IMG/VR virus record: IMGVR_UViG_3300024350_000252
Location: 62,001-126,000 of that record
DNA: 64,000 nt
Direction: 5' to 3' (one strand)
Part shown: piece after piece, positions 1 through 64,000 of the stretch
Layout of the letters: each line of letters starts with the position of its first letter
Numbering within the stretch: position 1 is the stretch's first letter
The notes under the pieces: generated by a model
Seen by the model: only the letters and a program-made list of their open reading frames with translations
Databases searched by the model: none
What the model was told of the DNA's origin: nothing
Translations under genes and position numbers: made by a program

Positions 1-1
1 A

Positions 2-547
2 ATGGCCGACAACAATCTAGAAACACTAAGACGTGCTGTAGACGGTTTAGACGATCTTATACAGACAGGCGATAACTTGCCTGAATGGTGCCAGGAAAAG
101 ATCGCTGTAGCTAAAAATATGCTAGTAGCAGTGTGGGATTATATGGAATCAGAAGAAGCCACACATCAAGAAACAGAAGCCATGAACATGCCATTTGCTG
201 GCGCTGCTGTTGGGCATAAAGAAGGTCCAGCCGGTCAACTGAAAGGCCGCATGAAGCGTCCGGCTAGCGCAGGAGATCTAGTAGGCGGTGAGAGCATCGA
301 GAATGAAGCCAAGTATCATGGCAAGGAAGTTCCGCTAGGTAAAAAACTTCCCGGTGATGTTAAAAAATCTAAAGTCTATGTACGCGATCCAAAGACCGGC
401 AACATTAAAAAAGTAAACTTTGGTGATAAGAAAATGCGTATTAAGAAATCAAATCCTGCTCGTCGTAAGTCATTTAGAGCAAGACATAATTGCGCTAATC
501 CAGGACCACGCACTAAAGCTCGTTACTGGTCATGTAGGAGCTGGTAA
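2..547 (+). CDS. Two-domain hypothetical phage protein with basic C-terminal domain (RKSFRARHNC...ARYWSC), possibly 5'-truncated
   Basis: ORF track; C-terminal Lys/Arg-rich motif resembles a domain recurrent in aquatic T4-like phages; ATG at the window edge so the true start is uncertain. Confidence 0.75.
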   Translation: MADNNLETLRRAVDGLDDLIQTGDNLPEWCQEKIAVAKNMLVAVWDYMESEEATHQETEAMNMPFAGAAVGHKEGPAGQLKGRMKRPASAGDLVGGESIENEAKYHGKEVPLGKKLPGDVKKSKVYVRDPKTGNIKKVNFGDKKMRIKKSNPARRKSFRARHNCANPGPRTKARYWSCRSW

Positions 548-888
548 TGAGATTACAAGAGCTTTTTGCATCTCTTGAGAAAGAACAAGATCATAGACTA
601 GATCCTGAAATAAACTATCTAGCTGATCTTAAATTTTTCATCGACAACGATAATGATATCTTGTCTAAATTTTTCTTTCCTGCTATAAAACAACATAAAG
701 ACACTGCGTCACCAGACGACTATCATCACTATGTTGAACCCATTAAAAAGACCATAGTGATTTATTGTAAGAAACATGATCTCGATGATGTCAAAGATGA
801 CATATTCGGTGAAGATGATATTCTAGAACTAGCTAAGAGAATGGCTCAAGAACAACATAGATATATAGACCGAGGCGATTACGAATAA
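547..888 (+). CDS. Hypothetical protein, putative head-internal protein (N-terminus MRLQEL)
   Basis: TAATG-coupled to upstream gene; shares N-terminal motif with neighbours. Confidence 0.8.
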   Translation: MRLQELFASLEKEQDHRLDPEINYLADLKFFIDNDNDILSKFFFPAIKQHKDTASPDDYHHYVEPIKKTIVIYCKKHDLDDVKDDIFGEDDILELAKRMAQEQHRYIDRGDYE

Positions 889-1979
889 TGAGACTAAAGC
901 AGTTATGGGAAGATTCGGGAGATTCTATAGCATTCTGTTTTGGTAGAATGAATCCTCCCACGCGAGGGCATAAAGCTGTGTTTGATACACTAGCAAAAAC
1001 CAACAAGAACTATAGAATATTCATTAGCCCCGCACAAAAACCCTTAAAAAATAATCCATTAGACTTTGATACAAAAATCAAATTTATCAGAGTGATGTTT
1101 CCAGAACATGCCGCACATGTTTCAGCAGATCCTGGCCTAAACACTATCATGGCTATCGCTGCTAAACTGTACGATGAAGGTTACAGGAAAATCACATTCG
1201 TAGGTGGCAGTGATAGAGTTGGCACATTCAAAGAGCTACTAGACAAATATAATGGGGTAGAAATGCCCAACGGCATGTACAACTTTGAAGAAATAAATGT
1301 TGTTACTAGCGGAGACAGAGATCCCGATGACGAGGGACTAGCAGGAATTAGTGCTAGTGGCGCACGTGATGCTGCTAGAGCAGGAGATGTAGAAGCATTC
1401 ACTGAAATAACAGGTGCAGGCAAGTATGCCAAGCAATTATATGATGCTGTACGTTCGGGATTAAAAATCAAAGAAGAAGTTAATGAAGGTCCATTAGAAC
1501 TTAACACTAAAGATCCTGTTGTAGTTATATCTGATCCTAAGACAGGAAAGATACTAGATAAAATGAATCTGTCTGCCGCTGCTATAAAATATAGATTAGG
1601 TCCGCCAGAGAATGTCAAGCAACAATTAGCACATCAAAACTACACTACCATAGGAAACTATGTAGTACAGGCACCAATGACAGGACAAGCCGCAGAGGCA
1701 ATATTAGTAAATGATCCAGAGAAAGGTGCTCAGATCCGTCCAGACGGTGGTATGGGAACTTGGGATGAAAAATCTCTAGTATCTAACCTAAGCCGTAAAT
1801 TTGAATCTATACAAGAGTTTCTCAAATACGGTAACTACGAAAATATCGAATACGTATTATACAAAGCAGGTGCTATGGAATCTATGATAACAGCGTTAGC
1901 ACAATACAATAGATTCAAACAGAAACAAGGCAAACGCCCCATAGGCAGAGGCCGAGAAATAGATATGGGGAAATACTGA
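888..1979 (+). CDS. HIGH-superfamily nucleotidyltransferase (cytidylyltransferase/NMNAT-like) with two extra C-terminal domains
   Basis: FGRMNPPTRGH (HxGH-like motif), NPL motif, GGSDR, and ISASxxR (KMSKS-like) motif. Confidence 0.8.
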   Translation: MRLKQLWEDSGDSIAFCFGRMNPPTRGHKAVFDTLAKTNKNYRIFISPAQKPLKNNPLDFDTKIKFIRVMFPEHAAHVSADPGLNTIMAIAAKLYDEGYRKITFVGGSDRVGTFKELLDKYNGVEMPNGMYNFEEINVVTSGDRDPDDEGLAGISASGARDAARAGDVEAFTEITGAGKYAKQLYDAVRSGLKIKEEVNEGPLELNTKDPVVVISDPKTGKILDKMNLSAAAIKYRLGPPENVKQQLAHQNYTTIGNYVVQAPMTGQAAEAILVNDPEKGAQIRPDGGMGTWDEKSLVSNLSRKFESIQEFLKYGNYENIEYVLYKAGAMESMITALAQYNRFKQKQGKRPIGRGREIDMGKY

Positions 1980-2164
1980 TGCGTCTACGTGACTTATTTG
2001 AAAACGACTTACCTAAAAAGAGAGATCCTAATTGGAAAACTCTACAGGCCAAGCGTACTAGTGGTGCTGCTGGTGTTCATCGCGATAAGAAAAAAGAACA
2101 GAAGCAAGGCTACGAAAAACATAAAAGTAAATCTACAGAAGAATCTCAAGATGGAACTCAGTGA
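1979..2164 (+). CDS. Small basic hypothetical protein (MRLRDL; AGVHRDKKK...KHK)
   Basis: TGATG overlap with upstream stop; very Lys-rich; shared N-terminal motif. Confidence 0.7.
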   Translation: MRLRDLFENDLPKKRDPNWKTLQAKRTSGAAGVHRDKKKEQKQGYEKHKSKSTEESQDGTQ

Positions 2165-2354
2165 ATTAAAACGCCTAGCAGGCATAACAGAATTTAAGGG
2201 CTATCAGCCATACGGCGGTAGCAATATAAGTATTACTGGCAATGAAAAAGGCGAACTGATGAAAAAACACAATATCAAACCAGGAACACCTGAATGGTTC
2301 CAGTTATGGTTTAGCAAGCCTTATCTAACCGGTGAAAAACCTGTAGGAAAATAA
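2151..2354 (+). CDS. Small hypothetical protein (MELSELKRLAGI...PGTPEWFQLWF)
   Basis: Internal ATG at 2151 of track ORF 1989..2354 avoids a long overlap and gives the shared N-terminal motif. Confidence 0.7.
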   Translation: MELSELKRLAGITEFKGYQPYGGSNISITGNEKGELMKKHNIKPGTPEWFQLWFSKPYLTGEKPVGK

Positions 2355-2355
2355 A

Positions 2356-2700
2356 ATGCGTTGGAAAGAAATAACAGAAGGTTTGAAAAAAGAAAATACC
2401 ACAGTACATGGCGCTAAAACCTTTCCTGCGATCAAAGGATGGACTTATGATATGTATAGATGGGGTGTGGCTGCAGCTGGTAGCCCAGATCCACTACATG
2501 ACATGGCTAAAGAAAGCGATATCGCTAATAATCTAGTAGCTGTACAATTCAGTGATGGCGATAGAGAAATCATAGACCACAGCGCAAAAAGAATTGGTTT
2601 GAAAACACAAAAAATAGGTCCCGACAAAAGAAAAGAAAGCGAACACATCAACAATGCTAGTCCTGTAGCTAATGTAAAAAGAAATCGTTTCGGAGTTTAA
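2356..2700 (+). CDS. Hypothetical protein (MRWKEITE)
   Basis: ORF track; tight packing; shared N-terminal motif. Confidence 0.75.
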
Positions 2701-2701
2701 C

Positions 2702-3025
2702 ATGGTAGAAATCACTCCAGCAGCAAAAGTCAAAATACAAGATTTACTTTCAGAAGAAAATAATGAAAATCTAAAACTTCGTACCTTTGTACAAGGTGGA
2801 GGATGTAGTGGGTTTAGTTATGGGTTTACTTTTGATGATGTAAAAAACGATGATGATTTTTCTATAGATATCGGACGTTGGCAAGTGCTTATCGATTCTA
2901 TGAGCATGATGTATCTAGAAGGTGCCAGCATAGATTACAAAGAAGATATCATGGGCAGTCAATTTGTTATCAGCAATCCTAATGCGCAAAGCACATGTGG
3001 TTGCGGGAGCAGTTTTTCAGTATGA
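2702..3025 (+). CDS. erpA: A-type iron-sulfur cluster carrier (HesB/IscA/ErpA family)
   Basis: GGGCSGFSY and C-terminal [14 protein letters not shown] motifs with three conserved Cys. Confidence 0.93.
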
Positions 3026-3093
3026 ACGAGTATCCAGTATATCCAGAGGATGATGGTTATGACCGTCCGAGAAACCCTTATAGCCCTGTTTAA
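3022..3093 (+). CDS. Possible 23-aa Pro/Tyr-rich micropeptide ([23 protein letters not shown])
   Basis: ATG overlaps the erpA stop (ATGA); below the ORF-track cutoff. Confidence 0.4.
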
Positions 3094-3146
3094 AGACATA
3101 CTAGAAGGAATTATTAGATTTGGTTGTGGCCTAGCAGGAATAATTT

Positions 3147-4241
3147 ATGAGAGCAAGTGAATTAAAATTACCGCAGGGAATGGAAGTCTATGTTGACATG
3201 GACGGTGTCCTCGCAGATTTTTTCTCAGAATATGCCAAACTAGCCGGTATCGAATCAGGCAACTACAGAGACATTCCTCCAGCTAAAGCAGATCCAACGT
3301 TAAACAAGATGATAGGCACTGACTTCTTTTATAGATTGCCTAAGTTTCCTACCGCTGACAAACTACTAGATATCGTTGTCGATGCTGCTGGCAGCTATAA
3401 TATCTGTTCAAGCCCTCTCAGAGGCGATCACGAAAATTCCGGTGTACAAAAAAGACGCTGGATAGAAAAACATCTAGCAGTAAAACCTAAAAATATTTTT
3501 ATAGTAGCTAACAAAGCCAAGTACGCAGTCAATGCCAATGGCATGCCTAATGTCTTAATAGATGATAGAGGTAGCAACATTTCATCCTGGGAAGCAGCAG
3601 GCGGTATAGGTATCAAATATCAAGCTGACGAAGATACACTTAAAAAAGTATTAGATGGGTTGAAACGTGCCCGTCGTGTTGGTCAAGGAGAAGAGCCTCA
3701 CGAACCACAACAGCTAATCAGCAAAGATAGAGGCGGCAGCAATGCTATCGCTACTGCCAAAGACGAAAGTATCGAAGAATCAAGAAGATCTGGGTTTTAT
3801 TCTGTACACAAGTTCTTAACAAAATACAATAGATTCGACCCTATAGGCAGTCCTACTAAGTTTTCCGGAAGTGCTGTCGGCAAGACTTTGGACTATCTCA
3901 AACAGACTAACATGCCAGTAAAGGTAACTATCAATGATCATAAAGGTGAATTTGATAGTGTGATTATCGAACCGGGCGATCACGTAAAACGTGCTGTCGA
4001 AAGACTGGGTTTCATAGATGACAGTCCGGATGTAGCATTAGACGTTAAAGAAGTTAGCAAGCAAGGTGTGGCGGAAAACTTTGCTGATGGCAAAGGACCA
4101 GGTCGCCCAGGTGATAGCCAACGCCATGGAATACCTAAAAAAGCCACTATGGCTGAATTAGAAAAAGCCTCACACGCTAAAGGACGTAAAGGACAGCTAG
4201 CCCGTTGGCAAATAAATATGAGACGGGGTAGAAAGAAATGA
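3147..4241 (+). CDS. HAD-family 5'(3')-deoxyribonucleotidase (NT5C-like) fused to two further domains, ending in a basic ENFADGK...RRGRKK module
   Basis: YVDMDGVL (DxDGV) and LIDDR motifs, W...GGIGI; additional ~190 aa C-terminal. Confidence 0.85.
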   Translation: MRASELKLPQGMEVYVDMDGVLADFFSEYAKLAGIESGNYRDIPPAKADPTLNKMIGTDFFYRLPKFPTADKLLDIVVDAAGSYNICSSPLRGDHENSGVQKRRWIEKHLAVKPKNIFIVANKAKYAVNANGMPNVLIDDRGSNISSWEAAGGIGIKYQADEDTLKKVLDGLKRARRVGQGEEPHEPQQLISKDRGGSNAIATAKDESIEESRRSGFYSVHKFLTKYNRFDPIGSPTKFSGSAVGKTLDYLKQTNMPVKVTINDHKGEFDSVIIEPGDHVKRAVERLGFIDDSPDVALDVKEVSKQGVAENFADGKGPGRPGDSQRHGIPKKATMAELEKASHAKGRKGQLARWQINMRRGRKK

Positions 4242-4423
4242 GATTTGGCGAGCTAGTAAATGATTATAGATATTATGGAGCTAGGATCAAGGTAAAACTT
4301 AATGGATCTACTTCTTACATTGATACAGCAGTTAACGCTAAAAACAGAGAAATGGCTAGGAGATTGTTTAAAGTAATGTACGGGCCCAGCTCTATGGTAA
4401 CTAATGTACGAGAAATCAAATGA
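4238..4423 (+). CDS. Small hypothetical protein (MRFGEL)
   Basis: ATGA coupling on both sides; shared N-terminal motif. Confidence 0.7.
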   Translation: MRFGELVNDYRYYGARIKVKLNGSTSYIDTAVNAKNREMARRLFKVMYGPSSMVTNVREIK

Positions 4424-4611
4424 AATTAGCAGAACTACTAGCAAAACCATCAAAAATCAAGGAATCTGCTACAGCAGGTGCTACTAGCGCAGGAAATATA
4501 GCGTCTGTAGCCAACCCTAACATAGCTAGATCTAAGAAAAAAGTAAAAACAGCTAATGCCCTTGATACCAAGGACGTAAGCATATTCGGCGGTCCGGCTT
4601 TCAAAAGATAA
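4420..4611 (+). CDS. Small hypothetical protein (MKLAEL...ESATAGATSAGNIASV)
   Basis: ATGA coupling; shared N-terminal motif. Confidence 0.7.
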   Translation: MKLAELLAKPSKIKESATAGATSAGNIASVANPNIARSKKKVKTANALDTKDVSIFGGPAFKR

Positions 4612-4614
4612 ATA
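4608..4614 (+). promoter_or_regulatory. Putative late promoter (ATAAATA)
   Basis: Resembles T4 late consensus TATAAATA; at the start of an intergenic gap upstream of 4674. Confidence 0.5.
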
Positions 4615-4673
4615 TACGTATGAAAAGAAAGCTCATGGAGCCAACAAGTTAATGAAGACCCAAGGAAAATAAC

Positions 4674-5909
4674 ATGGATTTTAAAGCACTCATCCAAAAA
4701 ATAGACAGTATTGATATTCCAGCGACGCCTGTAGCAGCACCAAAGCTAGCTGATCCCGTCGTACTAGAAGAAAGCATGGCTATCAAGGTTCTAGCAGGAG
4801 TTACTCCGCTAACAGAATCAATTCTAGCTGAAAAGAAAGCCAAGCCCGATTTCCTAGATATGGATAAAGATGGCAACAAGAAAGAGCCAATGAAAAAGGC
4901 AGCTAAAGACGCTAAGGTCAAAGAAGCTTCCGAACACAAAGACAAGGATTCATTTGATAAGAGTGCTAAACCAGGTGATACTGTCAAAACTTCTAAGGGC
5001 ACATTGACCAAGACCAAGACTGGTGTCAAGCATGAGCGCAAATATACAGAAGGTATGGAAAGCACAGCAGAAATGGCTCATCACCATGCTTCAGAATATG
5101 CCAAGCATCACAAAGCAGGAAACCTAGAGATGTGTATGCATCACAAAGAATCCTGTGAAAAATGCGGTGGTAAGATTTCACACGGTGAAATGGGTGAATG
5201 CTACCATCAACACGCAGGCATGAACCAAGGTCAACCATACAATGTACAAGAAGGTGTTATCGGCGCAGGAGTAGGCGCTGGCCTAGGAGCTCTAGTCGGT
5301 GGACCAGTTGGTGCTGTCGTAGGTGGCGGTTTGGGTCAAGCTGTAACCAATTCTATGACCAACGAAACTAAAAAGTGTACCTGTGAAACTGTAGGCAAGA
5401 CCAAATGCTCAGTACATGGTTCGATGAAAGAAGCTTCTACAGGAGATTATTCTGCCAAGAAAGCTCGCGCTGGTAAAGACATTGGTAAGCCAGGTAAGAA
5501 CTTTTCTAAGATTGCTAAGTCAGCAGGTGGTGGAGAAAAAGGCAAGAAGATTGCCGGCGCTGTGTTAAAGAAACAACGTGCCAACGAAGCTGCCAAACCA
5601 GATTATATCGATCTAGACAAAGATGGTAACAAGAAAGAGCCAATGAAGAAGGCAGCTAAGGATGCTAAAACCAAGAAGCCTATGAAAGAATCAGTAGAAA
5701 CAAAACTGACCTTTGTCAATGCTCTTGCTATCGTTAAAGAAAGCAATTACACAAAACAGATCGATCCTAAAGATGAAGCACTGTGGGATTGGGCTCAACG
5801 TGTAGCAAAAAACAAATTCACTGAATCAGCAAAAGCAGATGCGTTTGCCGCTATGACCTATGAAAGAATGGGCGGTGATTGGGACGTCTGCGATACTATT
5901 ACAGAATAA
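4674..5909 (+). CDS. Modular Lys-rich protein, probable head-internal/core protein
   Basis: Two DxDxDG-containing repeats, His/Cys-rich segment, glycine zipper, many hydrophobic-x-E linkers. Confidence 0.75.
   Translation: MDFKALIQKIDSIDIPATPVAAPKLADPVVLEESMAIKVLAGVTPLTESILAEKKAKPDFLDMDKDGNKKEPMKKAAKDAKVKEASEHKDKDSFDKSAKPGDTVKTSKGTLTKTKTGVKHERKYTEGMESTAEMAHHHASEYAKHHKAGNLEMCMHHKESCEKCGGKISHGEMGECYHQHAGMNQGQPYNVQEGVIGAGVGAGLGALVGGPVGAVVGGGLGQAVTNSMTNETKKCTCETVGKTKCSVHGSMKEASTGDYSAKKARAGKDIGKPGKNFSKIAKSAGGGEKGKKIAGAVLKKQRANEAAKPDYIDLDKDGNKKEPMKKAAKDAKTKKPMKESVETKLTFVNALAIVKESNYTKQIDPKDEALWDWAQRVAKNKFTESAKADAFAAMTYERMGGDWDVCDTITE
4839..5669 (+). repeat. Two diverged 78-nt intragenic repeats (4839-4916 and 5592-5669) encoding AKPD(F/Y)(L/I)D(M/L)DKDGNKKEPMKKAAKDAK
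   Basis: Direct comparison of DNA and protein sequence. Confidence 0.9.
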
Positions 5910-5920
5910 GGAAATAAAAG

Positions 5921-6535
5921 ATGGCTAGTCTAGAACAAATCCAAGCTGCTTTCCCACATGCTAATCCTAACAGAATAGCTGAACTATATGATGGATTCAT
6001 GGAAGCATTTGAATTGTTTGAAATTAACACACCTTCAAGACAAGCTGCTTTCTTAGCGCAATGCGCACATGAAAGTGGCAACTTTAATGCTATGGTAGAA
6101 AATCTAAATTACTCAGCCGATGGTTTACAAAAGATTTTCCATAAGTATTTTCCAGATTCAGAAATAGCAAGTCAATACGCTCGCAAACCAGAAATGATTG
6201 CCAACAGAGTGTATGCTAACAGAATGGGCAACGGTGACGAAGCCAGCGGAGATGGTTTCCGCTATCGTGGTCGTGGACTGATCCAAGTCACAGGCAAGAA
6301 CAACTACAGAGCCTGTGGTGATGCTCTTGGTGCTGATTTATTATCAGAACCAGATCTATTAGAAACATCCCCAGGCGCAGTACTATCAGCTGGTTGGTTC
6401 TGGGCTGCTAATGGGTTGAATGCCTACGCAGATGCCGGCGACATCCTAACAATGACCAAACGTATCAATGGCGGCACTATTGGTCTAGAAGATCGCAAAA
6501 AGCATTACGAACACGCGATGCACGTTTTGGCATAA
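5921..6535 (+). CDS. Glycoside hydrolase family 19 endolysin
   Basis: AFLAQCAHESG, ENLNY, YANRMGNG, YRGRGLIQVTG, INGG motifs. Confidence 0.93.
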   Translation: MASLEQIQAAFPHANPNRIAELYDGFMEAFELFEINTPSRQAAFLAQCAHESGNFNAMVENLNYSADGLQKIFHKYFPDSEIASQYARKPEMIANRVYANRMGNGDEASGDGFRYRGRGLIQVTGKNNYRACGDALGADLLSEPDLLETSPGAVLSAGWFWAANGLNAYADAGDILTMTKRINGGTIGLEDRKKHYEHAMHVLA

Positions 6536-6541
6536 AAATTT

Positions 6542-6571
6542 TTGCTCTTCGGGGCTCAAGTCATATATAAT
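6542..6571 (+). promoter_or_regulatory. Putative sigma70-type promoter TTGCTC-N18-TATAAT
   Basis: Perfect -10 at 6566-6571 in intergenic gap, followed by AGGAG RBS. Confidence 0.5.
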
Positions 6572-6594
6572 AGCTATATTAGGAGTTATTATAA

Positions 6595-6855
6595 ATGGCT
6601 AAAATTTACGGTCCCGAAGAAAAAGCAAAATTAGAACGTTTAATCGCAGAAGGTTCTAATGTTCTAAGAGAAGTAGAAGACCTACAAGAAGGTCTTAAAG
6701 AAACTGTCAAAGCTGTGGCAGAAGAACTCCAAGTAAAACCCAGCATCATCAACAAAGCTATACGTATCGCTCATAAGGGTAACTGGAAAGACCACGAATC
6801 TGAATGGGAAGAAATCGAAGGCATCCTCGGTGTTACTAAACATTTACCAGAATGA
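6595..6855 (+). CDS. Small dsDNA-binding protein (T4 DsbA / GapR-like)
   Basis: Helical 86 aa with E..DL....KE......AEEL.....IINKAIR pattern; AGGAG RBS. Confidence 0.6.
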   Translation: MAKIYGPEEKAKLERLIAEGSNVLREVEDLQEGLKETVKAVAEELQVKPSIINKAIRIAHKGNWKDHESEWEEIEGILGVTKHLPE

Positions 6856-7142
6856 TAGATCTATTAAAACCCACATTCGATTGGATTAGGGATGACTGGT
6901 CTAGTCATCCTGTCCGCTTTGTGGTGGAGTTGTTTGCTTGGGCTATCAGCATATTTTGTAGTATCACGATGGCAGTCACTGTACCAAACCCGCCTCTTTT
7001 GGCTCTCTACCCTGTTTGGATTACTGGCTGTGCTCTGTATGCTTGGGCTGCTTGGACTAGAAAAAGTTTCGGCATGTTGGCTAACTATATCTTGCTGACC
7101 AGTATCGATACTGTTGGCTTGATAAGAATGCTAACTAATTAA
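6852..7142 (+). CDS. Small 3-TM membrane protein (possible PnuC/SemiSWEET-like half transporter)
   Basis: Three hydrophobic segments; family assignment tentative. Confidence 0.65.
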   Translation: MIDLLKPTFDWIRDDWSSHPVRFVVELFAWAISIFCSITMAVTVPNPPLLALYPVWITGCALYAWAAWTRKSFGMLANYILLTSIDTVGLIRMLTN

Positions 7143-7155
7143 TATAGATTACGGT

Positions 7156-7203
7156 TGATCAGCCATAAATGATCAGTTTGGTATTTGCCAGCCCTAAATG
7201 GCA
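7156..7203 (+). promoter_or_regulatory. Tandem RNA hairpins with matching 8-nt loops abutting the polymerase RBS (putative translational operator)
   Basis: TGATCA-GCCATAAA-TGATCA (7156-7175) and TGCCA-GCCCTAAA-TGGCA (7186-7203); AGGAG at 7205-7209. Confidence 0.7.
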
Positions 7204-7214
7204 TAGGAGAATTG

Positions 7215-9887
7215 ATGAGTTACGTTGACGCTTTGTACAGCAGAGATTCTGATCTTGTAAGTATCGTAGAACGAGATAAAGAAGGTCGCAGACAATATAA
7301 AGAATTTCCTGCTAGATATATTTTCTATTATCCAGATACTAGAGGCAAGTATACCAGTGTGTACGGTGACACACTAAACAGAGTTACTTGTAAGAACCTC
7401 AAAGAATTCCACAAAGAAATAAAGATACACGGTAGCCAACGGCTATTTGAATCCGACATCAATCCTATATTCCGATGCCTAGAAGAAAATTATCTAGGAC
7501 AAGATGCTCCAAAATTGAATGTAGCATTTTTCGACATCGAAGTCGATTTCGATCCTGAACGCGGTTACGCATCGCCTGAAGATGCTTTCATGCCTATCAC
7601 TTCTATCGCTATACATCTACAATGGTTAGATACACTAGTCTGTTTGGCTGTGCCTCCAAAAACGATGTCTATGGCCGAAGCTACAGAAGCTGTTAAAGAA
7701 TTCCCTAATACATATCTCTTCGAAACTGAAGCGGAGATGTTAGACAACTTTCTAACTCTTATTGAAGACGCAGACGTTATCAGTGGTTGGAACAGCGAAG
7801 GATATGATATTCCCTATACTGTTAATCGTGTTACCAAAGCATTAAGCAAAGAAGATACTCGCAGATTCTGCCTTTGGGATCAGTTTCCCAAAAAGCGCGA
7901 ATATGAAAAGTTTGGTAAGACCGCAGTTACATACGACTTCATCGGTCGTGTACATCTAGACAGTCTAGAACTTTATAGAAAATATACCTACGAAGAACGC
8001 CACACCTATAGATTAGATGCTATCGGTGAGATGGAAATCGGAGAAAACAAAACTGTCTATGAAGGCACACTAGATCAATTGTATAACAACGACTTCCGTA
8101 AGTTTATCGAATACAATAGACAAGACTGTGCGTTGTTAGATAAACTTGATAAAAAACTAAAATTTATCGATCTAGCCAATCAGATCGCACATGAAAATAC
8201 TGTGTTGCTACAGACCACTATGGGTGCTGTAGCTGTTACTGAACAGGCTATTATTAACGAAGCACACCGCAGAGGCATGATCGTGCCCAACAGAGCCAAT
8301 AGAGATTCACACGGCGATACACAGGCTGCTGGTGCGTATGTAGCATATCCAAAGAAGGGTATAGCAGAATGGATTGGATCAGTTGACATTAACTCACTGT
8401 ATCCGTCTGCTATTCGTGCTCTAAACATGGGTCCAGAAACAGTGATAGGACAGTTGCGTCCAGATTATACCAAAGCCTATATTGACGAGCAGATGGTACG
8501 TCACGGTAAGTCATTTGCCGCAGCTTGGGAAGGACTTTTCGGAACATTAGAATACGAATTTGTAATGGATCGAAATGTCGCTAAAGAAATCACTATCGAC
8601 TGGGAAAAGGGCGGCAGTGACACGCTCTCAGGAGCCCAAATTAATGATCTCATATTTGATAGCAACCAACCGTGGATGTTGTCAGCTAATGGTACTATCT
8701 TTACATATGAAAAAGAAGGTGTAATACCAGGTCTGCTAAAACGCTGGTATGCTGAACGTAAAGAACTACAGGCCAAATTAAAAGAAAGTATTGCCGCAGG
8801 TAATAAGATTGAAGAAGAATACTGGGACAAACGACAGCTGGTCAAGAAGATTAACTTGAATAGTTTGTATGGTGCTATTCTTAACGTTGGCTGTAGATTC
8901 TTTGATCCGCGCATAGGACAATCTACTACACTCAGTGGTCGTACTATCGTGAAACATATGGCTAGTAAGATCAACGAAATTATTACAGGTGAATATGACT
9001 ACAAGGGCAAAGCTATCATCTACGGCGACACCGACTCTTGTTATTTTTCCGCATACAATGTTCTCAAGAAAGAAATCGAATCTGGTCAGATTCCTTGGAC
9101 TAAAGAAACTGTAATACAGCTATATGATCAGATAGCAGAAGAAACTAATCTTAGCTTTGCTAAGATGATGAACGAAAAATTCCATTGTCCAAAGACACGC
9201 GGCGAAGTCATACGTGCTGGTCGTGAAATCGTAGCATCAAAAGGATTGTTTATTACCAAGAAACGTTATGCTGTTCTTTATTACGACAAGGAAGGCAAAC
9301 GATCTGATGTTGACGGCAAGCCTGGCAAGATCAAAGCTATGGGGCTGGATCTTAAGCGTTCAGATACTCCTGTAATCATTCAGAACTTTCTAAGCGAAGT
9401 ATTAGAAAAAGTTCTTAAAGGTACTGACAGAGATGAAATCCTAAACTTTATCACGGAGTTTAGGACTGAGTTTAAATTAAGACCTGGTTGGGAGAAAGGA
9501 TCGCCCAAGCGAGCCAATAACATAACAGAATATCAAGCCAAAGAAAAGAAAGCAGGCAAAGCTAATATGCCAGGACATGTGCGAGCCAGTATCAATTGGA
9601 ATACTCTCAAACGCATGTATGGTGACAAGTATTCTATGAATATCACCGATGGTGCCAAAGTTATTGTGTGTAAGTTAAAAGAAAATCCCATGGGATATAC
9701 TTCTGTAGCTTATCCGGTAGACGAACTTAGACTACCATCGTGGTTCAAAGAATTACCATTCAATGACGGTGAGATGGAAAATGCCGTCATAGATGAAAAA
9801 CTAGAAAATTTGATCGGTGTGCTAGAGTGGGACATCAGTCAGACTAGAAGCGATAACACCTTTAACTCGCTTTTTGATTTTGAATAA
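7215..9887 (+). CDS. Family B DNA polymerase (T4 gp43-like)
   Basis: Exo motifs FDIE, WNSEGYD, YNRQD; Pol motifs DINSLYPS, KxxLNSLYG, YGDTDS; start moved to ATG 7215 behind AGGAG. Confidence 0.97.
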   Translation: MSYVDALYSRDSDLVSIVERDKEGRRQYKEFPARYIFYYPDTRGKYTSVYGDTLNRVTCKNLKEFHKEIKIHGSQRLFESDINPIFRCLEENYLGQDAPKLNVAFFDIEVDFDPERGYASPEDAFMPITSIAIHLQWLDTLVCLAVPPKTMSMAEATEAVKEFPNTYLFETEAEMLDNFLTLIEDADVISGWNSEGYDIPYTVNRVTKALSKEDTRRFCLWDQFPKKREYEKFGKTAVTYDFIGRVHLDSLELYRKYTYEERHTYRLDAIGEMEIGENKTVYEGTLDQLYNNDFRKFIEYNRQDCALLDKLDKKLKFIDLANQIAHENTVLLQTTMGAVAVTEQAIINEAHRRGMIVPNRANRDSHGDTQAAGAYVAYPKKGIAEWIGSVDINSLYPSAIRALNMGPETVIGQLRPDYTKAYIDEQMVRHGKSFAAAWEGLFGTLEYEFVMDRNVAKEITIDWEKGGSDTLSGAQINDLIFDSNQPWMLSANGTIFTYEKEGVIPGLLKRWYAERKELQAKLKESIAAGNKIEEEYWDKRQLVKKINLNSLYGAILNVGCRFFDPRIGQSTTLSGRTIVKHMASKINEIITGEYDYKGKAIIYGDTDSCYFSAYNVLKKEIESGQIPWTKETVIQLYDQIAEETNLSFAKMMNEKFHCPKTRGEVIRAGREIVASKGLFITKKRYAVLYYDKEGKRSDVDGKPGKIKAMGLDLKRSDTPVIIQNFLSEVLEKVLKGTDRDEILNFITEFRTEFKLRPGWEKGSPKRANNITEYQAKEKKAGKANMPGHVRASINWNTLKRMYGDKYSMNITDGAKVIVCKLKENPMGYTSVAYPVDELRLPSWFKELPFNDGEMENAVIDEKLENLIGVLEWDISQTRSDNTFNSLFDFE

Positions 9888-9894
9888 ATTTCAC

Positions 9895-9923
9895 TTGACA
9901 TTTACTCACGATCTAAATAAAAT
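9895..9923 (+). promoter_or_regulatory. sigma70-type promoter TTGACA-N17-TAAAAT
   Basis: Consensus -35, 17-nt spacer, near-consensus -10 in intergenic gap; CTAAATA (late-like) overlaps the -10. Confidence 0.8.
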
Positions 9924-9946
9924 TAACTTATACATGGAGAACTCTA

Positions 9947-10684
9947 ATGAAGGACATTTTACAAGACATCGTAAGCCATACACAGAACCTAGGATTCCTA
10001 ACTACTGTTAAGGTTACGGGCACAGAAGAAAGCACAACTTTCTTTTCTATGGCAGAAGATCGTTCAGTGATCATGGATGCCAATACACACAATCCATATC
10101 CTGATATGATTGGTACTTTTGGTATGCCTCAACTACAAAAGTTGAAGTATCTGCTAGATGGATCAGAATACAAAGAAGATGCTAAGATCAATATTTTCAA
10201 AGCAGAACGCAACGGCGAGACCCTGCCAGTAGGCATCCACTTTGAAAATAAAGATGGCGACTTCAAGAACGACTATCGTTTTATGAGCATGGAAGCTGTA
10301 AACGAAAAGCTAAAGAATGTTAAGTTCCGTGGCGTTGCTTGGCACGTAGAATTAGAACCCAGTGTGGCAGCAGTGGCTCGTTTCAATTTCCAAGCAGGTG
10401 CTCATAGCGAACATCCAACATTCTTGGCCAAGACAGAAAACAACAATCTAAAGTTTATCTTCGGTGATGCTAGCACACACGGTGGTGAATTTGTTTTTGC
10501 TACCGATGTCGTAGGTACGTTGAACAAGGGTTGGACTTGGCCAGTGTTGCCAGTACTAAGCATCTTGAAGATTGCTGATGTTAATAATACCAAGATGAAA
10601 CTTTCCAACGAAGGTGCTATCGAAATCACACTAGACAGCGGGTTGACTACTTACAGGTATATCATTCCAGCACAGGCGTCTTGA
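9947..10684 (+). CDS. Probable DNA polymerase sliding clamp (gp45-like)
   Basis: 245 aa alpha/beta pattern typical of clamps, ending in a beta-strand ...YRYIIPA; directly downstream of the polymerase. Confidence 0.6.
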   Translation: MKDILQDIVSHTQNLGFLTTVKVTGTEESTTFFSMAEDRSVIMDANTHNPYPDMIGTFGMPQLQKLKYLLDGSEYKEDAKINIFKAERNGETLPVGIHFENKDGDFKNDYRFMSMEAVNEKLKNVKFRGVAWHVELEPSVAAVARFNFQAGAHSEHPTFLAKTENNNLKFIFGDASTHGGEFVFATDVVGTLNKGWTWPVLPVLSILKIADVNNTKMKLSNEGAIEITLDSGLTTYRYIIPAQAS

Positions 10685-10688
10685 TATC

Positions 10689-10787
10689 ATGGATCTTGAT
10701 TTAATTTTCAGTCTTGTAGCATTAGTGGTCGTGGTTGGCATGATCGCTTTTGCTATTAAGGCAACTAAAGGTGATTGCGATGATTAA
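10689..10787 (+). CDS. 32-aa single-TM membrane peptide (MDLDLIFSLVALVVVVGMIAFAIKATKGDCDD)
   Basis: Fills gap between two genes; one strongly hydrophobic helix; below track cutoff. Confidence 0.55.
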   Translation: MDLDLIFSLVALVVVVGMIAFAIKATKGDCDD

Positions 10788-11175
10788 AAATATTACTACC
10801 AACAGCCGTTACTTAAATGTACAAGGCGGTTCTCCTATGAGCACATATATCAGTCCAGGCAGTTTGTCTGCTGGTTCTCTAAGATACAATCCGAATAATT
10901 CGGCCGTAGAAGTCTATGACGGAAATTCATGGAAAGAAATGGGTATGAGCTATGCCAGCGTGAATCTTTCTTCAGAAGCAGAAGCATTGCTGGATTGGGC
11001 ACGTCAGAGACGCAACGAAGAACAAGAATATGAACGGTTGGCTTCTACTAATCAAGCTGTTAAAATAGCTATGGAGAATGTAGAAAAAGCCAAACAACAA
11101 TTAACAATAACAGCAAAACTAGCCAAAGATACATATCACGATCATGGCGAAGTTATGGAACAGGCAAGCCCTTAA
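10780..11175 (+). CDS. Hypothetical protein with C-terminal coiled coil
   Basis: ORF track; start moved to ATG 10780 behind AAGGTG. Confidence 0.75.
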   Translation: MIKNITTNSRYLNVQGGSPMSTYISPGSLSAGSLRYNPNNSAVEVYDGNSWKEMGMSYASVNLSSEAEALLDWARQRRNEEQEYERLASTNQAVKIAMENVEKAKQQLTITAKLAKDTYHDHGEVMEQASP

Positions 11176-11176
11176 T

Positions 11177-12700
11177 ATGAACCCACCAGTCAACTTAACA
11201 CCTTTACAAAAAGATTACGCAGTATATCTGCCAGCTATCAGCTGTTTCTTTAGCACGTATATCAGTAAACAACGTTTCGAACAATTCGTTCCCGACGATC
11301 GTATTCCACAAGGTTTCGATCGTGGTATCGAAGGTATGAACTTTCTTAATCCTGAACAAGGGTACTTTACTTACAAGTATGGTCTTTATTCCGCAGGACA
11401 TGCTACACTAGATCTTAACAAGACTATGACCATGGATGCGATGATCCAAGATCGCGATCGTGCTAACACTGTTATCGTTGGAGATTCCGGTGGATATCAG
11501 ATTGGTAAAGGTGTTCTTAAGTTTGACTGGCAGAACTTTGAAGGCAAGGCTGCTAATGATGTTCGTGATAAGATCCTTAATTGGCTAGAGCTAACTGCTG
11601 ATTGGTCTATGTTGCTAGACGTTCCGACATGGGCTTGTGATCATATACACAGTCCAAAGACAGGTCTTAAGAGCTTCCAAGACTGTTTAGATAAAACTCT
11701 ACATAATAACGATTACTTTATCCGTAATCGACTAGGACAAACTAAGTTTCTAAACGTGTTACAAGGCAGCGACTGGGAAACAGCCGATGCTTGGTATCAG
11801 GCTGTCAAACATCTTCCTACCGAAGGTTGGGCGATGGGTGGTAAGAACATGTGCGACATGGAAATCGCACTTAAACGTCTTATCATATTGCGAGATGAAA
11901 AGCTGTTAGACGATCGTAATTGGATGCACTTCTTGGGTACAGCCCAATTAGATTGGTCTTGCTATTTGACTTCTATTCAAAGACAGATTAGGAAGAACGT
12001 AAATGAAAACTTTACCATATCTTTTGATTGCGCATCACCGTTTATCGCAACAGCACACGGGCTCGTCTACACAAACGCACAGCACACAAACAAACGCTGG
12101 TCAGTTATCATGGACAAAGCCCCAGACAACAAAGCCCTTAGCCAGGCTTTTCATGTCCCGTTCCCCTTCGAATCAGAAATAGGACGCAGGCTGTCAATCG
12201 GAGACATCTGCTGGTACAAACCAGGTATGTTAAACAAAGTCGGCAAAGAAGGCAAGACAAGCTGGGACAGCTTTGGTTATGCGCTTATGATGGCACATAA
12301 CACATATTGCCATATCGTTGCTGTACAACGTGCTAACAATCTCATGGATATCGAAACTAAGAAGATACAGCCTGATTGGAAACTATGGCGTAAGGTCAAA
12401 GAAAACGATATGAGCGATGAATACTCTGATTGGGTTCCTCGCAATATCCTGTATTTTGATAGATTTGTCGAAGAGTTATTCAAATCAGAAACTCCGATGC
12501 AGATGATCGAACAGGCAAGACCTATGCTCAATGACATGATGGGTATGAGATTGAAAGGTGGTGTTGCTAAGAACACATACAATTCGCTGTTTGAAGAAGA
12601 TCAAAAAACAGGAACAGTAGAAGACTTCATGGATCCAAATGATGAAGCACTTTTGGAATTAGAAGAACTCTATCACGAGCAGGAGGCTCAGCATGTATGA
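11177..12700 (+). CDS. tRNA-guanine transglycosylase-fold protein (DpdA/TGT-like base-exchange enzyme)
   Basis: GDSGGYQIG, LDVP, NVLQG, WAMGG, HFLG, SFDCASP motifs follow the TGT barrel order; context with folE, queD-like and queE. Confidence 0.8.
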   Translation: MNPPVNLTPLQKDYAVYLPAISCFFSTYISKQRFEQFVPDDRIPQGFDRGIEGMNFLNPEQGYFTYKYGLYSAGHATLDLNKTMTMDAMIQDRDRANTVIVGDSGGYQIGKGVLKFDWQNFEGKAANDVRDKILNWLELTADWSMLLDVPTWACDHIHSPKTGLKSFQDCLDKTLHNNDYFIRNRLGQTKFLNVLQGSDWETADAWYQAVKHLPTEGWAMGGKNMCDMEIALKRLIILRDEKLLDDRNWMHFLGTAQLDWSCYLTSIQRQIRKNVNENFTISFDCASPFIATAHGLVYTNAQHTNKRWSVIMDKAPDNKALSQAFHVPFPFESEIGRRLSIGDICWYKPGMLNKVGKEGKTSWDSFGYALMMAHNTYCHIVAVQRANNLMDIETKKIQPDWKLWRKVKENDMSDEYSDWVPRNILYFDRFVEELFKSETPMQMIEQARPMLNDMMGMRLKGGVAKNTYNSLFEEDQKTGTVEDFMDPNDEALLELEELYHEQEAQHV

Positions 12701-12908
12701 GAATCGAATCAAGCACTTACAAGAAGTACATCAACACCTAGATAACCAAATCGATAAAATGGAGCGAAATGGTAATTTCAAAGATGAAGAACTAGCTGCT
12801 TTGAAAAAGAAAAGGTTGTTTTTTAGAGACGAAATTGCTAAACTAGAACGTAAGCAATGGGAACACGATCACGATACATTGGAACACTGGGATGACGAAG
12901 AAAGATAA
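12693..12908 (+). CDS. DUF465/YdcH-like coiled-coil protein
   Basis: L...H..LD.QI...E......EE...LKKKRL..RDEI pattern. Confidence 0.7.
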   Translation: MYENRIKHLQEVHQHLDNQIDKMERNGNFKDEELAALKKKRLFFRDEIAKLERKQWEHDHDTLEHWDDEER

Positions 12909-13122
12909 ACCAATTCCTCCGGCACAATTTGCTCTCAATAGGACTCAAGTCGAAAAACTATCTAAAATGGCCGCGCACTTCAAAGAAGTAGAATGGTTTA
13001 CCTTAGAGGAAAGCCATAGTAGCGGTATCGGTCCTACTGTCGTAGTTAAATTCAATCTGTTCAACGATAACGACAAAGATAACGACACTACCGTCGATAT
13101 CACTGACGTTTCAACTTGGTGA
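12892..13122 (+). CDS. Hypothetical protein
   Basis: ORF track; overlapping operon-style packing. Confidence 0.75.
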   Translation: MTKKDKPIPPAQFALNRTQVEKLSKMAAHFKEVEWFTLEESHSSGIGPTVVVKFNLFNDNDKDNDTTVDITDVSTW

Positions 13123-13125
13123 AAT

Positions 13126-13671
13126 ATGAAAAGAGATTATTCATCTGGACAAGCAGACGACGCTGTATTTTTCACAGGTATTGAAGTAGAAAAAACTCCT
13201 GCCTTTGGATTAAAGACTTTATTCGTTGTAGGAGTACAGCCTACTAGCAAAATTCATGCGGCAGCAGTAGCATATGGCTGTGAACATATCTATTTTGGCG
13301 CTAATCAAAGTTTTCCTAAGCTACAAGTCAACGACGGTGACGGATGGCGTCCATGGGAAGATATGATCCAAACAATGTTACGAAGTGGTCTTAGAGACGG
13401 ACATCAATACCTATGTACTTTAGATCTTGATGTTAGTTGCGTAGAAGGTCTTCTTGAATCTGCGTGTTGCGAATATACAAATTTCATTCCGCAGATATCT
13501 GTAAAGATCCCCTATCTACAACAATTAGGCTATAATGCCACAATTAAAATCGACGATAGAGATTTTAATGCTACTAATCACGGAGTGTGGTGCCATAACC
13601 TCCATGACCTACTGGGAAGAGATCGCTTCACTAGTTGGACCGAATATGGTAAAGATGAGATTATAAAGTAA
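13126..13671 (+). CDS. Hypothetical enzyme-like protein within the deazaguanine cluster
   Basis: alpha/beta pattern with motifs such as FTGxEVExT, HIYFGANQS and KIDDxDF. Confidence 0.8.
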   Translation: MKRDYSSGQADDAVFFTGIEVEKTPAFGLKTLFVVGVQPTSKIHAAAVAYGCEHIYFGANQSFPKLQVNDGDGWRPWEDMIQTMLRSGLRDGHQYLCTLDLDVSCVEGLLESACCEYTNFIPQISVKIPYLQQLGYNATIKIDDRDFNATNHGVWCHNLHDLLGRDRFTSWTEYGKDEIIK

Positions 13672-14000
13672 TGGCAACTGGACAATATGCTGTCGAAACA
13701 ACAGCAAAAACACAAAGGCAAGTAATGAAACGATCTTTTAAACAAAAATTTCGATCTTGGTTATTCGACGAAGAAAGTTCTCAACCAATAGCTTCTCTCG
13801 GAATGGTCGAAGAAGCTAAACTACAATCAGAAGGTATGCGACTACAAATCTACAAGGCATCTGGCGGTTATGTAGTTGAAACTAGAAGCTATGATCGTTT
13901 AAAGGATCGTAGCGGTTGTAAGATGTTCGTTATCAAAGAAGAAGACGACCTAGGCACAGAACTAGGAAAGATCGTCATGATGGAGGCATTAAGAGGATGA
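13671..14000 (+). CDS. Hypothetical protein
   Basis: TAATG coupling. Confidence 0.75.
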   Translation: MATGQYAVETTAKTQRQVMKRSFKQKFRSWLFDEESSQPIASLGMVEEAKLQSEGMRLQIYKASGGYVVETRSYDRLKDRSGCKMFVIKEEDDLGTELGKIVMMEALRG

Positions 14001-14392
14001 ATATTCGGCAGGACGTCCGCCCTAACAAAATGATTTGGGTCACTTTTCGCAAAGAAGGTATTCATAAATATCCAGCAGCCTTGGAAGATCCAAGTCTAGC
14101 TACTGGAGATGAATATGACGTATCGTTTTTGGGTTACCCTCATCGCCACATCTTTCATTTCAGGGTGTGGATCAATGTGCTCCACAATGATAGGGACATC
14201 GAGTTCATCCAATTCAAACGATGGCTCGAGTCGCTGTATAATGGTCAAGGTGCCGTTCTAAGCCTTGACTACAAGAGTTGTGAGATGATGAGCGATGATT
14301 TACACGCTCAGATTATCGCAAAGTACCCAGGCCGCGAGGTTTGGATTGAGATCTCCGAAGACGGAGAAAATGGTTCATTCATCAAATATTAA
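13997..14392 (+). CDS. queD: QueD-like 6-carboxytetrahydropterin synthase (T-fold, phage variant)
   Basis: HRHIFH metal-binding motif, DRDIEFI, SCE and terminal V.I.EDGENG strand; context. Confidence 0.65.
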   Translation: MNIRQDVRPNKMIWVTFRKEGIHKYPAALEDPSLATGDEYDVSFLGYPHRHIFHFRVWINVLHNDRDIEFIQFKRWLESLYNGQGAVLSLDYKSCEMMSDDLHAQIIAKYPGREVWIEISEDGENGSFIKY

Positions 14393-14406
14393 AACAAGAG
14401 GCTATA

Positions 14407-14673
14407 ATGTCTAAGAACTACAAGGAATATAAGTATTTCGCCAATCGCCCAGATGTCGTCAAGATTTTTGATGACTTAGATGCTTATCTCGACTTTTGTC
14501 GATTTGAGCTTCGTCCTTATAATCCTGCTGATCTTTATAGAAAAGACAGCGAACACTATAGGGCATTTCTAAACTCTCAACGCCATAGCAATGGTGGTTA
14601 TCATAATAACCACAATCATCAACGTAGAGATTTTAGACACAACAATAAGCCAAGAAACTTCACAAGACAATGA
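14407..14673 (+). CDS. Hypothetical protein with low-complexity His/Asn/Arg tail
   Basis: ORF track; AGAGG RBS. Confidence 0.75.
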   Translation: MSKNYKEYKYFANRPDVVKIFDDLDAYLDFCRFELRPYNPADLYRKDSEHYRAFLNSQRHSNGGYHNNHNHQRRDFRHNNKPRNFTRQ

Positions 14674-15761
14674 CAGTATTTTTAGTTGATTTAGAAGCTG
14701 TCGAGACCAGGTACACGGGACAATGGAAGGCTCATGTACCTGAGCTCTTACGAAAAAGGGTACAAAATGTTCAAATTATCGATGGCCCTACGGATATTCC
14801 TGCTGCCACTACGCCTGGTGCTTTTCTCAATTTTGGTGGCACCAATGTATATAAGTCTAGTCAAGTTGAGAAGATTAGCAGACTATTTTGCGCCGGATCA
14901 GTGGGCCCTGGTGATCATTTTATTTTTACAGATGCGTGGCATCCTGGGATCATTAACATCAAATACATGAGTGAGTTACTTGGCATTCCTGTCAAGATAC
15001 ACGCTCTATGGCATGCTGGTAGTTATGATCCTCAGGACTTCTTAGGGCGTCTTATTGGTAACGCAGGTTGGGTAAGACATGCCGAAAAGAGTTTTTTCCA
15101 CGCGATTGATCACAATTATTTTGCTACAGAATTTCATATCAAGATGTTCGATGACAATCTCTTGAATGATGAGATTTTTGAAAATCCATGGAGGCATGAG
15201 GATCTAAAAAATTATCGTGATGATGGTAAGATAATTCGATCTGGTTGGCCTATGGAGTATATGCCAGACACTTTGATCATGTACAAAAACATGCCAAAGA
15301 AAAATGTCATTCTTTTCCCACATCGACTTGCTCCAGAAAAGCAATTAGACATATTCATGGACTTGAAGAAGCATCTTCCTCAATACGAATTCCGTGTATG
15401 TCAAGAATATCCATTGACCAAGAATGAATATCACAATATGCTGGGCGAAGCTAAACTAGTGTTTAGTGCTAATTTACAAGAAACCTTAGGCATAAGTTGG
15501 TACGAAGGCGCACTAGTAGATGCTATTCCAATGGTGCCTGATAGACTCAGCTATAGCGAAATGGCATTAGATACATTTAAGTATCCGAGCAAATGGACAG
15601 AGTCTTTCGAATCGTACGACATCCATAGAAAAGAAGTCTGCCATAAGATTATCCAGTACATGGAAAATTACGAAAAATTCTTACCTAGCCTAAATAAACA
15701 AGTAGATATGTTAACTAAAGACTTCTTCAGTTGCGATAACTTGCTGAAGATGTTAAAATAA
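14670..15761 (+). CDS. GT-B fold glycosyltransferase (GT4-like)
   Basis: HRLAPEK acceptor/donor motif and E-x7-E (ETLGISWYE); two Rossmann-like halves. Confidence 0.85.
   Translation: MTVFLVDLEAVETRYTGQWKAHVPELLRKRVQNVQIIDGPTDIPAATTPGAFLNFGGTNVYKSSQVEKISRLFCAGSVGPGDHFIFTDAWHPGIINIKYMSELLGIPVKIHALWHAGSYDPQDFLGRLIGNAGWVRHAEKSFFHAIDHNYFATEFHIKMFDDNLLNDEIFENPWRHEDLKNYRDDGKIIRSGWPMEYMPDTLIMYKNMPKKNVILFPHRLAPEKQLDIFMDLKKHLPQYEFRVCQEYPLTKNEYHNMLGEAKLVFSANLQETLGISWYEGALVDAIPMVPDRLSYSEMALDTFKYPSKWTESFESYDIHRKEVCHKIIQYMENYEKFLPSLNKQVDMLTKDFFSCDNLLKMLK
15731..15759 (+). promoter_or_regulatory. sigma70-type promoter TTGCGA-N17-TAAAAT with extended -10 TG
   Basis: Overlaps the 3' end of the GT gene; upstream of the 15799/folE block. 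Confidence 0.55.
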
Positions 15762-15798
15762 TACATATGTCATCCACGACACAAACTCGGAGAAAAAA

Positions 15799-16197
15799 AT
15801 GTTAAAGTTTAAAACAATAGAAGATATAACTTCTACTAAAGAAGAATATGATCGATTATACAATATGGATCATATTTTTGTAATTAGAAGCAAGAAACCC
15901 GATGACAACGATTTAACTAAAGCACTGTCGATATTCGAAAGAGACAACTTTGACTGGACTTCAACCCTCAGAGGTCCGTACAAAGGTCAACCAAAAATCA
16001 CAAACGAATTAAATTATCAAGATTATGCTCACGGTTACGTGTTTGAAGTTAGTGATGATAAGTTAATTAATTTCGAAAGAAAAGCATTCATGCTTATTAT
16101 GACAACAGATTTTATCGTTGAAAAATTAGATATAGTAAGATCTAAAAAAGAAGCATCAGACGAAATGTTTTACTCCCTATTTGAGGAACAAGAATAA
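15799..16197 (+). CDS. Hypothetical protein
   Basis: GGAG RBS; TAATG-coupled to folE. Confidence 0.75.
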   Translation: MLKFKTIEDITSTKEEYDRLYNMDHIFVIRSKKPDDNDLTKALSIFERDNFDWTSTLRGPYKGQPKITNELNYQDYAHGYVFEVSDDKLINFERKAFMLIMTTDFIVEKLDIVRSKKEASDEMFYSLFEEQE

Positions 16198-17033
16198 TGA
16201 CAAAAGAATTTACACCAGATCCTGTTATTAACGCAGAACTCAATAGAGAATTTATTAAGCAAGAATACGAACCTTTAGGTAAACCTGTGTTCATCAAGAA
16301 AGAAACAGGGTTAGATGCTATGAACGGCGACGGCGGATATGAACTAGCTAAACTAAGTGATCATTTACGTTTTAAAATGAAACGTGAAAACAAAAGATTC
16401 TGGGCCGGCGATAACATTAGCGATTTCCTAAGCGACGGTGATAAAGAAAAACTTATCGACGAAGCAACTCTAGCATTTGAAAAAGTCTTAGATGTCTTGT
16501 TGATCGATCGCGAAAACGATCCCAATAGTAAAGGCACAGCTCGTCGCCTTGCTAAGATGTACTTTAACGAAATAATGGCAGGAAGATATGACCCAGCACC
16601 AGACGCAACAGCATTTCCCAATGATTCGCAGGACCGTTACGAAGGTATGCTTGTTGTTCGCAGTGAGCTTCGCAGTATGTGTAGCCATCATCATCAACCC
16701 GTTACTGGCGTTGCTTATATTGGCATTATTGCCGCCGAGAAACTTATCGGACTCAGCAAGTACACACGTATCGCACAATGGTGTGCCCGTCGAGGTACTC
16801 TCCAGGAGGAACTGGCTAATGATATTGCTCGGGAGATCGAACGTGCCACAGGCGCCAAAGACCTAGGCGTTTATATTCAAGCCACTCATGGTTGCTGTGA
16901 GAATCGTGGCATCATGGCACACTCTAGTCTAACACAGACTACTGTACTAAAGGGTGCGTTTAAAGATGATCCGGGTACAAAGAAAGAGTTTATGGACAAT
17001 ATTAAACTTCAACAAGAGTTCGCTCCACGATAA
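16197..17033 (+). CDS. folE: GTP cyclohydrolase I with N-terminal extension
   Basis: TARRLAKMY, SMCSHH, IGLSKYTR, RRGTLQEEL, HGCCENRG motifs. Confidence 0.96.
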   Translation: MTKEFTPDPVINAELNREFIKQEYEPLGKPVFIKKETGLDAMNGDGGYELAKLSDHLRFKMKRENKRFWAGDNISDFLSDGDKEKLIDEATLAFEKVLDVLLIDRENDPNSKGTARRLAKMYFNEIMAGRYDPAPDATAFPNDSQDRYEGMLVVRSELRSMCSHHHQPVTGVAYIGIIAAEKLIGLSKYTRIAQWCARRGTLQEELANDIAREIERATGAKDLGVYIQATHGCCENRGIMAHSSLTQTTVLKGAFKDDPGTKKEFMDNIKLQQEFAPR

Positions 17034-17044
17034 AGGATAAAACA

Positions 17045-17524
17045 ATGAAGTGGTTTTTAAACTTCCTAGAACGCATTGGTCGTAAACGTATCATCCTCGA
17101 TAGAGAATCTAACGAACCATATCTCGAAAGATATTATGTCTTTCTCAAAGATAGGTCTTGGTTTCCCTTCAATGTGTTCTTACACAAATTCTTAAAGTCA
17201 GATCCCGACGATGTACACGATCATCCTTGGCCGTATGCCACTCTCATCCTTAAAGGCGGATACTACGAGTGGGTTCCTAAATTTAACGGCAACGGAGAAA
17301 TGATCGGACAGGTCCGTCATTGGCGTGGCCCTGGTCATTTTCGTGTATGTAATCCCACTTCTTATCATCGTATCGAACTTAAAGAAGGTGTTACAGCATG
17401 GACGTTGTTTATGCCTGGACCACATCGTAGGGAGTGGGGATTCCTTGTTAAAGGTAAGGAATGGATACAACATGAACAATATATTGAACAAAGGAAAAAG
17501 TTAAATGTACAAACGAACGGTTAG
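17045..17524 (+). CDS. Cupin-fold (RmlC-like) protein
   Basis: HDHPW...GGYYE...YHRIEL...WTLF metal-binding cupin pattern. Confidence 0.75.
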   Translation: MKWFLNFLERIGRKRIILDRESNEPYLERYYVFLKDRSWFPFNVFLHKFLKSDPDDVHDHPWPYATLILKGGYYEWVPKFNGNGEMIGQVRHWRGPGHFRVCNPTSYHRIELKEGVTAWTLFMPGPHRREWGFLVKGKEWIQHEQYIEQRKKLNVQTNG

Positions 17525-18002
17525 TTGGTACGATTTACAAAAAACAGTTAATAAAATTTGTCGGGACGTCACATTAACAGGTTGGCGTCCTGATTATGTT
17601 GTAGGCATCACACGTGGTGGATTGCTACCAGCTGTAATGATCAGTCATTATTTCGATATACCCTGTAACACATTAAAAGTCTGTCTTAGAGACAACGAAG
17701 AAACAGAAAGCAATCTGTGGATGGCTGAAGATGCATTTGCTGGTAAGAAAATTCTTGTCGTCGATGACATCAATGATTCAGGTGCCACCATTAATTGGTT
17801 ATTAAAAGATTGGCCTAGTGGATGTTTTCCAAATGATCCCAAATGGGAAAGTATATGGGGAGATAATGTTCGCTTTGCCGTCCTGTTCGATAACTTAGCT
17901 TCTAAAGCACAAGTATCCGCAGACTACGTCGGTGAAGAAATCAATAAAGCCGAAGACGATTGTTGGATAGACTTTCCTTATGAAGATTGGTGGACAAAAT
18001 GA
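17505..18002 (+). CDS. Type I phosphoribosyltransferase (Gpt/Hpt-like)
   Basis: GITRGG and PRPP-binding ILVVDDINDSGAT motif; C-terminal WIDFPYE. Confidence 0.9.
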   Translation: MYKRTVSWYDLQKTVNKICRDVTLTGWRPDYVVGITRGGLLPAVMISHYFDIPCNTLKVCLRDNEETESNLWMAEDAFAGKKILVVDDINDSGATINWLLKDWPSGCFPNDPKWESIWGDNVRFAVLFDNLASKAQVSADYVGEEINKAEDDCWIDFPYEDWWTK

Positions 18003-18229
18003 TAGACGAAAAAGTAAAATTACATTGTACAGACAACGGCAAAGACCTCGATGGACATATTCTGTCTTACAAGCCTAAAGCATATCTAGAAGTAGCTGTA
18101 CAAACATTAAAGATTCGTATGGCGTATCAAGAACGCACTAAGGTATTTGTAGGCAGCGTAGGCGGAAAAGAATTCGTTCTAAAAGAATCCAATCTGCCTA
18201 CCGAACGCAAGGAGTTTAGTAGAAAATGA
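17999..18229 (+). CDS. Hypothetical protein
   Basis: ATGA coupling at 17999. Confidence 0.75.
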   Translation: MIDEKVKLHCTDNGKDLDGHILSYKPKAYLEVAVQTLKIRMAYQERTKVFVGSVGGKEFVLKESNLPTERKEFSRK

Positions 18230-18615
18230 GCAACGAAGCACACACATTAAGCGATGCCAAAGCAGAAGGTGTAGCACCATGGGATGATCTTGTAGAAGAA
18301 GATTTCCATGTTGCTGTTTTTAAAGATAGATATCCTGTCACAGAAGGACATCTTTTGTTTGTACCGCAATATGATGCTGACGGCATCATAGCCGATGCGT
18401 TCCGAGATGCTTTACGCAAAGGTAGAGAAATGATGGCTAATAACGAATGCGATGGATTCAACATCGGAATCAATGTTGGTAAAGCAGCAGGCCAAACAGT
18501 AATGTATCCGCATGTACATCTCATTCCTAGAAGAAATGGCGATATGGCCGATCCTAGAGGCGGTGTACGTCATGTTATTCCTGAAAAAGGTAATTACAAG
18601 AAGGAGACTGTATGA
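18226..18615 (+). CDS. HIT-family nucleotide hydrolase
   Basis: YPVTEGHLL, GFNIGIN.G.AAGQTV and HVHLIPR (HxHxh) motifs. Confidence 0.9.
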   Translation: MSNEAHTLSDAKAEGVAPWDDLVEEDFHVAVFKDRYPVTEGHLLFVPQYDADGIIADAFRDALRKGREMMANNECDGFNIGINVGKAAGQTVMYPHVHLIPRRNGDMADPRGGVRHVIPEKGNYKKETV

Positions 18616-18824
18616 CAAATAAAATCAAAGAAGGTAGTAAATGGCGTGCCGGGGATAAAACATTCCATGTATTGAGTGTTGTCGAAATAAACAATAATAT
18701 TTGGGTACACTATATCGAAGATACAAAACTGTCATTAAACGGCGACAAACTGCCAGGCGAAAAGGAGTACAGTTGTTTTGCTGAAAGCTTCGTCAGTAGG
18801 TTCACACCCTTTGAAAACTATTAA
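18612..18824 (+). CDS. Hypothetical protein
   Basis: ATGA coupling. Confidence 0.7.
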   Translation: MTNKIKEGSKWRAGDKTFHVLSVVEINNNIWVHYIEDTKLSLNGDKLPGEKEYSCFAESFVSRFTPFENY

Positions 18825-19011
18825 GATTCCGTGGTCTTCTAAACTCGACAACATACCAAAATGGGATGAAGTGAGTATCAAGATCGTACAAACATTTGGT
18901 TTACCAGGACACAAGTATCGTTGCGAAATGAGTACCGAGGCTATGATATATCATTTTGAAAACGAACAAGATTGCTTTTTATGTAAACTGATGGTGAGTG
19001 AATATCTATGA
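18811..19011 (+). CDS. Hypothetical protein (start TTG 18811, or 18778 as in track)
   Basis: ORF track; fills gap. Confidence 0.6.
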   Translation: MKTIKIPWSSKLDNIPKWDEVSIKIVQTFGLPGHKYRCEMSTEAMIYHFENEQDCFLCKLMVSEYL

Positions 19012-19826
19012 GCATAGCATTATTCTTAGGCGATAGTCATACCTGTGGGTATGTAACAGTGCCAGGACAACAAGGGCCTGGAACATATACCATGTGGAAC
19101 AATAACAATTATGCCGAATCATATGCTAGACAAAATAACAAAAAAACTGTTATCTATGCTGTGCCTGGAAGTTGTAATAGAGTCTACCCCGATTGGTTAA
19201 GATCTATGTTGGACAAATATCCAGATATAGATGAAGTATATGTATTGTTAGCTTATTGGAATAGATTTGTTTTAGGGTTCAATGAAACCCTATCTCCTTC
19301 TGTTTTGCCAGCTGATTATTTTACTACACACGTAATGAACAAAGACAATTTAATAGATATCTATCAAGATGTACTGTTCAAAGAAGATCGATTCCAACTA
19401 TACAATAAACCCACTTATGAAGATTTTTCAAGCGGAGCATCTGTTAGTTTTAACTATCAAAATGCTTTAGTTGATCCGGATCTAAGAAAAGACAGCTTTA
19501 TGAAAGTCAAATTATTCTTTGATCTAAATACACACCTAGAACAAAGAGATTTTTTTAAAGATGTATACACAATGGATAATATGTGCCATGATAGGAATTG
19601 TCGTTTATTTTTCTTTAACATGACTGATCGCATGAAGTTTCCTGATTCATTTGATTTTTATGGAAAGCTAAAAGCTACAACAGTAGCACCAATGTCTGTA
19701 GAATCGTATTTTAAAAGCAAATTCATAGATCATAAAAAATATTACATAGAAGACGGTGAGCATTACAATCAAGAATATCACGACCTTATTGCGAGCAGAT
19801 TTATTCCATGGCTAAAGACTCAGTAA
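19008..19826 (+). CDS. SGNH/GDSL-like hydrolase or acyltransferase
   Basis: FLGDSH nucleophile block, PG..N block, C-terminal DGEH (DxxH). Confidence 0.65.
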   Translation: MSIALFLGDSHTCGYVTVPGQQGPGTYTMWNNNNYAESYARQNNKKTVIYAVPGSCNRVYPDWLRSMLDKYPDIDEVYVLLAYWNRFVLGFNETLSPSVLPADYFTTHVMNKDNLIDIYQDVLFKEDRFQLYNKPTYEDFSSGASVSFNYQNALVDPDLRKDSFMKVKLFFDLNTHLEQRDFFKDVYTMDNMCHDRNCRLFFFNMTDRMKFPDSFDFYGKLKATTVAPMSVESYFKSKFIDHKKYYIEDGEHYNQEYHDLIASRFIPWLKTQ

Positions 19827-20407
19827 AAATCCTAATCGCCGGAGATAGTTTTGCTGCTAAATGGCCTGGCAAAGGTTGGCCTGATCTGTTATCTGAATAT
19901 ATCAATGTGACTAATCTAGCACAAGCCGGTGTAGGCGAATACAAGATTCTAGAACAGATAAAATCAGCAAATCTACAAGATTATTCTGCTGTAATCGTTT
20001 GCCATACCAGTCCTAGTAGAGTACATACCAGATCACATCCTATTCATAAAACAGGGCTACATGAAAATTGTGATTTGATATGGACTGATATCGAATCTCA
20101 TAAAGATTATTTCAATAGTAGTTTGAAAGCAGCTAAAGGATATTTCCAACATCATTACGATGATCAATATTACAAAGACATTTACAGCTTGATTAGGAAA
20201 GAAATATCTAATATAATAGATATACCATACATATCTGTAGATAATCTAAAAGCTAGCACAGAGTTTAAGTTTGAAACAAATTCAATAGACTTTAGCGACT
20301 ACTGGTTAGAAAATAGAGGAAATACAAACCATTTTAACGAACAAGGAAACAGTTACGTATGTCAGACATTACTAACGAAACTAAAAAGCATTGGACTATC
20401 ACTTTAG
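19808..20407 (+). CDS. SGNH/GDSL-like protein, second paralog
   Basis: IAGDSF, NLAQAGVG, C-terminal NHFNEQGN. Confidence 0.65.
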   Translation: MAKDSVKILIAGDSFAAKWPGKGWPDLLSEYINVTNLAQAGVGEYKILEQIKSANLQDYSAVIVCHTSPSRVHTRSHPIHKTGLHENCDLIWTDIESHKDYFNSSLKAAKGYFQHHYDDQYYKDIYSLIRKEISNIIDIPYISVDNLKASTEFKFETNSIDFSDYWLENRGNTNHFNEQGNSYVCQTLLTKLKSIGLSL

Positions 20408-20571
20408 AAGAAGATCCCGAAACTGGCGAATTGGTAATGCCATTGCCTGACGATGCTCTACAGCAAGCAGGATTTAAAGAAGGCGATATTTTAGTTTGGA
20501 AAGATCTTGGTAACGGATCATTTGAACTAAGAAAAAAGGTTGACAATCAAGATACAAAGGATGTAAAATAA
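20359..20571 (+). CDS. AbrB/MazE-like small DNA-binding protein
   Basis: GELVMPLP...AGFKEGDILVW swapped-hairpin pattern. Confidence 0.55.
   Translation: MSDITNETKKHWTITLEEDPETGELVMPLPDDALQQAGFKEGDILVWKDLGNGSFELRKKVDNQDTKDVK
20540..20569 (+). promoter_or_regulatory. sigma70-type promoter TTGACA-N18-TAAAAT upstream of queE
   Basis: Consensus -35 at 20540-20545 and -10 at 20564-20569. Confidence 0.6.
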
Positions 20572-20575
20572 AACA

Positions 20576-21424
20576 ATGAGCAAAATCAAGATAGCAGAAC
20601 TATTTTATTCAATTCAAGGCGAAGGACGCTATATGGGTGTACCTTCGGTCTTCTTGCGTACTTTTGGTTGTAACTTTAAGTGCGCAGGCTTTGGTATGCC
20701 TAAAGGAGAACTCAGCAATGAAGCAGATAATATTGACCCATCTCTTTACACCGAGTACAAATCGCTTCCTTTGGTGTCTACAGGTTGTGATAGTTACGCT
20801 AGTTGGGATCCTCGCTTTAAGCATCTTTCTCCCGTTTTGGATACTGATGCGATTGCCGATGCTATTGTGGATACGTTACCTTACAAAGAATGGCGCGACG
20901 AACATCTCGTGATTACAGGCGGTGAGCCGTTGCTAGGTTGGCAACGTGCTTACCCAGACTTGCTACGTCATCCTAAGATGGCAGGTCTCAAGGAAATCAC
21001 TTTTGAAACAAATGGCACTCAGCCGCTAACTGAAGAATTCGCAGAGTATTTGTTAGAATGGTTGATGCCTCATCCAGAATATCACAAAGAAATCACATTC
21101 AGTGTCAGTGCTAAACTAAGTTGCTCTGGTGAAGCAAGACATGAAGCTATTCGGCCAGATGTAGTTTGTAACTACGAAACTCTAGGATATACATATCTTA
21201 AATTTGTTGTGGCTACAGAAGAAGACGCAGAAGAAGCTATCGAAACAGTAGACCTTTACAGAGCAGAAGGATTTACAGGACCGGTGTATTTGATGCCTGT
21301 AGGCGGTGTAGAAAGTGTTTATACATTGAATAATCGCCGTGTAGCAGAGCTAGCAATGAAGAACGGTTTACGTTATAGCGACAGATTACAAGTGCCGTTA
21401 TTTAAAAATGAATGGGGTACATAA
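20576..21424 (+). CDS. queE: 7-carboxy-7-deazaguanine synthase (radical SAM)
   Basis: ELFYSIQGEG..GVPSVFLRTFGCNFKC...CDS, VITGGEP, ETNGT, SVSAKL, RLQV motifs. Confidence 0.92.
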   Translation: MSKIKIAELFYSIQGEGRYMGVPSVFLRTFGCNFKCAGFGMPKGELSNEADNIDPSLYTEYKSLPLVSTGCDSYASWDPRFKHLSPVLDTDAIADAIVDTLPYKEWRDEHLVITGGEPLLGWQRAYPDLLRHPKMAGLKEITFETNGTQPLTEEFAEYLLEWLMPHPEYHKEITFSVSAKLSCSGEARHEAIRPDVVCNYETLGYTYLKFVVATEEDAEEAIETVDLYRAEGFTGPVYLMPVGGVESVYTLNNRRVAELAMKNGLRYSDRLQVPLFKNEWGT

Positions 21425-21852
21425 TGAAAGATTGGTTAAAGAAAATCACAGGTATTAAACAATTAGAAGAAGAAAAAGCTCGTGCCGAACAAGAACGCAC
21501 CGAAGCACTTGCTCGTGCGGCTGAAGCGCAGGCTAAAGAGGAAGAAGCTAAACTAACTCCTAAAGAACGTGCTACCAAAAAAGGCGAGCCTTGGGTAGCT
21601 GTGCTGGATACTAAAGTAAACAAAGATAATATACGTAACGGTTTTTTTGAGCTTGACTGGAATGAACAATTCATAGTACAATTAAAGCAAGAAGGATACG
21701 GATTTGACGGCGACCTTGATGAAGAAATCGTAGATCGTTGGTTCAAAGATATCGTTCGAAACATGCTAGCCGACGAAGGACAAGATACTACTCGTGGGGC
21801 TGGTTATATCAATGTTGTTCCTATTACTAAAGAAAAGTCTGCTATTTCATGA
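21424..21852 (+). CDS. Hypothetical protein with N-terminal coiled coil
   Basis: TAATG coupling to queE. Confidence 0.75.
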   Translation: MKDWLKKITGIKQLEEEKARAEQERTEALARAAEAQAKEEEAKLTPKERATKKGEPWVAVLDTKVNKDNIRNGFFELDWNEQFIVQLKQEGYGFDGDLDEEIVDRWFKDIVRNMLADEGQDTTRGAGYINVVPITKEKSAIS

Positions 21853-22835
21853 ACTATATCTTGGTAGATACAGCTAACACTTTTTTCCGTGCTAGACATG
21901 TTATCAGAGGTGATGCTGATATTAAAATTGGCATGGCTTTTCATATCACTTTTAACAGTATCAAGAAAGCATGGAAAGACTTTAATGGTAGCCATGTTAT
22001 TTTCTGTTTAGAAGGTCGTAGCTGGCGTAAGGACTATTACGAGCCATATAAGCGTAATAGAGCAGAAAGTCGTGCTGCGCTAACTGCGTCCGAACAAGAA
22101 GAAGATAAATTGTTTTGGGAAGCGTTTGACACGTTTAAAGAATTTATTTCAGATAAAACAAACTGTACAGTATTACATAATCCAAGGTTAGAAGCAGATG
22201 ATCTCATCGCTGGTTTTATTCAAAATCATCCTAACGATAACCATATTATTATTTCTACAGACAGTGATTTCGAACAGATGATCGCCTCGAATGTAAAACA
22301 ATACAACGGTGTAAGCGAAGTTACTATTTCACATGACGGATACTTTGACAGCAAAGGTAATAGAGTTAAAGACAAAAAGACAGGTGAAGATAAGGCACCG
22401 CCTGATCCACAATGGTTGCTTTTCGAAAAGTGTATGCGAGGAGACACATCTGACAATGTCTTTAGTGCTTATCCGGGTGTGCGCACAAAAGGCACAAAAA
22501 GTAAAGTCGGTCTGCTAGAAGCATTCGAAGATCGTAACAGTAAAGGATTTTCGTGGAATAACCTCATGCTACAACGTTGGGTAGACCACGAAGGAAAAGA
22601 ACACAGAGTTTTGGAAGACTATGAGCGAAATCGTAGACTTATAGATCTTTCATATCAACCTGATGATATCAAAGCCATCATCAAAGAAACTATCGATCAA
22701 GCTATTGCTGCCGATAAAAATATCAGTCAGGTTGGAATTAGGTTGATGAAGTTTTGTAATCTGTATGATCTTAAAAAGATCGCAGATCAAGCCAACCTAT
22801 ATGCTGAACCACTCAATGCGAGGTACACACAATGA
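21849..22835 (+). CDS. rnh: 5'-3' exonuclease / RNase H (T4 rnh-like, PIN/FEN fold)
   Basis: LVDTAN, EADDLIA, STDSDF, GDTSDNV acidic motifs. Confidence 0.88.
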   Translation: MNYILVDTANTFFRARHVIRGDADIKIGMAFHITFNSIKKAWKDFNGSHVIFCLEGRSWRKDYYEPYKRNRAESRAALTASEQEEDKLFWEAFDTFKEFISDKTNCTVLHNPRLEADDLIAGFIQNHPNDNHIIISTDSDFEQMIASNVKQYNGVSEVTISHDGYFDSKGNRVKDKKTGEDKAPPDPQWLLFEKCMRGDTSDNVFSAYPGVRTKGTKSKVGLLEAFEDRNSKGFSWNNLMLQRWVDHEGKEHRVLEDYERNRRLIDLSYQPDDIKAIIKETIDQAIAADKNISQVGIRLMKFCNLYDLKKIADQANLYAEPLNARYTQ

Positions 22836-23308
22836 CAGAATTACATGCTAAACCAATTATCGAAAATAAGTTTTGGATAGTCGAAAAAGATGGCAATAGA
22901 TTTGCTACACTAAGAAAGAACGAAGATGATCGTTTTGTTCTTAGCAATGAGTCAGGTGTAAAAATCTATCCTAGTAAAGAAAGCCTAACTAAACAGTTTG
23001 GTAAAGATTTTTTTATCGCCAAGATTGTCAAGGAATCTAGAGATTCAGAAGAAAACGAAGTACATGGTTTTCCAACTAGCGTCAAGCCACATAACGCCAT
23101 GTTTGACATACAACGTAAACTACCACTGTTTACCAAAAGTGGCGACAGCAAGAGTTTATACTGTTCTGGCTACTATGTGATCCGATTCGATAAAGGTTGG
23201 GTCAAAAGTTTCTGTCCCAAGTTAATTACTTTACAAAGATACGAGTATAAAGGTCCATTCAAGACAGAACTGGAAATGAGACAGGTATTAGCAAATGTCT
23301 CAAAATAA
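22832..23308 (+). CDS. Hypothetical protein
   Basis: ATGA coupling. Confidence 0.8.
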   Translation: MTELHAKPIIENKFWIVEKDGNRFATLRKNEDDRFVLSNESGVKIYPSKESLTKQFGKDFFIAKIVKESRDSEENEVHGFPTSVKPHNAMFDIQRKLPLFTKSGDSKSLYCSGYYVIRFDKGWVKSFCPKLITLQRYEYKGPFKTELEMRQVLANVSK

Positions 23309-23543
23309 ACTACCCGATACCTTTCCTTCTGTAGAAAGATTCATACAGCGTACCATACAAGCTGAAAAGACTAATCAGCGAGAGATTCGCATGACTCTAG
23401 AAGAAGCTAAGGATATAGTAACTGATCTTAGTATCTTGACTAGTAAATTGGGTAAACACATAAAAGAAATACACGAAAAGCTGGATAAAATAGCTGTACA
23501 AAGCAATCAAGTGTCTATTAATATGGACGGGGGAACTTTTTAA
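23295..23543 (+). CDS. Hypothetical protein
   Basis: ORF track. Confidence 0.7.
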   Translation: MSQNKLPDTFPSVERFIQRTIQAEKTNQREIRMTLEEAKDIVTDLSILTSKLGKHIKEIHEKLDKIAVQSNQVSINMDGGTF

Positions 23544-23547
23544 CGGC

Positions 23548-23554
23548 ATAAATA
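23548..23554 (+). promoter_or_regulatory. Putative late promoter (ATAAATA)
   Basis: Intergenic; same heptamer as other gaps. Confidence 0.5.
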
Positions 23555-23582
23555 TATGCGTGTATTATAAATCGAGAAACGC

Positions 23583-23873
23583 ATGAGTAGACCAAAACCC
23601 AAGATACTTTTAGAGTATGCTAATAAAGAAAACTATAAGGTAGAACAGGTTCTTGAAGCTGAAGCTATCTGGGCGGTCTTTTATAAAGGAAACCCCTTCA
23701 ATTTAAAGAGCGGTAGTTTGGTAGCCAGTTATCCAGGACCAAAATACAAGAAGGTAAGTTTTTCTAATCCAGGACACGCTCACAACCTTGCCAAGAAACT
23801 GAACAAGATGTTTAAGTCTACCGACTTCCAAGTTGTTAAACTAACATCCGGTGAAATTCTTGGCAAACAATGA
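23583..23873 (+). CDS. Hypothetical protein
   Basis: ORF track. Confidence 0.8.
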   Translation: MSRPKPKILLEYANKENYKVEQVLEAEAIWAVFYKGNPFNLKSGSLVASYPGPKYKKVSFSNPGHAHNLAKKLNKMFKSTDFQVVKLTSGEILGKQ

Positions 23874-24262
23874 ACAAAGATAGATATACCAAAATATTTC
23901 TAACTGCGGCTGATTTAGTTTCAGACGATGAAGCCGTAAAGGCAAAAAGAACAGAATGGTGGTATAATAATCGAGATCAAGGTGGCCTAAGATTGACAGA
24001 AGCAGGGTTGGATTTTGTCATAGAAAAAGCTAAAATAAAAACATACAACATCAAGTTCCCAGGAACATTTTCAATCACTCCACAAATCTTAGTATGGTTA
24101 GATCGTTTCATAGACTGTCCATTTTATCTAACAAAAAAAGACATAACTGTGCTATCAGAAAAATCAGCATTTGAATTATATCTATTTTCAGGCGATGTTA
24201 AAAAAATGGGATATTCGAAAGCTCTAGCCAAAAGATTAAGCCAAGAATCCCTAGAACAATAA
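23870..24262 (+). CDS. Hypothetical protein
   Basis: ATGA coupling. Confidence 0.8.
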   Translation: MNKDRYTKIFLTAADLVSDDEAVKAKRTEWWYNNRDQGGLRLTEAGLDFVIEKAKIKTYNIKFPGTFSITPQILVWLDRFIDCPFYLTKKDITVLSEKSAFELYLFSGDVKKMGYSKALAKRLSQESLEQ

Positions 24263-24282
24263 ACATAGGATTTAAATATATC

Positions 24283-24558
24283 ATGATGATAGAGCTCAAC
24301 CCCCTGAATGTCATACAGGAAAGAAAACTTTCTTGGTGTCCTCCGCATTTTAAAACTGCGAAAATAAAAAGCCAAGACACTGGTTGGTGGGCTCTTGGCA
24401 CGCCAGCCAACGATCTAGAAGACTGGATTACATTCAGATTACAGGGAAGATATTGTATCATAAACACACCGACAGAATCAGGGGAGCAATCCACTTTTGT
24501 TGGTTTTGAAGATGAAAAAGAACTAACATACTTTATGTTGGCTTGCCCACACATTTAA
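24283..24558 (+). CDS. Hypothetical protein
   Basis: ORF track; AGGA RBS. Confidence 0.75.
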   Translation: MMIELNPLNVIQERKLSWCPPHFKTAKIKSQDTGWWALGTPANDLEDWITFRLQGRYCIINTPTESGEQSTFVGFEDEKELTYFMLACPHI

Positions 24559-24568
24559 GGAGATAAAA

Positions 24569-24820
24569 ATGGCAGAAGAAAATAATACACAGACTAACGA
24601 AGCACAGGCCACTCAGCCTACCAATCAATCGGCTGCGCCTGACTTAACTATCAACGATCTCAATGCTGTACGCACCATCCTGGATGTTGCTACTTCGAGA
24701 GGTGCTTTTAAAGCGAACGAATTAGAAGCCGTTGGTAAAGTTTATAACAAATTAAACAGCTTCTTGGAAAGTGTAACACCAGCTACACCTAATCAAGCAG
24801 CACCACAAACCCAAGGATAA
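24569..24820 (+). CDS. Hypothetical protein
   Basis: AAGGAG RBS. Confidence 0.8.
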   Translation: MAEENNTQTNEAQATQPTNQSAAPDLTINDLNAVRTILDVATSRGAFKANELEAVGKVYNKLNSFLESVTPATPNQAAPQTQG

Positions 24821-24824
24821 TATC

Positions 24825-25412
24825 ATGACCACAGCACTAAAACACGTGGGGCGATTAAAAGATACAAAACAAAAGGTCCTAGTAGTGTTTAAGACCATTC
24901 CAGACGATTTCTATAATTGTTTGGTAGCTAGTACATCTAACTTTAATGACGAAGATCATAATTCTATCATGACCGTCGTAGAAAGCACACAAGGACAAGA
25001 TGCTTTTGAATTAGGTGAAGTACTAGCCAATCGTTATTTTAGAGATGGCAGACCCATGCTGGCTTCTCTACATCAAGATGGCAAGTTAGTCAAGATTCCT
25101 ACAAGTAGGATAGAAATGACTCCGACTACTACCGATGTGATCAATTTAGATGAACTAAATGTTATGATCGCAGAACAAAGAGGAACACCAGTTCCTAATA
25201 AAGGAGTAGAAGTACAAGAATTAGCCAGAGTACAAGACATACCAAATACTGCCGATAGCGCACAACCGTTGTCTGATAAAGACCTAGCACGTTCTTATCG
25301 CAGTCAAGCTGATGCTATGTATAAAGAAGCAGCCAGACTACGCAAACAAGCAGACGAATTAGATCCGCCTGCTAAGAAAACTGTCAAAGCTAAAGAAGAA
25401 GTAAGTGCCTAA
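24825..25412 (+). CDS. Hypothetical protein
   Basis: AAGGA RBS. Confidence 0.8.
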   Translation: MTTALKHVGRLKDTKQKVLVVFKTIPDDFYNCLVASTSNFNDEDHNSIMTVVESTQGQDAFELGEVLANRYFRDGRPMLASLHQDGKLVKIPTSRIEMTPTTTDVINLDELNVMIAEQRGTPVPNKGVEVQELARVQDIPNTADSAQPLSDKDLARSYRSQADAMYKEAARLRKQADELDPPAKKTVKAKEEVSA

Positions 25413-25719
25413 AAAATTTTTTAAGCCGCCCGCAGATGTCGTCAAGGAGTGGCCCGAAATATTCGAAGATATGTATATGAGCAGCATGCCTGTAAAATAC
25501 ATACGGGGAGTCGAAATAACATTCGACGACGGAAGAGTTTGGGCCATAGACATCTCAGAACAGTTAGATTTAAGAGATGAAAAAGAAATCTTAGATAAGC
25601 TATTTGCTGCTTTCAAAGACTATCAAGAAGAAATACTAACTGTTAATTTCCAAGTCGATATTTCAAAATTGAAAACCGACGTAATAGATTCAACGAAAGG
25701 CCTATTGGACGACAAATGA
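25405..25719 (+). CDS. Hypothetical protein (GTG start)
   Basis: ORF track; overlap coupling. Confidence 0.7.
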   Translation: MPKKFFKPPADVVKEWPEIFEDMYMSSMPVKYIRGVEITFDDGRVWAIDISEQLDLRDEKEILDKLFAAFKDYQEEILTVNFQVDISKLKTDVIDSTKGLLDDK

Positions 25720-26384
25720 ATGTTAAACTGGTTTCCTATTCTCAACCAACAGCAGAGTTTGCGAACATGGGCATCTCGGATGCGCAGGAACTCATTGCGT
25801 ACTGCGCCCGTGTGTCCAACCCAAGCAATCAATTTAACACCGAGACATCAGAAAAACTCATCAGATACTTGGTCAAACACGCACACTGGAGCCCACTCGA
25901 AATGGTCTCAGCCTGCGTTGAAATCACAACCACCCGGGACATTGCCAGACAGATCTTGCGACACAGAAGTTTCAGTTTCCAAGAATTCAGTCAACGCTAT
26001 GCTGACCCAACTAAAGATCTTAAATTCGTTACAAGAGAAGCTAGACTCCAAGACGACAAAAACAGACAGAATAGTATCGAAGCAGATGATCCAGAGTTAC
26101 AAGCATGGTGGGATGCCAAACAAAAATGGGTCATTGAACAAGCTCGCATAGCCTACGAAGAAGCTATCAATAAGGGCATGGCAAAAGAACAGGCTAGAGC
26201 AGTATTGCCAGAAGGTCTGATTGAAAGTAGGCTATATATGAATGGAACCTTGCGCAGTTGGGTACATTTTATAGAATTGCGTTCAGGTAACGGAACTCAA
26301 AAAGAACATAGAGAAATAGCCAAAATGTGTGCTCAGGTTATTGCTCAAGTGTTTCCAATGAGTGTACAATATATACAAGATTAA
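25716..26384 (+). CDS. thyX: FAD-dependent thymidylate synthase
   Basis: HWSPLE, QILRHRSFSFQEFSQRY (RHR-x7-S), EQARAVLP, LRSWVHF. Confidence 0.96.
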   Translation: MNVKLVSYSQPTAEFANMGISDAQELIAYCARVSNPSNQFNTETSEKLIRYLVKHAHWSPLEMVSACVEITTTRDIARQILRHRSFSFQEFSQRYADPTKDLKFVTREARLQDDKNRQNSIEADDPELQAWWDAKQKWVIEQARIAYEEAINKGMAKEQARAVLPEGLIESRLYMNGTLRSWVHFIELRSGNGTQKEHREIAKMCAQVIAQVFPMSVQYIQD

Positions 26385-26403
26385 CTTTAAGGAGAATATC
26401 TCT

Positions 26404-27081
26404 ATGTTAGCAACAGGTACATATAGAAGTGCGGATGCCATTAACTCTGCTATGTTGAGAGTCTACAATCACATGCTCAGTGCTGTTGTGATTTCTGGAC
26501 TGACTGCCGCAGGTGTTGCCAGTTCACCCGCATTATTGTCTTTCTTTTTTACAGGCCCAATGATGTGGGTTACACTATTCCTGCCGTTGGTTTGTATCTT
26601 AGGATTTGCCTTTGCTCAAGAAAATTTGAGCAAGACAGGACTACAACTATTCCTAATGGCATTTGCTGCTCTTATGGGGCTTAGCCTTAGTGCTATGTTT
26701 GCTGTGTTCACTTTAGGTTCAGTAGTCAGCGCATTTTTAGGATCGGCGGTTCTGTTTGGTACCATGAGCTTTTATGGTTACTTTACTAAACGCAGTTTAG
26801 AAAGTTTAGGCCAGTTTATGTTTATTGGTTTGATCGCTATCGTTATCGCAAGCATTGTCAATATCTTTATCGGTTCATCAGTAATGACCATGGTGATTTC
26901 AGCATTGGCAATCATTATATTCTTAGGTTTAACAGCCTATGACACACAACAAATTCGTGAAATGGTAACTATTGATTCCGACACCGGACGAGAAGAAGTA
27001 TTAGGTGCGTTGACACTATACATGGACTTTATCAATCTGTTTATCAATCTATTACAGATTATTGGTGTTAAACGGGATTAA
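26404..27081 (+). CDS. Bax inhibitor-1 / YccA family membrane protein
   Basis: Seven hydrophobic segments, TAYDTQ and ALTLYMDFINLF motifs; AAGGAG RBS places start at 26404. Confidence 0.9.
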   Translation: MLATGTYRSADAINSAMLRVYNHMLSAVVISGLTAAGVASSPALLSFFFTGPMMWVTLFLPLVCILGFAFAQENLSKTGLQLFLMAFAALMGLSLSAMFAVFTLGSVVSAFLGSAVLFGTMSFYGYFTKRSLESLGQFMFIGLIAIVIASIVNIFIGSSVMTMVISALAIIIFLGLTAYDTQQIREMVTIDSDTGREEVLGALTLYMDFINLFINLLQIIGVKRD

Positions 27082-28495
27082 GTTTTTTACAGTAAAAATA
27101 AAATTCTGCCAATTCGGGGAACGTTTCTAAAAAATTCGTTCCCCGTCTCTTATCATGTTCATCGACAAAGGCTACAAAATCTTTTCTATTTCTATCCTGT
27201 AGTCCATCCATTCTGCTACTGAATATAGAATATAGACGTTCTAGTTTCTGTATCTCGCTTTTATAAAATCCGACAGAATTGTCACCTTTAGAAACAGTAT
27301 TAGCTTTCATAAAAGCAATTTGTTCTTTGATCATAGACATGATATCTTTGGTCAAGATACCTACTGTTTGATGAGGAGGATTATTCAAATATGGTATGTC
27401 TAGATTAACAGGATGGGTGCCTATATCAATATTAAAGACTTTGTTTAGTACTCTTTCGTACCATTTTGGTTTTCCATATTTTTCATTAAGATAAAGGATA
27501 TCTTTTAGAAACTCTGTATAACTAGTAACAGACAGAGCATTATAAGTGCTCATTATTCCTATCTTGGCTCTGGGAACTTCTGTTAGATACTTTTCACAAT
27601 TAGACAACCACTTGGCGTAATCTAATCCGAAACGAATATACTCTGCTTGTTTGCCATGTGCTTCACAGCTAGTATAAACAAGAATAGATTTTACAGATTT
27701 TGATATCTGTATCTTTTTAAGTTTTTCTATAAACTTATCAAACAGGTCATCAGGTACACAAAAATTCGAATTGATGTTTAATTCTAGATTCTTATTAGGA
27801 TTTTCCAGTATATGATCTAACACTCTGAAAGTATGCTTGCTAAGGAGAGGTTCGCCTCCAGTGATACGGAATGTGTGTAGAGTTGGGTATAATTCAGGCC
27901 ACCATTGCCAAAATGCTTCAACATATGGATTATATTCTCTTTCAGGATGTGGCATCTTGTTCTGTATCTGTACCCATTCTAGATTATTAAATCTCATAGA
28001 AGTAGGATACGGACCAAACTCTTTTATCTCTTCCATCCACTTGCTGCTAACATCCGGAGAGCAATACGAACACTTAAAATTACAAACATTTGAAAAAGAA
28101 ATTTCTAGATAACTAGGATTTACGTTACCATCTGATCCGGCTGCTAGATATTCTTTCAATCTATCTTTAGACCAGGGTTCGTAACTTTTTAATATCCTAT
28201 CGCTGAGTGTATGACCACTGTCCTCAGCTTTCCAACAATAATCACATTCGCTAGGGCGAGATCCATCTAGCATCTGTTTACGCAACAGTTTTTTGTATCC
28301 TGTATTATGTAATGCGCTGGGGTTTTCTTTTATTTCTTCTATAGGGATGACATGAGTTCTAGGGTGATGGCAACTGTGCGTATGCCCTACACCAAGATGT
28401 ATAGTTACCTGGCTCCATTTGGCCGTACAGAAGCTAGGACTAATCTTGTCCATTTCTTTCTTATATTCTAGACGTTCTTTAGTCCAACTGTTCAT
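27068..28495 (-). CDS. Radical SAM protein with N-terminal Cys-rich (twitch-like) domain
   Basis: CNFKCSYC (CX3CX2C), ITGGEPLL; N-terminal FC...SCHH...CDYC. Confidence 0.88.
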   Translation of the reverse strand: MNSWTKERLEYKKEMDKISPSFCTAKWSQVTIHLGVGHTHSCHHPRTHVIPIEEIKENPSALHNTGYKKLLRKQMLDGSRPSECDYCWKAEDSGHTLSDRILKSYEPWSKDRLKEYLAAGSDGNVNPSYLEISFSNVCNFKCSYCSPDVSSKWMEEIKEFGPYPTSMRFNNLEWVQIQNKMPHPEREYNPYVEAFWQWWPELYPTLHTFRITGGEPLLSKHTFRVLDHILENPNKNLELNINSNFCVPDDLFDKFIEKLKKIQISKSVKSILVYTSCEAHGKQAEYIRFGLDYAKWLSNCEKYLTEVPRAKIGIMSTYNALSVTSYTEFLKDILYLNEKYGKPKWYERVLNKVFNIDIGTHPVNLDIPYLNNPPHQTVGILTKDIMSMIKEQIAFMKANTVSKGDNSVGFYKSEIQKLERLYSIFSSRMDGLQDRNRKDFVAFVDEHDKRRGTNFLETFPELAEFYFYCKKLNPV

Positions 28496-29153
28496 ATTGA
28501 TTTTTTAACCACACAAAATCATTTATTTTTTTAAGTGCTTCTTGATTGTCTTTGTTTTCTCGACCAAACTGTTCGCCTGCTCTAGCACCTTTAAGAGATT
28601 CATAAGCAAAAGGAGAATCGTTAGATTCAGTACACCAAATTTTTAATCGTGCTTCGTCTGTTTTTATATTTCTATTCTTGATAGTGCCCGATGCTAATTT
28701 GACACACTCCCTAAATGCTGTTCTCCAAGCATGGAATGCTGTGCTGTTATAAGCATGATAATTCAACACATGTTCTACTATCTTTATTCGGCCATAAAAA
28801 CTGGTACTGAAATCTATGCGTTCTTGATCATCGAACAGAGTTTTATCAAATATTTTTATTCCGCCGTGACCGTATTCCAACCCATTTATAGGATTTCTTG
28901 CTCTAAAAATATAGATGTATCCTCTTTCTTGTGTTTTCTTGTAGACATCAAAAAGATTAAAATCATCCAAGAGAACAGCATCTCCATCTATAAGCATAAA
29001 TTGATTAGTGTCAGAGATATTAGCACAGTGCTTATGAGACTGTGCTATAGACATTTTGGTGTCTATTTTTTTAAGATCTTTTATCTTTTCTTTTGCCAGC
29101 TGAAAGTTTTTTTCTGCGTTTGGCTCATCATATGCTAGGAAAAATTTTTCCAT
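28479..29153 (-). CDS. GT-A-like putative glycosyltransferase
   Basis: YDEPNAE, SH..C, IDGD (DxD), YGHGGIK, AWRTAFRE; paralog of next gene. Confidence 0.65.
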   Translation of the reverse strand: MEKFFLAYDEPNAEKNFQLAKEKIKDLKKIDTKMSIAQSHKHCANISDTNQFMLIDGDAVLLDDFNLFDVYKKTQERGYIYIFRARNPINGLEYGHGGIKIFDKTLFDDQERIDFSTSFYGRIKIVEHVLNYHAYNSTAFHAWRTAFRECVKLASGTIKNRNIKTDEARLKIWCTESNDSPFAYESLKGARAGEQFGRENKDNQEALKKINDFVWLKNQYEQLD

Positions 29154-30055
29154 ATTGGACTCTTATTGTAATAGGTCTGTCCTAACGAAATAGATTCAGA
29201 ATAAAGATCTAATATGTATTCGCTTTGATCTTTATCAAAATAGGCCCAGTTTAAACCTAGTTCTAATTTTATTTTTTCACCTAGTGATTTTATTTCTTCT
29301 ACAAGACCCTTGTCGTTATCATCAACATAGGGTTTCACATACTGACCATAGATTCCCTGTAATATGTCAAAGTCTCTAACTTCACGATAGTCCCAATCTG
29401 TACAATAGGCTAACCATGTACCTAATCTCGCACCATATATAGCATAAAGCCCATTATTAACGTGAGCCCCTACAGAACTCCAAATACGAAGTCTATGTAT
29501 GTTGTGCCAGTAGATTTCTTTCGTGATTAAAGACTTGTGTACTTTTACACCGTTCTTGGTCAACATCTTTACTCCTTCGCGGAAGCCGGCACGCCAGGCC
29601 TGTAAAGGAGTAGCATTTATTATAGTGTCGCTGAATACTGATGGAAAGTTCATATAACCTTTTTCCCAACAGAAATCAACTTGTGCGTTTTCTGATTCAG
29701 CAGCTTCATGCGTTTTCATCTGCTCTATGAAAGATTTTTTCCATATTTTTAAACCACCGTTGCCATAACTTAGATGATTAATATTGTTTTGACCGCACCA
29801 GCTATACACTTCTATAGCAGGTAGTTCCTCAAAGGCAATATCAAAAAAAGCTGGTCGTACTTGATTATCACCATCAACAGTTACTAACCACTCTGTGTTA
29901 GATAATTTTGCTGCTGCTTTATGAGCATTATCACTGCCTTTGACTCCGTGTACACGTTGAGCCCAGGGTGCCTTAGATAGCAGGTCAGCCCAATTTATTT
30001 CAGCATTAGGCTCATCATAGGAAATAAAAATAATATCTAGATCTGAAACTTTCAT
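29135..30055 (-). CDS. GT-A-like putative glycosyltransferase
   Basis: ISYDEPNAE, HGVKG..NAH, VDGD, YGNGGLK, AWRAGFRE; start moved to second Met. Confidence 0.7.
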   Translation of the reverse strand: MKVSDLDIIFISYDEPNAEINWADLLSKAPWAQRVHGVKGSDNAHKAAAKLSNTEWLVTVDGDNQVRPAFFDIAFEELPAIEVYSWCGQNNINHLSYGNGGLKIWKKSFIEQMKTHEAAESENAQVDFCWEKGYMNFPSVFSDTIINATPLQAWRAGFREGVKMLTKNGVKVHKSLITKEIYWHNIHRLRIWSSVGAHVNNGLYAIYGARLGTWLAYCTDWDYREVRDFDILQGIYGQYVKPYVDDNDKGLVEEIKSLGEKIKLELGLNWAYFDKDQSEYILDLYSESISLGQTYYNKSPIWKNFS

Positions 30056-30636
30056 TTTATAGTGTAACAAGCTGAAATAAAAATCTTTCTATAATACAGA
30101 CTAAAATCATTGGCAAACAATTTAGTAGGATTCATGTCTGTTATCATAAATTCTTTTTCATTGTTTTCATCAAACTCATCAAAATTACAATTAAAAGTCT
30201 GATAGTGTGCGTTAATATCTCCCTTGCCGGTAAGATGTAAATCGAAACTATTCTTAGAAGGATCTGCTTTAGCAGATGGCGGTCCATTGTATTTTACGAT
30301 CATACGAGGTGAATGATCTCTAGTAAAAACAGTGACTACTAGATCAGTAGTTTGATTGTTCCTAGCTGGGGAAAACGGTAATTGAATGAATTGATTAAAA
30401 TCAGGATCATTGTCTAAAGTTTCTTCTATGCTATAGATCCTTATACTATTACCGTCAATATTAACTTTATAGTTGTGTATATTTTTAACACCTCGAGATA
30501 TTTCGTCAAACAATGGCTGGTATTCGTCAGGAACTGTGATTACCTGTAGAGTGGGATCATTGCTTTTAACAATAACAGATTTACTACCTCCTACTATATC
30601 CCCGGTAGTAGTTCTTACTACGATGTTATGTAACAT
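30052..30636 (-). CDS. Hypothetical protein
   Basis: ORF track; overlap-coupled in operon. Confidence 0.75.
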   Translation of the reverse strand: MLHNIVVRTTTGDIVGGSKSVIVKSNDPTLQVITVPDEYQPLFDEISRGVKNIHNYKVNIDGNSIRIYSIEETLDNDPDFNQFIQLPFSPARNNQTTDLVVTVFTRDHSPRMIVKYNGPPSAKADPSKNSFDLHLTGKGDINAHYQTFNCNFDEFDENNEKEFMITDMNPTKLFANDFSLYYRKIFISACYTIK

Positions 30637-31486
30637 TTTTAAAATTCTCCATCATGATGTTATGATAGTTACTTATCATATCCTGTGTGAACAGATCTTT
30701 TTGACTGTAATGTATGATATCAGTTTGATTAAAACTACCTATCTTAAATCGATTCAGCTTGTCAAAGTAATAACCAACTTCTTTGCCCATTTTTTGTACA
30801 TTGGTTTTGAACCCTTGTATCCTAGGTTTTAGATGTACAAATCGAGGAAATTCTAAATCATATGAAATAGTATCTTCTAAATCTAATATCTTTGCTGCTA
30901 AAGAAAATGCTTCATCTGTGCCTACAACTTCTGGTATATCTTTATCAAGGAAATAATTTTTAAATTCAGTTGGATAATCTATGATATATCGACCCATGTT
31001 GAAAAATTTTTCAACAATTAATGATGTCTTATCAAAAAATGTATACGCCGAATATAGGATAGGCAATTGATTTTTTTCATATGTTTGTCTATAAAAATTA
31101 TCAGTAACAATATCGTCTCTAAATGTCTTTACCTTATTAGTCACATAAATTTCTGTATTAGAATTTATAAAATAATCAATCCAATGACTAGTATCTCTGA
31201 CCATCAACATATCAGCATCAAGACAGACTGTGTATCGCCAAGGGCTTAACTGATCCATATATGATCTACCATCCCAGTGCTGTTTTTTATCCCAGAATAT
31301 AACTTGATTAAACACAGGACTAGAACTAATGACTGGTATCGTTTCCTTATCATCTGTTATTAATGCTACTTTATCGTATCCTTGTTTCTGTGTGGCTTTT
31401 ATAGATAAAGCCAACAAGTAGGCCATCGACAGATATTCATTGGTGCTAGATTTAGAAATGACTACAAGATATCCAAAATCTTTCAT
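30626..31486 (-). CDS. GT8-like putative glycosyltransferase
   Basis: Y..MAYLLALSIK, VALITD, VCLDADML (DxD), TDEAFS, late HY motif. Confidence 0.7.
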   Translation of the reverse strand: MKDFGYLVVISKSSTNEYLSMAYLLALSIKATQKQGYDKVALITDDKETIPVISSSPVFNQVIFWDKKQHWDGRSYMDQLSPWRYTVCLDADMLMVRDTSHWIDYFINSNTEIYVTNKVKTFRDDIVTDNFYRQTYEKNQLPILYSAYTFFDKTSLIVEKFFNMGRYIIDYPTEFKNYFLDKDIPEVVGTDEAFSLAAKILDLEDTISYDLEFPRFVHLKPRIQGFKTNVQKMGKEVGYYFDKLNRFKIGSFNQTDIIHYSQKDLFTQDMISNYHNIMMENFKNVT

Positions 31487-32298
31487 AGAGATAGAATCTC
31501 CTTTTCAAACTTTAGAATGTCTTGTTTTTTCATAATATGAATAGAAGAATTTTTTATCGATAGCAGAGCAGTTTTATCAAATGCGTCTACAGAAAAATGT
31601 AATCCGTGTTCGTTAACATTTATTAATGTGTCAGTTTTTGTCATCCATATGATAGACGGCAATAAATTCGCACCTTCAACAAATCCATTATAAATGTGAT
31701 TGGCTAATGTAAAAGCTATATCATTCCTAAAAATCCTAGGATTAAATTTATGTATATCACTAACAAATCGATATTCTGTTTTGATGTACTTCATTGTATC
31801 GAACACTAATTTTGCTGCCTGATTTTTTGTAAACATCATAGCAGTAGCCCATCTCAATCGCATAGCAGTATCAGATACACGTAGGTCTTCCGGGTGTAAT
31901 TTATTACCTATAAAATCTATCATACTGTCAGTGATCATAAAATCTTCATCATACTCCCAATAGTGAGAATACTGATCATCGAATATTAAAAGGTCACTAT
32001 CTATCAATAGAGTTCTATCGTATGGTGTAAGTTCAAAAGCCAACTGCCTAGAATCATTTAGGAAAAGCTCAGACTTTCCTTCATATATTCTATAATTATT
32101 TTTTTGAGGAGAATCTATTTCTATAATATTATCAAATATAGAATCATCAAAAGTAGAATTTTCTCTACTTTCTTTGTCGGTGATCAAAGATACCGGCACT
32201 GATAATTTTTTCATAGCTAATTTCGCCGATATTTCAGCTAGCTTTAGATAATCTATAGATTGATTATTGTGTCCAAATATCAATATGCCTTTGTTCAT
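31483..32298 (-). CDS. GT8-like putative glycosyltransferase
   Basis: Y..LA..SA, VSLITD, LLIDSDLL (DxD), RNDIAF, HIMKK; paralog of preceding gene. Confidence 0.7.
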   Translation of the reverse strand: MNKGILIFGHNNQSIDYLKLAEISAKLAMKKLSVPVSLITDKESRENSTFDDSIFDNIIEIDSPQKNNYRIYEGKSELFLNDSRQLAFELTPYDRTLLIDSDLLIFDDQYSHYWEYDEDFMITDSMIDFIGNKLHPEDLRVSDTAMRLRWATAMMFTKNQAAKLVFDTMKYIKTEYRFVSDIHKFNPRIFRNDIAFTLANHIYNGFVEGANLLPSIIWMTKTDTLINVNEHGLHFSVDAFDKTALLSIKNSSIHIMKKQDILKFEKEILSL

Positions 32299-32651
32299 TC
32301 TTTAGGCATCACTCTTAATATATTATTTTTTTGATTTTTTAGATCTTCATAACCTGCTTGATAAAACCCCACAGCAGACCAATATCTGTCTTTTATTAGA
32401 TTTTCAAAATCTTTAAGATCCGGTATCACTATAGGATTTCCATTTGAATCTATAAGGATAACGTCTCGAATTTTTCCTTCAATGATTAGAGACCTTACAA
32501 AAACTAAAAGATGGCTGTCTATCTTGAACAGACCTCCTTGATAGCCAAATGTAGTGTCAGCTGAAAATTTTTCAGCAAGATATTTTTTTTGAGTCTTAAT
32601 GCTCAACATCTTGTTTGAAAAATCTATAGCATTTTGTAGATTTTCGTTCAT
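32295..32651 (-). CDS. Hypothetical protein
   Basis: First gene of the GT block; overlap-coupled. Confidence 0.75.
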   Translation of the reverse strand: MNENLQNAIDFSNKMLSIKTQKKYLAEKFSADTTFGYQGGLFKIDSHLLVFVRSLIIEGKIRDVILIDSNGNPIVIPDLKDFENLIKDRYWSAVGFYQAGYEDLKNQKNNILRVMPKE

Positions 32652-32689
32652 AAAAAAACCCCTAGCTTTGTATATATGCTAAGGGTTTT
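32652..32689 (-). terminator. Hairpin plus T7 tract abutting a start codon (terminator and/or RBS-sequestering stem)
   Basis: Minus strand AAAACCCTTAGC-atatatacaaa-GCTAGGGGTTTT-TTT-ATG. Confidence 0.65.
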
Positions 32690-32708
32690 GCTGATCTGTA
32701 AGTCTTGA

Positions 32709-34055
32709 TTACGAAAATACTGAGCCACCGGATCCATTGCTGAAACTAATTTGCGAATTAGTCCAAGGTACTACGTAAGGATCTGATTGTAGTGTTATAC
32801 TGCCAACGGTGTAATATAATGTCAAATTCAATTGGAATCTAGCTGTCACGTTTGGAGAGAATTGGTTCACGTGTCCGTTGTATAGATCGATCAAAATACC
32901 AATTTTCTTTTGTGTATATGCTCTGTGTTTAATACCTATATAGTTAGTAGTATAACTGGTTGTAGTAGATGTCACTTGATTGATATAACCAAGGTTACCA
33001 TATGTAGCTGCGGTGGCATTGTATGCTCCTGCCGAAGTCCAAGGTGCGCTTGCCGGTTGCCCATACGCTCCAGTCTGGCCGTAAGGTCCTACTCCTGATG
33101 CTGTATAGCCCATGCCTGCTTTGTTATAGGCACCATAGTTAATACCTCCTGTGCCAAATAAAGACTTGGCTAAATTTTGCCAATCTTGGTTTTGAGAGGC
33201 GGCGCTTGCCGGACCATTGGTAATATTTGTTACTACTAGGTTAAGATTAAAAAATCCCCCAGTATTAAAATACTGTACGAAATCATAATTAGTCGGAAAG
33301 TCGATGATCGTTTCAACGCTCATAAGACCGTTACCCCAAGGATTGGTCGCACCATCTCTAACAGGAGCAACGTTCCAACCAAAATAAAATGCGTCTTGCA
33401 TGATAAACTTGTAAGTGTTTACATCATTTACTCTGTTGTAAAATGGAAGATAGATATCATGTAAAATAGGATCTCCACGAACAGGTTGAGGACAATGACT
33501 TGTTACACCTGTCGTAGGCCATGCGTTACCTATTTGCGGATCATTAGCTAAATCACTGCCAGTCACATGCTTCCATGCTTTATTAAGATCTATCCTTAAA
33601 TTATTGAACTGATTAGCAGAAATAACAAACTGTGATATAGCACCAGTACCGCCTGCCCATCCACTAGGATAACCATTGGATACTCTGCTATCCACATTAA
33701 CCAGCGAAAATACTGTAGGACTAATTATTTGATTGACTACAAAATAATTACCGTTCAGAGGAGTTGCTCCCCAAGATACATTGCTTATATTATCAATGTA
33801 AATTTGTTCACCTGCTACTAAGTTATGATTAGCAGTTGTAGTAATTTGGCAGGGATTGGTATTCGATATGCTAGCTATAGTTCTGTTAAATGGATATGCC
33901 AAAGATGCTAGGCTACTTAAAGGTAATCCATATCCAGTTCCTTTTATATACACATTCGGTGCGGAAGTCTGAAGAGGCCCAACCAATGTGGCTATTGTGC
34001 TATAAAGAGCATTGTAATCACTATATCTAACTGGATCATACTGGTTTGCTGGCAT
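32709..34055 (-). CDS. Virion structural protein with an FCCH-like beta domain
   Basis: ISNTNPCQITT..NHNL..GE.I.I pattern; Asn/Thr/Gly-rich; located in tail module. Confidence 0.7.
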   Translation of the reverse strand: MPANQYDPVRYSDYNALYSTIATLVGPLQTSAPNVYIKGTGYGLPLSSLASLAYPFNRTIASISNTNPCQITTTANHNLVAGEQIYIDNISNVSWGATPLNGNYFVVNQIISPTVFSLVNVDSRVSNGYPSGWAGGTGAISQFVISANQFNNLRIDLNKAWKHVTGSDLANDPQIGNAWPTTGVTSHCPQPVRGDPILHDIYLPFYNRVNDVNTYKFIMQDAFYFGWNVAPVRDGATNPWGNGLMSVETIIDFPTNYDFVQYFNTGGFFNLNLVVTNITNGPASAASQNQDWQNLAKSLFGTGGINYGAYNKAGMGYTASGVGPYGQTGAYGQPASAPWTSAGAYNATAATYGNLGYINQVTSTTTSYTTNYIGIKHRAYTQKKIGILIDLYNGHVNQFSPNVTARFQLNLTLYYTVGSITLQSDPYVVPWTNSQISFSNGSGGSVFS

Positions 34056-34065
34056 CTGTCTTACC

Positions 34066-35868
34066 TTATAAAATTATGGCTTCTACTATTTTTATTATTT
34101 CTCTATCATCCGAAGCTAATGCTATAGCGAAATTATCTAGTCTATCTGTAGCTGCTCGAGCTGTACCATCGGCAGCAGCTACTAATCTTTGACCTTTCTT
34201 GATCGGACCAACTACTTTAACTGGTACTCTTCCTTTTAATGCTACCGGCTGTCCTTCAGCTTCACTGTTCATCAGATAAGCTGGATTTTGTGAAATAACT
34301 CCTATAGCTCTATCACCGTCTTGGCAAGCAGTAACTTCGTATTCTCCTCCTACAACCATCACTGTGCCTACTTCATATTCTTTGTCAGTTTTATATATCT
34401 CAGCTAAATCGGCATAGTTAGCACTACTGGCTGTACCATTGAAAAACCTACCGTTAACATCACCGGAAGCAGTTCTTATTACTAGCGTATCACCGGTCTT
34501 GTTAACATCTGCTTGTCTGCCATTTACTGTTTGTGTATCTTTAGCTTGACCGTCAAATAATACAGCCTTGATCGCTCCCGAGGCGCTTCTTATTGGAATA
34601 GAAATAACTCCAGGATTAGCAATATCTAAAGGATCATATGTTCCTAACTTGCTAGCATTTACCGCAGATGTTGCTTGACCACTTAACGATCCTGTAAACT
34701 GTCCATAGAAATTGTCTGCTGTAAATGATCTAGTAGTGGCATTATACGCGGTAGTGCCAGCTGCGTTATTGATATTTCCGGTATGTGTGCCAGTAGTGTT
34801 GCCTGTAACATTACCTGTTAGATTACCAAAAAGAGACTGAGCATAGATATTTTTCCAATGTCTTGACGAAGCTCCAAGATTGATAGTTTCGGTATTTGCT
34901 GGGAATATCGCTTTGGCTGTAGTAATATCGTTAGTATCATACTGCTGCCTAGAGAAAATCATCATGTCATCTCTATCAGTAACTGAAGCAGCATTGCTGA
35001 TACGGAACAGTATTACACCGTTATTTTGATTTTCTATAGTTGGTTGGTTAGCTGTATTGATATAGATACGCAGATCTTTTCTTACAGTTAGATCACCAAG
35101 ACCAACAGTTAGACCTGCGCCAGAGAATGACACAGGATCGGCACCAGTGAATTGTTGTGCTGTACCTCCTGTGCTTCTAATAAAATCTTCTACTGGATGA
35201 CCACCTAGTCTTTCTGAATTACTAGCGGTACCCCAGAATCTATAACCCGAACTGTCACTAACTCCTGTATCTGATACAGAATTTAGTGTAACACCTTTCT
35301 TAATCTGCCTACCAGCTTCTGAAAAACCTGCGATACTATTAGTAGAAGATAAAGTAAAATCGGGATCATTACTAAAAACAGCAGTAGTAAGGCCGCCGAC
35401 CACAGCTTTCAATATAACATGGCTGGTATTATTAACGTCTTTAACTACCTGTGTAACAATCTGTGATGTACCAAAACCTGGTGCGCTCTGTGGTCCAATA
35501 AGCACAAAGCTAGATCCGTTCCATGCGCTCAGCTGATTTGTATTAGTATCAAACCAAAGATCTCCTTGTGAAAGCCCTGCTGGCGGACTGCTGGCTATTT
35601 CAGCACCACTTGCTGACTTAAACTTAGATCCATCATAAAACTTTAATTTCTTTGAGCTAGAATCATACCATATCTGACCGCTTACTGGCTTGCTAGGCTG
35701 TACAGTATTAGCGAAATTTTCCAATAGATATAGGAAATTTTCGTTTTGTATCTGCCCGTAGCCAGTATAATTCTTACCTACGAATTTTAAATCCGTAGAT
35801 GTATCAATAGAACCATCTTCTACATTAGTTAGAAAAGTTCCGTTATATCTATCTACTCTGTAAGTCAT
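34066..35868 (-). CDS. Tail fibre protein with C-terminal intramolecular chaperone (peptidase G2-like)
   Basis: Shared fibre N-terminus; YADLAE cleavage-type motif followed by GVIS..PAYLMN..VALKGRVPVKV. Confidence 0.8.
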   Translation of the reverse strand: MTYRVDRYNGTFLTNVEDGSIDTSTDLKFVGKNYTGYGQIQNENFLYLLENFANTVQPSKPVSGQIWYDSSSKKLKFYDGSKFKSASGAEIASSPPAGLSQGDLWFDTNTNQLSAWNGSSFVLIGPQSAPGFGTSQIVTQVVKDVNNTSHVILKAVVGGLTTAVFSNDPDFTLSSTNSIAGFSEAGRQIKKGVTLNSVSDTGVSDSSGYRFWGTASNSERLGGHPVEDFIRSTGGTAQQFTGADPVSFSGAGLTVGLGDLTVRKDLRIYINTANQPTIENQNNGVILFRISNAASVTDRDDMMIFSRQQYDTNDITTAKAIFPANTETINLGASSRHWKNIYAQSLFGNLTGNVTGNTTGTHTGNINNAAGTTAYNATTRSFTADNFYGQFTGSLSGQATSAVNASKLGTYDPLDIANPGVISIPIRSASGAIKAVLFDGQAKDTQTVNGRQADVNKTGDTLVIRTASGDVNGRFFNGTASSANYADLAEIYKTDKEYEVGTVMVVGGEYEVTACQDGDRAIGVISQNPAYLMNSEAEGQPVALKGRVPVKVVGPIKKGQRLVAAADGTARAATDRLDNFAIALASDDREIIKIVEAIIL

Positions 35869-35886
35869 CTTAGCTCCAGTTCCCTG

Positions 35887-35893
35887 TATTTAT
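35887..35893 (-). promoter_or_regulatory. Putative late promoter (ATAAATA)
   Basis: Intergenic, upstream of GGAG RBS and 35868 start. Confidence 0.55.
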
Positions 35894-35896
35894 TCG

Positions 35897-36364
35897 TTAG
35901 AGTTTTTGCTTTTGAGCTAAGATAGCTTGCTCTTGATCTTCATTTATCCATGTATAGGCATCCGGGTTTGACGCATATGCCTGTACCTGTTCTGCGTGTT
36001 GATTTCTAGCAGCATCAATAAACTCTTTCATAGCTATAAATTCGTCTGTTTTTACAGCTGAATTCTTATCTAACATATCTATAATAATATTCAGCTGCTT
36101 GTGTATAGGGTATTCTTTCAAAACAGTGACGTTTGTGTTATATTTTACATAAGATTCTGTAAGGACTGGTTTATCAGACCGAGATCTTACTTCACCTGTG
36201 CTGTAATCGCCATACCAATAATCACCAGCTTCGTCATCTATTTCTACAGTCTTGATAAGAAACTTATCTAGATTTAACTGCGACGAATCTGTATCTTGTG
36301 GAATTTCTCCTATTAGAGTTCCTGTACTTTTTATAAACAATAAATTTCTTTCTACTTTTGCCAT
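35897..36364 (-). CDS. Hypothetical protein, possible fibre assembly factor
   Basis: Between fibre genes; EYPI.KQL pattern. Confidence 0.7.
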   Translation of the reverse strand: MAKVERNLLFIKSTGTLIGEIPQDTDSSQLNLDKFLIKTVEIDDEAGDYWYGDYSTGEVRSRSDKPVLTESYVKYNTNVTVLKEYPIHKQLNIIIDMLDKNSAVKTDEFIAMKEFIDAARNQHAEQVQAYASNPDAYTWINEDQEQAILAQKQKL

Positions 36365-36365
36365 A

Positions 36366-36863
36366 TTATCCTACCTTCCCCCATGCTAGAACAAGGCTGT
36401 ATTTAGGCCTTTCATCTTGTTCAATTGTTGTCACTTCGTGCTCTAAGTGTATTGGCATGTCTAACAATGCGCCCGGTTCTTCTTCTACTACGAAACCGTT
36501 ACCATCTTTATCATACCATTTGAAATGAGGACGATCGCTCCTCAAAAAAACTAATTTAAATTTCCAATAACCCCCAACGCTGTCTTTATGTCTTAGCAAA
36601 TAATCACCGGGATCATATCTATTAATAGTGTAACTGGTCACAAAACGTCGATCATCTGGTATGGTTTTAAATATAGCATCTTTAAGATCGCTATCCATAT
36701 TAAAATAGAACAAACTCTTTAGCTGGCTATTTCCATATTGTGTGACAAAATTATGAGCCTCATCTTTTTCCCTTACAGAGAAACGATCTCTGTGCCTTTC
36801 AGCCAGTTCTATGATTTCGTCAACATTAGTGATATAGTTTTTAATCATATTAACCTGAGACAT
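36366..36863 (-). CDS. 2-oxoglutarate/Fe(II) oxygenase (prolyl-hydroxylase-like)
   Basis: INRYDPGDYL.RHKD (HxD), distal HEV, KYS in the RxS position. Confidence 0.8.
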   Translation of the reverse strand: MSQVNMIKNYITNVDEIIELAERHRDRFSVREKDEAHNFVTQYGNSQLKSLFYFNMDSDLKDAIFKTIPDDRRFVTSYTINRYDPGDYLLRHKDSVGGYWKFKLVFLRSDRPHFKWYDKDGNGFVVEEEPGALLDMPIHLEHEVTTIEQDERPKYSLVLAWGKVG

Positions 36864-38631
36864 ATTCCCAACTCGTTTGTGTACTGTTTATTCTATAGAT
36901 CAAAAGATTGTTTCTTGTAGGATTTTGTATAGTTGTAGTCACTGTAACACTTGAAACATAATTGATAGAAATCCATCTAGATGTTGAAGTAGCAACTGTC
37001 GATGATACATTCTGTATCGTACTTGCGATATGTGCTACTTTGTATGAAGGAAACGAAGTAGGCGGACATAGTTCGTTAAGGACAGATACTACTGAGCCAG
37101 CGGCTACACCTGTTATATCAAGTCCTCTAGTATCTAAGCTGAAAAACAATGGTATCTGAGATACTTGGGCATCAACATAACCTTTGTTAGCTGCGTGTAA
37201 ACTATTAGTAGGAGCACCAGGTAAAGTGATAGCACCAGTCATCACACCACCGGATTTAGGTAAAGCATACGGATCGATGATATCGATATTAGCTGTACCG
37301 TCGAATAATACTCCGTTGATGTATTTTCCGTTAATTAACCTAGATGCTGTATCAGCATTTCCGACTAATGAACCATAAAACTGTTTGGTACCATTGTTAA
37401 AAGCCATGCTATCATCGTTGGCGTAGAGATCTCCCTTAACATCACCTACCAATTTATCTATTAATGTAAGAGTATTAGCATTGATATTTGTGATATTGGC
37501 ATTTAATGATGATACTGTGTTAGTAGTTGCATCAAAAATCAGTGTATTATCAGCAGCTCTTACATTACCTTTATGGGTTCCTACTGTTGTACCTGTAAAT
37601 TGTTTAAGTACATTGTCTATCATCAATGTAGCATCACTGGCATATACATTACCTGTGATGTTACCAGTTACTTCACCATATATGTTAGCTGCGAATAGAT
37701 TCCTATATTTGAATAAAGAAGTACCTATATCGTAGGCGTTGTTTCTACCAGGAGTTAACCCTGCGGCAGAAAATACAACAACATCATTATTATCAGTACC
37801 AACTGTGATACGAACTTTGATATTATTACCAAGTGTGTTTTGTAGTACAGGAACATTGGTATTTTCGACAAATACCTTTAAATCAGCATCATTACCTACT
37901 GTGAAACCAGCATCATCGAAGGTAGATCCTGATCCTGTTCTCAACACAAAATCAGCGATAGGATGTCCTGCTAATTTGATAGAATCACTAGATGTACCCC
38001 AAAATCTAAAATTAGAAGTAGTTACTCCACTTATTGGTGTATCTTTGATCGTGATACCTTGGTTTATGCGTGAAAATCCCGGAATAACTGTAATGTTACC
38101 AATATCAAACGTATCATTGCTCATGATACCTATAACATTACTATCTGATATAATTTTAATAACAGGATGCGCTGTATTTCCATTGTCTCTAATAACATCA
38201 GATCTCAGTCTAGTTTCACCAAAACCGGGTGCTTGATCCGGACCAATAAGGACATAATTAGCACCATCCCAAACATTCATCTGTTTGTTAGTTTCATCAA
38301 ACCACAAAGCACCTTTATCTACTGCTGTTAGCCCTAAAGGTGCAGTAGTGCTGCTGTTCGAAATAGGCATCGTTCTCCACGCTGCGCTAGAATCATAAAA
38401 TTTTATCTTGTTTGTGGATTCGTCATACCAGATCTGTCCAATAACCGGACGCCTTGGTTGTGTTGTACCTCTAAAATTTTCTAGTAGATGTAGAAAGTTT
38501 TCATTTTCTATCGTACCATATCCAGCATAGTTCTTTCCAATAAATTTAATATCACTAGAAGAACTATCGACAGATTGATCTTTTACTTCTACAAAAAATG
38601 TTCCGTTATATCTATAAACTTGATATGCCAT
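36850..38631 (-). CDS. Tail fibre-like structural protein (paralog)
   Basis: Shared N-terminus GKNYAGYG..ENENF.HLLENF...GQIWYD; G.A.TA..L fibre repeats; HAANKGYVD. Confidence 0.8.
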   Translation of the reverse strand: MAYQVYRYNGTFFVEVKDQSVDSSSSDIKFIGKNYAGYGTIENENFLHLLENFRGTTQPRRPVIGQIWYDESTNKIKFYDSSAAWRTMPISNSSTTAPLGLTAVDKGALWFDETNKQMNVWDGANYVLIGPDQAPGFGETRLRSDVIRDNGNTAHPVIKIISDSNVIGIMSNDTFDIGNITVIPGFSRINQGITIKDTPISGVTTSNFRFWGTSSDSIKLAGHPIADFVLRTGSGSTFDDAGFTVGNDADLKVFVENTNVPVLQNTLGNNIKVRITVGTDNNDVVVFSAAGLTPGRNNAYDIGTSLFKYRNLFAANIYGEVTGNITGNVYASDATLMIDNVLKQFTGTTVGTHKGNVRAADNTLIFDATTNTVSSLNANITNINANTLTLIDKLVGDVKGDLYANDDSMAFNNGTKQFYGSLVGNADTASRLINGKYINGVLFDGTANIDIIDPYALPKSGGVMTGAITLPGAPTNSLHAANKGYVDAQVSQIPLFFSLDTRGLDITGVAAGSVVSVLNELCPPTSFPSYKVAHIASTIQNVSSTVATSTSRWISINYVSSVTVTTTIQNPTRNNLLIYRINSTQTSWEYVSG

Positions 38632-38642
38632 CTGTCGCTCCG

Positions 38643-40463
38643 TTATGTCTTAATACATGGTAGCAATGCTACGTTTCTTGGTCTTGTTTCTGTGTTGCCA
38701 CCCGGCTCAGTCCTGCCTAAGGCATAACGAGCTCCGTAATCTGCGTCTTCGTCATACATGAAATACTGATCATCTGGATAAGGATAGTTTTTATTACCAT
38801 TTCTATCTGTCCAATCTGATGCTCCATCATCTTCAAACCCATATACATCTTTGAAATCGTGTGTATGTGGTCCCACATCTGCGGACTGTCTTGTACCTAA
38901 CACTCGACCAGTGTCTACTCCACGTCCTATGTCTAACCCTCTAATAAACTCACCACGTAGATCTGGAAGGTTAAAGGTGTTTACACCGTCGCCCGATCCC
39001 CATATGGTACTAATAGCTGCGAATAAATTAGGATAATCGGTCCTAGATACTGCGGTACCATCACAGATCAACCACCCAGTTGGCGGAACTGCCATAGCAA
39101 AATATGCCACTTGACCAGTAGTACCATTAGGTGCGCTGATCCAAGTGCCGCCTGTAGAAGTTAAAACATTTCCCTGTGTCCCTGGGGCTACAAAATTAAC
39201 ATTACCGGCCCCTGCGCCTAGTAAAACATTGCCTGTAGTTAATGAACTTCTTCCAGTTCCGCCATGGGGTACTGATAGTATATTTGTAACTTGATTGCTA
39301 AGGTCTATGACAGGTGTGCCCCACACTGGAGGTTGATTAGCTCCTTGGGATTTTAAAATATATCCTATCGTGCCTGCTGATCCATTAGTTACTAATTGGT
39401 CGCTTATCGTTATAGAAGTAAATGTTGCTGTACTAGGAGTTATATTTCCCACCACACCGTTGTGCTGACCTGTAGTATTACCTGTTAGATTACCTTGTAC
39501 ATCTCCTTGTAGATCACCAGTAAATCCAAGACTAGCAGATACACTAGTACCGGTTACAGCACCTTGTACTGGTCCATAATGTGTACCTGTGGTATTACCT
39601 GTTAGATCTGCGGTTATCCTGCTAGCAGAAAAATTACCTAGAGAATCTCTAGACACTATCGTGTCATCTACATTGTTTGCTGTGGCATTGATAGACCAAG
39701 TAATTTCTGAACTACCATCAAATCTAGAACCCTGTATAAATTGACTAGCGTTGATACCGTATGGTGTTAGAGCTTTGATCGTTATGTTTGCGGTGCCATC
39801 AAATGCTACACCATTAATATTTTTAGGTGCTGCTAATTTAGTAGCGGTATCAGCATTACCGACAACGTCGCCGCGCAATTTACTTGAAGAACTGACTGTT
39901 ATACCCTTACTCAACTGATCGAATCCAGGTACAGCATCTAATGCGTTGATGGTAAAATCTCTTTCTGCTGTTATCGCTACCACTGTATCATTTAATGTAG
40001 ACAAAATAACTGGATGATATGATCCAGTAGTATCTCTTAATTTTGTAGATATATTTCTTGTTTTTCCGTAACCTGCGACACTTTCTGCTCCAACAAAAAC
40101 AAATTGAGTTCCGTCATAGACATAAAATTTATTGTCTGTTGTATCTAACCATCCATCGCCGGGCGCAGCTTCTGTTGGTTCTGTTGCGCTGATAACGGTA
40201 TTACCAACTATAGTCCAAGTAGGACCTGTGTTTACCCTCAGTCTCTTAGTCGATGCATCGTACCAAATTTGTCCTACTAGTGCCTTTGGTGGAGCATTAT
40301 TTCCTGCGAAGTTTTCTAACAGGAATACAAAATTTTCATTTTGTATTTCTCCATACCCGGCAAAGTTTTTACCTATAAGGCCAATGCTGGTACTTCGATC
40401 TAATGTACCATCATCTAGTTGGACTAGTTTATCTCCGTTGTATTTGTTAATCTGATATGCCAT
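38643..40463 (-). CDS. Tail fibre with tail-collar domain
   Basis: Shared N-terminus; GWLICDG.AVSRTDYPNLFAAI...FNLPDLRGEFIRG; ETRPRNVALL. Confidence 0.85.
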   Translation of the reverse strand: MAYQINKYNGDKLVQLDDGTLDRSTSIGLIGKNFAGYGEIQNENFVFLLENFAGNNAPPKALVGQIWYDASTKRLRVNTGPTWTIVGNTVISATEPTEAAPGDGWLDTTDNKFYVYDGTQFVFVGAESVAGYGKTRNISTKLRDTTGSYHPVILSTLNDTVVAITAERDFTINALDAVPGFDQLSKGITVSSSSKLRGDVVGNADTATKLAAPKNINGVAFDGTANITIKALTPYGINASQFIQGSRFDGSSEITWSINATANNVDDTIVSRDSLGNFSASRITADLTGNTTGTHYGPVQGAVTGTSVSASLGFTGDLQGDVQGNLTGNTTGQHNGVVGNITPSTATFTSITISDQLVTNGSAGTIGYILKSQGANQPPVWGTPVIDLSNQVTNILSVPHGGTGRSSLTTGNVLLGAGAGNVNFVAPGTQGNVLTSTGGTWISAPNGTTGQVAYFAMAVPPTGWLICDGTAVSRTDYPNLFAAISTIWGSGDGVNTFNLPDLRGEFIRGLDIGRGVDTGRVLGTRQSADVGPHTHDFKDVYGFEDDGASDWTDRNGNKNYPYPDDQYFMYDEDADYGARYALGRTEPGGNTETRPRNVALLPCIKT

Positions 40464-40483
40464 TTCGTTCGCCCGTTTTTATT

Positions 40484-42460
40484 TTAAGTCCTATCAAAAG
40501 TTGAGATAGCTAAATCGTAAGGATTAGGTTCTTCAACTAGAGGAGTTAACTGAGTCCAAGTAAGTGATCCGCCCGGAGCCGAAAGTTGGAACTCCCAGTA
40601 ACCTCTTACAATGTACATTCTTGGTGGTTGTTTATTTTCTGGAACAGTACCAGATGCTGAACTGCCTGATACTCCAAGCGTCACCGGTACCGATGAAACA
40701 TTTTCTAAGTAGTATCTATAAGTGGCTATTCTAGCTATAGTACCCGGATCATACTCTGCCGGAGGTGCTATCTGTGCTAAAATACTAGCCATCTTGGTCT
40801 GTGTTATCACAGTTTCAGGTGTTGGATAGCCTCCAAAAATATCAGTTATATCCATCGACAATGGTATGTTTCTTGTTCTTACAAGATTATTAACGTATTT
40901 TTTATTTGTGGCTTCTGACAGTTCTGTCGAACTTAGCAATGAAGAAGATTCTGTTGTCTGTCTAGTACCTACACTATCTTCATTAGTGTTATGTATGCCC
41001 ACTATCTTCACATTAGAACCAATAACGTTGATATCACCTAACGGTTCTATTTCTAGATTAGTTGGAACAGCCGGATCGTTATTTGAGTATAATCCTGTTC
41101 TTCCGTTATTGGCTATCCTATTATTGTTTAAAGTGATATTGTCTATTACAGCCTGTATCTGAGCACCAAAATTAGATAGACCAGGAGCATTAATAACAGC
41201 AGAAGTTAGTGTTATGCCGGCGCCTGTATCTTCAATAATCGGAATGCCGTTGATACTAATAGTTCTATTAGAACCATTTACACTAATATTTTCACTAAAA
41301 TTCCAAGTATCAGTAAGATTATCCCATAGTATTGTATGGTTTGTTGTACCTTTTAAAATTAGACCACCGCCATCGGCATAAGCATCTGTGGATACTCCTC
41401 CAGACACATTAGCTAATTCTATATTCCTATCATCTACTTTTAATGTTGTACTTTCAACTGTGGTAGTTGTACCTTGTACATCAAGATTTCCAACTATGGT
41501 AACATTACCACCTATAGTGGTAATACTCGATGGGTTACCTGGCATTAACTCTAAAGTATCTACGTTGCCAGATACAAAAGTATTGTATGGTTGTATTTCT
41601 ATAAAAGAAATGTTACTATTGTTCTTGTTTAATTTTACAGAAAACTTTTTATTATTGGCAATGTTTCTAATATAGATATCACCGAAGCCGTCAACTCCTA
41701 ATTGACCTTGCGGACCATCACCCCATCTTATTCCGCCATTATTACTGACTGTTAATACTTCTGTAAAAATATTACCTTGATCTTTTCTAGCAAAATAGAT
41801 AGAATTGATATTACCAAGAGAATCAGAATTAGAAGCGGTTCCATGCCATTTTACATCCGAGTTAATCGGGTTGAAACCAATCTTAACTGATGTTTGATTA
41901 GCACCGGTGCTATCTTTAAAATTGGGAATTTGATTTCTAGTAGTAAATTCTGTACTACTGAAAAATCCCTGTAATGAATTTGAAACATATACAGCAGCTA
42001 TAGTTCTGTTTCTTCTAGACGAATCTTCAATAGTTTCTATTTTTACACCACTTAAACTCTGAGCGGTGCTATAAGCTGGGCCTATCAAAACATCGGCCAA
42101 TCCGGTAAAGAAATATAGTTGATTGTCACTAGTGTTGTACCAAAAGTCACCTGTACCAACATCTAACGGCCTTGCCGCAGAAAGTGCTGTGCTACCTACT
42201 GAACGCCATTGAGTTCCTGAGTAAACTTTTATTCTATTTTCAGTAGTGTCATACCATAACTGCCCTATCAACGGTGATGCAGGCGAAGATCCTGCGCTGG
42301 CAAAATTTTCTAAAATTTGTACAAAATTTTCGTTGATGTACTGACCAAAGCCGCTGAAATTTTTTCCTACCAATGTAATAGAAGTTGACGCAGTATCTAT
42401 CTGCCCGTCAGCTACTGTTGCTATCGTCGTTCCGTCTGTTTTAGTTAAGATGTATGACAT
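40484..42460 (-). CDS. Tail fibre/baseplate-associated structural protein (paralog)
   Basis: Shared N-terminus; GNL.VQGTTTTVES...DRNIEL and ATNKKYV motifs. Confidence 0.8.
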   Translation of the reverse strand: MSYILTKTDGTTIATVADGQIDTASTSITLVGKNFSGFGQYINENFVQILENFASAGSSPASPLIGQLWYDTTENRIKVYSGTQWRSVGSTALSAARPLDVGTGDFWYNTSDNQLYFFTGLADVLIGPAYSTAQSLSGVKIETIEDSSRRNRTIAAVYVSNSLQGFFSSTEFTTRNQIPNFKDSTGANQTSVKIGFNPINSDVKWHGTASNSDSLGNINSIYFARKDQGNIFTEVLTVSNNGGIRWGDGPQGQLGVDGFGDIYIRNIANNKKFSVKLNKNNSNISFIEIQPYNTFVSGNVDTLELMPGNPSSITTIGGNVTIVGNLDVQGTTTTVESTTLKVDDRNIELANVSGGVSTDAYADGGGLILKGTTNHTILWDNLTDTWNFSENISVNGSNRTISINGIPIIEDTGAGITLTSAVINAPGLSNFGAQIQAVIDNITLNNNRIANNGRTGLYSNNDPAVPTNLEIEPLGDINVIGSNVKIVGIHNTNEDSVGTRQTTESSSLLSSTELSEATNKKYVNNLVRTRNIPLSMDITDIFGGYPTPETVITQTKMASILAQIAPPAEYDPGTIARIATYRYYLENVSSVPVTLGVSGSSASGTVPENKQPPRMYIVRGYWEFQLSAPGGSLTWTQLTPLVEEPNPYDLAISTFDRT

Positions 42461-42462
42461 TA

Positions 42463-44655
42463 TTATTGAGTTCCATCGTTACTTGGTCTACCAGATCTAA
42501 TAATATAATTCATAGTCATGAATGGATTCATTACGTTAAATGGTCTACCTATTTGTGAATCAACCAAACCAGAAACACGTTTATCTTCATTAGCAATTCT
42601 TACTAGTCCAGTAGATGCCATAGCTTGGCCGCCGCCAATAACTGTGCCTGCTTTGATCCTTGAGTTTGCTTGTCCCGAACCACCAATTAATGTAGTTGGT
42701 CCAAAATCTGTCGGAACCGATGTGTTTTCGTTAATAACATAAAATTGCGATCCCGAAGTTTGGTTGTCTGCTCTTCTTCCTTTTAAATCATGGTCATGAT
42801 CTGGAATATTATATGGTTCTATGACATACTGATCTTTACCACTAGTGCCTCCTAGAACACTAGCTTTAGAATCGTTGACTAGAGGAGTAACCAAAGCACC
42901 GCCACCAGCACTAGGGCTGCTAGTACCGCCCGGATAAGGTACAGTCAGCGCATTATACATATCCTGCTTACCTAACACTAATCTTCCACGAAGATCCGGC
43001 AATCTAAAAGTATTTCCTTTTGGCGATCCTAGCAGCGGAGTAGTACCGTTGTATATGGTTCCTACTACAGCAGCTAAATCTCTATATCTATATTCTTCTA
43101 CTTCTGATCCGTCGCAGAACAAATAACCTGTTGGACAAACTGGTCCAGCAAATGCTAATATTGTTCCAATAGGCACGTTAGCATCTCCTAAGAATGTGTC
43201 TCTAGTGATTTTTCTTAGACCTTGACCTGCTCTATAAATCAACATTTCGTCGTTGACTTGATAATTTCCTACAGATGCCTTATTAGAAATAATGTCAGAT
43301 GTTAGTGTAGTTGTAAAGACTTTATTAAGGTTACCTGTACCGTTAAATGCCACAACGTTACTAGACACGTCACCTTCCAATTTAAAATTAGTAGCCGATC
43401 TTAAGCTGGTAGCTGAATTTGAGTTTCCATCGATATTACCACTAACTGTACCTGTAATTGTATCAGCTACTACATTTCTAGCATAAATGGTAGCATATCT
43501 ATTAGTCGCTTCACCTATTGTTTCTGATGCTGTACGTGGTTTGATGGATTTTGTTCTAAGTGTACCGTTTTGTATTTCAACATCACCACCTACCCAAATG
43601 TTTTTCTTAACTGCCATACCACCCAGTGTCTGTATAGATCCACTGTCAAGATTAGTAGCATCTATTTCAGAACCGTTAGTGATAGTGCCTACTAGATTAA
43701 AATCTCCTACAAGATCTAATTGCTTTGTAGGATTAAGATTATTAATACCTACTCTATTTTCTACCACACGTACAATAGGTGTTCCAACACCAAAAGATCC
43801 TGTTCTACTAGGCTGTATGTCTATGCTGGCACCGGGTGTAGCATTATAGATTACAGCATTAGCCGATGTTACACTGATGTTTAAATTACCATTAGCACCA
43901 ACGTATATACCCGCATCATCTCTAACGTTAAACTGTGCTTGTACAGTTTGAATAGTATCTGTTCTAACAAAACTTGTAGCCGGAACTATAGTGGTTCCGT
44001 ATAAAAGACTATCGGCGCTAGTAGCTGTACCAACGAATCTAGGAGACACAGTAGTACTAGATATATCAGTTCTAGTTGTTAGATTGACACCAGTTTGTAT
44101 ACTGGTAAAGCCCTGTATGGTAACTTTAGGTGTAAAGGTATCTTTACTGATGATAGCAACAGGAATATCGTCTGTATACATGACCACAACTGATCTAGGA
44201 TTGTTGTCAATATCAAATAAACTTTCAACTTGCGGTCCAGTTTTAGTTCCTGAACTGTATTGAGGTCCCACCAAAACCCAGGATGTACCTGCCCACAGAT
44301 ATAATTGTTGTGTACTGGCGTTTACCCATAGATCACCAATAGTAGCACCGGATGGTTCATTGACTGCTGTCTGGATGTTACTAGTTGATTTCCAGCTAAT
44401 ACCATCAAATACAAATAATTTATTGTTACCGGAATCATACCAAAGCTGTCCTGTAACAGCTTTAGCTACATCTGGAGCACTATCGCTAGCAAAATTTTCT
44501 AATAAGTGTAATAGGTCTTCTGAAATAATCTTGGCGTACCCGACTTGGTTCCTACCAGGAAAAGACAAGCTAGTATCTTGATTAGTAGTATTATCTTGTA
44601 CTACCAATGGCTCAGGATGTAGCGTGGAATTTGTGAAATTTACGTTATATGACAT
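42463..44655 (-). CDS. Tail fibre with tail-collar domain
   Basis: Shared N-terminus; PIGTILAFAG...GYLFCDG...TFRLPDLRGR; MNPFMTMNYII. Confidence 0.85.
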   Translation of the reverse strand: MSYNVNFTNSTLHPEPLVVQDNTTNQDTSLSFPGRNQVGYAKIISEDLLHLLENFASDSAPDVAKAVTGQLWYDSGNNKLFVFDGISWKSTSNIQTAVNEPSGATIGDLWVNASTQQLYLWAGTSWVLVGPQYSSGTKTGPQVESLFDIDNNPRSVVVMYTDDIPVAIISKDTFTPKVTIQGFTSIQTGVNLTTRTDISSTTVSPRFVGTATSADSLLYGTTIVPATSFVRTDTIQTVQAQFNVRDDAGIYVGANGNLNISVTSANAVIYNATPGASIDIQPSRTGSFGVGTPIVRVVENRVGINNLNPTKQLDLVGDFNLVGTITNGSEIDATNLDSGSIQTLGGMAVKKNIWVGGDVEIQNGTLRTKSIKPRTASETIGEATNRYATIYARNVVADTITGTVSGNIDGNSNSATSLRSATNFKLEGDVSSNVVAFNGTGNLNKVFTTTLTSDIISNKASVGNYQVNDEMLIYRAGQGLRKITRDTFLGDANVPIGTILAFAGPVCPTGYLFCDGSEVEEYRYRDLAAVVGTIYNGTTPLLGSPKGNTFRLPDLRGRLVLGKQDMYNALTVPYPGGTSSPSAGGGALVTPLVNDSKASVLGGTSGKDQYVIEPYNIPDHDHDLKGRRADNQTSGSQFYVINENTSVPTDFGPTTLIGGSGQANSRIKAGTVIGGGQAMASTGLVRIANEDKRVSGLVDSQIGRPFNVMNPFMTMNYIIRSGRPSNDGTQ

Positions 44656-44658
44656 TTA

Positions 44659-45306
44659 TCAAACTCCAGTAAACCCAGTCAAGCTCTGTATCCTTATCGT
44701 GTAATCGATCTGGATCAATCTGTTTAAAGATTTCTGAACAGGATGGAAGACCACGTGTGTTAACAGTTTTCCGGTAGAAGATTTTAATCCTAGTTCATCA
44801 AAGACATAATCACCGTTCATGTCTACAGAATTGTCAAATGCTTCTTGTCCACTAGGCTCTCCGTAATCTAGCAAACATTTGATAACAATATCTGTATATG
44901 TTGCTCCACTGACATGGTTAATTTCCATATAATTTCTTGCTGTATCAGTGTTCAAAGGAGAATTTTGATCTACTACTTTGTTGTATGTCTGATAATACAA
45001 GCTGGAATTGATACCATTTGTGTTTGGTGTTAGATAAGTTATCAGCCCTGTGCTGTCAACTACTGTGCCACCGTTACCAAAAACCATTTCGGAAATCCAG
45101 CCTTGACCCTGATTTGATAGACTGTTAGCAAGAGCAACACTCATATTTTCGTAATGGATAGCGTTTGGCTTATCCCTGAACACTTCTCCAGTGCTAGGAT
45201 CCCAAATTTTTATATGTCCTCTGATGTCAAAACCGCAAATTTCGTTGGGTTTTTTATGATTTTGATCTGTTTTATTTTCAGGCATTTTTTCCGATTCCGT
45301 GTTCAT
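44659..45306 (-). CDS. Baseplate/tail structural protein
   Basis: Position between giant wedge protein and fibres; FDELGL...HPVQKS pattern. Confidence 0.7.
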   Translation of the reverse strand: MNTESEKMPENKTDQNHKKPNEICGFDIRGHIKIWDPSTGEVFRDKPNAIHYENMSVALANSLSNQGQGWISEMVFGNGGTVVDSTGLITYLTPNTNGINSSLYYQTYNKVVDQNSPLNTDTARNYMEINHVSGATYTDIVIKCLLDYGEPSGQEAFDNSVDMNGDYVFDELGLKSSTGKLLTHVVFHPVQKSLNRLIQIDYTIRIQSLTGFTGV

Positions 45307-45310
45307 ATGT

Positions 45311-45317
45311 TATTTAT
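45311..45317 (-). promoter_or_regulatory. Putative late promoter (ATAAATA)
   Basis: Only 4 nt before the 45306 ATG. Confidence 0.5.
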
Positions 45318-48300
45318 TATGGCAAATTTGTAGTCTTCTGCTGTAGGAACGTCACTATCGAAGTTTTGCTATTGCTTAATCCTTCTCCGGTAGTAGCTGA
45401 ACTGTTACCAACATCATACCATAGCTTGCCGGTTCTCTTAACCACTGTGATCCTAGTTGCTGCTTCTACAGCCGAAGTTAATCTTATATATGGCGTTGAT
45501 CCATCTACAGAAAATTCAGCTTCTACTAGCACATCGCCCGCAGGGCTATGTGAACCTACAGTTTGATCGTATACGTAGACAGGATCTTTGTTCAATCTGC
45601 GTCCAGCCACAAATACTTCGATAGTATCGCATGGTCCGTACTCTTCAGGTATACTGTCTACCGGCCATTCTTTCCTGTATCCTGTTCCATCTACAGCAGA
45701 TTTAGCAGGAATAAAAGTTAATGGCCCAATAAGCAAAGAAGTTCCGTCTGATACAAAATCTTCTTTTTCTTGAGAATCCTTGTAAGGAATAGCTTCTGTA
45801 TAACCTGTGATTACTACTTCAGTTCCCGCACTAAACAATGGCGTTACAGAAGTACCAAACATACCTCTTCTTAATCCCGTTAGACGATTACCATCTATAG
45901 CTAGATATTGTATTTTTTCTCCGCCTATAGTCACTATACCCGGCTGATCAAATTTGGGTACAGGAAGTGCTGTAGCATCTGTCAGTGTCATAGATTCGTC
46001 ATAGTAATTTAAATTTTCTACCAATTTGATGTTAGACAATGAGTATCTGCTGTAATAATTTTTGTTCAACACATCTTTAAATATTTCAAACGATACCGGT
46101 TCACGATAAATCATATCAGATCCGCTGATTATTTCCACTACATCAGTAGAGGTTGTAATAAATGAAGGATTGAATATAATTTCGTTTCTATTTCTTGATA
46201 GATAGTAATCTATATCCTGTGTAGCTCTTTCACCATTTACATATACCCATACATAAGAAACTCCTAAAACAGGTTTTTCTAGAGAATAAGCTAATTCGCC
46301 ACCTTTAAAGATGTCTCTGGTTAGATCCATCGTAGTATACTGTTCAAACCACTTGACGTTTAAAACATCACCTAATTGTAGATTTAAATCTGTCCTAAAA
46401 ACAATATTGTTATTTTTGATTTCATAGTTGCTATTAGAATAATCTTCTATCCTAATAATATCTCCTATGTCATATTTTCCAAACAGAGTCACTGTGTTGT
46501 CTTCAGCTGTGAACCCATAATCGATACCAAATATCAATAAATTGTCATTTACAAAAACTTTAACTTGGCTATCGATAATATCTCCTGGGTTTCTAAAAGG
46601 ATCTAAACCTATCTTTATAGAATCGTTACCTGAATAGATTTCTATAACAGTATCAACAGTGGTTAGTAAGTTACCGTTTCTTTCTACAAGAACGTTACTT
46701 GTAGGTGATCCTCCTAGATTGATAAATGATTCTAAAGGATATATTCTTTGTACGATATCAGTTACTGTTATAGTTTGATCATTGACTTTGATCAAAGGAG
46801 AATATGATCCCGATTCAGCAGATAGAACAACGATAGAAATCTTTCTGTTAACTTCCGGAGGATTACCAAACTCTACTAGAGTTTGATCTAGATCATTTAC
46901 CTGTCCTTTGCTGTTAACGAATCCGGCATCAACGATCTGTCCATCAACAGTAGCATAGATAGATCCAGTTTCAAAATATGATGCTCCTGTTAGATAATAT
47001 CTTGTTAGTCCGTCTGCTATAAATTCTTTATAGTCAAGAATTTCTGTACCACCTAACGCCATGGATACAACTTCTATTGTAGAACCAGCAGGTGGTAAAA
47101 CTCCGACGAATCTAACTTGATTAGTTTCAAAAGATATTGTATAATCTAGGCCGTTATCTTTTTTGACTTTATCGACATAAACTGTAACAGATTTTCTCTC
47201 AGTTACTTTCTGACCTATTTCATAGAGATCTGTCTGACCGTCTCCAAAATAAATTCTAGTTAATAGCGCAGGAGCTCCTGCTCTATCAGTATGGAACACT
47301 TTGATACTAAGTGTATCTAAAACCTGTCCCGGAACATTTTCCTCTGGAGCAGGTACTTGTTCTGGACTGATAAATTTTTGTCCGTCTAATACTATCTCAG
47401 AAGCAGTTTTACCTGTCGCTGTAGAGTATGCTCCACCTATATTTGTTAGATCCCCGCCAGATATAGCCGTATCGATATTTCTACCTACTAGTGCTACAGT
47501 ACCATCACTTTCGATCGGTCTGAATATCAGTGTATCATCTTTATCGATTTGTACTCCCGGAGGAATCGTTACAGCTATAGTAGATCCATCACCAACAAAT
47601 GTCTGCATCACAGCATGTTCGGGAGCTTCTTTCAAGCCGTTTATCTGTATCGTGCTTCCATCATAATAGTCAAAGAAAGGATCGTCTAATCTGACAGAAT
47701 TGTATTCTAATTTCTTTCTTAGATAGATTGTTATTTCTTTACCTAGAGGTGGCGGTTCAGGTAGATAGAATGTTCTATTAACACCATCAGCTGCTACATA
47801 AAAATCAGTGTTCATGTCGCCGGAGCTGTCCCATCCTTCTAATCCCCATGGCACAGCATCCCAACCAGCACCTACATCAAACATTGATCCTTGTACTATA
47901 ACTCCGCCAAAGTCTATGCCGGTGACTAGCTGTGAATAATCGCTGATTATTTCGCCATCTATTGTGTTCTTTTCTACACCTAACATACCAGATGTTGGTT
48001 GATAATACTTGTCTATCCTATTAAGAGCATCAAGTATTTCGTCATTCTTTTCGTAATGAACTGTAACTGTAGCACCCTGTGGCGGAGCTGCGTTCAATAA
48101 TAATTGACCAGTAAGAACTTCCGTTCCAGAAATATTTGTCTTGAAAATCTTGATCAAATATTGGCTGTTTAACAACTTGGCACCGTCTGTGCCTGCTGCT
48201 GTATTAGGATGTTTTAAAAATACAGCAATCTTAGATTTGTCTGTAGTGGGTGGATACTTTAGTGTGAAAGTATTTTTAGTACCAGGACATACAAATGATT

Positions 48301-51300
48301 CTGTTTCTAAGAAATTGTTTCCTAGATTTTTAAACTTCGGAGTCTTTGAATATCTATCAAACTTGATAGACATATCAAATGTACGAGCTTTAGATTGTCC
48401 TATGATGGCTACAGCTTTAGCAGAATTTTCTATCACTGTACCAACACCGCCAACTAATGTTACTGTAGGAGCAGAAGTATATCCTGATCCATGCTTGATC
48501 ATTCTTATATGTGTTACTACGCCGCTAGAAACAAATGCTTGTGCTTCTGCTCCATTACCACCACCGCCTTCGATGACTACCTTAGGTACGCTGGTATAGT
48601 TCTTTCCGCTGTATGTCAATACGATGTCTTTGACTACAAAAGCATGATTGTCTTTCCAGAATTTCCAAGGGTACTGATCGATTTCCAATCTTGTAGAATC
48701 AACAGGAACTATGCTTTGTGAATTAATATCAAAGACTGGAGGTAAATCAAAATCACTAATCGGTGAAGATGCTAGCTCTTGCCCTAAGTACCTACTGGTA
48801 TATTTTCTAATTTTGGTTCTATAAGGTTTAACTTCTTCGATATATTTCTGATAGCTAGAAAGATTATCGCTCTTATAGTTGATCCTATTGCTAAAATAAC
48901 CAACGTTGTGTGTTGCGTTCAAGAAACTGGTCTTGAATGCCCAATCGACATAAAGTTGTTCGCTGAATATGTAATGTATAGAAACAAAGAACAACTTGTT
49001 CCATTCGTTACTAAGTTCATCGATGAATATATTTTCTTTTACCGCTTTTAGAATATTTCTAAACTCGATAGAGAACGAAGTATCATATTTGTTACTATCA
49101 TAGCTTTGAGTTAAATCGTATCCTGTAGATTCCGCAGCAGTATTGTAGAACTTATTAACTATCTGGATAGTTCCATTTTTACGACCAACTAAACGATATT
49201 TGTTTTGTAAATCAGTAGCTATCGGATCGACTGTTTCAAAAACTGCCCAACCGCCAGAACCATATTCATCCACTCTTACTAGATCTCCTATCTCTACAGT
49301 CAGACCTGATTCTCTATAAAGTCCAGGAATAGTATATTTGATTCTAGAAGTATTGCTAAATCCCGACTTCCAATAGTCGACAGGAATCCAGAATTTAGTG
49401 GTATCATATGCTTGTGTTGCTGTCTTATAAAATGTTTCTGTTTTATCATCCCAACTATAGATAGCCCAATAGCCGTTTGAGTTCACATCGCTTTCGATCA
49501 ATACAGAAAACGGTCTAACATTTAGTCTAGCATTGATATACTTGGTGCCGCTATTTTCAATGATGACACCAGTCACCACGCCTAATTTATTAATAACTGT
49601 TTTAATCTTTGCGCCGGTGCCTGACCCATCTATTTCGACATAAGGTGGTACTCTATATCCTCGACCACCATCTATAACATCAACAGAAGTTATTTTTCCG
49701 TTAGCTATATTAGCTGACAACAAAGCCGGTTTTATTTTAGCAGTAGCTATAGTAGATAATTCTTTATAGCTGGCAAAAGATTGATCATACAGATTTAAAT
49801 TAGATTTAGGTAATGGTGCTGTTAAATTTAAATATTCATAAGAAATAGAATCTGCCAATGGATAACGAGAAAGTATATTGTTAATATAATCTACTGTTAT
49901 CTGTACCGCTTTATTTCTGTTAATAAACATAGACTGTCTAGGTCTATTGGCTATTCCGTATTTTGATTTTTCTGGAAGATCTTTATCAGGAACTGATCTA
50001 CCTAGAATATCTTCACCAACAAGACTGTCGATCCACTTTCTTTCTATATCTTCAACAGGATATTCATCAGAACCTTCTGTCAACAGAGTATATTCGTTGT
50101 GGACTAGATTTATGTTTTTATCAGTTTTATAGAATTGTATATTCAATAAAAATTCATCAGTATTGATAGAACCTTGTAAGTTATACAAAGAAATTTTATC
50201 AACATCAGTTATAGCAGCAAACGGAATTCCTGCTGTCGTTGGATTAGCAATGTAATTTGCTATAACTCCTGCGCTATTTGTTTTAGTAGAATTATTAGGC
50301 AGAGTATTTTTGCTTCTTACCCAATAATAGTAAACATTATATAATACTTCGCCGGTTATTGAGTCTAGTTTTTGCTTGTAAGAATAGTTTGAATCATCAG
50401 GATACAATGGTGTCCCGCTGATACCTTCTTCAAAACCAGCAGTAGTGCCAGTCATAGCTGCCCACTCGCTAGGCCTATAAATGGTTTCTACCCATTCGTA
50501 AACATCGATGCTAGCACCATATGCTAGTGAACCCCAATTAGCTGTCTTATAAACAAAATCATTTTGTTCATAATCAAGATACTTTGCGGTAGATGTTCTC
50601 CACCATATCTTACCAACATTATCATCCATCCATGCTTGGCCGGCGTCGATAGCATTATCAACAGTACCAGTAGAATAAACAGCAGGATCATAAGATGTTT
50701 TATAATCTATATCTTGATCAGCTATAGAAAGTATCTTTCCTTTAAATGGATCTATTATATCAAGGTCAGCAATCTTGCGATTATTAACAGCATCGTATAT
50801 GGCTAGATTTTTTAATTTGTCTATATCTATGCCGTTTGTTTGCTGCCTAATCACTGTCCAAGGTTTTACTCCTGCTTTCTTAGTAAATTTTTGTATCCTA
50901 CCAATCCTAGTAGTAGCAAAAGCAGGATCTAATGATAGATATTTTGGTGATCCAACAATGATCGAATCATTGGATGCTGAAAGAGACTTACCAAAGTCTT
51001 CATTGGTGTTAAGGCCTTCATCAAATATTTCTGAAAGAACAAACTTACCTACATACTTGTCAAACACATAGACTTTACCAGTTTTTCCTTGTGAATCTTT
51101 GAAGTTGGTAACAAAACGATCAAATCTAGTATCATTAGCATCAAATGTTGTAGTTTTATAACTTTCAGCACCTTCAGCTGAAATAGCTATAGTTTGATTA
51201 TCAGGAGTGATACAGATATTTGAACCGAATCTTTCGTTAGGATCTAGTTGACCGCTATCTAGTTTTTGTATCAGTTTATATGTTCCGTTTTTGTTTTCAA

Positions 51301-54300
51301 ATACGAATGTAGCTCCCTGGTCTACTCCTTTGAAGTTAGAAGCAGGAGCAGTAACAAACATATTTGTGGATTCAGAACTTAATAGAATCTTGTAACCAAA
51401 TTGATCGCCTGCGGAGATTTCTGTACTGTCAGTAAGATAAGAATTAACATTAACAGAATCTATATGTTGAGAAAGTTTATATGTGTTATTGCTATCTCTA
51501 TCATAGATAAACACCGCACCAGTCCTTGGCTGCTCTTCAGGATATTCTATAGACCAAATCGAAGGATTACCTTCCGGTATAGTTCCTTTATCAGAATCTG
51601 CTGCCAATGTATAGTAGCTGTCGTTTCTCCTAACAGTATCTCCTTTGAGATATATTTGATAGGATTTCCAGACACCTTTATACGAATCAAATGTCAGGCT
51701 ATCTGCGTTAGGTGCTCCAATTATTAACTTGCTGCCATCGGCATTAAAACTTAATGAATATCCATACGATGAACCTATTTTAATATTTTCTACATCATCA
51801 GTCGGTTTGATACCAGTTTGTATAGTAGATCCGTCATCTGGGGTAGCTGCTGTTACTGGCAGCATACCTGTATTCAATGAATCAATAGCTTCCCAATAGA
51901 CTGTAGAATCACCAGTAATAACTCCGGGAGTTTCTGTGTTAGGTGATATATCTGATAGAGCTTTGTAATAATTGTTTGTGTGCCAAACAACTGTACCTGC
52001 CGGATAGAATTTGGTGCTGTCAAATATTCCAACAAAACCTTCATCTTGGAAATGCGTCCATTCGATTCCGTTAAATTTATAAAGATATACTCTACCAGTA
52101 TCGTCTAGAGATCCCGGAGCACCAACTGCCATATAATAAGTTTCAGGAACAGCACCAATCGAAGTTCCTAAAATCCTAATTTGATCTCCTACATTATAGC
52201 GTAAACCTTTAACACCAACGGTAGCTGAATATGAACCTTCTGCCCTCGTCAATGTAAAGATAGCACCATTACCCGGCTCGCTGATATCTTCACCAACAAC
52301 ATCGTTATATTGTGCTTCGCCGGAAGATGCTATGCCACTCCAAGAAATTCCTGGTACCGCTGTACCAAAGAAACTAAAATCAGATATAGAAGTATCTGTA
52401 GCTGATGTTACAGCATCGACTCTTATAGTTAAATCATTAGCTGGTGAATATCCGCCTAGTTCAGTTCCGGGAATAGTTATTATTGTACCTGGAGTATAAG
52501 TAACTCGCAACCCTGTAGTAATTGCTCTATCTCTCCAAGGCAGAGCATTTGAAGCAAAATTAGATCCAGTAACTGGTTCCCAGAAATCAGTATCTGTAGG
52601 TAAGATAGGATTATGTGTTTCGTAATACTGTTCATCAGGTGGTGCTATCCCAGTAACTATAGCAGTCACTTTAAAATAGCCTACAGGTAGTACTGGATTA
52701 TATTGATAATAAACTATATCACCTGGATAATATGTAGTGTTGATATCCCAGGCACCTCGTTCAATTCTAGTATCTCTAATACAGGCATAGTATCTACCGT
52801 TATAACTAACAATGCTTCTTGCTGTATATCCCTGACCACTGTTTGTCAAATTAACATCAACATACAAATCCCTAAGTTTTGAAATTTGAAATACCGCTTG
52901 TTCAGATACGAGATTTGATTCTATACCGGTCACATTATTATATGTTTCCGATCCTAAAATTTCACCTAAAGAATTTACTGCGTTGACTGTTACAATAAGA
53001 TCATTTGTAGGTGTTACTCCACCAAGGCGACTACCAACTATCTTGATCCTGTCACCGACCGCGTATCTTGTGCCACCGTTTCTAACTGTTACAACATATC
53101 TATTCAATGCTCTGTTGATGTCAAACGAAGCATTAGAACCGGGTTCGCTGACATCTATACCACTGATGTTTTCAAATATAGCATTATTAAGACCACTGAC
53201 TCCCGATGCTGTTACTCCGAGGATTCCTCCTTCGGCATCTACAGTTGTGACCGTCAATGTAACATCACCACTAGTTCCTTCAATTCCAGCTACTTTAGCT
53301 ATAGATATACCAGAAGCAAAGTATTCACCGTGTCCCGGGCGAGGACTTATAATGGTATCTCGTAAAACATATTGTCCTTCGGAATATTCAAAGATATCGA
53401 TAGCACCTTGATTTCTATAACCTTGATTTATATCATAGATAGATTTGCCTAATGGGTTGGCTTTATGAATTACAGCTGGTTCCCAATCTTGAGAATTAAG
53501 ATTTATCGTACTACCATCACCGTAAATAGATCTAACCGCTCTCCATAGTTTGCCAGCATAAAGAACAGTGTCGTCTTGCTGATAGGTAGCATTTGGATCA
53601 AATGTTTCTCTATAATTACTAGGCACATAAGAAACGTTAGGTGAGCCTATCATCAACCAGCGACCATCTTCGCTAGTTGTCATTACTGTAGCATAAGAAC
53701 CCAGATATGTGCTTTGAAGACCAGAATTAGGTACTAATACCTGTAACGGTATCAAGCCACCCTGGCCCTGAGAATATACTATAACTGCCGACTCTCTAGT
53801 AACATCACCAGAAGTAACAACTGCGCCAGGGTTACCAACAATAGTGTTTCCTCTGCTGGCTAGATAGATCACACTGGCTCCTGTACCTGTCGGGAAAGCG
53901 ATACCGTATTCGGATATCTGTGTAGGATTATATTGTTTCTGTCTATTCAATACTTGCCAATATCCATCTCCACTATCATCTAACCATATCTTAGATCCTA
54001 CCGGTAATAAAGCAATTTTCTTAGATGTAAGATAAGATTGATCATCAATCCTTACTGTTTCAAATGTAGAGATATAACAGAAACTACTTTGATCTATAAC
54101 AGGTTCTTTAGTAGTACCTGCTACAGCTATGATAATCGTCTTAGGATTAACTCCGGCTACCTGATAAAAACCTGTTAGGTTTTCTATGTTAGTCAATCCA
54201 ATAATATCGCCTACTTTAAAATTGTGTACAATATTAGTGATTAACGAAACAAATCCTGTTTCGACTGCTACTGCTTTACCTACTAAGATTGATGTTATAG

Positions 54301-57300
54301 TATATCTATATACATCCCAGCCTGTTGGTAGGGAGGTCAACCATACTAACGAACCTTCTTTAAATATTGTTATATCAAGACTGTATAATTCGTCAAGTGT
54401 AGTAACTGTAAAATCGACGTCGGCAGGATTTACATACCCCGCAGACATATTGTTTATAGGATAGTATTTTGTAGGAAATTTAAATTTCCTAGATCCTATC
54501 TTATAATCAGAGTCTTTTACCAATACAGATGTTTGATACTGCTTAATATCTATTCCTGTTGTATCTAATAACACAGGTTGCGGATTGATATTGATATTTT
54601 CTTTTTTGATCGAAACTTCTATTTCATTAGACTGATCAATACCACCTAGTCTACCTACAAGAAATGCCCATTCTTCATCAAGAACGACAGCATCTGCTTC
54701 GATAGCACTCACCTTGTCAAATATCTTAGTGATAGAATTTGCTGTACCTTTTTCTCTTATGAAGCCTTGGTATAATCTAAATTGAGTTACTTCATCTTCT
54801 GCTATATCCTGTAGGTATTCTCTTTGTTGATACCCAATAGAGTGTTGTGCTAACTTTTTCTGTTCGTTATCGATACCGATATAGTCTAGTTCGAAATAAT
54901 CTTCTATTTGATTGATTTTATAATCAAAATTAGATACTAGACCTTTCTGAGGAAGATTATCTAATCTTTCCCAATTATTAGAATTAAATTCAACGGAACC
55001 TTTTTGAAACTTCAAGCTGGTATAGTAAAACTGTTTGTATTGTACTATATCTCCTAATCTATAATCAGTAAACGGTTTCCAAGTTTCTATATTAACATCG
55101 TCATAGATGAATCCCGGACTTGTGTAGTCACCATCCCAGTCGGTGGTACGGAAACCTGCGACTTTGATTCTTTCTTGTCGATATCCTGGTGCCTTATCAA
55201 ATATAACATCACCAAACACAGTTCTATCATTGAATACAACTACGTGTTCTTTGGTCACATAATTGATTTTAGCAAAATAAATTCCGTCTGTGCTATCAAG
55301 AGGTGTTAGTATAAACTTGTTAAATGTCCTATAAACCTGTATGTCCTTAGGTTGTATTTTTGTCCCGTCACTTCTTTGTATATTATAATCATAAAAATTA
55401 TCAAGTAGATTATCAGCGACTCGACCAACTTTTTCTATAGTGATCGCAGACGCAGACGGGCTTAGTGAAATGATAGAACCATTGGCCCAATTATGAGTAG
55501 TCCAGAACATGAATTCTTTGCAACTAGTTTCCCAATCATTGGGTACTTGTAAATCTGTATTAAAAGATTCAAATACCATTCCCTGGTCTTTGAGATATTC
55601 TCCATAACCAAGAAGGAAATCTACTACAGACTGTAAATCAGCGAATACAGTATTATATGGCAGCACAGCCGGCTGATACTTAGAAAATTTACTTCTGTTA
55701 ATAGCTGTAATCGATCCAACTATGGGAACCGACAGTATAGATACCCAAAGAGAACTTTCAAAATTTTCTGAGCTAGTATGAGCCTGTCTAGATCTGTAAA
55801 ATTTACTTTGATATCTAATCAATGTTCCTGATGGATAGTATTGATTAGCAGTCCACTCTACAAAAGTTTCGCTAACACCGCCTACAGAAAATACAGGATC
55901 ACTAGCTGTAGTCAATGGATGATAATATGTAAAAGCAGAAACTAATGTGTCATAGCCTGTGAGTTTCCAACCCGAAGATGTTTTTTCGATAATTACAGCC
56001 GAATAAGAAACAGTTTCTACTGGTGTGCTAACATTAAAAAATATCTCATAATCTTCAGAAGGAACAAAAATTCCTGAAGTTTTAGATTGAGGACTCTTGC
56101 TATCTAACAAATACTTCTGTTGATTTTTATCTACGAACCCACCTATCTTGTTAGATAATTTTACTTTAAAATTATCAGAATTAAATTTTGAAGCTAATTC
56201 TACAGATGCTACAGAATTAGATTTTAGATAATCAACGACATAATTTACGAGACCTTTTGGTTTTGTAACATCTAGTGTTGATTGATAAACTTCATCTAAA
56301 CTAAGGAATTTTCCTGTAGACGTAGACACCATTTGATCCATATCATTTTTAGTCAACAGCGTTCTGTCAAAATTCAATGATACAGTCTGTAATGGTCGTA
56401 ATAAAATAATTGCTTGTAATAGAGCGAAAGGATATCTGCCACTTTTTCTCCAAGCAGATTCAGCCGGACCTATGTCGCCAAATACAAATGCTTCGGCAGG
56501 CTGTATGATAGCATAATTTATAATCGATCCAGATGACACAGGATCTAATAATCTACCCTCATCGTCAACTGGAAGATAAGAAAGCAAGTTTGGTCTCTTG
56601 AATCTAATATGAGTACCTGCTCTATTACCTTGTCTAATTACACCGTCTCTTATATCTTCCCACAACAATAAGTTTCCACTAGTGTACGGTGCTGGACCAT
56701 ACTCTTCTTCCCACCATGTTGGTTTTTCACTAAAACCTAGCATTTCCCATGGTCGAGTATGAGGAGCATCAGTATCATATAGATAGATATAAATGCCTCG
56801 CCAGTATGCTGGCATTTTTTCAGTTCGAGTTATATCTGTGGCTTTAGAAAAGCTATAGGTGTACTGATTTTCGCTTTCAAAATAGTTATTAGCATAAGGA
56901 TCTATTCCTAATGGATTAGCCCATCTTAAAAATTCTTGATTTAATACACTGTCTAATTGTGCTTTAGTGAATTCACCAGTCTTTCCATAACCGCCCAAAA
57001 GATTATCAAGATCTAAGAAATCAGGATTGTATTGAATCTTGATATTGTTATAAATTCTTTTTTCTAATTCTAAAAGTAGTTCATCTCTGAAATCATCATA
57101 AGCTACTATAATACTACCGTCATGCCCTCTTATCACTCTAGTAGGTTCTAGATATGTGTCGTCGAGATAAATCTCAGGTGTAAATTTTTTATATAATCCT
57201 AATTTAGTAGGAGTCATCGGCATAAAATTAAATGCCGTTGTATAATATTCTTTTATCTGTATCTGATCATTTTCTACTAAGTCTATCAGTAAACGAACAA

Positions 57301-60142
57301 ACCCAAATGTAGAATCAAATTCATAATCTCTACCAACTAAAAGCTGTACGTTGTTGCGATAAACATAAACAGCTTTTAATGATTCAGTAGATAAGTCAAA
57401 TTTCTGAGAAAGAGCAAAAACTTTTATACCTTCGTCTTCTACAGTATAATCGATAGAATTATACGCACCGCTACCAATCATGTCTGAATTAGCAAAAGGC
57501 GAATTACTATTTTTTGATTTGCTAATATGATCGATGATCTGATCAACAAATTTTACTGTATCTAGTTCAAACGGTAATTCTACAGCTAAATTTAAAAATT
57601 CTGATTTATATTTGTCATATTCTAAAGCAGCATAAGAAATAGCCTTGATTACATTAATCTGTCTATCACAGACCAAAGGTAATGATATAGAAGGTACTCC
57701 AGAATGTTTTATAAATCTTCTACCGTAATAGAGGTAATCATCTATATCTCTAAGATTGCTTATACCAGGAAATTGTCCAGAAAAATCTCTAGATAATTCT
57801 ACCATAGATCTTAGATGATCATTAACCTGGCCTAAAGTGAATTGTGCTACATCTTCATTAAGTGGATTTCTTTCTAATGGCAACGGAAATTCATAAAAAC
57901 CTAAATTAGGTTCAGCATCAGAATAAACTTTAATCATCAGTACATCATTTACAGCAAACTCTCTGATAAATGTAAAAGTTCTTTTATCGTTGATGACAGT
58001 ATCTGTGTACGAATCTTTGATTAAATCTCCGTTGAGATAGAAGAGAATTTTTTCTCTAGTAACTTGATCCCAAAAAACAGCATCAAACTCCACTGTGTTT
58101 GTAACTTCAGTAAAGGTATGAGTCTGTATTACTGCCTGACAATAATCTTCATCAAACAATGACCAAGAATTCTTATGTACCCAACTGCCTAGCTCTTTTA
58201 ACAGTCTGTAATAACCAAAATTTATATTTCTTGTTACGACTGTTGGTCCGGACTGATAGGTAAAGTTCTGTGTTTCAAAATCAAAATCAAAAAGTATATC
58301 GCCAGTATTATTGATATTAAGGTAACTGACTGCGAATCCTAATTCTTTGTCCACTACTCCCGCAGGATCAACTTTGTAACTTATCAATCTAGTTCCTTGG
58401 AAACTAGATGTTACATATTTTTGTGTATCTGAAAGGCTGACATTATCGCTATCAAATATATCGAATAATGGTGCTTGGTTGACTGCTAGTTTTTCCTGGC
58501 TCTTCTTCCATACTGTTCCATCAAAATGATACATCTTGCCGGCATTTGTTTTGCCTTTAGTAACGATAAGACATTCTCCAGCTAGTGTTTCACTGTCATC
58601 TGCTTCTACTAGATTTATTTGTTTTCTGTTAACTGTGTTAGTGCTAGTCTGGATCGTGACAAATTTAACAACATAGATCTTGTTATTGACCATATTGTCG
58701 TTGTCTGCTGTAAACAGAACTCTAGCTCCTTCAAACAACGGCACATTGTCGATATTATATCCAGCAGTGCCTTCTATAGTAGAAAACACATCAGTGGTAA
58801 AATCATCGATTAGATCTACGCTGTTCTTGGCTTTAGAACCATGGTTGAAAAGCTGTAGATTAGTTTGGAATTCTATGATAGGACGTTTAGCTCTGCTGTC
58901 TTCAGCTAATCCCGCCGTGGTGCCATTTAATTGGGCAGAATATTCTATGACACTTCTATGGAACCAACGATTGTAACGACTCCATGGATTCTTATCCAAG
59001 CTGGCACGATTGATGGTTATATAATCTTTTTTAGACGGATAGGTAGAAGCATCATCGAATGGTTCTGTGTCAAAAGGCTGATCGTCAAACACCAATGCTC
59101 CGTAAGGATTTGGTATGGGAGGTAACTCTAAATCTGACAAATTAATCAGTTTGATACCTGTGCCTACTCCTTCTACTATCCAATAACCTTTTCTGTAGAT
59201 TTCCGGAGAAGTTTTGCCTACAAATTCTACTCGTAGTCCATTGGTAAATTTTACACCGTTGCTGCTTTGATAATTGAGCTTACCGATAATATCTTTTTCT
59301 ACATCGAGATATGTATTATCTAATACGTTAGCTATCCTAAAAGAACCTATACGGTTGATATTAGTTCCACTTTGATAGTAGAGCATGTCTGGTGCATCAT
59401 TAGGAACTTTAAATGTGATTTTGCCAACTTCAATGCCGTTATTAGTAACACCCTTGTTGTAATCTGATGGTGTTCCTAGCAGTGTTGTAAGATAATCGAT
59501 CGTGTCTGAAGTTCTAATATGGAAACCGTCGCCTGGACAATTAACATTAAATTCATATGTCTGCCCTCGATACAAAGTTATCGCAGGATTTCTTTTTAAT
59601 CCGTCAGGAAAAAATAACCATTCATTCTGTCCTTCGGTTACTACTTTGTATGAAGATACTACTGATTGTTCTTGTCCTAATACCTGTACAGGATCTGGTC
59701 CGGCAGGAAGCCAATAGTATTCTCTATAATTAACAAACTTGTCTAGGTCGAGAGGTGGAGTCCATGTATAGTGCTGCTGACCTGTAGTTAGATCATCTCT
59801 TTCATTTTTGTTATTAAAAAATTTTAATTGATTTTTTAGATCTACATAATCAAAAAGATTTTTAGGTTTTTTATTTTCATCGTAGATCACTACGCCGGGT
59901 TCAAATTGATAAGCGTGTCTTAGGCTTTGAGCGACATCTAAGTAAACGTCACTAGTATTATATGTGCGACCATAATTGCGCCCAATGTAACCGTTTAATC
60001 TATCTAAGGTACCTGGCTGTATTAAAGGATCTAAAGTAGCTGACAAAAATTTGTCATTAGACGAAGACCTAAAAATTTCAGGTAATAGTTCTACGGTCCT
60101 CCTTAGAGGTAAACCACTTTGTTTAAAAACTTTTTTATCCAT
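45317..60142 (-). CDS. Giant (4941 aa) virion structural protein, probable baseplate wedge/hub with adhesin-like inserts
   Basis: Uninterrupted 14.8-kb ORF after the gp6-like gene; FG-GAP-like blades; W..Y..GD.V.Y carbohydrate-binding-like repeats. Confidence 0.85.
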   Translation of the reverse strand: MDKKVFKQSGLPLRRTVELLPEIFRSSSNDKFLSATLDPLIQPGTLDRLNGYIGRNYGRTYNTSDVYLDVAQSLRHAYQFEPGVVIYDENKKPKNLFDYVDLKNQLKFFNNKNERDDLTTGQQHYTWTPPLDLDKFVNYREYYWLPAGPDPVQVLGQEQSVVSSYKVVTEGQNEWLFFPDGLKRNPAITLYRGQTYEFNVNCPGDGFHIRTSDTIDYLTTLLGTPSDYNKGVTNNGIEVGKITFKVPNDAPDMLYYQSGTNINRIGSFRIANVLDNTYLDVEKDIIGKLNYQSSNGVKFTNGLRVEFVGKTSPEIYRKGYWIVEGVGTGIKLINLSDLELPPIPNPYGALVFDDQPFDTEPFDDASTYPSKKDYITINRASLDKNPWSRYNRWFHRSVIEYSAQLNGTTAGLAEDSRAKRPIIEFQTNLQLFNHGSKAKNSVDLIDDFTTDVFSTIEGTAGYNIDNVPLFEGARVLFTADNDNMVNNKIYVVKFVTIQTSTNTVNRKQINLVEADDSETLAGECLIVTKGKTNAGKMYHFDGTVWKKSQEKLAVNQAPLFDIFDSDNVSLSDTQKYVTSSFQGTRLISYKVDPAGVVDKELGFAVSYLNINNTGDILFDFDFETQNFTYQSGPTVVTRNINFGYYRLLKELGSWVHKNSWSLFDEDYCQAVIQTHTFTEVTNTVEFDAVFWDQVTREKILFYLNGDLIKDSYTDTVINDKRTFTFIREFAVNDVLMIKVYSDAEPNLGFYEFPLPLERNPLNEDVAQFTLGQVNDHLRSMVELSRDFSGQFPGISNLRDIDDYLYYGRRFIKHSGVPSISLPLVCDRQINVIKAISYAALEYDKYKSEFLNLAVELPFELDTVKFVDQIIDHISKSKNSNSPFANSDMIGSGAYNSIDYTVEDEGIKVFALSQKFDLSTESLKAVYVYRNNVQLLVGRDYEFDSTFGFVRLLIDLVENDQIQIKEYYTTAFNFMPMTPTKLGLYKKFTPEIYLDDTYLEPTRVIRGHDGSIIVAYDDFRDELLLELEKRIYNNIKIQYNPDFLDLDNLLGGYGKTGEFTKAQLDSVLNQEFLRWANPLGIDPYANNYFESENQYTYSFSKATDITRTEKMPAYWRGIYIYLYDTDAPHTRPWEMLGFSEKPTWWEEEYGPAPYTSGNLLLWEDIRDGVIRQGNRAGTHIRFKRPNLLSYLPVDDEGRLLDPVSSGSIINYAIIQPAEAFVFGDIGPAESAWRKSGRYPFALLQAIILLRPLQTVSLNFDRTLLTKNDMDQMVSTSTGKFLSLDEVYQSTLDVTKPKGLVNYVVDYLKSNSVASVELASKFNSDNFKVKLSNKIGGFVDKNQQKYLLDSKSPQSKTSGIFVPSEDYEIFFNVSTPVETVSYSAVIIEKTSSGWKLTGYDTLVSAFTYYHPLTTASDPVFSVGGVSETFVEWTANQYYPSGTLIRYQSKFYRSRQAHTSSENFESSLWVSILSVPIVGSITAINRSKFSKYQPAVLPYNTVFADLQSVVDFLLGYGEYLKDQGMVFESFNTDLQVPNDWETSCKEFMFWTTHNWANGSIISLSPSASAITIEKVGRVADNLLDNFYDYNIQRSDGTKIQPKDIQVYRTFNKFILTPLDSTDGIYFAKINYVTKEHVVVFNDRTVFGDVIFDKAPGYRQERIKVAGFRTTDWDGDYTSPGFIYDDVNIETWKPFTDYRLGDIVQYKQFYYTSLKFQKGSVEFNSNNWERLDNLPQKGLVSNFDYKINQIEDYFELDYIGIDNEQKKLAQHSIGYQQREYLQDIAEDEVTQFRLYQGFIREKGTANSITKIFDKVSAIEADAVVLDEEWAFLVGRLGGIDQSNEIEVSIKKENININPQPVLLDTTGIDIKQYQTSVLVKDSDYKIGSRKFKFPTKYYPINNMSAGYVNPADVDFTVTTLDELYSLDITIFKEGSLVWLTSLPTGWDVYRYTITSILVGKAVAVETGFVSLITNIVHNFKVGDIIGLTNIENLTGFYQVAGVNPKTIIIAVAGTTKEPVIDQSSFCYISTFETVRIDDQSYLTSKKIALLPVGSKIWLDDSGDGYWQVLNRQKQYNPTQISEYGIAFPTGTGASVIYLASRGNTIVGNPGAVVTSGDVTRESAVIVYSQGQGGLIPLQVLVPNSGLQSTYLGSYATVMTTSEDGRWLMIGSPNVSYVPSNYRETFDPNATYQQDDTVLYAGKLWRAVRSIYGDGSTINLNSQDWEPAVIHKANPLGKSIYDINQGYRNQGAIDIFEYSEGQYVLRDTIISPRPGHGEYFASGISIAKVAGIEGTSGDVTLTVTTVDAEGGILGVTASGVSGLNNAIFENISGIDVSEPGSNASFDINRALNRYVVTVRNGGTRYAVGDRIKIVGSRLGGVTPTNDLIVTVNAVNSLGEILGSETYNNVTGIESNLVSEQAVFQISKLRDLYVDVNLTNSGQGYTARSIVSYNGRYYACIRDTRIERGAWDINTTYYPGDIVYYQYNPVLPVGYFKVTAIVTGIAPPDEQYYETHNPILPTDTDFWEPVTGSNFASNALPWRDRAITTGLRVTYTPGTIITIPGTELGGYSPANDLTIRVDAVTSATDTSISDFSFFGTAVPGISWSGIASSGEAQYNDVVGEDISEPGNGAIFTLTRAEGSYSATVGVKGLRYNVGDQIRILGTSIGAVPETYYMAVGAPGSLDDTGRVYLYKFNGIEWTHFQDEGFVGIFDSTKFYPAGTVVWHTNNYYKALSDISPNTETPGVITGDSTVYWEAIDSLNTGMLPVTAATPDDGSTIQTGIKPTDDVENIKIGSSYGYSLSFNADGSKLIIGAPNADSLTFDSYKGVWKSYQIYLKGDTVRRNDSYYTLAADSDKGTIPEGNPSIWSIEYPEEQPRTGAVFIYDRDSNNTYKLSQHIDSVNVNSYLTDSTEISAGDQFGYKILLSSESTNMFVTAPASNFKGVDQGATFVFENKNGTYKLIQKLDSGQLDPNERFGSNICITPDNQTIAISAEGAESYKTTTFDANDTRFDRFVTNFKDSQGKTGKVYVFDKYVGKFVLSEIFDEGLNTNEDFGKSLSASNDSIIVGSPKYLSLDPAFATTRIGRIQKFTKKAGVKPWTVIRQQTNGIDIDKLKNLAIYDAVNNRKIADLDIIDPFKGKILSIADQDIDYKTSYDPAVYSTGTVDNAIDAGQAWMDDNVGKIWWRTSTAKYLDYEQNDFVYKTANWGSLAYGASIDVYEWVETIYRPSEWAAMTGTTAGFEEGISGTPLYPDDSNYSYKQKLDSITGEVLYNVYYYWVRSKNTLPNNSTKTNSAGVIANYIANPTTAGIPFAAITDVDKISLYNLQGSINTDEFLLNIQFYKTDKNINLVHNEYTLLTEGSDEYPVEDIERKWIDSLVGEDILGRSVPDKDLPEKSKYGIANRPRQSMFINRNKAVQITVDYINNILSRYPLADSISYEYLNLTAPLPKSNLNLYDQSFASYKELSTIATAKIKPALLSANIANGKITSVDVIDGGRGYRVPPYVEIDGSGTGAKIKTVINKLGVVTGVIIENSGTKYINARLNVRPFSVLIESDVNSNGYWAIYSWDDKTETFYKTATQAYDTTKFWIPVDYWKSGFSNTSRIKYTIPGLYRESGLTVEIGDLVRVDEYGSGGWAVFETVDPIATDLQNKYRLVGRKNGTIQIVNKFYNTAAESTGYDLTQSYDSNKYDTSFSIEFRNILKAVKENIFIDELSNEWNKLFFVSIHYIFSEQLYVDWAFKTSFLNATHNVGYFSNRINYKSDNLSSYQKYIEEVKPYRTKIRKYTSRYLGQELASSPISDFDLPPVFDINSQSIVPVDSTRLEIDQYPWKFWKDNHAFVVKDIVLTYSGKNYTSVPKVVIEGGGGNGAEAQAFVSSGVVTHIRMIKHGSGYTSAPTVTLVGGVGTVIENSAKAVAIIGQSKARTFDMSIKFDRYSKTPKFKNLGNNFLETESFVCPGTKNTFTLKYPPTTDKSKIAVFLKHPNTAAGTDGAKLLNSQYLIKIFKTNISGTEVLTGQLLLNAAPPQGATVTVHYEKNDEILDALNRIDKYYQPTSGMLGVEKNTIDGEIISDYSQLVTGIDFGGVIVQGSMFDVGAGWDAVPWGLEGWDSSGDMNTDFYVAADGVNRTFYLPEPPPLGKEITIYLRKKLEYNSVRLDDPFFDYYDGSTIQINGLKEAPEHAVMQTFVGDGSTIAVTIPPGVQIDKDDTLIFRPIESDGTVALVGRNIDTAISGGDLTNIGGAYSTATGKTASEIVLDGQKFISPEQVPAPEENVPGQVLDTLSIKVFHTDRAGAPALLTRIYFGDGQTDLYEIGQKVTERKSVTVYVDKVKKDNGLDYTISFETNQVRFVGVLPPAGSTIEVVSMALGGTEILDYKEFIADGLTRYYLTGASYFETGSIYATVDGQIVDAGFVNSKGQVNDLDQTLVEFGNPPEVNRKISIVVLSAESGSYSPLIKVNDQTITVTDIVQRIYPLESFINLGGSPTSNVLVERNGNLLTTVDTVIEIYSGNDSIKIGLDPFRNPGDIIDSQVKVFVNDNLLIFGIDYGFTAEDNTVTLFGKYDIGDIIRIEDYSNSNYEIKNNNIVFRTDLNLQLGDVLNVKWFEQYTTMDLTRDIFKGGELAYSLEKPVLGVSYVWVYVNGERATQDIDYYLSRNRNEIIFNPSFITTSTDVVEIISGSDMIYREPVSFEIFKDVLNKNYYSRYSLSNIKLVENLNYYDESMTLTDATALPVPKFDQPGIVTIGGEKIQYLAIDGNRLTGLRRGMFGTSVTPLFSAGTEVVITGYTEAIPYKDSQEKEDFVSDGTSLLIGPLTFIPAKSAVDGTGYRKEWPVDSIPEEYGPCDTIEVFVAGRRLNKDPVYVYDQTVGSHSPAGDVLVEAEFSVDGSTPYIRLTSAVEAATRITVVKRTGKLWYDVGNSSATTGEGLSNSKTSIVTFLQQKTTNLP

Positions 60143-60144
60143 TA

Positions 60145-63100
60145 TTAAATGCTCGTGCTAGTTACGATCGACGACGTTGTAAGTTTAAGATCTGAAGCTG
60201 TTATATTAGTTAGTATATCAATGGTATCCACAGTTACAGCACTGACTAACAGTTCATCGGGTTTACTTTGTATTTCTAAAAGACTGCCAAATGCCTGCGT
60301 TGTTTGTACAGGAACTATTACCATGTTGCTGATGTCTGGTGAATTTTCTTTAACCACATATGTGATTAACTCACTTGCGTGGAATCTATCACCAAAATCA
60401 AAATTCTGTACATCAAAGAAATCAGAAATAGCATTGACAATTCTAACTTTAAGATCATTATCGTTGATACTTCTGTTAGGATTTTTTACAACCTTAATCC
60501 TTGCTTGGAATTCTGCTCTTGCCTTAGATCCAAATAACGGAAAATAGCTCACAGGATGATATACTATTTCGTCACTGATAGCCTTGATAGGAGCTAGATT
60601 ATTACCAAATTCTACTCTTAAAGCTTCTGCGGTCGGTGCTTGTGGCTCTGTAGCGATAGCACCTTTCAACCAAAGTCTATAGTTGTTGTCGTAATTTCTT
60701 GTCAATAGATAAACATCAATGATATTGGTCACAGAAGGATCTATTCTTCTTCCTTCACCAGAAGTGTGAATATACTGGAACTTTAAATCGCTGCGTCCTA
60801 CATATCCCACATACGAAGGTTCTAAAATAAAGGTATTGGTTACCAAATCTACTCGCTTGACAAAATTTTCTAACTGATCATAAAAATATATCAATTGATT
60901 GTGAGCATAATCATTTACTGCTGTATTAGCTTCTTTGTCTCGTACCAATATGTAATCGTTCTTGTTTGGCACAAACACGTAAGTTTTAGCACCAAATTCA
61001 TCAACATCCTCTTTAAAGAATACATATTTGGTAGTATTATTGGTTCCCACTATTTCATCAAAAGCATCAGGATTATCTATGACTCCGTCATCGTTAGAAT
61101 CAATAAAACTGATCTTGATCGAGTCATTGGCTTGATATCCATCATCATAGCGCACACTATCCGAAACAGTAAATGAAACGTCTTCTTTGATAGTCTGTTT
61201 AGAATCAACTATAGATAATACATCAGCAAGAGTAAACTGAGGTTTATTAGTCTTTAAAGCTAGGATAGCATTAGCCACTTCTAATGATCCTACATTCAAT
61301 GCCACCGGTGCTGTGTTTACTGATAATACCTTGACAGCATCTTTGATAACTGTTCTTGTTTTGCTATCATAGATTTTTTGATTCTTATCAAAATAAAATC
61401 TATTTTGTTCAACACTGGTGAAAACATAATCTGTTCCTCTCAGTCTTACTTTGTAAGTTTCACCATCAAAAATAAATGCTATCAACCAAGAAGCATCTAG
61501 GCTCTTGTTGGTAGAATCGCCTGCTTGACCTAGATTAAAATTACTAGTTTGATCTATGTTACTAGCTGTTACTATCGCCCAAGAATTGGTTGTTCTTACA
61601 TATCTTATACCAAAAGTTTGATTTAGGAAACAGAGGTTGATTATTTCTGATTCTATATCGCTGGTAAATTTATTATCAAATTTAGGAACTACCTGCGATG
61701 GTACAGCACCTGTAGGAATAACCGAGCTGACTGTAATCGGGCCTCTGCCTGTTGATAAATTACCTTTACCTGCGTTTGTGCCATCACCTACAACCTGTAC
61801 AACTTTGGCCCAGATATATGTCTTATGATCAGTATTCATGGGATCATAATCAACGACTTTGCCTTTGTAAAATGCTTTCGTGCTGCTAGGTGGTACAAAT
61901 TTAATTAGAGCATTTACTGTTAGATATTTTAAGTTACTGGTAGTATAAGATCCTACACGTATAGGAAAACTGTCAAATGCGTTGCCAAAATAACCCGTAC
62001 TTGATCCAGTATCTGCTGTGCTCTGTAACCATTTAACGTTAACGTCTGAAAGGAAAATTTTATCAAAGTTAGTAAGATAAAAATTATAAGTTTGAAAATC
62101 AGCTACTGCTGGTTCTATGACATCCTTGATATAATTCAACAAAATAGTTTTATTAGAAAGTGTAAAACTAAAAGTTCTTTCGTTGTCATATCGATAGATG
62201 ATTCCGTCGTCGGCAAATACATTTACACCACTGTACTTTCCGCTAGCATCAATGATATCAAAATTCCTGCTTATACCGCTGCTACTTCTGTTGATCGATT
62301 TTACCTTGAGAATATCTTGGCTGCTAGATAGCGGAGCTAGATTATAATCTTCTCCTGTGATCATTCTATTCTGTGTATAATAGACAGCAGGAGCATTAGC
62401 ACGGATAGTGTCCATGTCTTCAGATGCGGCGCTGTTATCCACGCTGTAATAGAGGCTACAGGTCACTGTCAAGGTTTCAGCAGTACCTCTAGAACTAGTA
62501 TAAGGAATTGATAAAGTTACTCCTCGTAATTCGTTAGGAGAAATAATATATCTTAAACCATTGCTGACTCTATAATAAATCTTAAAAGAACCTCTAGGCA
62601 AATTGCCATACACACCGTCAGCAAATAAAAGATCTACCTGATCATTATTTTTTGTAATAGCAGAATAGATATTCTTGACGCCGTTGCTAACACTATTATA
62701 AACAATATTGTTGCCTGTCAAAGAAGAAACCTGTGTCCATTTTTCTCCTTGATTTCCTGCGGCATCGACAGCATATAGCCAAAGGTCATCATTGTTAATA
62801 CCATTGGTAGTGATATTGATTATTTCGTTAACTGTCGGCTGTGTGATCGTAAAATCAGCCGTAGTCATGCTACCTTGCTTGAACAGTAAGAAAAATCCAG
62901 TATTGCTGCTAGCATTACCTTTTCCGTCTTGTCTGTAGACAAAACCTAACTTATTGCCCGGAATAGGATCTTCTTCATAGATATAATCTTTTCCGATTAT
63001 GCTAGTACTAACCAATTCAAAATTCATAGAACGGCCGCCTGCTACCTTACTAAAAGTATAGATAGGAACCCCGGTATTTGAAGCATTAAATCTGTACTGA

Positions 63101-63654
63101 TCGGTAGTGATACCGTCGATAGAAGCAGTGCCTTGACTCTTGCCAAATTCAGTAGTAGACGGCATAGCAGCATTTAAAACAGCGATAAACTGTTGATACC
63201 AATTGGTATTTGTAGGATCATTCCATATCACGGTCTGTTTAGCAAGATTGATACCGTTGGCATCTGTAAGTGTTTCTGTAGTAGAAACCGTGTCAAATTT
63301 TAGTAGCCCCTGGGCAGCTTTATTTCTCTTGGCATTATAAGATAACATACGTGCCAACCTTAACACGCTGTCTTTTCTGCTGGCTAATTCTATGAAATTT
63401 TCTCTAGATGCTAAATCAATACGGAACGCAAGATTTTGTCCCAAGAAGGCGATAAGATCAATTAAGGCGACATATTCGCTAGACTCAATATAATCGTTAA
63501 AATCTTCAGCATAGTTTTCTCTCAGATAAGCGGTCATTACCCTTCTGAGATTTTCAAAATCGTAACTGGTAAAATCAGCATTTTTGAAAGTTTGGTAAAT
63601 CCTCTTCCAATCTTCTGCCAATATTAAATTATTTTGTCTAGCTGTGGTTGTCAT
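60145..63654 (-). CDS. Baseplate wedge protein (T4 gp6-like)
   Basis: DFTSYDFENLR...ALIDLIAF...RENFIELA..KDSVLRLARMLSY; I..NAP.VY.TQNRMITGEDY. Confidence 0.85.
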   Translation of the reverse strand: MTTTARQNNLILAEDWKRIYQTFKNADFTSYDFENLRRVMTAYLRENYAEDFNDYIESSEYVALIDLIAFLGQNLAFRIDLASRENFIELASRKDSVLRLARMLSYNAKRNKAAQGLLKFDTVSTTETLTDANGINLAKQTVIWNDPTNTNWYQQFIAVLNAAMPSTTEFGKSQGTASIDGITTDQYRFNASNTGVPIYTFSKVAGGRSMNFELVSTSIIGKDYIYEEDPIPGNKLGFVYRQDGKGNASSNTGFFLLFKQGSMTTADFTITQPTVNEIINITTNGINNDDLWLYAVDAAGNQGEKWTQVSSLTGNNIVYNSVSNGVKNIYSAITKNNDQVDLLFADGVYGNLPRGSFKIYYRVSNGLRYIISPNELRGVTLSIPYTSSRGTAETLTVTCSLYYSVDNSAASEDMDTIRANAPAVYYTQNRMITGEDYNLAPLSSSQDILKVKSINRSSSGISRNFDIIDASGKYSGVNVFADDGIIYRYDNERTFSFTLSNKTILLNYIKDVIEPAVADFQTYNFYLTNFDKIFLSDVNVKWLQSTADTGSSTGYFGNAFDSFPIRVGSYTTSNLKYLTVNALIKFVPPSSTKAFYKGKVVDYDPMNTDHKTYIWAKVVQVVGDGTNAGKGNLSTGRGPITVSSVIPTGAVPSQVVPKFDNKFTSDIESEIINLCFLNQTFGIRYVRTTNSWAIVTASNIDQTSNFNLGQAGDSTNKSLDASWLIAFIFDGETYKVRLRGTDYVFTSVEQNRFYFDKNQKIYDSKTRTVIKDAVKVLSVNTAPVALNVGSLEVANAILALKTNKPQFTLADVLSIVDSKQTIKEDVSFTVSDSVRYDDGYQANDSIKISFIDSNDDGVIDNPDAFDEIVGTNNTTKYVFFKEDVDEFGAKTYVFVPNKNDYILVRDKEANTAVNDYAHNQLIYFYDQLENFVKRVDLVTNTFILEPSYVGYVGRSDLKFQYIHTSGEGRRIDPSVTNIIDVYLLTRNYDNNYRLWLKGAIATEPQAPTAEALRVEFGNNLAPIKAISDEIVYHPVSYFPLFGSKARAEFQARIKVVKNPNRSINDNDLKVRIVNAISDFFDVQNFDFGDRFHASELITYVVKENSPDISNMVIVPVQTTQAFGSLLEIQSKPDELLVSAVTVDTIDILTNITASDLKLTTSSIVTSTSI

Positions 63655-63673
63655 GAATTAGCATCCTATCTTA

Positions 63674-63680
63674 TATTTAT
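63674..63680 (-). promoter_or_regulatory. Putative late promoter (ATAAATA)
   Basis: Intergenic, upstream of AGGA RBS and 63654 start. Confidence 0.55.
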
Positions 63681-63705
63681 TTGGTTTTAAAAACTGCGCA
63701 TATTA

Positions 63706-63999
63706 TCATTGAGCAGTAGTTTTACTTTCTTTCCTATTATCAAAATCAATAGCTATTTTTTCCGATAGGTTAAATTCAACATAAAAGAGATCAACCATGA
63801 CTCGTATACCATATTGTGTAGTATCTACAGTCACATTCTGTACATTAACTCTGGGATCTCTGTTGACTATCTCTGTCACATCGTCGCTGATAGCTTGTAT
63901 ATTCACACCTGTCAAAGGTTCGTAGATCATGTTCCAGATAATAGTTCCAAAATCCGGATTCATCAGTTTTTCGCCTTTCCTAATATTGAAATGATTGAG
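63706..63999 (-). CDS. Baseplate wedge subunit gp25-like (5'-partial)
   Basis: LNHFNIRKGEKLMNPDFG..IW...EP...DPRV pattern; frame open to the window edge. Confidence 0.85.
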   Translation of the reverse strand, partial: LNHFNIRKGEKLMNPDFGTIIWNMIYEPLTGVNIQAISDDVTEIVNRDPRVNVQNVTVDTTQYGIRVMVDLFYVEFNLSEKIAIDFDNRKESKTTAQ

Positions 64000-64000
64000 C

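What the first reader, a model, noticed from the sequence alone, without database searches (positions are those of the whole stretch)
547..4611. Shared N-terminal motif on eight clustered genes: candidate capsid-targeting signal
Seen: eight genes in this 4-kb run begin MRLQEL (547), MRLKQL (888), MRLRDL (1979), MELSEL (2151), MRWKEI (2356), MRASEL (3147), MRFGEL (4238) and MKLAEL (4420), i.e. M-[RKE]-hydrophobic-x-[EQD]-[LI]. Several continue to an L/I-x-E site (LWE, LFE, ITE). The mature parts are unrelated to each other, and I did not see the motif on the other genes in the window. Known: T4 internal proteins carry a short capsid-targeting sequence (MKTYQEFIAE type) removed by the gp21 prohead protease after L/I-x-E. 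Inference: this phage packages and injects a set of proteins, including enzymes, using its own targeting code.
Basis: partly seen in the sequence, partly recalled or inferred. Interest (0 to 1): 0.75.

Follow-up and report, generated by a model that had tools for sequence, protein, structure and literature searches.

The report
T4-style capsid-targeting leaders on clustered genes
Eight neighbouring genes of an uncultured giant T4-like phage start with a short tag that closely resembles the tag phage T4 uses to load proteins into its head, so they are probably head-packaged, possibly injected, proteins, two of them enzymes.

Summary
All eight genes start with M-[RKE]-x-x-[EQD]-[LI]. Only 14 such ATG-anchored ORFs exist in the 238-kb genome, and eight of them form this run.

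The conservation is in the protein, not the DNA, because synonymous codons differ.

The phage is T4-related. It encodes a gp21-type prohead protease, a gp22-like scaffold, a gp23-like capsid protein and a gp55 homologue.

Across 80 related contigs the tag sharpens to M-[KR]-[AIL]-x-E-[FIL]-[ILV]-(x)-E. That is T4's MKTYQEFIAE minus one residue, including the [L/I]-x-E protease site. It sits on about 12% of called genes near the polymerase, in at least 25 unrelated families.

Supporting evidence:
- A late-promoter motif (ATAAATA) precedes the tagged transcription units.
- Six of the eight products have pI above 9.2 (genome median 5.7).
- Gene 8 copies the capsid protein's own maturation cut (IKE|SATAGATSAGN against LSE|SATAGATSAGN).
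- The phage 121Q orthologue of the nucleotidyltransferase lacks the tag.

Limits: only three of eight carry the [LI]-x-E site at residues 6-8, and two more carry it further in. No virion proteomics exists.

Verdict: probably a T4-type capsid-targeting propeptide system in a distant lineage with a much larger cargo set. Packaging and injection are inferred, not shown.

The parts
1..547 (+). 3' part of a 382-aa gene (genome 61399-62547) that heads the run. A late-promoter-like ATAAATA lies 30 nt upstream of its start at genome 61363, outside the window. It begins MKTSDI, only a loose match to the tag.
547..888 (+). Gene 1, 113 aa, acidic (pI 4.9). The tag is MRLQELF. In seven orthologues M1 R2 L3 E5 F7 are invariant, followed by a variable linker and then a conserved five-helix bundle. 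There is no [LI]-x-E at residues 6-9.
888..1979 (+). Gene 2, 363 aa, a cytidylyltransferase-type nucleotidyltransferase (HxGH motif). Full tag MRLKQLWE|D lies 12 residues before the first Rossmann strand.
1979..2164 (+). Gene 3, 61 aa, basic (pI 9.8). Full tag MRLRDLFE|N, followed by a DUF7230-like GAAGVHRDKKK module.
2151..2354 (+). Gene 4, 67 aa. It starts MELSELKRLAGITE|F, which is conserved in relatives as ME[IL]x[ED]LKRLAGI[NT]EF. The ITE site is at residues 12-14.
2356..2700 (+). Gene 5, 114 aa, basic. Full tag MRWKEITE|G. It is a distant paralogue of a 126-aa ORF at genome 236012 that starts MRAHEFITE.
2702..3025 (+). IscA/HesB-type Fe-S protein without the tag. It serves as a negative control inside the cluster.
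3147..4241 (+). Gene 6, 364 aa. An NT5C-type 5'(3')-deoxyribonucleotidase (HAD fold) with a basic C-terminal ENFADGK module. It has a partial tag, MRASELKLPQG, and no conserved cleavage site.
4212..4218 (+). ATAAATA late-promoter-like motif, 19 nt before the ATG of gene 7.
4238..4423 (+). Gene 7, 61 aa, basic (pI 10.2). Partial tag MRFGEL, no cleavage site near the start. Ten orthologues were found in relatives.
4420..4611 (+). Gene 8, 63 aa, basic (pI 10.4). It has the tag MKLAEL and then IKE|SATAGATSAGNIASV. This copies the maturation cut and N-arm of the phage's own major capsid protein (LSE|SATAGATSAGNVATL).
4608..4614 (+). ATAAATA late-promoter-like motif ahead of the untagged 411-aa gene at 4674-5909. 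It marks the right-hand end of the tagged run.

Best explanation
The shared N-terminus is a T4-type capsid-targeting propeptide.

Shown:
- The window belongs to a giant T4-related phage that encodes a gp21-type prohead protease, a gp22-like scaffold, a gp23-like capsid protein and a gp55-like late sigma factor.
- In this phage and its uncultured relatives, many otherwise unrelated proteins start with M-[KR]-[AIL]-x-E-[FIL]-[ILV]-(x)-E.
- These genes lie behind late-promoter-like motifs.

Inferred mechanism:
- The proteins are made late in infection.
- The two hydrophobic positions of the tag (3 and 6, matching T4's 4 and 7) bind the assembling scaffold core, so the proteins are enclosed in the prohead.
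- The protease then cuts after the Glu of [L/I]-x-E, freeing the mostly basic mature proteins inside the head. From there they may enter the host with the DNA.

Of the eight genes, 888, 1979 and 2356 carry the full tag. Genes 2151 and 4420 carry the tag with a cleavage site further in. Genes 547, 3147 and 4238 carry only the targeting half. In T4 that half is still packaged but is not processed.
For: - Protease, scaffold and capsid genes are present. A gp55 homologue is present.
- In relatives with about 80% polymerase identity, 193 of 1598 called genes start with the core motif, all on the polymerase strand. 118 have the full form. They fall into about 25 or more N-terminal-domain families.
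- The full motif occurs at 7.1% of N-termini against 0.05% of internal positions. The [LIV](x)E extension follows the core in 61% of N-terminal cases against 5.8% of internal ones.
- T4 literature gives the CTS as MKTYQEFIAE, with targeting at residues 4 and 7 and processing at residues 8 and 10. An Asp at position 10 blocks cleavage but not targeting (PMC9026906; bioRxiv 10.1101/2021.01.19.427310).
- Positive control: the T4-spaced pattern hits T4 three times and the reversed control never. Two of the three hits are ipII and ipIII.
- ATAAATA is 25-fold enriched upstream of genes, mostly structural ones. It precedes the head of this run (genome 61363), gene 7, and the two other full-tag ORFs in the genome (136214, 236012).
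- In relatives ATAAATA precedes 55% of full-tag genes, counting whole operons, against 13% of other genes (Fisher 2e-24).
- Third codon positions in the tag vary freely.
- Six of the eight products have pI above 9.2, against a genome median of 5.7.
- Gene 8 matches the capsid protein across its maturation cut (72% identity over 18 residues, E 2e-6). That cut aligns with T4 gp23 FLTE65|A66.
- The tag is an add-on. Pfam and PHROG domains start after it, and it is disordered in the model of gene 1. The 121Q orthologue of the nucleotidyltransferase starts four residues before the first strand, and a cyanophage ligase-like pair exists with and without it.
- The scaffold N-terminus (MLDIVKQLFE) resembles the tag, as T4 gp22's (MLKEQLIAE) resembles T4's tag.
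Against: - There are no proteomic or N-terminal sequencing data. The phage is uncultured.
- In this window only 3 of 8 tags are complete. The nucleotidase's apparent GME site is not conserved in its orthologues.
- All 120 listed homologues (the best of 1,246 hits) of the nucleotidyltransferase keep the xLxxLFE start. That could instead mean the segment matters to the enzyme itself.
- A tag on about 12% of genes near the polymerase is a very large cargo set.
- The cultured giant relatives 121Q and Atu_ph07 show no excess of the pattern, so no studied virion can be used as a proxy.
- Cyanophage scaffold proteins do not resemble cyanophage tags, so the scaffold-mimic idea is not general.
- Protease-substrate docking gave no answer.
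- The RNA-library data cannot show timing or transcript ends.
Confidence: 0.65

Rival explanations
1. The tag is a recognition or degradation signal for another phage machine, for example the ClpA/B-like two-AAA+ protein encoded just upstream of the run. Tagged proteins would be unfolded, remodelled or timed for destruction rather than packaged.
For: A 781-aa ATP-dependent-protease-like AAA+ gene (phrog_4871) lies at genome 58018-60363, next to the run. It appears to recur there in relatives: long ORFs 9-10 kb upstream of the polymerase in L038, L040, L069 and L082 may be the same gene, though they were not scanned against any family. N-terminal tags are a known way to address Clp unfoldases (general knowledge, not tested here).
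Against: The tag ends in the gp21 cleavage motif and equals the T4 CTS, yet T4 has no such AAA+ protein. The late-promoter link and the copy of the capsid maturation site in gene 8 point to the prohead. Similar tags occur in cyanophage loci, but whether those genomes encode the AAA+ protein was not checked.
Confidence: 0.1
2. The tagged proteins enter the prohead but serve only as scaffold or core filler. They would be degraded and expelled at maturation, like T4 gp22, gp67 and gp68, so nothing is delivered to the host.
For: The scaffold N-terminus carries a tag-like motif. Many tagged proteins are low-complexity and modular. T4 core proteins are cut into peptides (PMC9026906).
Against: Folded enzymes (a nucleotidyltransferase, an NT5C nucleotidase and, in relatives, a ligase-like and a HAD-like protein) are unlikely to be mere filler. 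T4 proteins with a single N-terminal cut (the IPs and Alt) are retained and injected.
Confidence: 0.12
3. The motif reflects shared ancestry or a constraint on translation starts (A-rich second codon, translational coupling) and has no targeting role.
For: The third base of codon 2 is almost always A. The genes are translationally coupled. Orthologues conserve the tag, as expected from descent alone.
Against: Synonymous positions of codons 3-9 vary freely, and there is no conserved upstream RNA motif. The tag sits on unrelated folds. The coupled in-cluster IscA gene lacks it. The Glu at position 8 or 9 with [LIV] two residues before it is enriched about tenfold at N-termini over internal sites, which a start-codon effect does not explain.
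Confidence: 0.06

Closest known systems
T4 capsid-targeting sequence of internal proteins IPII and IPIII (MKTYQEFIAE)
   Same: Both are N-terminal tags of about 10 residues on otherwise unrelated, mostly basic proteins. Both have two hydrophobic residues three apart, a central Glu, and end in [L/I]-x-E, the gp21 site. The genes are clustered and lie next to a lysis enzyme gene (T4: e-ipIII-ipII; here the endolysin at 5921). Both genomes encode a gp21-type protease.
   Different: The tag here is one residue shorter (8-9 aa). The mature parts show no similarity to T4 IPs. The cargo set is far larger and includes enzymes. Nothing has been shown experimentally.
T4 Alt (packaged ADP-ribosyltransferase with a short cleaved propeptide)
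   Same: It is a precedent for a folded enzyme carried in a T4-type head and injected. A propeptide of 7 residues is removed by gp21 (PMC9026906).
   Different: The enzymes here have other activities (a nucleotidyltransferase and a 5'-nucleotidase). The nucleotidase lacks a conserved cleavage site.
T4 gp61.1 (uncharacterised 54-aa protein)
   Same: Like gene 8, it is a small basic protein with a CTS-like start (MKTFKEFIKE), followed by a copy of its own phage's capsid-protein maturation site and N-arm. gp61.1 residues 2-38 align with gp23 residues 57-93 (46% identity, E 6e-9).
   Different: It belongs to a different PHROG (1823 against 17311). The two proteins show no direct similarity. Each tracks its own capsid protein.
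Ejection-protein propeptides of phiKZ and SPN3US giant phages
   Same: In both, many head-internal proteins are matured by a gp21-related protease that cuts after Glu (PMC5694885 and PMC9026906).
   Different: Those sites are not [LI]-x-E (recalled as S/A/G-x-E; the exact motif was not checked here). Their propeptides are long and not a shared short N-terminal tag.

Membership tests
T4-type capsid-targeting sequence (CTS) propeptide | Short tag at the extreme N-terminus of otherwise unrelated proteins | tested here: met
   Eight genes here and about 25 or more families in relatives carry it. The full motif is 136-fold commoner at N-termini than at internal positions.
T4-type capsid-targeting sequence (CTS) propeptide | Sequence like MKTYQEFIAE, with hydrophobic targeting residues three apart (T4 positions 4 and 7) | tested here: met
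   The clade consensus is M-[KR]-[AIL]-x-E-[FIL]-[ILV]-(x)-E, for example MRAYEFILE, which is the T4 tag minus one residue. The T4 residue roles come from PMC9026906.
T4-type capsid-targeting sequence (CTS) propeptide | Tag ends in the gp21 cleavage motif [L/I]-x-E | tested here: inconclusive
   Three of 8 genes have it at residues 6-8, two of 8 at residues 12-15, and three of 8 lack it. In relatives 61% of core matches have it.
T4-type capsid-targeting sequence (CTS) propeptide | Genome encodes a gp21-type prohead protease and a scaffold core | tested here: met
   Peptidase_S77 scores 88 bits at genome 147506-147946. PHROG scans give a head maturation protease, a gp22-position protein and the major head protein.
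T4-type capsid-targeting sequence (CTS) propeptide | Made while proheads assemble (late expression) | tested here: inconclusive
   Late-promoter-like ATAAATA precedes the run, gene 7 and the other full-tag ORFs, and is enriched on tagged genes in relatives. A gp55 homologue is present. Actual timing was not measured, and the RNA-library contigs say nothing about it.
T4-type capsid-targeting sequence (CTS) propeptide | Proteins are present in virions and clipped after the Glu | not testable with these tools
   The phage is uncultured, and cultured relatives lack the tag.
T4-type capsid-targeting sequence (CTS) propeptide | The tag alone carries a foreign protein into the head | not testable with these tools
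   This needs a fusion experiment.
T4 internal proteins IPI/IPII/IPIII (as protein families) | Mature part homologous to a T4 IP | tested here: not met
   PHROG and Pfam scans of all eight proteins gave no internal-protein family.
Sec/Tat signal peptide | Hydrophobic core of about 10 or more residues after a basic N-region | tested here: not met
   The tags contain Glu or Asp at position 5 and usually at position 8 or 9, and have no hydrophobic stretch.

The most novel reading that the evidence does not exclude
A widespread uncultured lineage of giant T4-related freshwater phages has expanded the T4 capsid-targeting system into a general cargo-loading code. The code is carried by dozens of protein families, including nucleotide-metabolism and ligase-like enzymes, so these phages would inject a large enzyme and effector payload. 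The code itself may derive from the capsid protein's maturation site or the scaffold N-terminus. Small capsid-mimic proteins (gene 8 here, gp61.1 in T4) would then be a conserved but undescribed class that acts as decoy substrates or regulators of the prohead protease.
Probability: 0.35. Interest if true: 0.8.

Novelty: new variant of a known kind. Interest (0 to 1): 0.62.

Why it matters
If the tag works as in T4, it gives a sequence-only way to list the injected payload of uncultured giant phages. The payload would include enzymes that could act before any phage gene is expressed, for example against nucleotide- or NAD-based host defences.

It would extend a mechanism known only from T-even coliphages to a distant and abundant environmental lineage.

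The capsid-site mimicry seen here and in T4 gp61.1 also suggests where the targeting code came from, and this can be tested in T4 itself.

Tried and rejected
- Nucleotide search against cultured phages found no close relative.
- Docking of the protease with gene 8's product returned 'no answer'. It is not evidence either way.
- The 9-residue pattern shows no excess in 121Q, Atu_ph07 or the two cyanophage records, so their virion data cannot stand in for this phage.
- Fold searches of the gene 1 model against the PDB and viral libraries matched only uncharacterised viral proteins. A protein atlas search for gene 5 gave nothing usable.
- River metatranscriptome contigs hold the stretch, but they carry no strand, timing or end information, and DNA carry-over cannot be excluded.
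- Cyanophage scaffold N-termini do not resemble cyanophage tags, so the scaffold-mimic idea was kept only for T4 and this clade.
- A DNA-level explanation (repeat, promoter cassette or regulator site spanning the start codons) was rejected, because synonymous positions vary and no upstream motif is shared.
- A signal-peptide reading was rejected on composition.
- A literature search found no description of gp61.1 or of CTS-like tags outside T-even phages. The library is not exhaustive.


Full report
**Observation.** They are packed head to tail, with overlapping stop and start codons. The strict motif M-[RKE]-x-x-[EQD]-[LI] on an ATG with at least 40 codons downstream occurs 14 times in the 238,047-bp genome, and eight of those are this run. 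With F, M or V also allowed at position 6 and ORFs from 30 aa, shuffled genomes give about 6 matches against 20 in the real genome. Eight or more matches in eleven consecutive genes has a probability of about 1e-11 at the background rate. The conserved residues use different codons in different genes, so the selection is on the peptide.

**What the genome is.** The window is bases 62001-126000 of an IMG/VR virus record, estimated about 67% complete. The record encodes:
- a gp21-type prohead protease (Peptidase_S77, 88 bits), a gp22-position protein and a gp23-type major head protein;
- a gp43 polymerase;
- a gp55 homologue.

Its nearest cultured relatives are the giant Rak2/121Q-like phages, Atu_ph07 and Phosso, at 44-50% polymerase identity. 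There is no close nucleotide match among cultured phages.

**Relatives sharpen the motif.**
- Eighty IMG/VR loci with 78-100% (mostly about 80%) polymerase identity were fetched.
- Upstream of the polymerase they carry the same tag, both on orthologues of the window's genes and on many other proteins.
- Of 1598 called genes, 193 start with the core motif, all on the polymerase strand, and 118 have a longer form.
- The consensus is M-[KR]-[AIL]-x-E-[FIL]-[ILV]-(x)-E, with examples such as MRAHEFVTE, MRAYEFILE, MKATEFIIE and MKIKELLE.
- These fall into about 25 or more families by their N-terminal domains. They include the nucleotidyltransferase, the NT5C nucleotidase, a ligase-like protein with a KWDG motif, a HAD-like protein and many small basic modular proteins.
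- The full motif is found at 7.1% of N-termini against 0.05% of internal positions. The [LIV](x)E extension follows the core in 61% of N-terminal cases against 5.8% internally.

**Comparison with T4.**
- The T4 tag is MKTYQEFIAE. Targeting depends mainly on residues 4 and 7 and processing on residues 8 and 10. An Asp at position 10 blocks cleavage but not targeting (PMC9026906).
- The clade consensus is this sequence with one residue removed. It keeps the hydrophobic pair three apart, the central Glu and the closing [I/L]-x-E.
- As a positive control, the T4-spaced pattern hits the T4 genome three times and its reversed control never. The hits are ipII, ipIII and the uncharacterised gp61.1.
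- In T4 the ip genes lie beside the lysozyme gene. Here the run ends one gene before the endolysin.

**Expression context.**
- ATAAATA, the core of the T4 late promoter, is 25-fold enriched upstream of genes in this genome. Its 40 copies almost all point at nearby gene starts, mostly structural genes.
- One copy lies 30 nt before the 382-aa gene that heads the run (genome 61363). Another lies 19 nt before gene 7 (window 4212-4218), and one lies at the right end of the run (window 4608-4614).
- The only other full-tag ORFs in the genome also have a copy just upstream. They are a 417-aa ORF starting MRINDILIE at 136214 and a 126-aa ORF starting MRAHEFITE at 236012.
- In relatives the motif precedes 28% of full-tag genes directly and 55% when whole operons are counted. 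The figures for other genes are 7% and 13% (Fisher 2e-10 and 2e-24).

**The tag is an add-on.**
- Pfam and PHROG domains begin after it: residue 10-12 in the nucleotidyltransferase and residue 12-14 in the nucleotidase.
- In gene 1's family the tag residues are invariant, the next 8-16 residues vary, and a conserved domain follows.
- In the AlphaFold model of gene 1, residues 1-20 are low-confidence and the fold starts at residue 24.
- The 121Q orthologue of the nucleotidyltransferase starts four residues before the first strand. One cyanophage orthologue has a different N-terminus, and another has a T4-spaced tag at an unannotated GTG start.
- A cyanophage ligase-like pair exists with and without the tag.
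- The in-cluster IscA gene lacks it.
- Against this, all 120 listed homologues (the best of 1,246 hits) of the nucleotidyltransferase keep an xLxxLFE start.

**Link to the capsid.** Gene 8 reads MKLAELLAKPSKIKE|SATAGATSAGNIASV. The phage's capsid protein reads ...YLSE|SATAGATSAGNVATL, which is 72% identical over 18 residues (E 2e-6). That capsid site aligns with T4 gp23 FLTE65|AEIGG, the known maturation cut. T4 gp61.1 does the same with T4 gp23, at 46% identity over 37 residues (E 6e-9). The two small proteins are not similar to each other and sit in different PHROGs. The scaffold N-terminus here (MLDIVKQLFE, conserved in relatives) resembles the tag, as T4 gp22's MLKEQLIAE resembles T4's tag. 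Cyanophage scaffolds do not show this.

**Cargo properties.** Six of the eight products have pI above 9.2, the nucleotidyltransferase has pI 8.3, and gene 1 is acidic. The genome median is 5.7. Within this genome the mature parts are unrelated, apart from the gene 5 paralogue and the gene 8 capsid copy.

**Weak points.**
- Only genes 888, 1979 and 2356 have the full tag. Genes 2151 and 4420 have the cleavage site further in. Genes 547, 3147 and 4238 have only the first half.
- The nucleotidase's GME is not conserved in its orthologues.
- No virion data exist, and 121Q and Atu_ph07 lack the pattern.
- Docking gave no answer.
- RNA-library contigs show only that the stretch is present in river metatranscriptomes.

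**Verdict.** The most likely reading (about 0.65) is a T4-type capsid-targeting propeptide system in a distant giant-phage lineage. The tag is one residue shorter than T4's and the cargo set is greatly enlarged. Packaging, clipping and injection remain inferred.

Noticed in passing
genome 58018-60363 (just left of the window; L004:8018-10360): A 781-aa ClpA/B-like protein with two AAA+ domains (phrog_4871, 'ATP-dependent protease') lies next to the tagged run. It appears to recur at the same place in relatives.
   Followed up: partly
genome 873, 60993, 145587, 202007, 225358(-), 236000: The late-promoter-like ATAAATA is followed by the ATG after only 5-6 nt. This leaves no room for a ribosome-binding site, so some late mRNAs may be leaderless.
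   Followed up: no
window 4674-5909; genome 211054-211572; genome 5562-5981: A second shared N-terminus occurs on three genes (MDFKALIQKIDSID, MNFNELYKKIADLD, MSIMDFIHKIEQVS). The 411-aa protein at 4674 also holds the module KPD[FY][LI]D[ML]DKDGNKKEPMKKAAKDAK twice, plus a glycine zipper.
   Followed up: no
T4 record AF158101: 18966-19130 (-) (L090): T4 gp61.1 (54 aa, uncharacterised) starts with a CTS-like MKTFKEFIKE. It then copies T4 gp23 residues 57-93, including the E65|A66 maturation cut (E 6e-9). No description was found in the searched literature.
   Followed up: partly
L002 (S-8S55) and L003 (C48C1), Kyanoviridae: Several annotated CDS around the cyanophage cytidylyltransferase start MKTFKQF, MLSFKQFVSE, MITFKKYLEE or MMLDFKNFITE, which are T4-spaced CTS-like tags. 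The C48C1 enzyme probably starts at a GTG 60 nt upstream of its annotated ATG.
   Followed up: partly
window 3087 and 3177 (L098:3887, 3977): River metatranscriptome contigs break at these two points. A co-occurring strain carries a different nucleotidase tag (MKAADLHLPE), so there is a mosaic junction right at the tag.
   Followed up: no
window 2702-3025: An IscA/HesB-type iron-sulfur assembly gene sits inside the probably late, tagged run but has no tag.
   Followed up: no
genome 145598-145846 (L005:2598-2843): An 82-aa gene at the gp67 position, between the portal and protease genes, starts MKLYEFFYF. This is a tag-like N-terminus, and ATAAATA lies 5 nt upstream.
   Followed up: no
window 45317-60142 (-): A single 4941-aa ORF is followed by a 1169-aa ORF, within a block of minus-strand genes that look like tail-fibre genes.
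   Followed up: no
window 4080-4238 (C-terminus of the nucleotidase) and relatives' small genes: The basic ENFADGK...RHGIPKK module at the nucleotidase C-terminus occurs in relatives as a stand-alone small tagged protein (MRAKEFVIE-NFADGK...). The cargo proteins therefore look like assemblies of shuffled short modules.
   Followed up: partly

Follow-up and report, generated by a model that had tools for sequence, protein, structure and literature searches.

Introduction

Autogenous translational control of a replicative DNA polymerase is a classic but narrowly documented mechanism, and it is known from the bacteriophages T4, RB69 and RB49. In these phages the gp43 polymerase represses its own translation through a leader hairpin lying next to or overlapping the ribosome binding site, the loop of which carries -UAAC- or -UAAA-, and the 3' AC/AA bases of the loop matter for binding (PMC3014915). 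The T4 hairpin was reportedly the target of the first SELEX experiment. However, some T4-related polymerases do not autoregulate, and there is no evidence that the T4 gene 43 operator forms a pseudoknot (PMC3014915). In contrast, T4 gene 32, encoding the single-strand DNA binding protein, has a small H-type pseudoknot in its mRNA leader, which serves as a recognition or nucleation site for translational autoregulation (PMC3014915); it is single, lies far upstream of the RBS and is followed by an unstructured AU-rich tract that the protein coats cooperatively.

Tandem hairpins with near-identical conserved loops on unrelated stems just upstream of an RBS are also found in the E. coli thrS operator, in which two stem-loops mimicking the tRNA-Thr anticodon arm are bound by dimeric ThrRS, and in the guanidine-II (mini-ykkC) riboswitch. 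In addition, small H-type pseudoknots of about 26-34 nt with an A-rich third loop (L3) occur as aptamers and frameshift elements, such as the preQ1-I riboswitch and BWYV-type pseudoknots. This paper describes two small hairpins in front of the DNA polymerase gene of a giant phage, which belong to a previously undescribed RNA element of two tandem mini-pseudoknots, and compares them with these systems.

The leader of polB in the window

The stretch of DNA analysed, hereafter the window, comprises 64,000 nucleotides, namely positions 62,001 to 126,000 of the IMG/VR record IMGVR_UViG_3300024350_000252. A first-pass annotation, made from the sequence alone, had described two hairpins with near-identical 8-nt loops on different stems in front of a DNA polymerase gene and proposed that they are a duplicated, possibly cooperative, autogenous operator with the loop sequence GCCMUAAA. 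The observation is correct, since both hairpins, the Shine-Dalgarno (SD) sequence and the start codon are present where they had been placed (Table 1). The downstream ORF is a family-B DNA polymerase (PF00136 and PF03104), whose best solved relative is RB69 gp43 (E 2e-62 over residues 21-835). A TTG at 7185, which is given as the start in a program-made ORF list, is an artefact, because homologues start at the position of 7215, where the conserved N-terminus MSYVDA aligns.

Table 1. Features of the polB leader, in window coordinates
Feature	Position	Strand	Composition
AT-rich box, candidate T4-late-type promoter -10 element	7136-7147	+	TAATTAATATAG; overlaps the stop codon of the upstream ORF
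Unit 1, first mini-pseudoknot	7153-7175	+	S1 5' strand GGU 7153-7155; L1 U7156; S2 5' strand GAUCA 7157-7161; S1 3' strand GCC 7162-7164; L3 AUAAA 7165-7169; S2 3' strand UGAUC 7170-7174; T7156-A7175 could add a sixth pair in the plain-hairpin form
Hairpin 1 as DNA	7156-7175	+	TGATCA 7156-7161; GCCATAAA 7162-7169; TGATCA 7170-7175
Linker between the units	7176-7179	+	GUUU
Unit 2, second, SD-proximal mini-pseudoknot	7180-7203	+	S1 5' strand GGU 7180-7182; L1 AUU 7183-7185; S2 5' strand UGCCA 7186-7190; S1 3' strand GCC 7191-7193; L3 CUAAA 7194-7198; S2 3' strand UGGCA 7199-7203
Hairpin 2 as DNA	7186-7203	+	TGCCA 7186-7190; GCCCTAAA 7191-7198; TGGCA 7199-7203
Spacer	7204	+	T
Shine-Dalgarno sequence	7205-7209	+	AGGAG, 1 nt after unit 2
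Start codon of polB	7215-7217	+	ATG
polB, T4/RB69 gp43-type replicative family-B DNA polymerase	7215-9887	+	890 aa; the gene that the element is inferred to control and the candidate repressor

Within this single sequence the feature is no more than chance. The motif GCCMTAAA occurs 4 times in the window against 3.9 expected, and the 86-nt leader folds no better than shuffled sequences (z = -0.71). The minimum free energy structure does not even contain hairpin 1, and the long-range pairing that it shows instead, between the 3' arm of hairpin 1 and the SD/AUG region, was rejected because it is not conserved in relatives. The evidence that the feature is real is comparative, consisting of conservation, covariation and uniqueness.

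Conservation and covariation among related phages

About 160 distinct leaders from uncultured jumbo phages, whose polymerases are 62-100% identical, keep both units. Of 80 IMG/VR loci selected by polB (78-100% identical), 79 carry both units at the same place, and the exception, locus L079, keeps unit 2 only. A pattern scan for unit 2 returned 116 matches, of which about 108 are twin elements directly before a polB start and 5 more have a small ORF inserted between the element and a coupled polB. Part of the sequence set was collected with patterns that fix unit-2 bases, so that the invariance of unit 2 in those sets is by construction, and the polB-selected set is the unbiased one. Unit 2 is also kept in locus L122, where unit 1 is lost, and in both L079 and L122 a terminator-like hairpin precedes unit 2, which shows read-through or a different 5' end there. 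Conservation of the hairpins upstream of homologous polymerases had been set beforehand as a test of the operator hypothesis, and this test was passed.

RNAalifold and pair counts gave both stems as 97-100% paired, with double changes in 8-9 of 10 pairs, and 0 of 500 shuffles reached the score. In unit 1 all five S2 pairs show double compensatory changes, with 21 different inner stems, and in unit 2 three to four of the five S2 pairs covary, with 14 stem variants. G.U pairs occur but A.C pairs do not, so the sense-strand RNA is the folded molecule. The linker between the units is conserved neither in sequence nor in length (3-7 nt). An AGGAG or GGAG core lies 0-5 nt (mode 1) after the unit-2 stem in 140 of 144 unique leaders. 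Among the 113 leaders in which the start could be scored, 72 use ATG and 41 use the weak TTG, that is, about 36%.

The element occurs once per genome and always heads the polymerase gene or operon. Covariance models of the twin element and of a single unit hit only the polB leader in the 238-kb genome to which the window belongs, and the same holds in 978 kb of related loci, with one hit per true locus, and in five other large records including a complete 372-kb genome; weak hits with E >= 0.05 were judged to be noise. However, more distant relatives of polB lack the element: none was found in the nearest cultured relatives examined, Phosso (polB 50% identical), Atu_ph07 (46%), PA5oct, 121Q and a Vibrio jumbo phage. 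A scan of positions 6900-7400 against Rfam 15 at E <= 10 gave only two sub-threshold chance hits, of 16-18 bits against gathering thresholds of 43-50, so no described RNA family, including preQ1-I and guanidine-II, matches. A scan for sigma-70 promoters and intrinsic terminators showed nothing above the shuffle expectation at the element, and no T-run follows either hairpin.

Each unit as an H-type pseudoknot

The loops need to be reinterpreted, because they are not free 8-nt protein-recognition loops as had been supposed. Each hairpin is preceded, 1-3 nt 5' of the stem, by a conserved GGU that pairs with the first three loop bases (GCC), and RNAalifold itself chose this pairing. In unit 1 the S1 pairs are G:C in 90 and A:U in 2 cases for one position and U.G in 73 and C:G in 12 for another, and the sister clade has AGU:ACU and GGU:ACC. 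In unit 2 the outer S1 pair is G:C or A:U and the inner pair is U.G or U:A. There are no mismatched S1 intermediates among true elements. The sister clade has AGU with GCU, or AGU with ACU; the AGU...GCU form was found upstream of polB in 15 loci, whereas database scans for the two single-change forms found no true element, that is, 0 of 69 for AGU...GCC and 0 of 52 for GGU...GCU. Two members of the sequence set, L223 and L020, support pairing within a unit rather than between units.

The 72-nt gap between the upstream ORF and polB is filled by a conserved structured leader RNA made of two tandem copies of one unit of about 26 nt. Each unit reads R-G-Y, a linker of 1-3 nt, a stem of 4-6 bp of free sequence and a loop that begins R-C-Y and continues N-N-A-A-R, and is therefore a small H-type pseudoknot with S1 of 3 bp, L1 of 1-3 nt, S2 of 4-6 bp, no L2 and an A-rich L3 of 5 nt, the two helices being in crossing topology and each supported by covariation. 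These loop lengths are sterically compatible with such a fold, judged from general pseudoknot geometry (L1 of at least 1 nt across S2 and L3 of at least 2-3 nt across S1). The loop consensus GCCMUAAA of the first-pass annotation is too narrow, because that of the family is GCC-A-Y-A-A-N for unit 1 and GCC-N-N-A-A-R for unit 2.

Comparison with described systems

Like the gp43 operators, the element lies in the 5' leader of a homologous T4/RB69-type polymerase gene next to its ribosome binding site, is specific to one gene, and has short stems of about 5 bp; the T4 hairpin is AGCCU/AAUAACUC/GGGCU and that of RB49 is CUUUC/GUAAAU/GAAGG, with loops of 6-8 nt. The 3' half of the loop is A-rich in both, UAAC or UAAA against NNAAR here; the loops in the window end in UAAA and the AA is invariant in the family, but loop positions 4-5 vary and the first three bases are paired in a pseudoknot; a resemblance of 2-4 nt could be chance. 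On the other hand, there are two tandem units instead of one, each is a pseudoknot, and unit 2 is closer to the SD (0-5 nt against 7 nt in T4). The T4 and RB49 leaders, read directly, each have one hairpin and no GGU...GCC arrangement, and the element shares no alignable sequence with the T4, RB69 or RB49 operators. Moreover, binding and repression are demonstrated for T4, RB69 and RB49, while here they are only inferred.

The T4 gene 32 pseudoknot resembles the units in being a small H-type pseudoknot in the leader of a phage replication gene, but it controls the SSB gene and not the polymerase, whereas here two pseudoknots lie directly at the SD without a long unstructured tract. Compared with the thrS operator and the guanidine-II riboswitch, the loops here are 8 nt long and partly consumed by a pseudoknot helix, they carry no ACGR tetraloop or anticodon-like loop, and there is no loop-loop complementarity between the units; the Rfam scan found neither family. 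The preQ1-I and BWYV-type pseudoknots share the size, the crossing two-helix topology and an A-rich L3 that could lie in the minor groove of S1, but the order and size of the helices differ, no ligand is known for the present element, and it is not inside a coding region.

Possible function of the element

The anatomy of the leader described above, the two units, their stems and their pseudoknot helices next to the SD, is established by comparative analysis, while its function, including binding by the polymerase, repression and cooperativity, is inferred. The interpretation of the first-pass annotation is thus partly supported: a gene-specific operator next to the SD fits the conservation and exclusivity of the element, but the loops have to be read differently. 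The most likely explanation, to which a probability of roughly 0.5 may be given, is a gene-specific translational operator, in which a trans-acting factor would bind the folded twin pseudoknots with a footprint reaching the adjacent SD, block 30S binding and so limit polymerase synthesis. The factor is most likely the polymerase itself when it is not engaged on primer-template DNA, by analogy with gp43 of T4, RB69 and RB49. In this view the duplication would provide two sites, with higher affinity or cooperativity, and the SD-proximal unit would be the essential one, because it alone survives in lineages that lost unit 1. However, the pseudoknot explains the conserved loop bases without any protein, which removes the main argument of the first-pass annotation for protein recognition, and the SD is not inside the structure, so the RNA alone cannot sequester it.

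Other explanations are less likely but are not excluded. A purely cis-acting role, in which two compact pseudoknots at the 5' end of the transcript would protect it from 5'-end-dependent decay or act as a ribosome standby or enhancer site, is unlikely; RNA folding alone explains all the conserved bases, the SD stays free, and the promoter-like box upstream of unit 1 means that the element may be the very 5' end of the mRNA, but stabilizing hairpins do not normally need a conserved tertiary fold or duplication, there is no obvious reason why polB alone out of about 230 genes should need one, and the read-through or different 5' end in L079 and L122 speaks against it. It is similarly unlikely that the twin pseudoknots are an operator for another protein, such as another replisome component, ribosomal protein S1 or a dedicated repressor, acting on polB translation or mRNA decay. 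The same anatomical evidence fits this reading, and nothing identifies the binding partner computationally, but a general regulator should have several targets, and no second copy of even a single unit exists in the six large genomes searched. In addition, no RegA homologue was detected and RegA sites are unstructured (PMC3014915), and the neighbouring genes vary between lineages while the link to polB does not.

A tandem small-molecule riboswitch, with each mini-pseudoknot as an aptamer comparable in size to preQ1-I and stabilized by a metabolite relevant to replication, such as a nucleotide or nucleobase derivative, so that the stabilized fold next to the SD would modulate initiation, is also doubtful, although the A-rich L3, the near-invariant junction bases, the tandem duplication, which would give a steeper response, the position at the RBS and the marginal stability of the stems on their own agree with it. 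If true, it would be a new tandem riboswitch class among the smallest known aptamers, by which a phage would couple synthesis of its replicative polymerase directly to a small metabolite such as a nucleotide-pool signal, without a protein repressor. Against this, no alternative, mutually exclusive pairing or expression platform is conserved, the SD lies outside the fold, Rfam gives no match, loop positions 4-5 of unit 2 vary freely, and riboswitch classes usually serve several genes, whereas this element serves one gene in one phage clade. Moreover, no QueC or TGT/DpdA genes suggesting a 7-deazaguanine ligand were found in the genome, which is only 67% complete, so a preQ-type ligand has no support. 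Finally, a DNA-level signal such as an inverted-repeat protein binding site, an origin or a promoter element, or a chance pair of palindromes, is strongly disfavoured: TGATCA is a DNA palindrome and the motif is not unusual in the single sequence, but the arms change freely while staying complementary with G.U but no A.C pairs, which marks a folded sense-strand RNA rather than a sequence-specific duplex site, the third helix has a crossing topology, about 160 distinct homologous copies exclude chance, and no sigma-70 promoter or terminator signal rises above background.

A large, uncultured clade of freshwater jumbo phages with genomes up to about 370 kb has a dedicated structured leader on the same gene as in T4, but the RNA solution is different and more elaborate, namely duplicated H-type pseudoknots. 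The alignment of about 160 natural variants, with covariation in three helices per pair of units, is enough to define a new RNA family and to design disruptive and compensatory mutants, and the finding makes it testable whether polymerase-RNA autoregulation is an ancient, recurrent trait of T4-type replisomes or whether the RNA senses something else.

The upstream promoter-like box

The AT-rich box in the window is an imperfect, degenerate counterpart of a TAA(A/G)TA box lying 15-20 nt upstream of the unit-1 GGY in about 110 of 142 unique leaders; its role as a promoter is putative. Metatranscriptome contigs of all four RNA runs break at 7176-7211, because co-occurring strains share the conserved element and the loose ends carry other variants of it, so these breaks give no information on the transcription start. 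The same box precedes many genes of this genome with much shorter leaders: 55 of 92 TAAATA copies lie in the 7% of the genome that is noncoding, mostly 10-40 nt before a start codon. A gp55-like ORF is also present.

The polymerase leader and its genome

The sequence of the leader reads exactly as described in the first-pass annotation, that is, the observation of two hairpins standing in front of the ribosome binding site of a DNA polymerase gene is correct. The ORF following the hairpins is a family-B DNA polymerase (PF00136 and PF03104), and its best solved relative is RB69 gp43, which is aligned almost end to end (E 2e-62). ORF prediction extends this gene to an upstream TTG, which would give a protein of 900 aa and run through the second hairpin, but this longer ORF is not the gene because all homologues begin at the MSYVDA position. 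Taken alone, however, the feature is not beyond chance: the loop word GCCMTAAA occurs 4 times in the window against 3.9 expected, the leader folds no better than shuffled sequences (z = -0.71), and the minimum free energy structure does not even contain hairpin 1.

The window lies in a 238-kb IMG/VR viral record, about 67% complete, from river metagenomes. No cultured phage has a polymerase more than 50% identical, the nearest being those of Sinorhizobium phage Phosso, Agrobacterium phage Atu_ph07, 121Q-like Escherichia phages and PA5oct-like Pseudomonas phages.

Coordinates of the leader, its surroundings and related features (window positions unless a record is named; G000 is the record of the window's own genome, L numbers are loci of relatives and G003 is the record of locus L115)
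Feature	Position	Strand
NT5C-like 5'-nucleotidase gene	3147-4241	
Glycoside hydrolase 19 / chitinase-like protein gene, possibly a lysin	5921-6535	
T4 DsbA-like late-transcription DNA-binding protein gene	6595-6855	
96-aa hydrophobic ORF	6852-7142	
Hairpin 1, TGATCA / GCCATAAA / TGATCA	7156-7175	
Branch point of metatranscriptome contigs	7176-7211	
TTG-initiated extension of the polymerase ORF (rejected)	7185-7214	
Hairpin 2, TGCCA / GCCCTAAA / TGGCA	7186-7203	
Shine-Dalgarno AGGAG	7205-7209	
ATG start codon of polB	7215	
polB	7215-9887	
245-aa ORF (phrog_12062)	9947-10684	
TAAATA copies	4609-4614, 9914-9919, 23549-23554, 24273-24278	+
TAAATA copies	35892, 45316, 63679	-
gp55-like late sigma ORF, outside the window	G000:C1:131841-132062	
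Terminator-like hairpin region replacing unit 1, with unit 2 kept	L079:2921-3008	
Terminator-like hairpin region replacing unit 1, with unit 2 kept	L122:85-172	-
Weak twin-model hit	G003:C1:7509-7580	

Conservation and covariation of the two stems

A protein-guided scan of IMG/VR returned 80 loci with polB 78-100% identical, and in 79 of them both hairpins stand at the same place upstream of the start codon, so the condition that the hairpins be conserved before homologous polymerases, which had been set beforehand as a test, is satisfied. The exception, the locus L079, keeps only the Shine-Dalgarno (SD)-proximal one. In addition, a DNA pattern for unit 2, the SD-proximal hairpin with its flank, returned 116 matches, of which about 108 are twin elements directly before an ORF starting MSYVDA, MSFVDA or MYVDA, six are obvious chance hits without a stem, and five (L095, L103, L104, L124 and L183) have a small extra ORF of about 55-204 aa between the element and a polB whose start abuts or overlaps it. 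This ORF is Cys-rich and of 61-63 aa in L103, L104 and L124, of 204 aa in L183 and of about 55 aa in L095, and an inserted ORF was also seen in L281 and L261/L324. In these relatives the element heads a two-gene, probably translationally coupled, operon, and the Cys-rich ORF has a poor Shine-Dalgarno. Together these searches give 144 unique leader sequences.

In the unbiased, polB-selected alignment (A1), RNAalifold recovers hairpin 2, and three of its pairs change on both sides in 6-35 of 59 sequences. Hairpin 1 exists in two registers, a 5-6 bp form and a GCG(N)G/CCGC form with a bulge, and explicit parsing finds a stem of at least 4 bp in 142 of 144 leaders, with 21 different inner stems. 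In two further alignments, A2 and A3, 9 and 8 of the 10 stem pairs, respectively, show double changes. Although the sequences gathered with the unit-2 pattern have GGTATTTG, GCC and AA fixed by construction, the polB-selected set shows the same invariance. G.U pairs occur and A.C pairs do not, so the folded molecule is the sense-strand RNA.

Pairing in the leader alignments, counted over the stems plus the GGU:GCC helix
Alignment	Sequences	Cells paired	Shuffle expectation	Shuffles reaching the score
A2	49	99%	85%	0 of 500
A3, covariance-model alignment	94	98%	81%	0 of 500

The pseudoknot

Both hairpins are preceded, 1-3 nt upstream, by a conserved GGU, and RNAalifold chose the pairing GGU:GCC over stem 1. 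When units 1 and 2 are aligned together, they fall into one register, NN-GGY-(N)NN-stem-GCC-NNAAN-stem, and the element is therefore a tandem duplication of one unit. The three-pair helix between RGY and the first three loop bases varies only in compensated ways: unit 1 of the main clade has G:C 90 and A:U 2, and U.G 73 and C:G 12, the few "unpaired" cells being one-column alignment shifts, while unit 2 has U.G or U:A. IMG/VR was then scanned for unit-2 variants of the outer pair, the presence of polB alongside was checked by tblastn and the true elements were examined.

Unit-2 variants of the outer S1 pair in IMG/VR
Variant	Type of change	Raw hits	With polB alongside
AGU...GCU	double change, compensated	at least 120	15 (polB 62-67% identical; 2 further loci carry only an unrelated ~28%-identical polymerase)
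AGU...GCC	single change, A.C mismatch	69	0
GGU...GCU	single change, G.U wobble	52	0

In the sister clade with AGU...GCU, unit 1 reads AGU-N-stem-ACU..., and in the locus L223 it reads GGU...ACC, which is fully complementary again. L223 and the locus L020 also show that each RGY pairs with its own loop, not with that of the neighbour, and L079 and L122 agree with this because they lost unit 1 but kept the GGU of unit 2. In L079 and L122, unit 1 is replaced by a longer GC/AT hairpin followed by a T-run, which is terminator-like, suggesting that unit 2 is the essential unit and that upstream transcription is insulated there. Consequently, each unit is, as comparative sequence data show, a ~26-nt H-type pseudoknot with S1 of 3 bp, L1 of 1-3 nt, S2 of 4-6 bp, no L2 and an L3 of sequence NNAAR. 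The A-rich L3 is where such folds usually make minor-groove contacts, so contacts of this kind may be supposed here by analogy.

Exclusivity of the element

Covariance models of the twin element (R1) and of a single unit (R2) were used to search for further copies, and in every search the element was found only in the polB leader. A weak twin-model hit (18.2 bits, E 0.05) lies far from polB in G003, but the single-unit model does not confirm it, so it is probably noise. Furthermore, Rfam 15 has no matching family, and the leaders of the more distant polymerases of PA5oct, Phosso, Atu_ph07, 121Q and a Vibrio jumbo phage do not contain the element.

Covariance-model searches for the element
Model	Searched	Result
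Twin model R1	Own 238-kb genome, and the window with filters off	One hit, 77.7 bits, E about 1e-17
Twin model R1	978 kb of related loci	Exactly one hit in each of the 94 true loci
Twin model R1	Five other large records, including a complete 372-kb genome with terminal repeats	One strong hit in each
Single-unit model R2	Own genome	Only the two polB units, E 1.8e-6 and 5.2e-5, nothing else up to E = 10
Single-unit model R2	The same five large records	Only the polB-leader units are significant

Possible function

The analysis demonstrates a conserved, covarying and gene-exclusive twin pseudoknot RNA abutting the polB ribosome binding site, whereas its function, including binding by the polymerase and repression of translation, is inferred. 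The SD is outside the fold and no alternative pairing is conserved, so the RNA by itself cannot hide the SD, and a trans factor whose footprint reaches the SD would be the simplest way to regulate. The homologous polymerases of T4, RB69 and RB49 repress their own translation by binding a leader hairpin at or near the RBS, and their loops are UAAC or UAAA, in which the 3' AC/AA bases matter (PMC3014915); the T4 and RB49 leaders were also read directly. Autogenous repression by polB is therefore ranked first, with a probability of about 0.5. The interpretation in the first-pass annotation, an autogenous translational operator, is thus partly supported, although its argument that conserved loops imply protein contacts is weakened by the pseudoknot.

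The pseudoknot raises the weight of a role in cis only and of a small-ligand riboswitch, but both are rated much less likely than autogenous repression, as is an operator for another protein. The riboswitch idea has no support from Rfam or from a search for 7-deazaguanine pathway genes. A general regulator is unlikely because no second target was found in the window's genome and the five large records, and a search for a RegA homologue found none. A DNA-level signal or chance is essentially excluded.

The element sits like the gp43 operator and, on the inferred mechanism, would work like it. It fails the criterion of homology, however, since it shares no sequence with that operator and has two units and a pseudoknot. 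In the literature searched, no description of such an element was found. What is new is a structured RNA motif family in an uncultured jumbo-phage clade, with a well-founded but unproven regulatory role, while autogenous control of a polymerase through its leader is already known from T4, RB69 and RB49.

Surroundings of the element

An AGGAG or GGAG core lies 0-5 nt after unit 2 in 140 of 144 leaders, and 41 of the 113 scorable starts, about 36%, are TTG at the true start position. On the other side, a TAA(A/G)TA box lies 15-20 nt 5' of unit 1 in about 110 of 142 leaders, whatever the upstream gene, and an A two bases before the GGY is nearly invariant. The window's own box is imperfect (TAATTAATATAG). 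In the window's genome TAAATA is strongly concentrated in intergenic DNA, that is, 55 of 92 copies lie in the 7% that is noncoding, mostly 10-40 nt before start codons, and it resembles the T4 late promoter TATAAATA. In addition, a gp55-like ORF exists and a DsbA-like gene lies just upstream. The box is therefore probably a T4-late-type promoter and, if so, polB has an unusually long leader consisting almost entirely of the twin element.

Metatranscriptome contigs cover the region, but the contigs of four riverine runs all end or start at the element, and their loose ends carry other variants of it. This is an assembly-graph branch caused by the sharing of the conserved element among co-occurring strains, not a transcript end, and no 5' end was obtained from these contigs. 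The assembler word depth upstream of the element is about 1.5-2.5 times that over polB.

The last two of the four upstream genes, encoding the DsbA-like protein and the hydrophobic ORF, overlap by 4 nt. The 245-aa ORF just downstream of polB (phrog_12062, function unknown) is conserved next to polB in relatives. In Sinorhizobium phage Phosso, a similarly sized sliding-clamp gene lies two genes after polB, so a clamp is no more than a possible identity for this ORF by analogy.

What the first reader, a model, noticed from the sequence alone, without database searches (positions are those of the whole stretch)
11177..21424. 7-deazaguanine pathway with an embedded GT-B glycosyltransferase and no queC in view: candidate new glycosylated DNA base
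Seen: a TGT/DpdA-like gene (11177), a QueD-like gene (13997), folE (16197) and queE (20576) lie in one co-directional region downstream of the DNA polymerase and clamp. A GT4-like glycosyltransferase with an E-x7-E motif (14670) lies between queD and folE. No QueC, QueF or archaeosine-synthase-like gene appears in the window. Known: FolE, QueD and QueE convert GTP to 7-carboxy-7-deazaguanine (CDG); phage DpdA enzymes place 7-deazaguanine derivatives in DNA to block restriction; T4 DNA glucosyltransferases are GT-B enzymes that act on DNA bases. Inference: the phage may insert CDG or a derivative and then glycosylate it, a hypermodification not among the deazaguanine DNA bases I know of. Alternatives: the GT acts on another base or on the cell envelope, or the TGT targets tRNA.
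Basis: partly seen in the sequence, partly recalled or inferred. Interest (0 to 1): 0.85.

Follow-up and report, generated by a model that had tools for sequence, protein, structure and literature searches.

The report
Deazaguanine DNA module with linked glycosyltransferase
An uncultured jumbo phage carries the known gene set that replaces guanine in its DNA with 7-deazaguanine, and a sugar-adding enzyme always sits beside that set in several phage lineages, so these phages, including Pseudomonas phage PA5oct, may make a sugar-decorated guanine analogue that nobody has yet described.

Summary
The genes are real and lie at the stated coordinates. One is misnamed. The "QueD-like" gene (13997-14392) carries the DpdL signature LxxxHRHxF, not the QueD signature CxxxHGH. 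It is homologous to phiST DpdL, the proposed 7-carboxy-7-deazaguanine (CDG) decarboxylase.

The missing queC is therefore expected. FolE/QueD/QueE/DpdL plus a DpdA3-type transglycosylase, without QueC, is the pathway published in 2023 for 2'-deoxy-7-deazaguanosine (dDG). No true QueD lies in the window.

The 518-aa protein has a TGT fold with both catalytic aspartates. The glycosyltransferase (GT) is a GT-B/GT4 enzyme with an intact EX7E motif.

What looks new is the linkage.
- All 17 cultured-phage records with a GT homologue have DpdL within about 3 kb.
- All 58 GT-seeded metagenomic loci with enough flank also carry DpdL, at a median gap of about 200 bp.
- At least six gene orders occur, and the GT usually abuts DpdL or the transglycosylase.
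- phiST, with proven plain dDG, has no GT.

PA5oct shares the module and has a chemically unidentified modified G. I found no paper that links a GT to this pathway.

Best reading: a dDG-type module whose GT adds a sugar to the deazaguanine. The sugar step is inferred and the acceptor is unknown. LC-MS of PA5oct, ACP17 or BUDD DNA would settle it.

The parts
7185..9887 (+). Family B DNA polymerase (context, upstream of the module)
   Evidence: PF00136 1.9e-35 and PF03104 9.3e-18. It is 49% identical to the PA5oct-type PolB.
9947..10684 (+). Sliding-clamp-like protein (context)
   Evidence: phrog_12062, E 2.2e-33. It is 36% identical to the gene annotated as PCNA in phage PAC2.
11177..12700 (+). 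DpdA-like guanine transglycosylase: TGT fold, distant relative of DpdA3, with a C-terminal helical extension. The ORF opens at 11144; the likely start is Met12 at 11177.
   Evidence: AlphaFold pLDDT 88.3. Foldseek top 18 hits are TGT, QTRT1 and DpdA. D114, S115, G117 and D295 are invariant. hhalign to the ACP17 DpdA gives 95.6%, E 1.3e-8. There is no Pfam hit.
13126..13671 (+). Conserved 181-aa protein of unknown function that travels with the module
   Evidence: Present in 73 of 81 related loci. It has 46 invariant residues. It is homologous to the ACP17 ORF just upstream of DpdA3 (hhalign 98.5%). A PA5oct homologue lies about 27 kb from the module. No Pfam or PDB match.
13671..14000 (+). 109-aa ORF whose ends overlap those of its two neighbours; function unknown
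   Evidence: ORF overlaps. Present in 35 related loci.
13997..14392 (+). DpdL, the proposed 7-carboxy-7-deazaguanine decarboxylase.
   Evidence: LxxxHRHxF motif with H23, H49 and H51 invariant. Motif definition is in PMC10516641. hhalign to phiST CGPG_00067 gives 99.1%, E 1.3e-18. It is 54% identical to the ACP17 DpdL. There is no match to phiST QueD.
14407..14673 (+). Small basic protein (88 aa, pI 9.6) whose stop overlaps the GT start
   Evidence: ORF overlap. Present in 48 related loci. pI.
14670..15761 (+). GT-B / GT4-type glycosyltransferase with an EX7E motif, the conserved partner of DpdL and DpdA
   Evidence: Foldseek PDB hits are PglA, BshA, MshA and Gtf3. The best BFVD hit is the ACP17 GT, E 1.5e-20. 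E271, E279, R219, E223 and K224 are invariant across six lineages. Atlas neighbours are GT1/GT4 clusters.
15799..16197 (+). 132-aa ORF found only in contigs identical to the window; probably not part of the system
   Evidence: Present only in the 100%-identical loci.
16197..17033 (+). GTP cyclohydrolase I (FolE) with an N-terminal extension of about 90 aa
   Evidence: PF01227 1.2e-38. NF006824 2.2e-38. CSHHH zinc motif.
17045..17524 (+). Cupin-type metalloprotein (HDH...H), function unknown
   Evidence: phrog_4786, E 4.3e-36. H47, H58, D59, H60 and H108 are invariant. Only weak cupin_2 PDB matches. Present in 39 related loci.
17505..18002 (+). Purine phosphoribosyltransferase, xanthine/guanine type
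   Evidence: PF00156 5.2e-13. NF006613 1.9e-13. PRPP motif VVDDINDSG. A PRTase also sits between DpdL and QueE in PA5oct-type phages.
18226..18615 (+). HIT-family nucleotide hydrolase/transferase
   Evidence: PF01230 7.8e-11. HinT-like, 6.5e-13. Present in 31 related loci.
20576..21424 (+). QueE-like radical SAM enzyme (CDG synthase)
   Evidence: phrog_2076, E 6.3e-54. Partial matches to five QueE NCBIfam models, all below their cut-offs.

Best explanation
The region is a DpdL-type 7-deazaguanine DNA-modification module of an uncultured jumbo phage (source contig about 238 kb) that is distantly related to Pseudomonas phage PA5oct.

Proposed pathway:
1. FolE converts GTP to dihydroneopterin triphosphate.
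2. A QueD that is not in this window makes CPH4.
3. QueE makes 7-carboxy-7-deazaguanine (CDG).
4. DpdL removes the carboxyl group to give 7-deazaguanine.
5. The TGT-fold DpdA-like enzyme swaps this base for guanine in phage DNA.

No QueC is needed in this route. The conserved GT4 glycosyltransferase is a dedicated member of the module. It most likely transfers a sugar from a nucleotide-sugar to the deazaguanine, either on DNA after insertion or on the free base before insertion. The result would be a sugar-bearing deazaguanine that hinders restriction. The purine PRTase may recycle the guanine released by base exchange back towards GTP.

Status of each step:
- Shown here: gene identities, folds, catalytic motifs and the linkage of the GT to DpdL and DpdA.
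- Taken from the literature: dDG chemistry in phiST, and a modified G in PA5oct.
- Inferred: that the GT acts on the deazaguanine, which atom it modifies, which sugar it uses, and the PRTase role.
For: Module identity:
- DpdL signature and homology.
- TGT fold with both catalytic aspartates and relatedness to the ACP17 DpdA.
- FolE and QueE.
- No QueC in the window.
- PMC10516641 reports DpdL in phages that have DpdA, FolE, QueD and QueE but no QueC, and about 100% dDG in phiST.

GT belongs to the module:
- All 17 phage records with a GT homologue are among the 28 records with DpdL, and the two genes lie within about 3 kb of each other.
- Gene orders differ between lineages. PA5oct type: DpdA-GT-DpdL. 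ACP17: DpdA3-GT-DpdL-QueE with overlapping or abutting ends. BUDD: GT-TGT-DpdL-QueE. BCSR5: GT-DpdA. Phosso: DpdL-GT.
- In the window clade, the GT is present in every related locus that extends far enough.
- In GT-seeded IMG/VR loci, 58 of 58 with at least 1.5 kb on both flanks carry DpdL, at a median gap of about 200 bp.

GT is probably active: the GT4 catalytic residues are invariant across lineages at 25-50% identity.

A nucleotide-sugar donor is likely: lineage-specific sugar-nucleotide genes sit beside the GT. These are a UDP-glucose/GDP-mannose dehydrogenase-like gene in 5 loci and an NAD-epimerase fragment in PAC2.

Experimental context:
- PA5oct DNA resists five restriction enzymes and is attacked by sensors of hypermodified DNA. 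The base was not identified (PMC12191111).
- dpdA plus dpdL of ACP17 alone gave no dDG in E. coli, and the authors suggested that further enzymes may be needed.
Against: - 7-deazaguanine has no obvious hydroxyl or amine handle at C7. A sugar would have to go on N2, on O6, or on C7 as a C-glycoside. None of these is known for a GT4 enzyme.
- phiST makes plain dDG without any GT, so the GT is not needed for base synthesis or insertion.
- Seven distinct DpdL phages lack the GT, including one whose DpdL is 57% identical to the window's.
- The nearest solved GT structures act on small molecules or proteins. No T4-type DNA glucosyltransferase is among the top hits.
- The GT is acidic in all lineages, pI 5.4-6.0.
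- The GT model has only moderate confidence, pLDDT 70.9.
- DpdL's decarboxylase activity has never been shown biochemically.
- The co-occurrence counts are not phylogenetically independent. The 84 GT-seeded loci fall into 5 clusters at 50% identity.
Confidence: 0.5

Rival explanations
1. The final DNA base is plain dDG, as in phiST. The GT acts elsewhere in the pathway: on a small-molecule intermediate, as a transient carrier or protecting group, or as a helper of DpdL or DpdA. No sugar remains on the DNA.
For: The closest solved structures (BshA, MshA) glycosylate small molecules. The GT is most tightly linked to DpdL, which acts on the free base; the median gap is about 200 bp. The GT is acidic. 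dDG has no obvious handle for a sugar.
Against: phiST makes about 100% dDG with no GT, so no such helper is needed in principle. PA5oct is restricted by sensors of hypermodified DNA, although these also recognise modifications without a sugar.
Confidence: 0.25
2. One reading: CDG itself, or a carboxy derivative, is inserted into DNA and then glycosylated. The DpdL-like protein would then not be a decarboxylase in these phages.
For: DpdL activity is only predicted, and heterologous tests failed. A carboxylate is a possible acceptor for an acyl-glycoside. No QueC is in the window.
Against: The window protein is a clear DpdL homologue with the same motif as the phiST protein that correlates with dDG. 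Acyl-glycosides are labile. GT4 enzymes are not known to form them.
Confidence: 0.1
3. The GT has nothing to do with DNA. It would modify the host envelope, a phage or host protein, or another DNA base such as hmC or hmU. It would sit in the cluster only through shared early expression.
For: GT4 enzymes usually build envelope glycans. Jumbo phages carry many GTs for surface polysaccharides (PMC7824862).
Against: Linkage to DpdL and DpdA is perfect across at least six different gene orders and 25-50% sequence identity. No GT homologue was found outside a DpdL context among the loci examined. No hmC or hmU pathway gene is in the window, only ThyX.
Confidence: 0.08
4. The TGT-fold enzyme modifies tRNA rather than DNA.
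For: The best structural matches are tRNA-guanine transglycosylases.
Against: The family is phage-specific, sits among replication genes and is related to the ACP17 DpdA. DpdL-carrying phages have the base in DNA. PA5oct DNA itself is restriction-resistant.
Confidence: 0.03

Closest known systems
Cellulophaga phage phiST dDG system (DpdA3 + DpdL + FolE/QueD/QueE, no QueC; Cui, Hutinet et al., NAR 2023, PMC10516641)
   Same: Same pathway logic. DpdL has the same LxxxHRHxF motif (hhalign 99.1%). Both have FolE and QueE, both lack QueC, both use a TGT-fold inserter, and both clusters lie next to the DNA polymerase.
   Different: phiST has no GT, no o13126-type protein, no PRTase, no cupin and no HIT. 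Its DpdA3 is 259 aa and only weakly related to the 518-aa window enzyme (hhalign 60.7%).
Deazaguanine system of Pseudomonas phage PA5oct (Wroclawvirus), which has an unidentified modified G
   Same: Syntenic module: PolB, clamp, DpdA-like (42% identity), GT (40%), DpdL (54%), PRTase, QueE, RNase H. The true QueD lies far from the module in PA5oct (gp230 versus QueE gp162).
   Different: Gene order differs: DpdA-GT-DpdL there, DpdA...DpdL-x-GT here. No FolE homologue was found in the 31.6-kb PAC2 locus examined. PA5oct has an SDR epimerase fragment where the window has a cupin. The system was noted before (PMC7824862; PMC12191111), but the GT was not discussed and the base is not identified.
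T4 alpha- and beta-glucosyltransferases (DNA 5-hmC glucosylation)
   Same: They are GT-B enzymes encoded by a phage, and they decorate an already modified DNA base with a sugar to block restriction. This is the proposed analogy for how the window GT works.
   Different: No detectable structural or sequence relationship beyond the GT-B fold; they are absent from the top 50 Foldseek hits. Their acceptor is a hydroxymethyl pyrimidine, not a deazapurine.
tRNA-queuosine mannosyltransferase QTMAN/GTDC1 (GT4)
   Same: It is a GT4 enzyme that glycosylates a 7-deazaguanine derivative in a nucleic acid. A QTMAN-family cluster is among the structural neighbours of a close homologue of the window GT (TM 0.74).
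   Different: The similarity is no greater than to many other GT4 families (TM 0.71-0.80). QTMAN's acceptor is the cyclopentenediol of queuosine, which these phages cannot make.
Bacterial Dpd system (DpdA/DpdB/DpdC; dPreQ0 and dADG)
   Same: It uses a TGT-fold DNA transglycosylase. DpdA 7ui4 is among the fold hits.
   Different: It needs QueC-derived preQ0 and the DpdB ATPase. The window protein is not recognised by the Pfam DpdA or TGT models.

Membership tests
DpdL (proposed CDG decarboxylase) | Signature LxxxHRHxF in place of the QueD signature CxxxHGH | tested here: met
   L45-G-Y-P-H49-R-H51-I-F53. H49 and H51 are invariant in 12 homologues.
DpdL (proposed CDG decarboxylase) | Homology to the founding members (phiST CGPG_00067 and the ACP17 DpdL) | tested here: met
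   hhalign 99.1%, E 1.3e-18 to phiST. 54% identity, E 1e-38 to ACP17.
DpdL (proposed CDG decarboxylase) | Genome context: DpdA, FolE, QueD and QueE present, QueC absent | tested here: inconclusive
   DpdA-like, FolE and QueE are present and no QueC is in the window. QueD is not in the 64-kb window, and the rest of the roughly 238-kb genome could not be read.
DpdL (proposed CDG decarboxylase) | Decarboxylates CDG to 7-deazaguanine | not testable with these tools
   The activity is unproven even for the founding members.
QueD / PTPS (CPH4 synthase) | Catalytic Cys in the CxxxHGH motif | tested here: not met
   Leu stands at the Cys position. There is no profile match to phiST QueD. No PDB QueD or PTPS hit was found with a family profile.
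TGT / DpdA transglycosylase superfamily | TGT-type barrel fold | tested here: met
   The model has pLDDT 88.3. The top 18 Foldseek hits are TGT, QTRT1 and DpdA with probability 1.0.
TGT / DpdA transglycosylase superfamily | Two catalytic aspartates (DSGG motif and the nucleophile in xFDC/SYD) | tested here: met
   D114 and D295 are invariant in 35 homologues at 27-52% identity. They align with DSGG and SYDS of the ACP17 DpdA. Mapping onto Z. mobilis D102 and D280 rests on my own knowledge.
TGT / DpdA transglycosylase superfamily | Recognition by the curated family models (PF01702 TGT, PF23859 DpdA) | tested here: not met
   The window protein has no hit. One of 36 family members reaches E 0.0069 for PF01702.
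DpdA3 subfamily | Homology to DpdA3 of phiST or to the dpdA of ACP17 | tested here: inconclusive
   95.6% (E 1.3e-8) to the ACP17 424-aa protein, but only 60.7% (E 8e-5) to phiST DpdA3. It is probably a sister or novel subfamily, with 949 representatives at 50% identity.
DpdA3 subfamily | Exchanges G for a 7-deazaguanine in DNA | not testable with these tools
   Needs nucleoside analysis or an enzyme assay.
GT-B / GT4 retaining glycosyltransferases | GT-B two-Rossmann fold | tested here: met
   Foldseek hits PglA, BshA, MshA, Gtf3 and SdgB (E 1.6e-4 to 1e-3, probability 1.0). The model is of moderate quality, pLDDT 70.9. Atlas neighbours are GT1/GT4 clusters.
GT-B / GT4 retaining glycosyltransferases | EX7E motif and phosphate-binding R/K | tested here: met
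   E271..E279, R219 and K224 are invariant across six lineages.
GT-B / GT4 retaining glycosyltransferases | Match to the Pfam Glycos_transf_1 / Glyco_transf_4 models | tested here: not met
   The window protein has no Pfam, PHROG or NCBIfam hit. Related Atlas clusters carry PF00534 in 29-92% of members.
Phage DNA glucosyltransferases (T4 AGT/BGT type) | Specific structural or sequence similarity to AGT or BGT | tested here: not met
   Neither appears among the top 50 PDB or BFVD hits.
GTP cyclohydrolase I (FolE) | PF01227 above its gathering score | tested here: met
   132.8 bits against a cut-off of 27.
QueE (CDG synthase) | Match to curated QueE models above their cut-offs | tested here: inconclusive
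   phrog_2076 'QueE-like', E 6e-54, over the full length. Five NCBIfam QueE models match only partially, at 41-49 bits against cut-offs of 200-300. The Pfam Radical_SAM score is just below its cut-off.

The most novel reading that the evidence does not exclude
The DpdL-GT-DpdA module makes a sugar-bearing 7-deazaguanine, which would be the first glycosylated purine base in any natural DNA. This would be the unidentified 'modified G' of PA5oct-type Pseudomonas phages. It would also occur in a very abundant clade of environmental jumbo phages: each protein family has about 8,000 or more 90%-identity clusters. The attachment might be unusual chemistry, such as N2-, O6- or C-glycosylation. The sugar may differ between lineages, given the lineage-specific sugar-nucleotide genes beside the GT.
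Probability: 0.4. Interest if true: 0.9.

Novelty: new variant of a known kind. Interest (0 to 1): 0.68.

Why it matters
Deazaguanine DNA modifications are a major way for phages to escape restriction and CRISPR. Eight derivatives are known, and none carries a sugar.

A glycosyltransferase that is always co-inherited with DpdL and DpdA points either to a ninth, hypermodified member or to a missing biosynthetic step. The second possibility could explain why dpdA plus dpdL from ACP17 failed to work in E. coli.

The same module is present in cultured phages that are easy to grow: PA5oct and its relatives, ACP17, BUDD and X1, BCSR5, and Phosso. PA5oct is studied as a therapy candidate, and its modified G is still chemically unidentified. 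The question is therefore directly testable with existing material.

The families are also very common in metagenomes, so whatever the product is, it is widespread.

Tried and rejected
- Direct nucleotide search of the region against GenBank phages found no match.
- Single-sequence and profile searches against PDB sequences gave nothing meaningful for the DpdA-like protein, the GT, DpdL, o13126 and the cupin. Fold-level comparison was needed.
- QueD reading of 13997-14392: rejected on motif and homology.
- I looked for the true QueD.
  - No CxxxHGH ORF or QueD-HMM hit is in the window.
  - A relative (L108) has a real QueD (CRHLHGH) about 6.6 kb downstream of its GT.
  - An exact 36-mer from a related QueD, found in contigs from IMG datasets numbered like those of the window-identical contigs, did not retrieve the window's source contig.
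  - Those QueD loci do not overlap the window.
  - QueD therefore remains unlocated for this genome.
- phiST CGPG_00066, the gene between DpdL and DpdA3, is not a GT and is not related to o13126.
- The Phosso 'glycosylase' is unrelated to o13126.
- The PAC2 'epimerase' is an SDR fragment and is not a homologue of the window cupin.
- No fusions of the GT or DpdL to DpdA-like proteins were found. The long family members only carry insertions.
- Promoter-like and terminator-like sites are no more frequent than in shuffled sequence.
- Isoelectric point as a clue to DNA binding is uninformative, because the DpdA-like enzyme is acidic too.
- All the module genes in the window are intact ORFs.
- One literature search ('DpdL' alone) was wasted on unrelated acronyms.
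- The supplementary tables of PMC10516641 are not held.

Full report
WHAT IS THERE

The window comes from a large uncultured phage. Loci 100% identical to it lie on IMG/VR contigs of up to 238 kb. From about 7.2 kb to 23 kb, a run of + strand genes, many with overlapping ends, follows the family B DNA polymerase and a clamp-like gene.

- FolE (16197-17033) is unambiguous: PF01227, E 1.2e-38.
- The QueE-like radical SAM protein (20576-21424) matches phrog_2076 over its full length, E 6e-54. It matches curated QueE models only partially.
- The other three genes have no Pfam, PHROG or NCBIfam hit and needed deeper tests.

THE TRANSGLYCOSYLASE

I took 35 diverse homologues from an exhaustive search (949 representatives at 50% identity). 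AlphaFold2 gave a confident model (pLDDT 88.3).
- Its top 18 PDB matches are all tRNA-guanine transglycosylases, human QTRT1 and the DNA preQ0 insertase DpdA (E 8e-8 to 3e-5).
- D114 in GDSGG and D295 in FDC are invariant across the family.
- The family profile aligns with the dpdA gene product of Acidovorax phage ACP17 at 95.6% probability, including both motifs.
- It aligns only weakly with the 259-aa DpdA3 of phiST, at 60.7%.

I read it as a DpdA-type DNA transglycosylase of a large, unnamed branch near DpdA3.

THE 'QueD' IS DpdL

The 131-aa protein has the three zinc histidines of a T-fold enzyme. It has Leu where QueD has its catalytic Cys, so the motif reads LxxxHRHxF. Cui, Hutinet and colleagues give exactly this signature for DpdL, the proposed CDG decarboxylase (PMC10516641).
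- The family profile matches the founding DpdL of phiST at 99.1%, E 1.3e-18.
- It does not match phiST QueD.
- It is 54% identical to the ACP17 DpdL.

That paper reports DpdL in phages that have DpdA, FolE, QueD and QueE but no QueC. It also reports complete replacement of G by 2'-deoxy-7-deazaguanosine (dDG) in phiST.

So the lack of queC is what a known pathway predicts. I confirmed that lack across the 50 window ORFs scanned with Pfam. The expected base is 7-deazaguanine rather than CDG.

A true QueD is absent from the 64-kb window.
- In PA5oct it lies far from QueE.
- In one relative (L108) it lies about 6.6 kb beyond the GT.
- I could not locate it in this genome.

THE GLYCOSYLTRANSFERASE

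The model is only moderately confident (pLDDT 70.9), but it hits GT4 GT-B enzymes: PglA, BshA, MshA and Gtf3. The best viral match is the ACP17 homologue.

The residues that define GT4 catalysis are invariant across six lineages that share only 25-50% identity. These are the EX7E glutamates E271 and E279, plus R219 and K224. The enzyme is therefore almost certainly active. No T4-type DNA glucosyltransferase appears among the matches.

THE LINKAGE (THE MAIN RESULT)

In GenBank phages:
- GT homologues occur in 17 records and DpdL homologues in 28.
- All 17 GT records are among the 28, and the two genes lie within about 3 kb of each other.

Gene orders differ between lineages:
- PA5oct type: DpdA-GT-DpdL.
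- ACP17: o13126-like, DpdA3, GT, DpdL, QueE, with overlapping or abutting ends.
- BUDD: GT-TGT-DpdL-QueE.
- BCSR5: GT-DpdA.
- Phosso: DpdL-GT, with the DpdA-like gene about 170 kb away.
- The window clade: DpdA, o13126, o13671, DpdL, o14407, GT, FolE.

In metagenomes:
- In 80 IMG/VR loci seeded with the transglycosylase, the GT is present wherever the locus reaches far enough.
- In 84 loci seeded with diverse GTs, all 58 with at least 1.5 kb on both flanks contain DpdL, at a median gap of about 200 bp.

Caveat: these counts are not independent events. The GTs form 5 clusters at 50% identity. Even so, adjacency that survives repeated rearrangement argues for a functional tie.

The reverse does not hold. 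phiST and its relatives, RHph_I1_18, Ahp1, Bakedbeans, D479, BUCT-ZZ01 and MA9V-3 have DpdL without this GT. The GT is therefore an add-on and not a requirement for dDG.

OTHER MEMBERS OF THE MODULE

- A well-conserved 181-aa protein (13126-13671) travels with the module. It is homologous to the ORF just upstream of DpdA3 in ACP17 (98.5%) and to a PA5oct gene. It matches nothing known.
- A cupin with an HDH...H metal site, a xanthine/guanine-type PRTase and a HIT protein lie between FolE and QueE in most relatives.
- A PRTase occupies the same place in PA5oct-type phages.
- I suggest, as an inference only, that the PRTase salvages the guanine released by base exchange.
- Sugar-nucleotide genes beside the GT are lineage-specific. 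A UDP-glucose/GDP-mannose dehydrogenase-like gene occurs in five loci. An NAD-epimerase fragment occurs in PAC2. This fits a nucleotide-sugar donor that varies between lineages.

LITERATURE

- PA5oct was listed in 2021 as having a deazaguanine synthesis and incorporation system (PMC7824862).
[quoted passage not shown] The base was not identified and the GT was not mentioned (PMC12191111).
- Cui et al. do not mention a glycosyltransferase. They report that dpdA plus dpdL of ACP17 or phiST gave no dDG in E. coli.
- Searches combining deazaguanine with glycosyl terms found no description of a glycosylated deazaguanine in DNA.
- The library is incomplete, so prior knowledge elsewhere cannot be excluded.

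INTERPRETATION

Firmly supported: this is a DpdL-type (dDG-type) deazaguanine DNA-modification module, and the GT is a functional member of it.

Inferred: what the GT does. The reading I favour (about 0.5) is that it puts a sugar on the deazaguanine, on DNA or on the free base, by analogy with T4 glucosylation of hmC.

The main rival (about 0.25) is that it acts on an intermediate and the DNA carries plain dDG.

Points against the favoured reading:
- 7-deazaguanine has no obvious handle for a sugar.
- The nearest structures act on small molecules.
- The protein is acidic.

VERDICT

This is a known kind of system with an undescribed, tightly linked component. It is a good, directly testable lead rather than a demonstrated new base.

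Noticed in passing
window 45317-60142 (-) and 60145-63654 (-): A giant 4941-aa ORF is followed by an 1169-aa ORF on the minus strand, next to tail-like genes (Collar domain at 38643-40463). I did not examine them.
   Followed up: no
window 27068-28495 (-): Twitch-domain radical SAM protein (NF033640, E 4.8e-106, above its cut-off). This is a second radical SAM enzyme besides QueE, and its role is unknown.
   Followed up: no
window 2702-3025 (+), 3147-4241 (+), 25716-26384 (+), 26362-27081 (+): The window also encodes an A-type Fe-S cluster carrier, an NT5C-like 5'-nucleotidase, ThyX and a Bax1-I family membrane protein. The Fe-S carrier could serve the radical SAM enzymes.
   Followed up: no
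window 888-1979 (+): The N-terminal part has a weak cytidylyl/adenylyltransferase-like match (TIGR00125, E 1e-3, below its cut-off). PAC2 also has a 'CTP transf-like' gene upstream of PolB. This could be a source of an activated sugar donor for the GT.
   Followed up: no
window 13126-13671 (+): A strongly conserved 181-aa protein (46 invariant residues) is shared with ACP17 and PA5oct-type phages. It matches no known family or structure and may be a further enzyme of the pathway.
   Followed up: partly
L015:16676-17152 and 18 other related loci: An ORF between FolE and the cupin has a weak HhH-GPD (base-excision glycosylase) match (PF00730, E 0.005, below its cut-off). It is absent from the window.
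   Followed up: no
related loci L024, L025, L029, L049, L055, L064-L066, L073, L074: Relatives fall into two QueE classes, at 70-83% and 35-37% identity to the window QueE. In most loci of the second class the cupin and PRTase are also more divergent, which suggests module swapping within the clade.
   Followed up: no
L086:3885-4379 (Xanthomonas phage BUDD): A PAPS-reductase-family protein (PF01507, E 8e-13) lies between FolE and the GT. From my own knowledge, PAPS reductases and QueC belong to the same ATP-pyrophosphatase superfamily, so this could be a carboxylate-activating enzyme. That would mean the chemistry differs in this lineage.
   Followed up: no
P0274, P0289, P0329, P0336, P0365 (DpdA-like representatives of 640-750 aa): Long family members carry insertions of 40-160 residues inside the transglycosylase barrel. 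They are not fusions to the GT or DpdL.
   Followed up: partly
window 15799-16197 (+): This 132-aa ORF between the GT and FolE occurs only in contigs identical to the window. In five relatives a UDP-glucose dehydrogenase-like gene occupies that position.
   Followed up: partly
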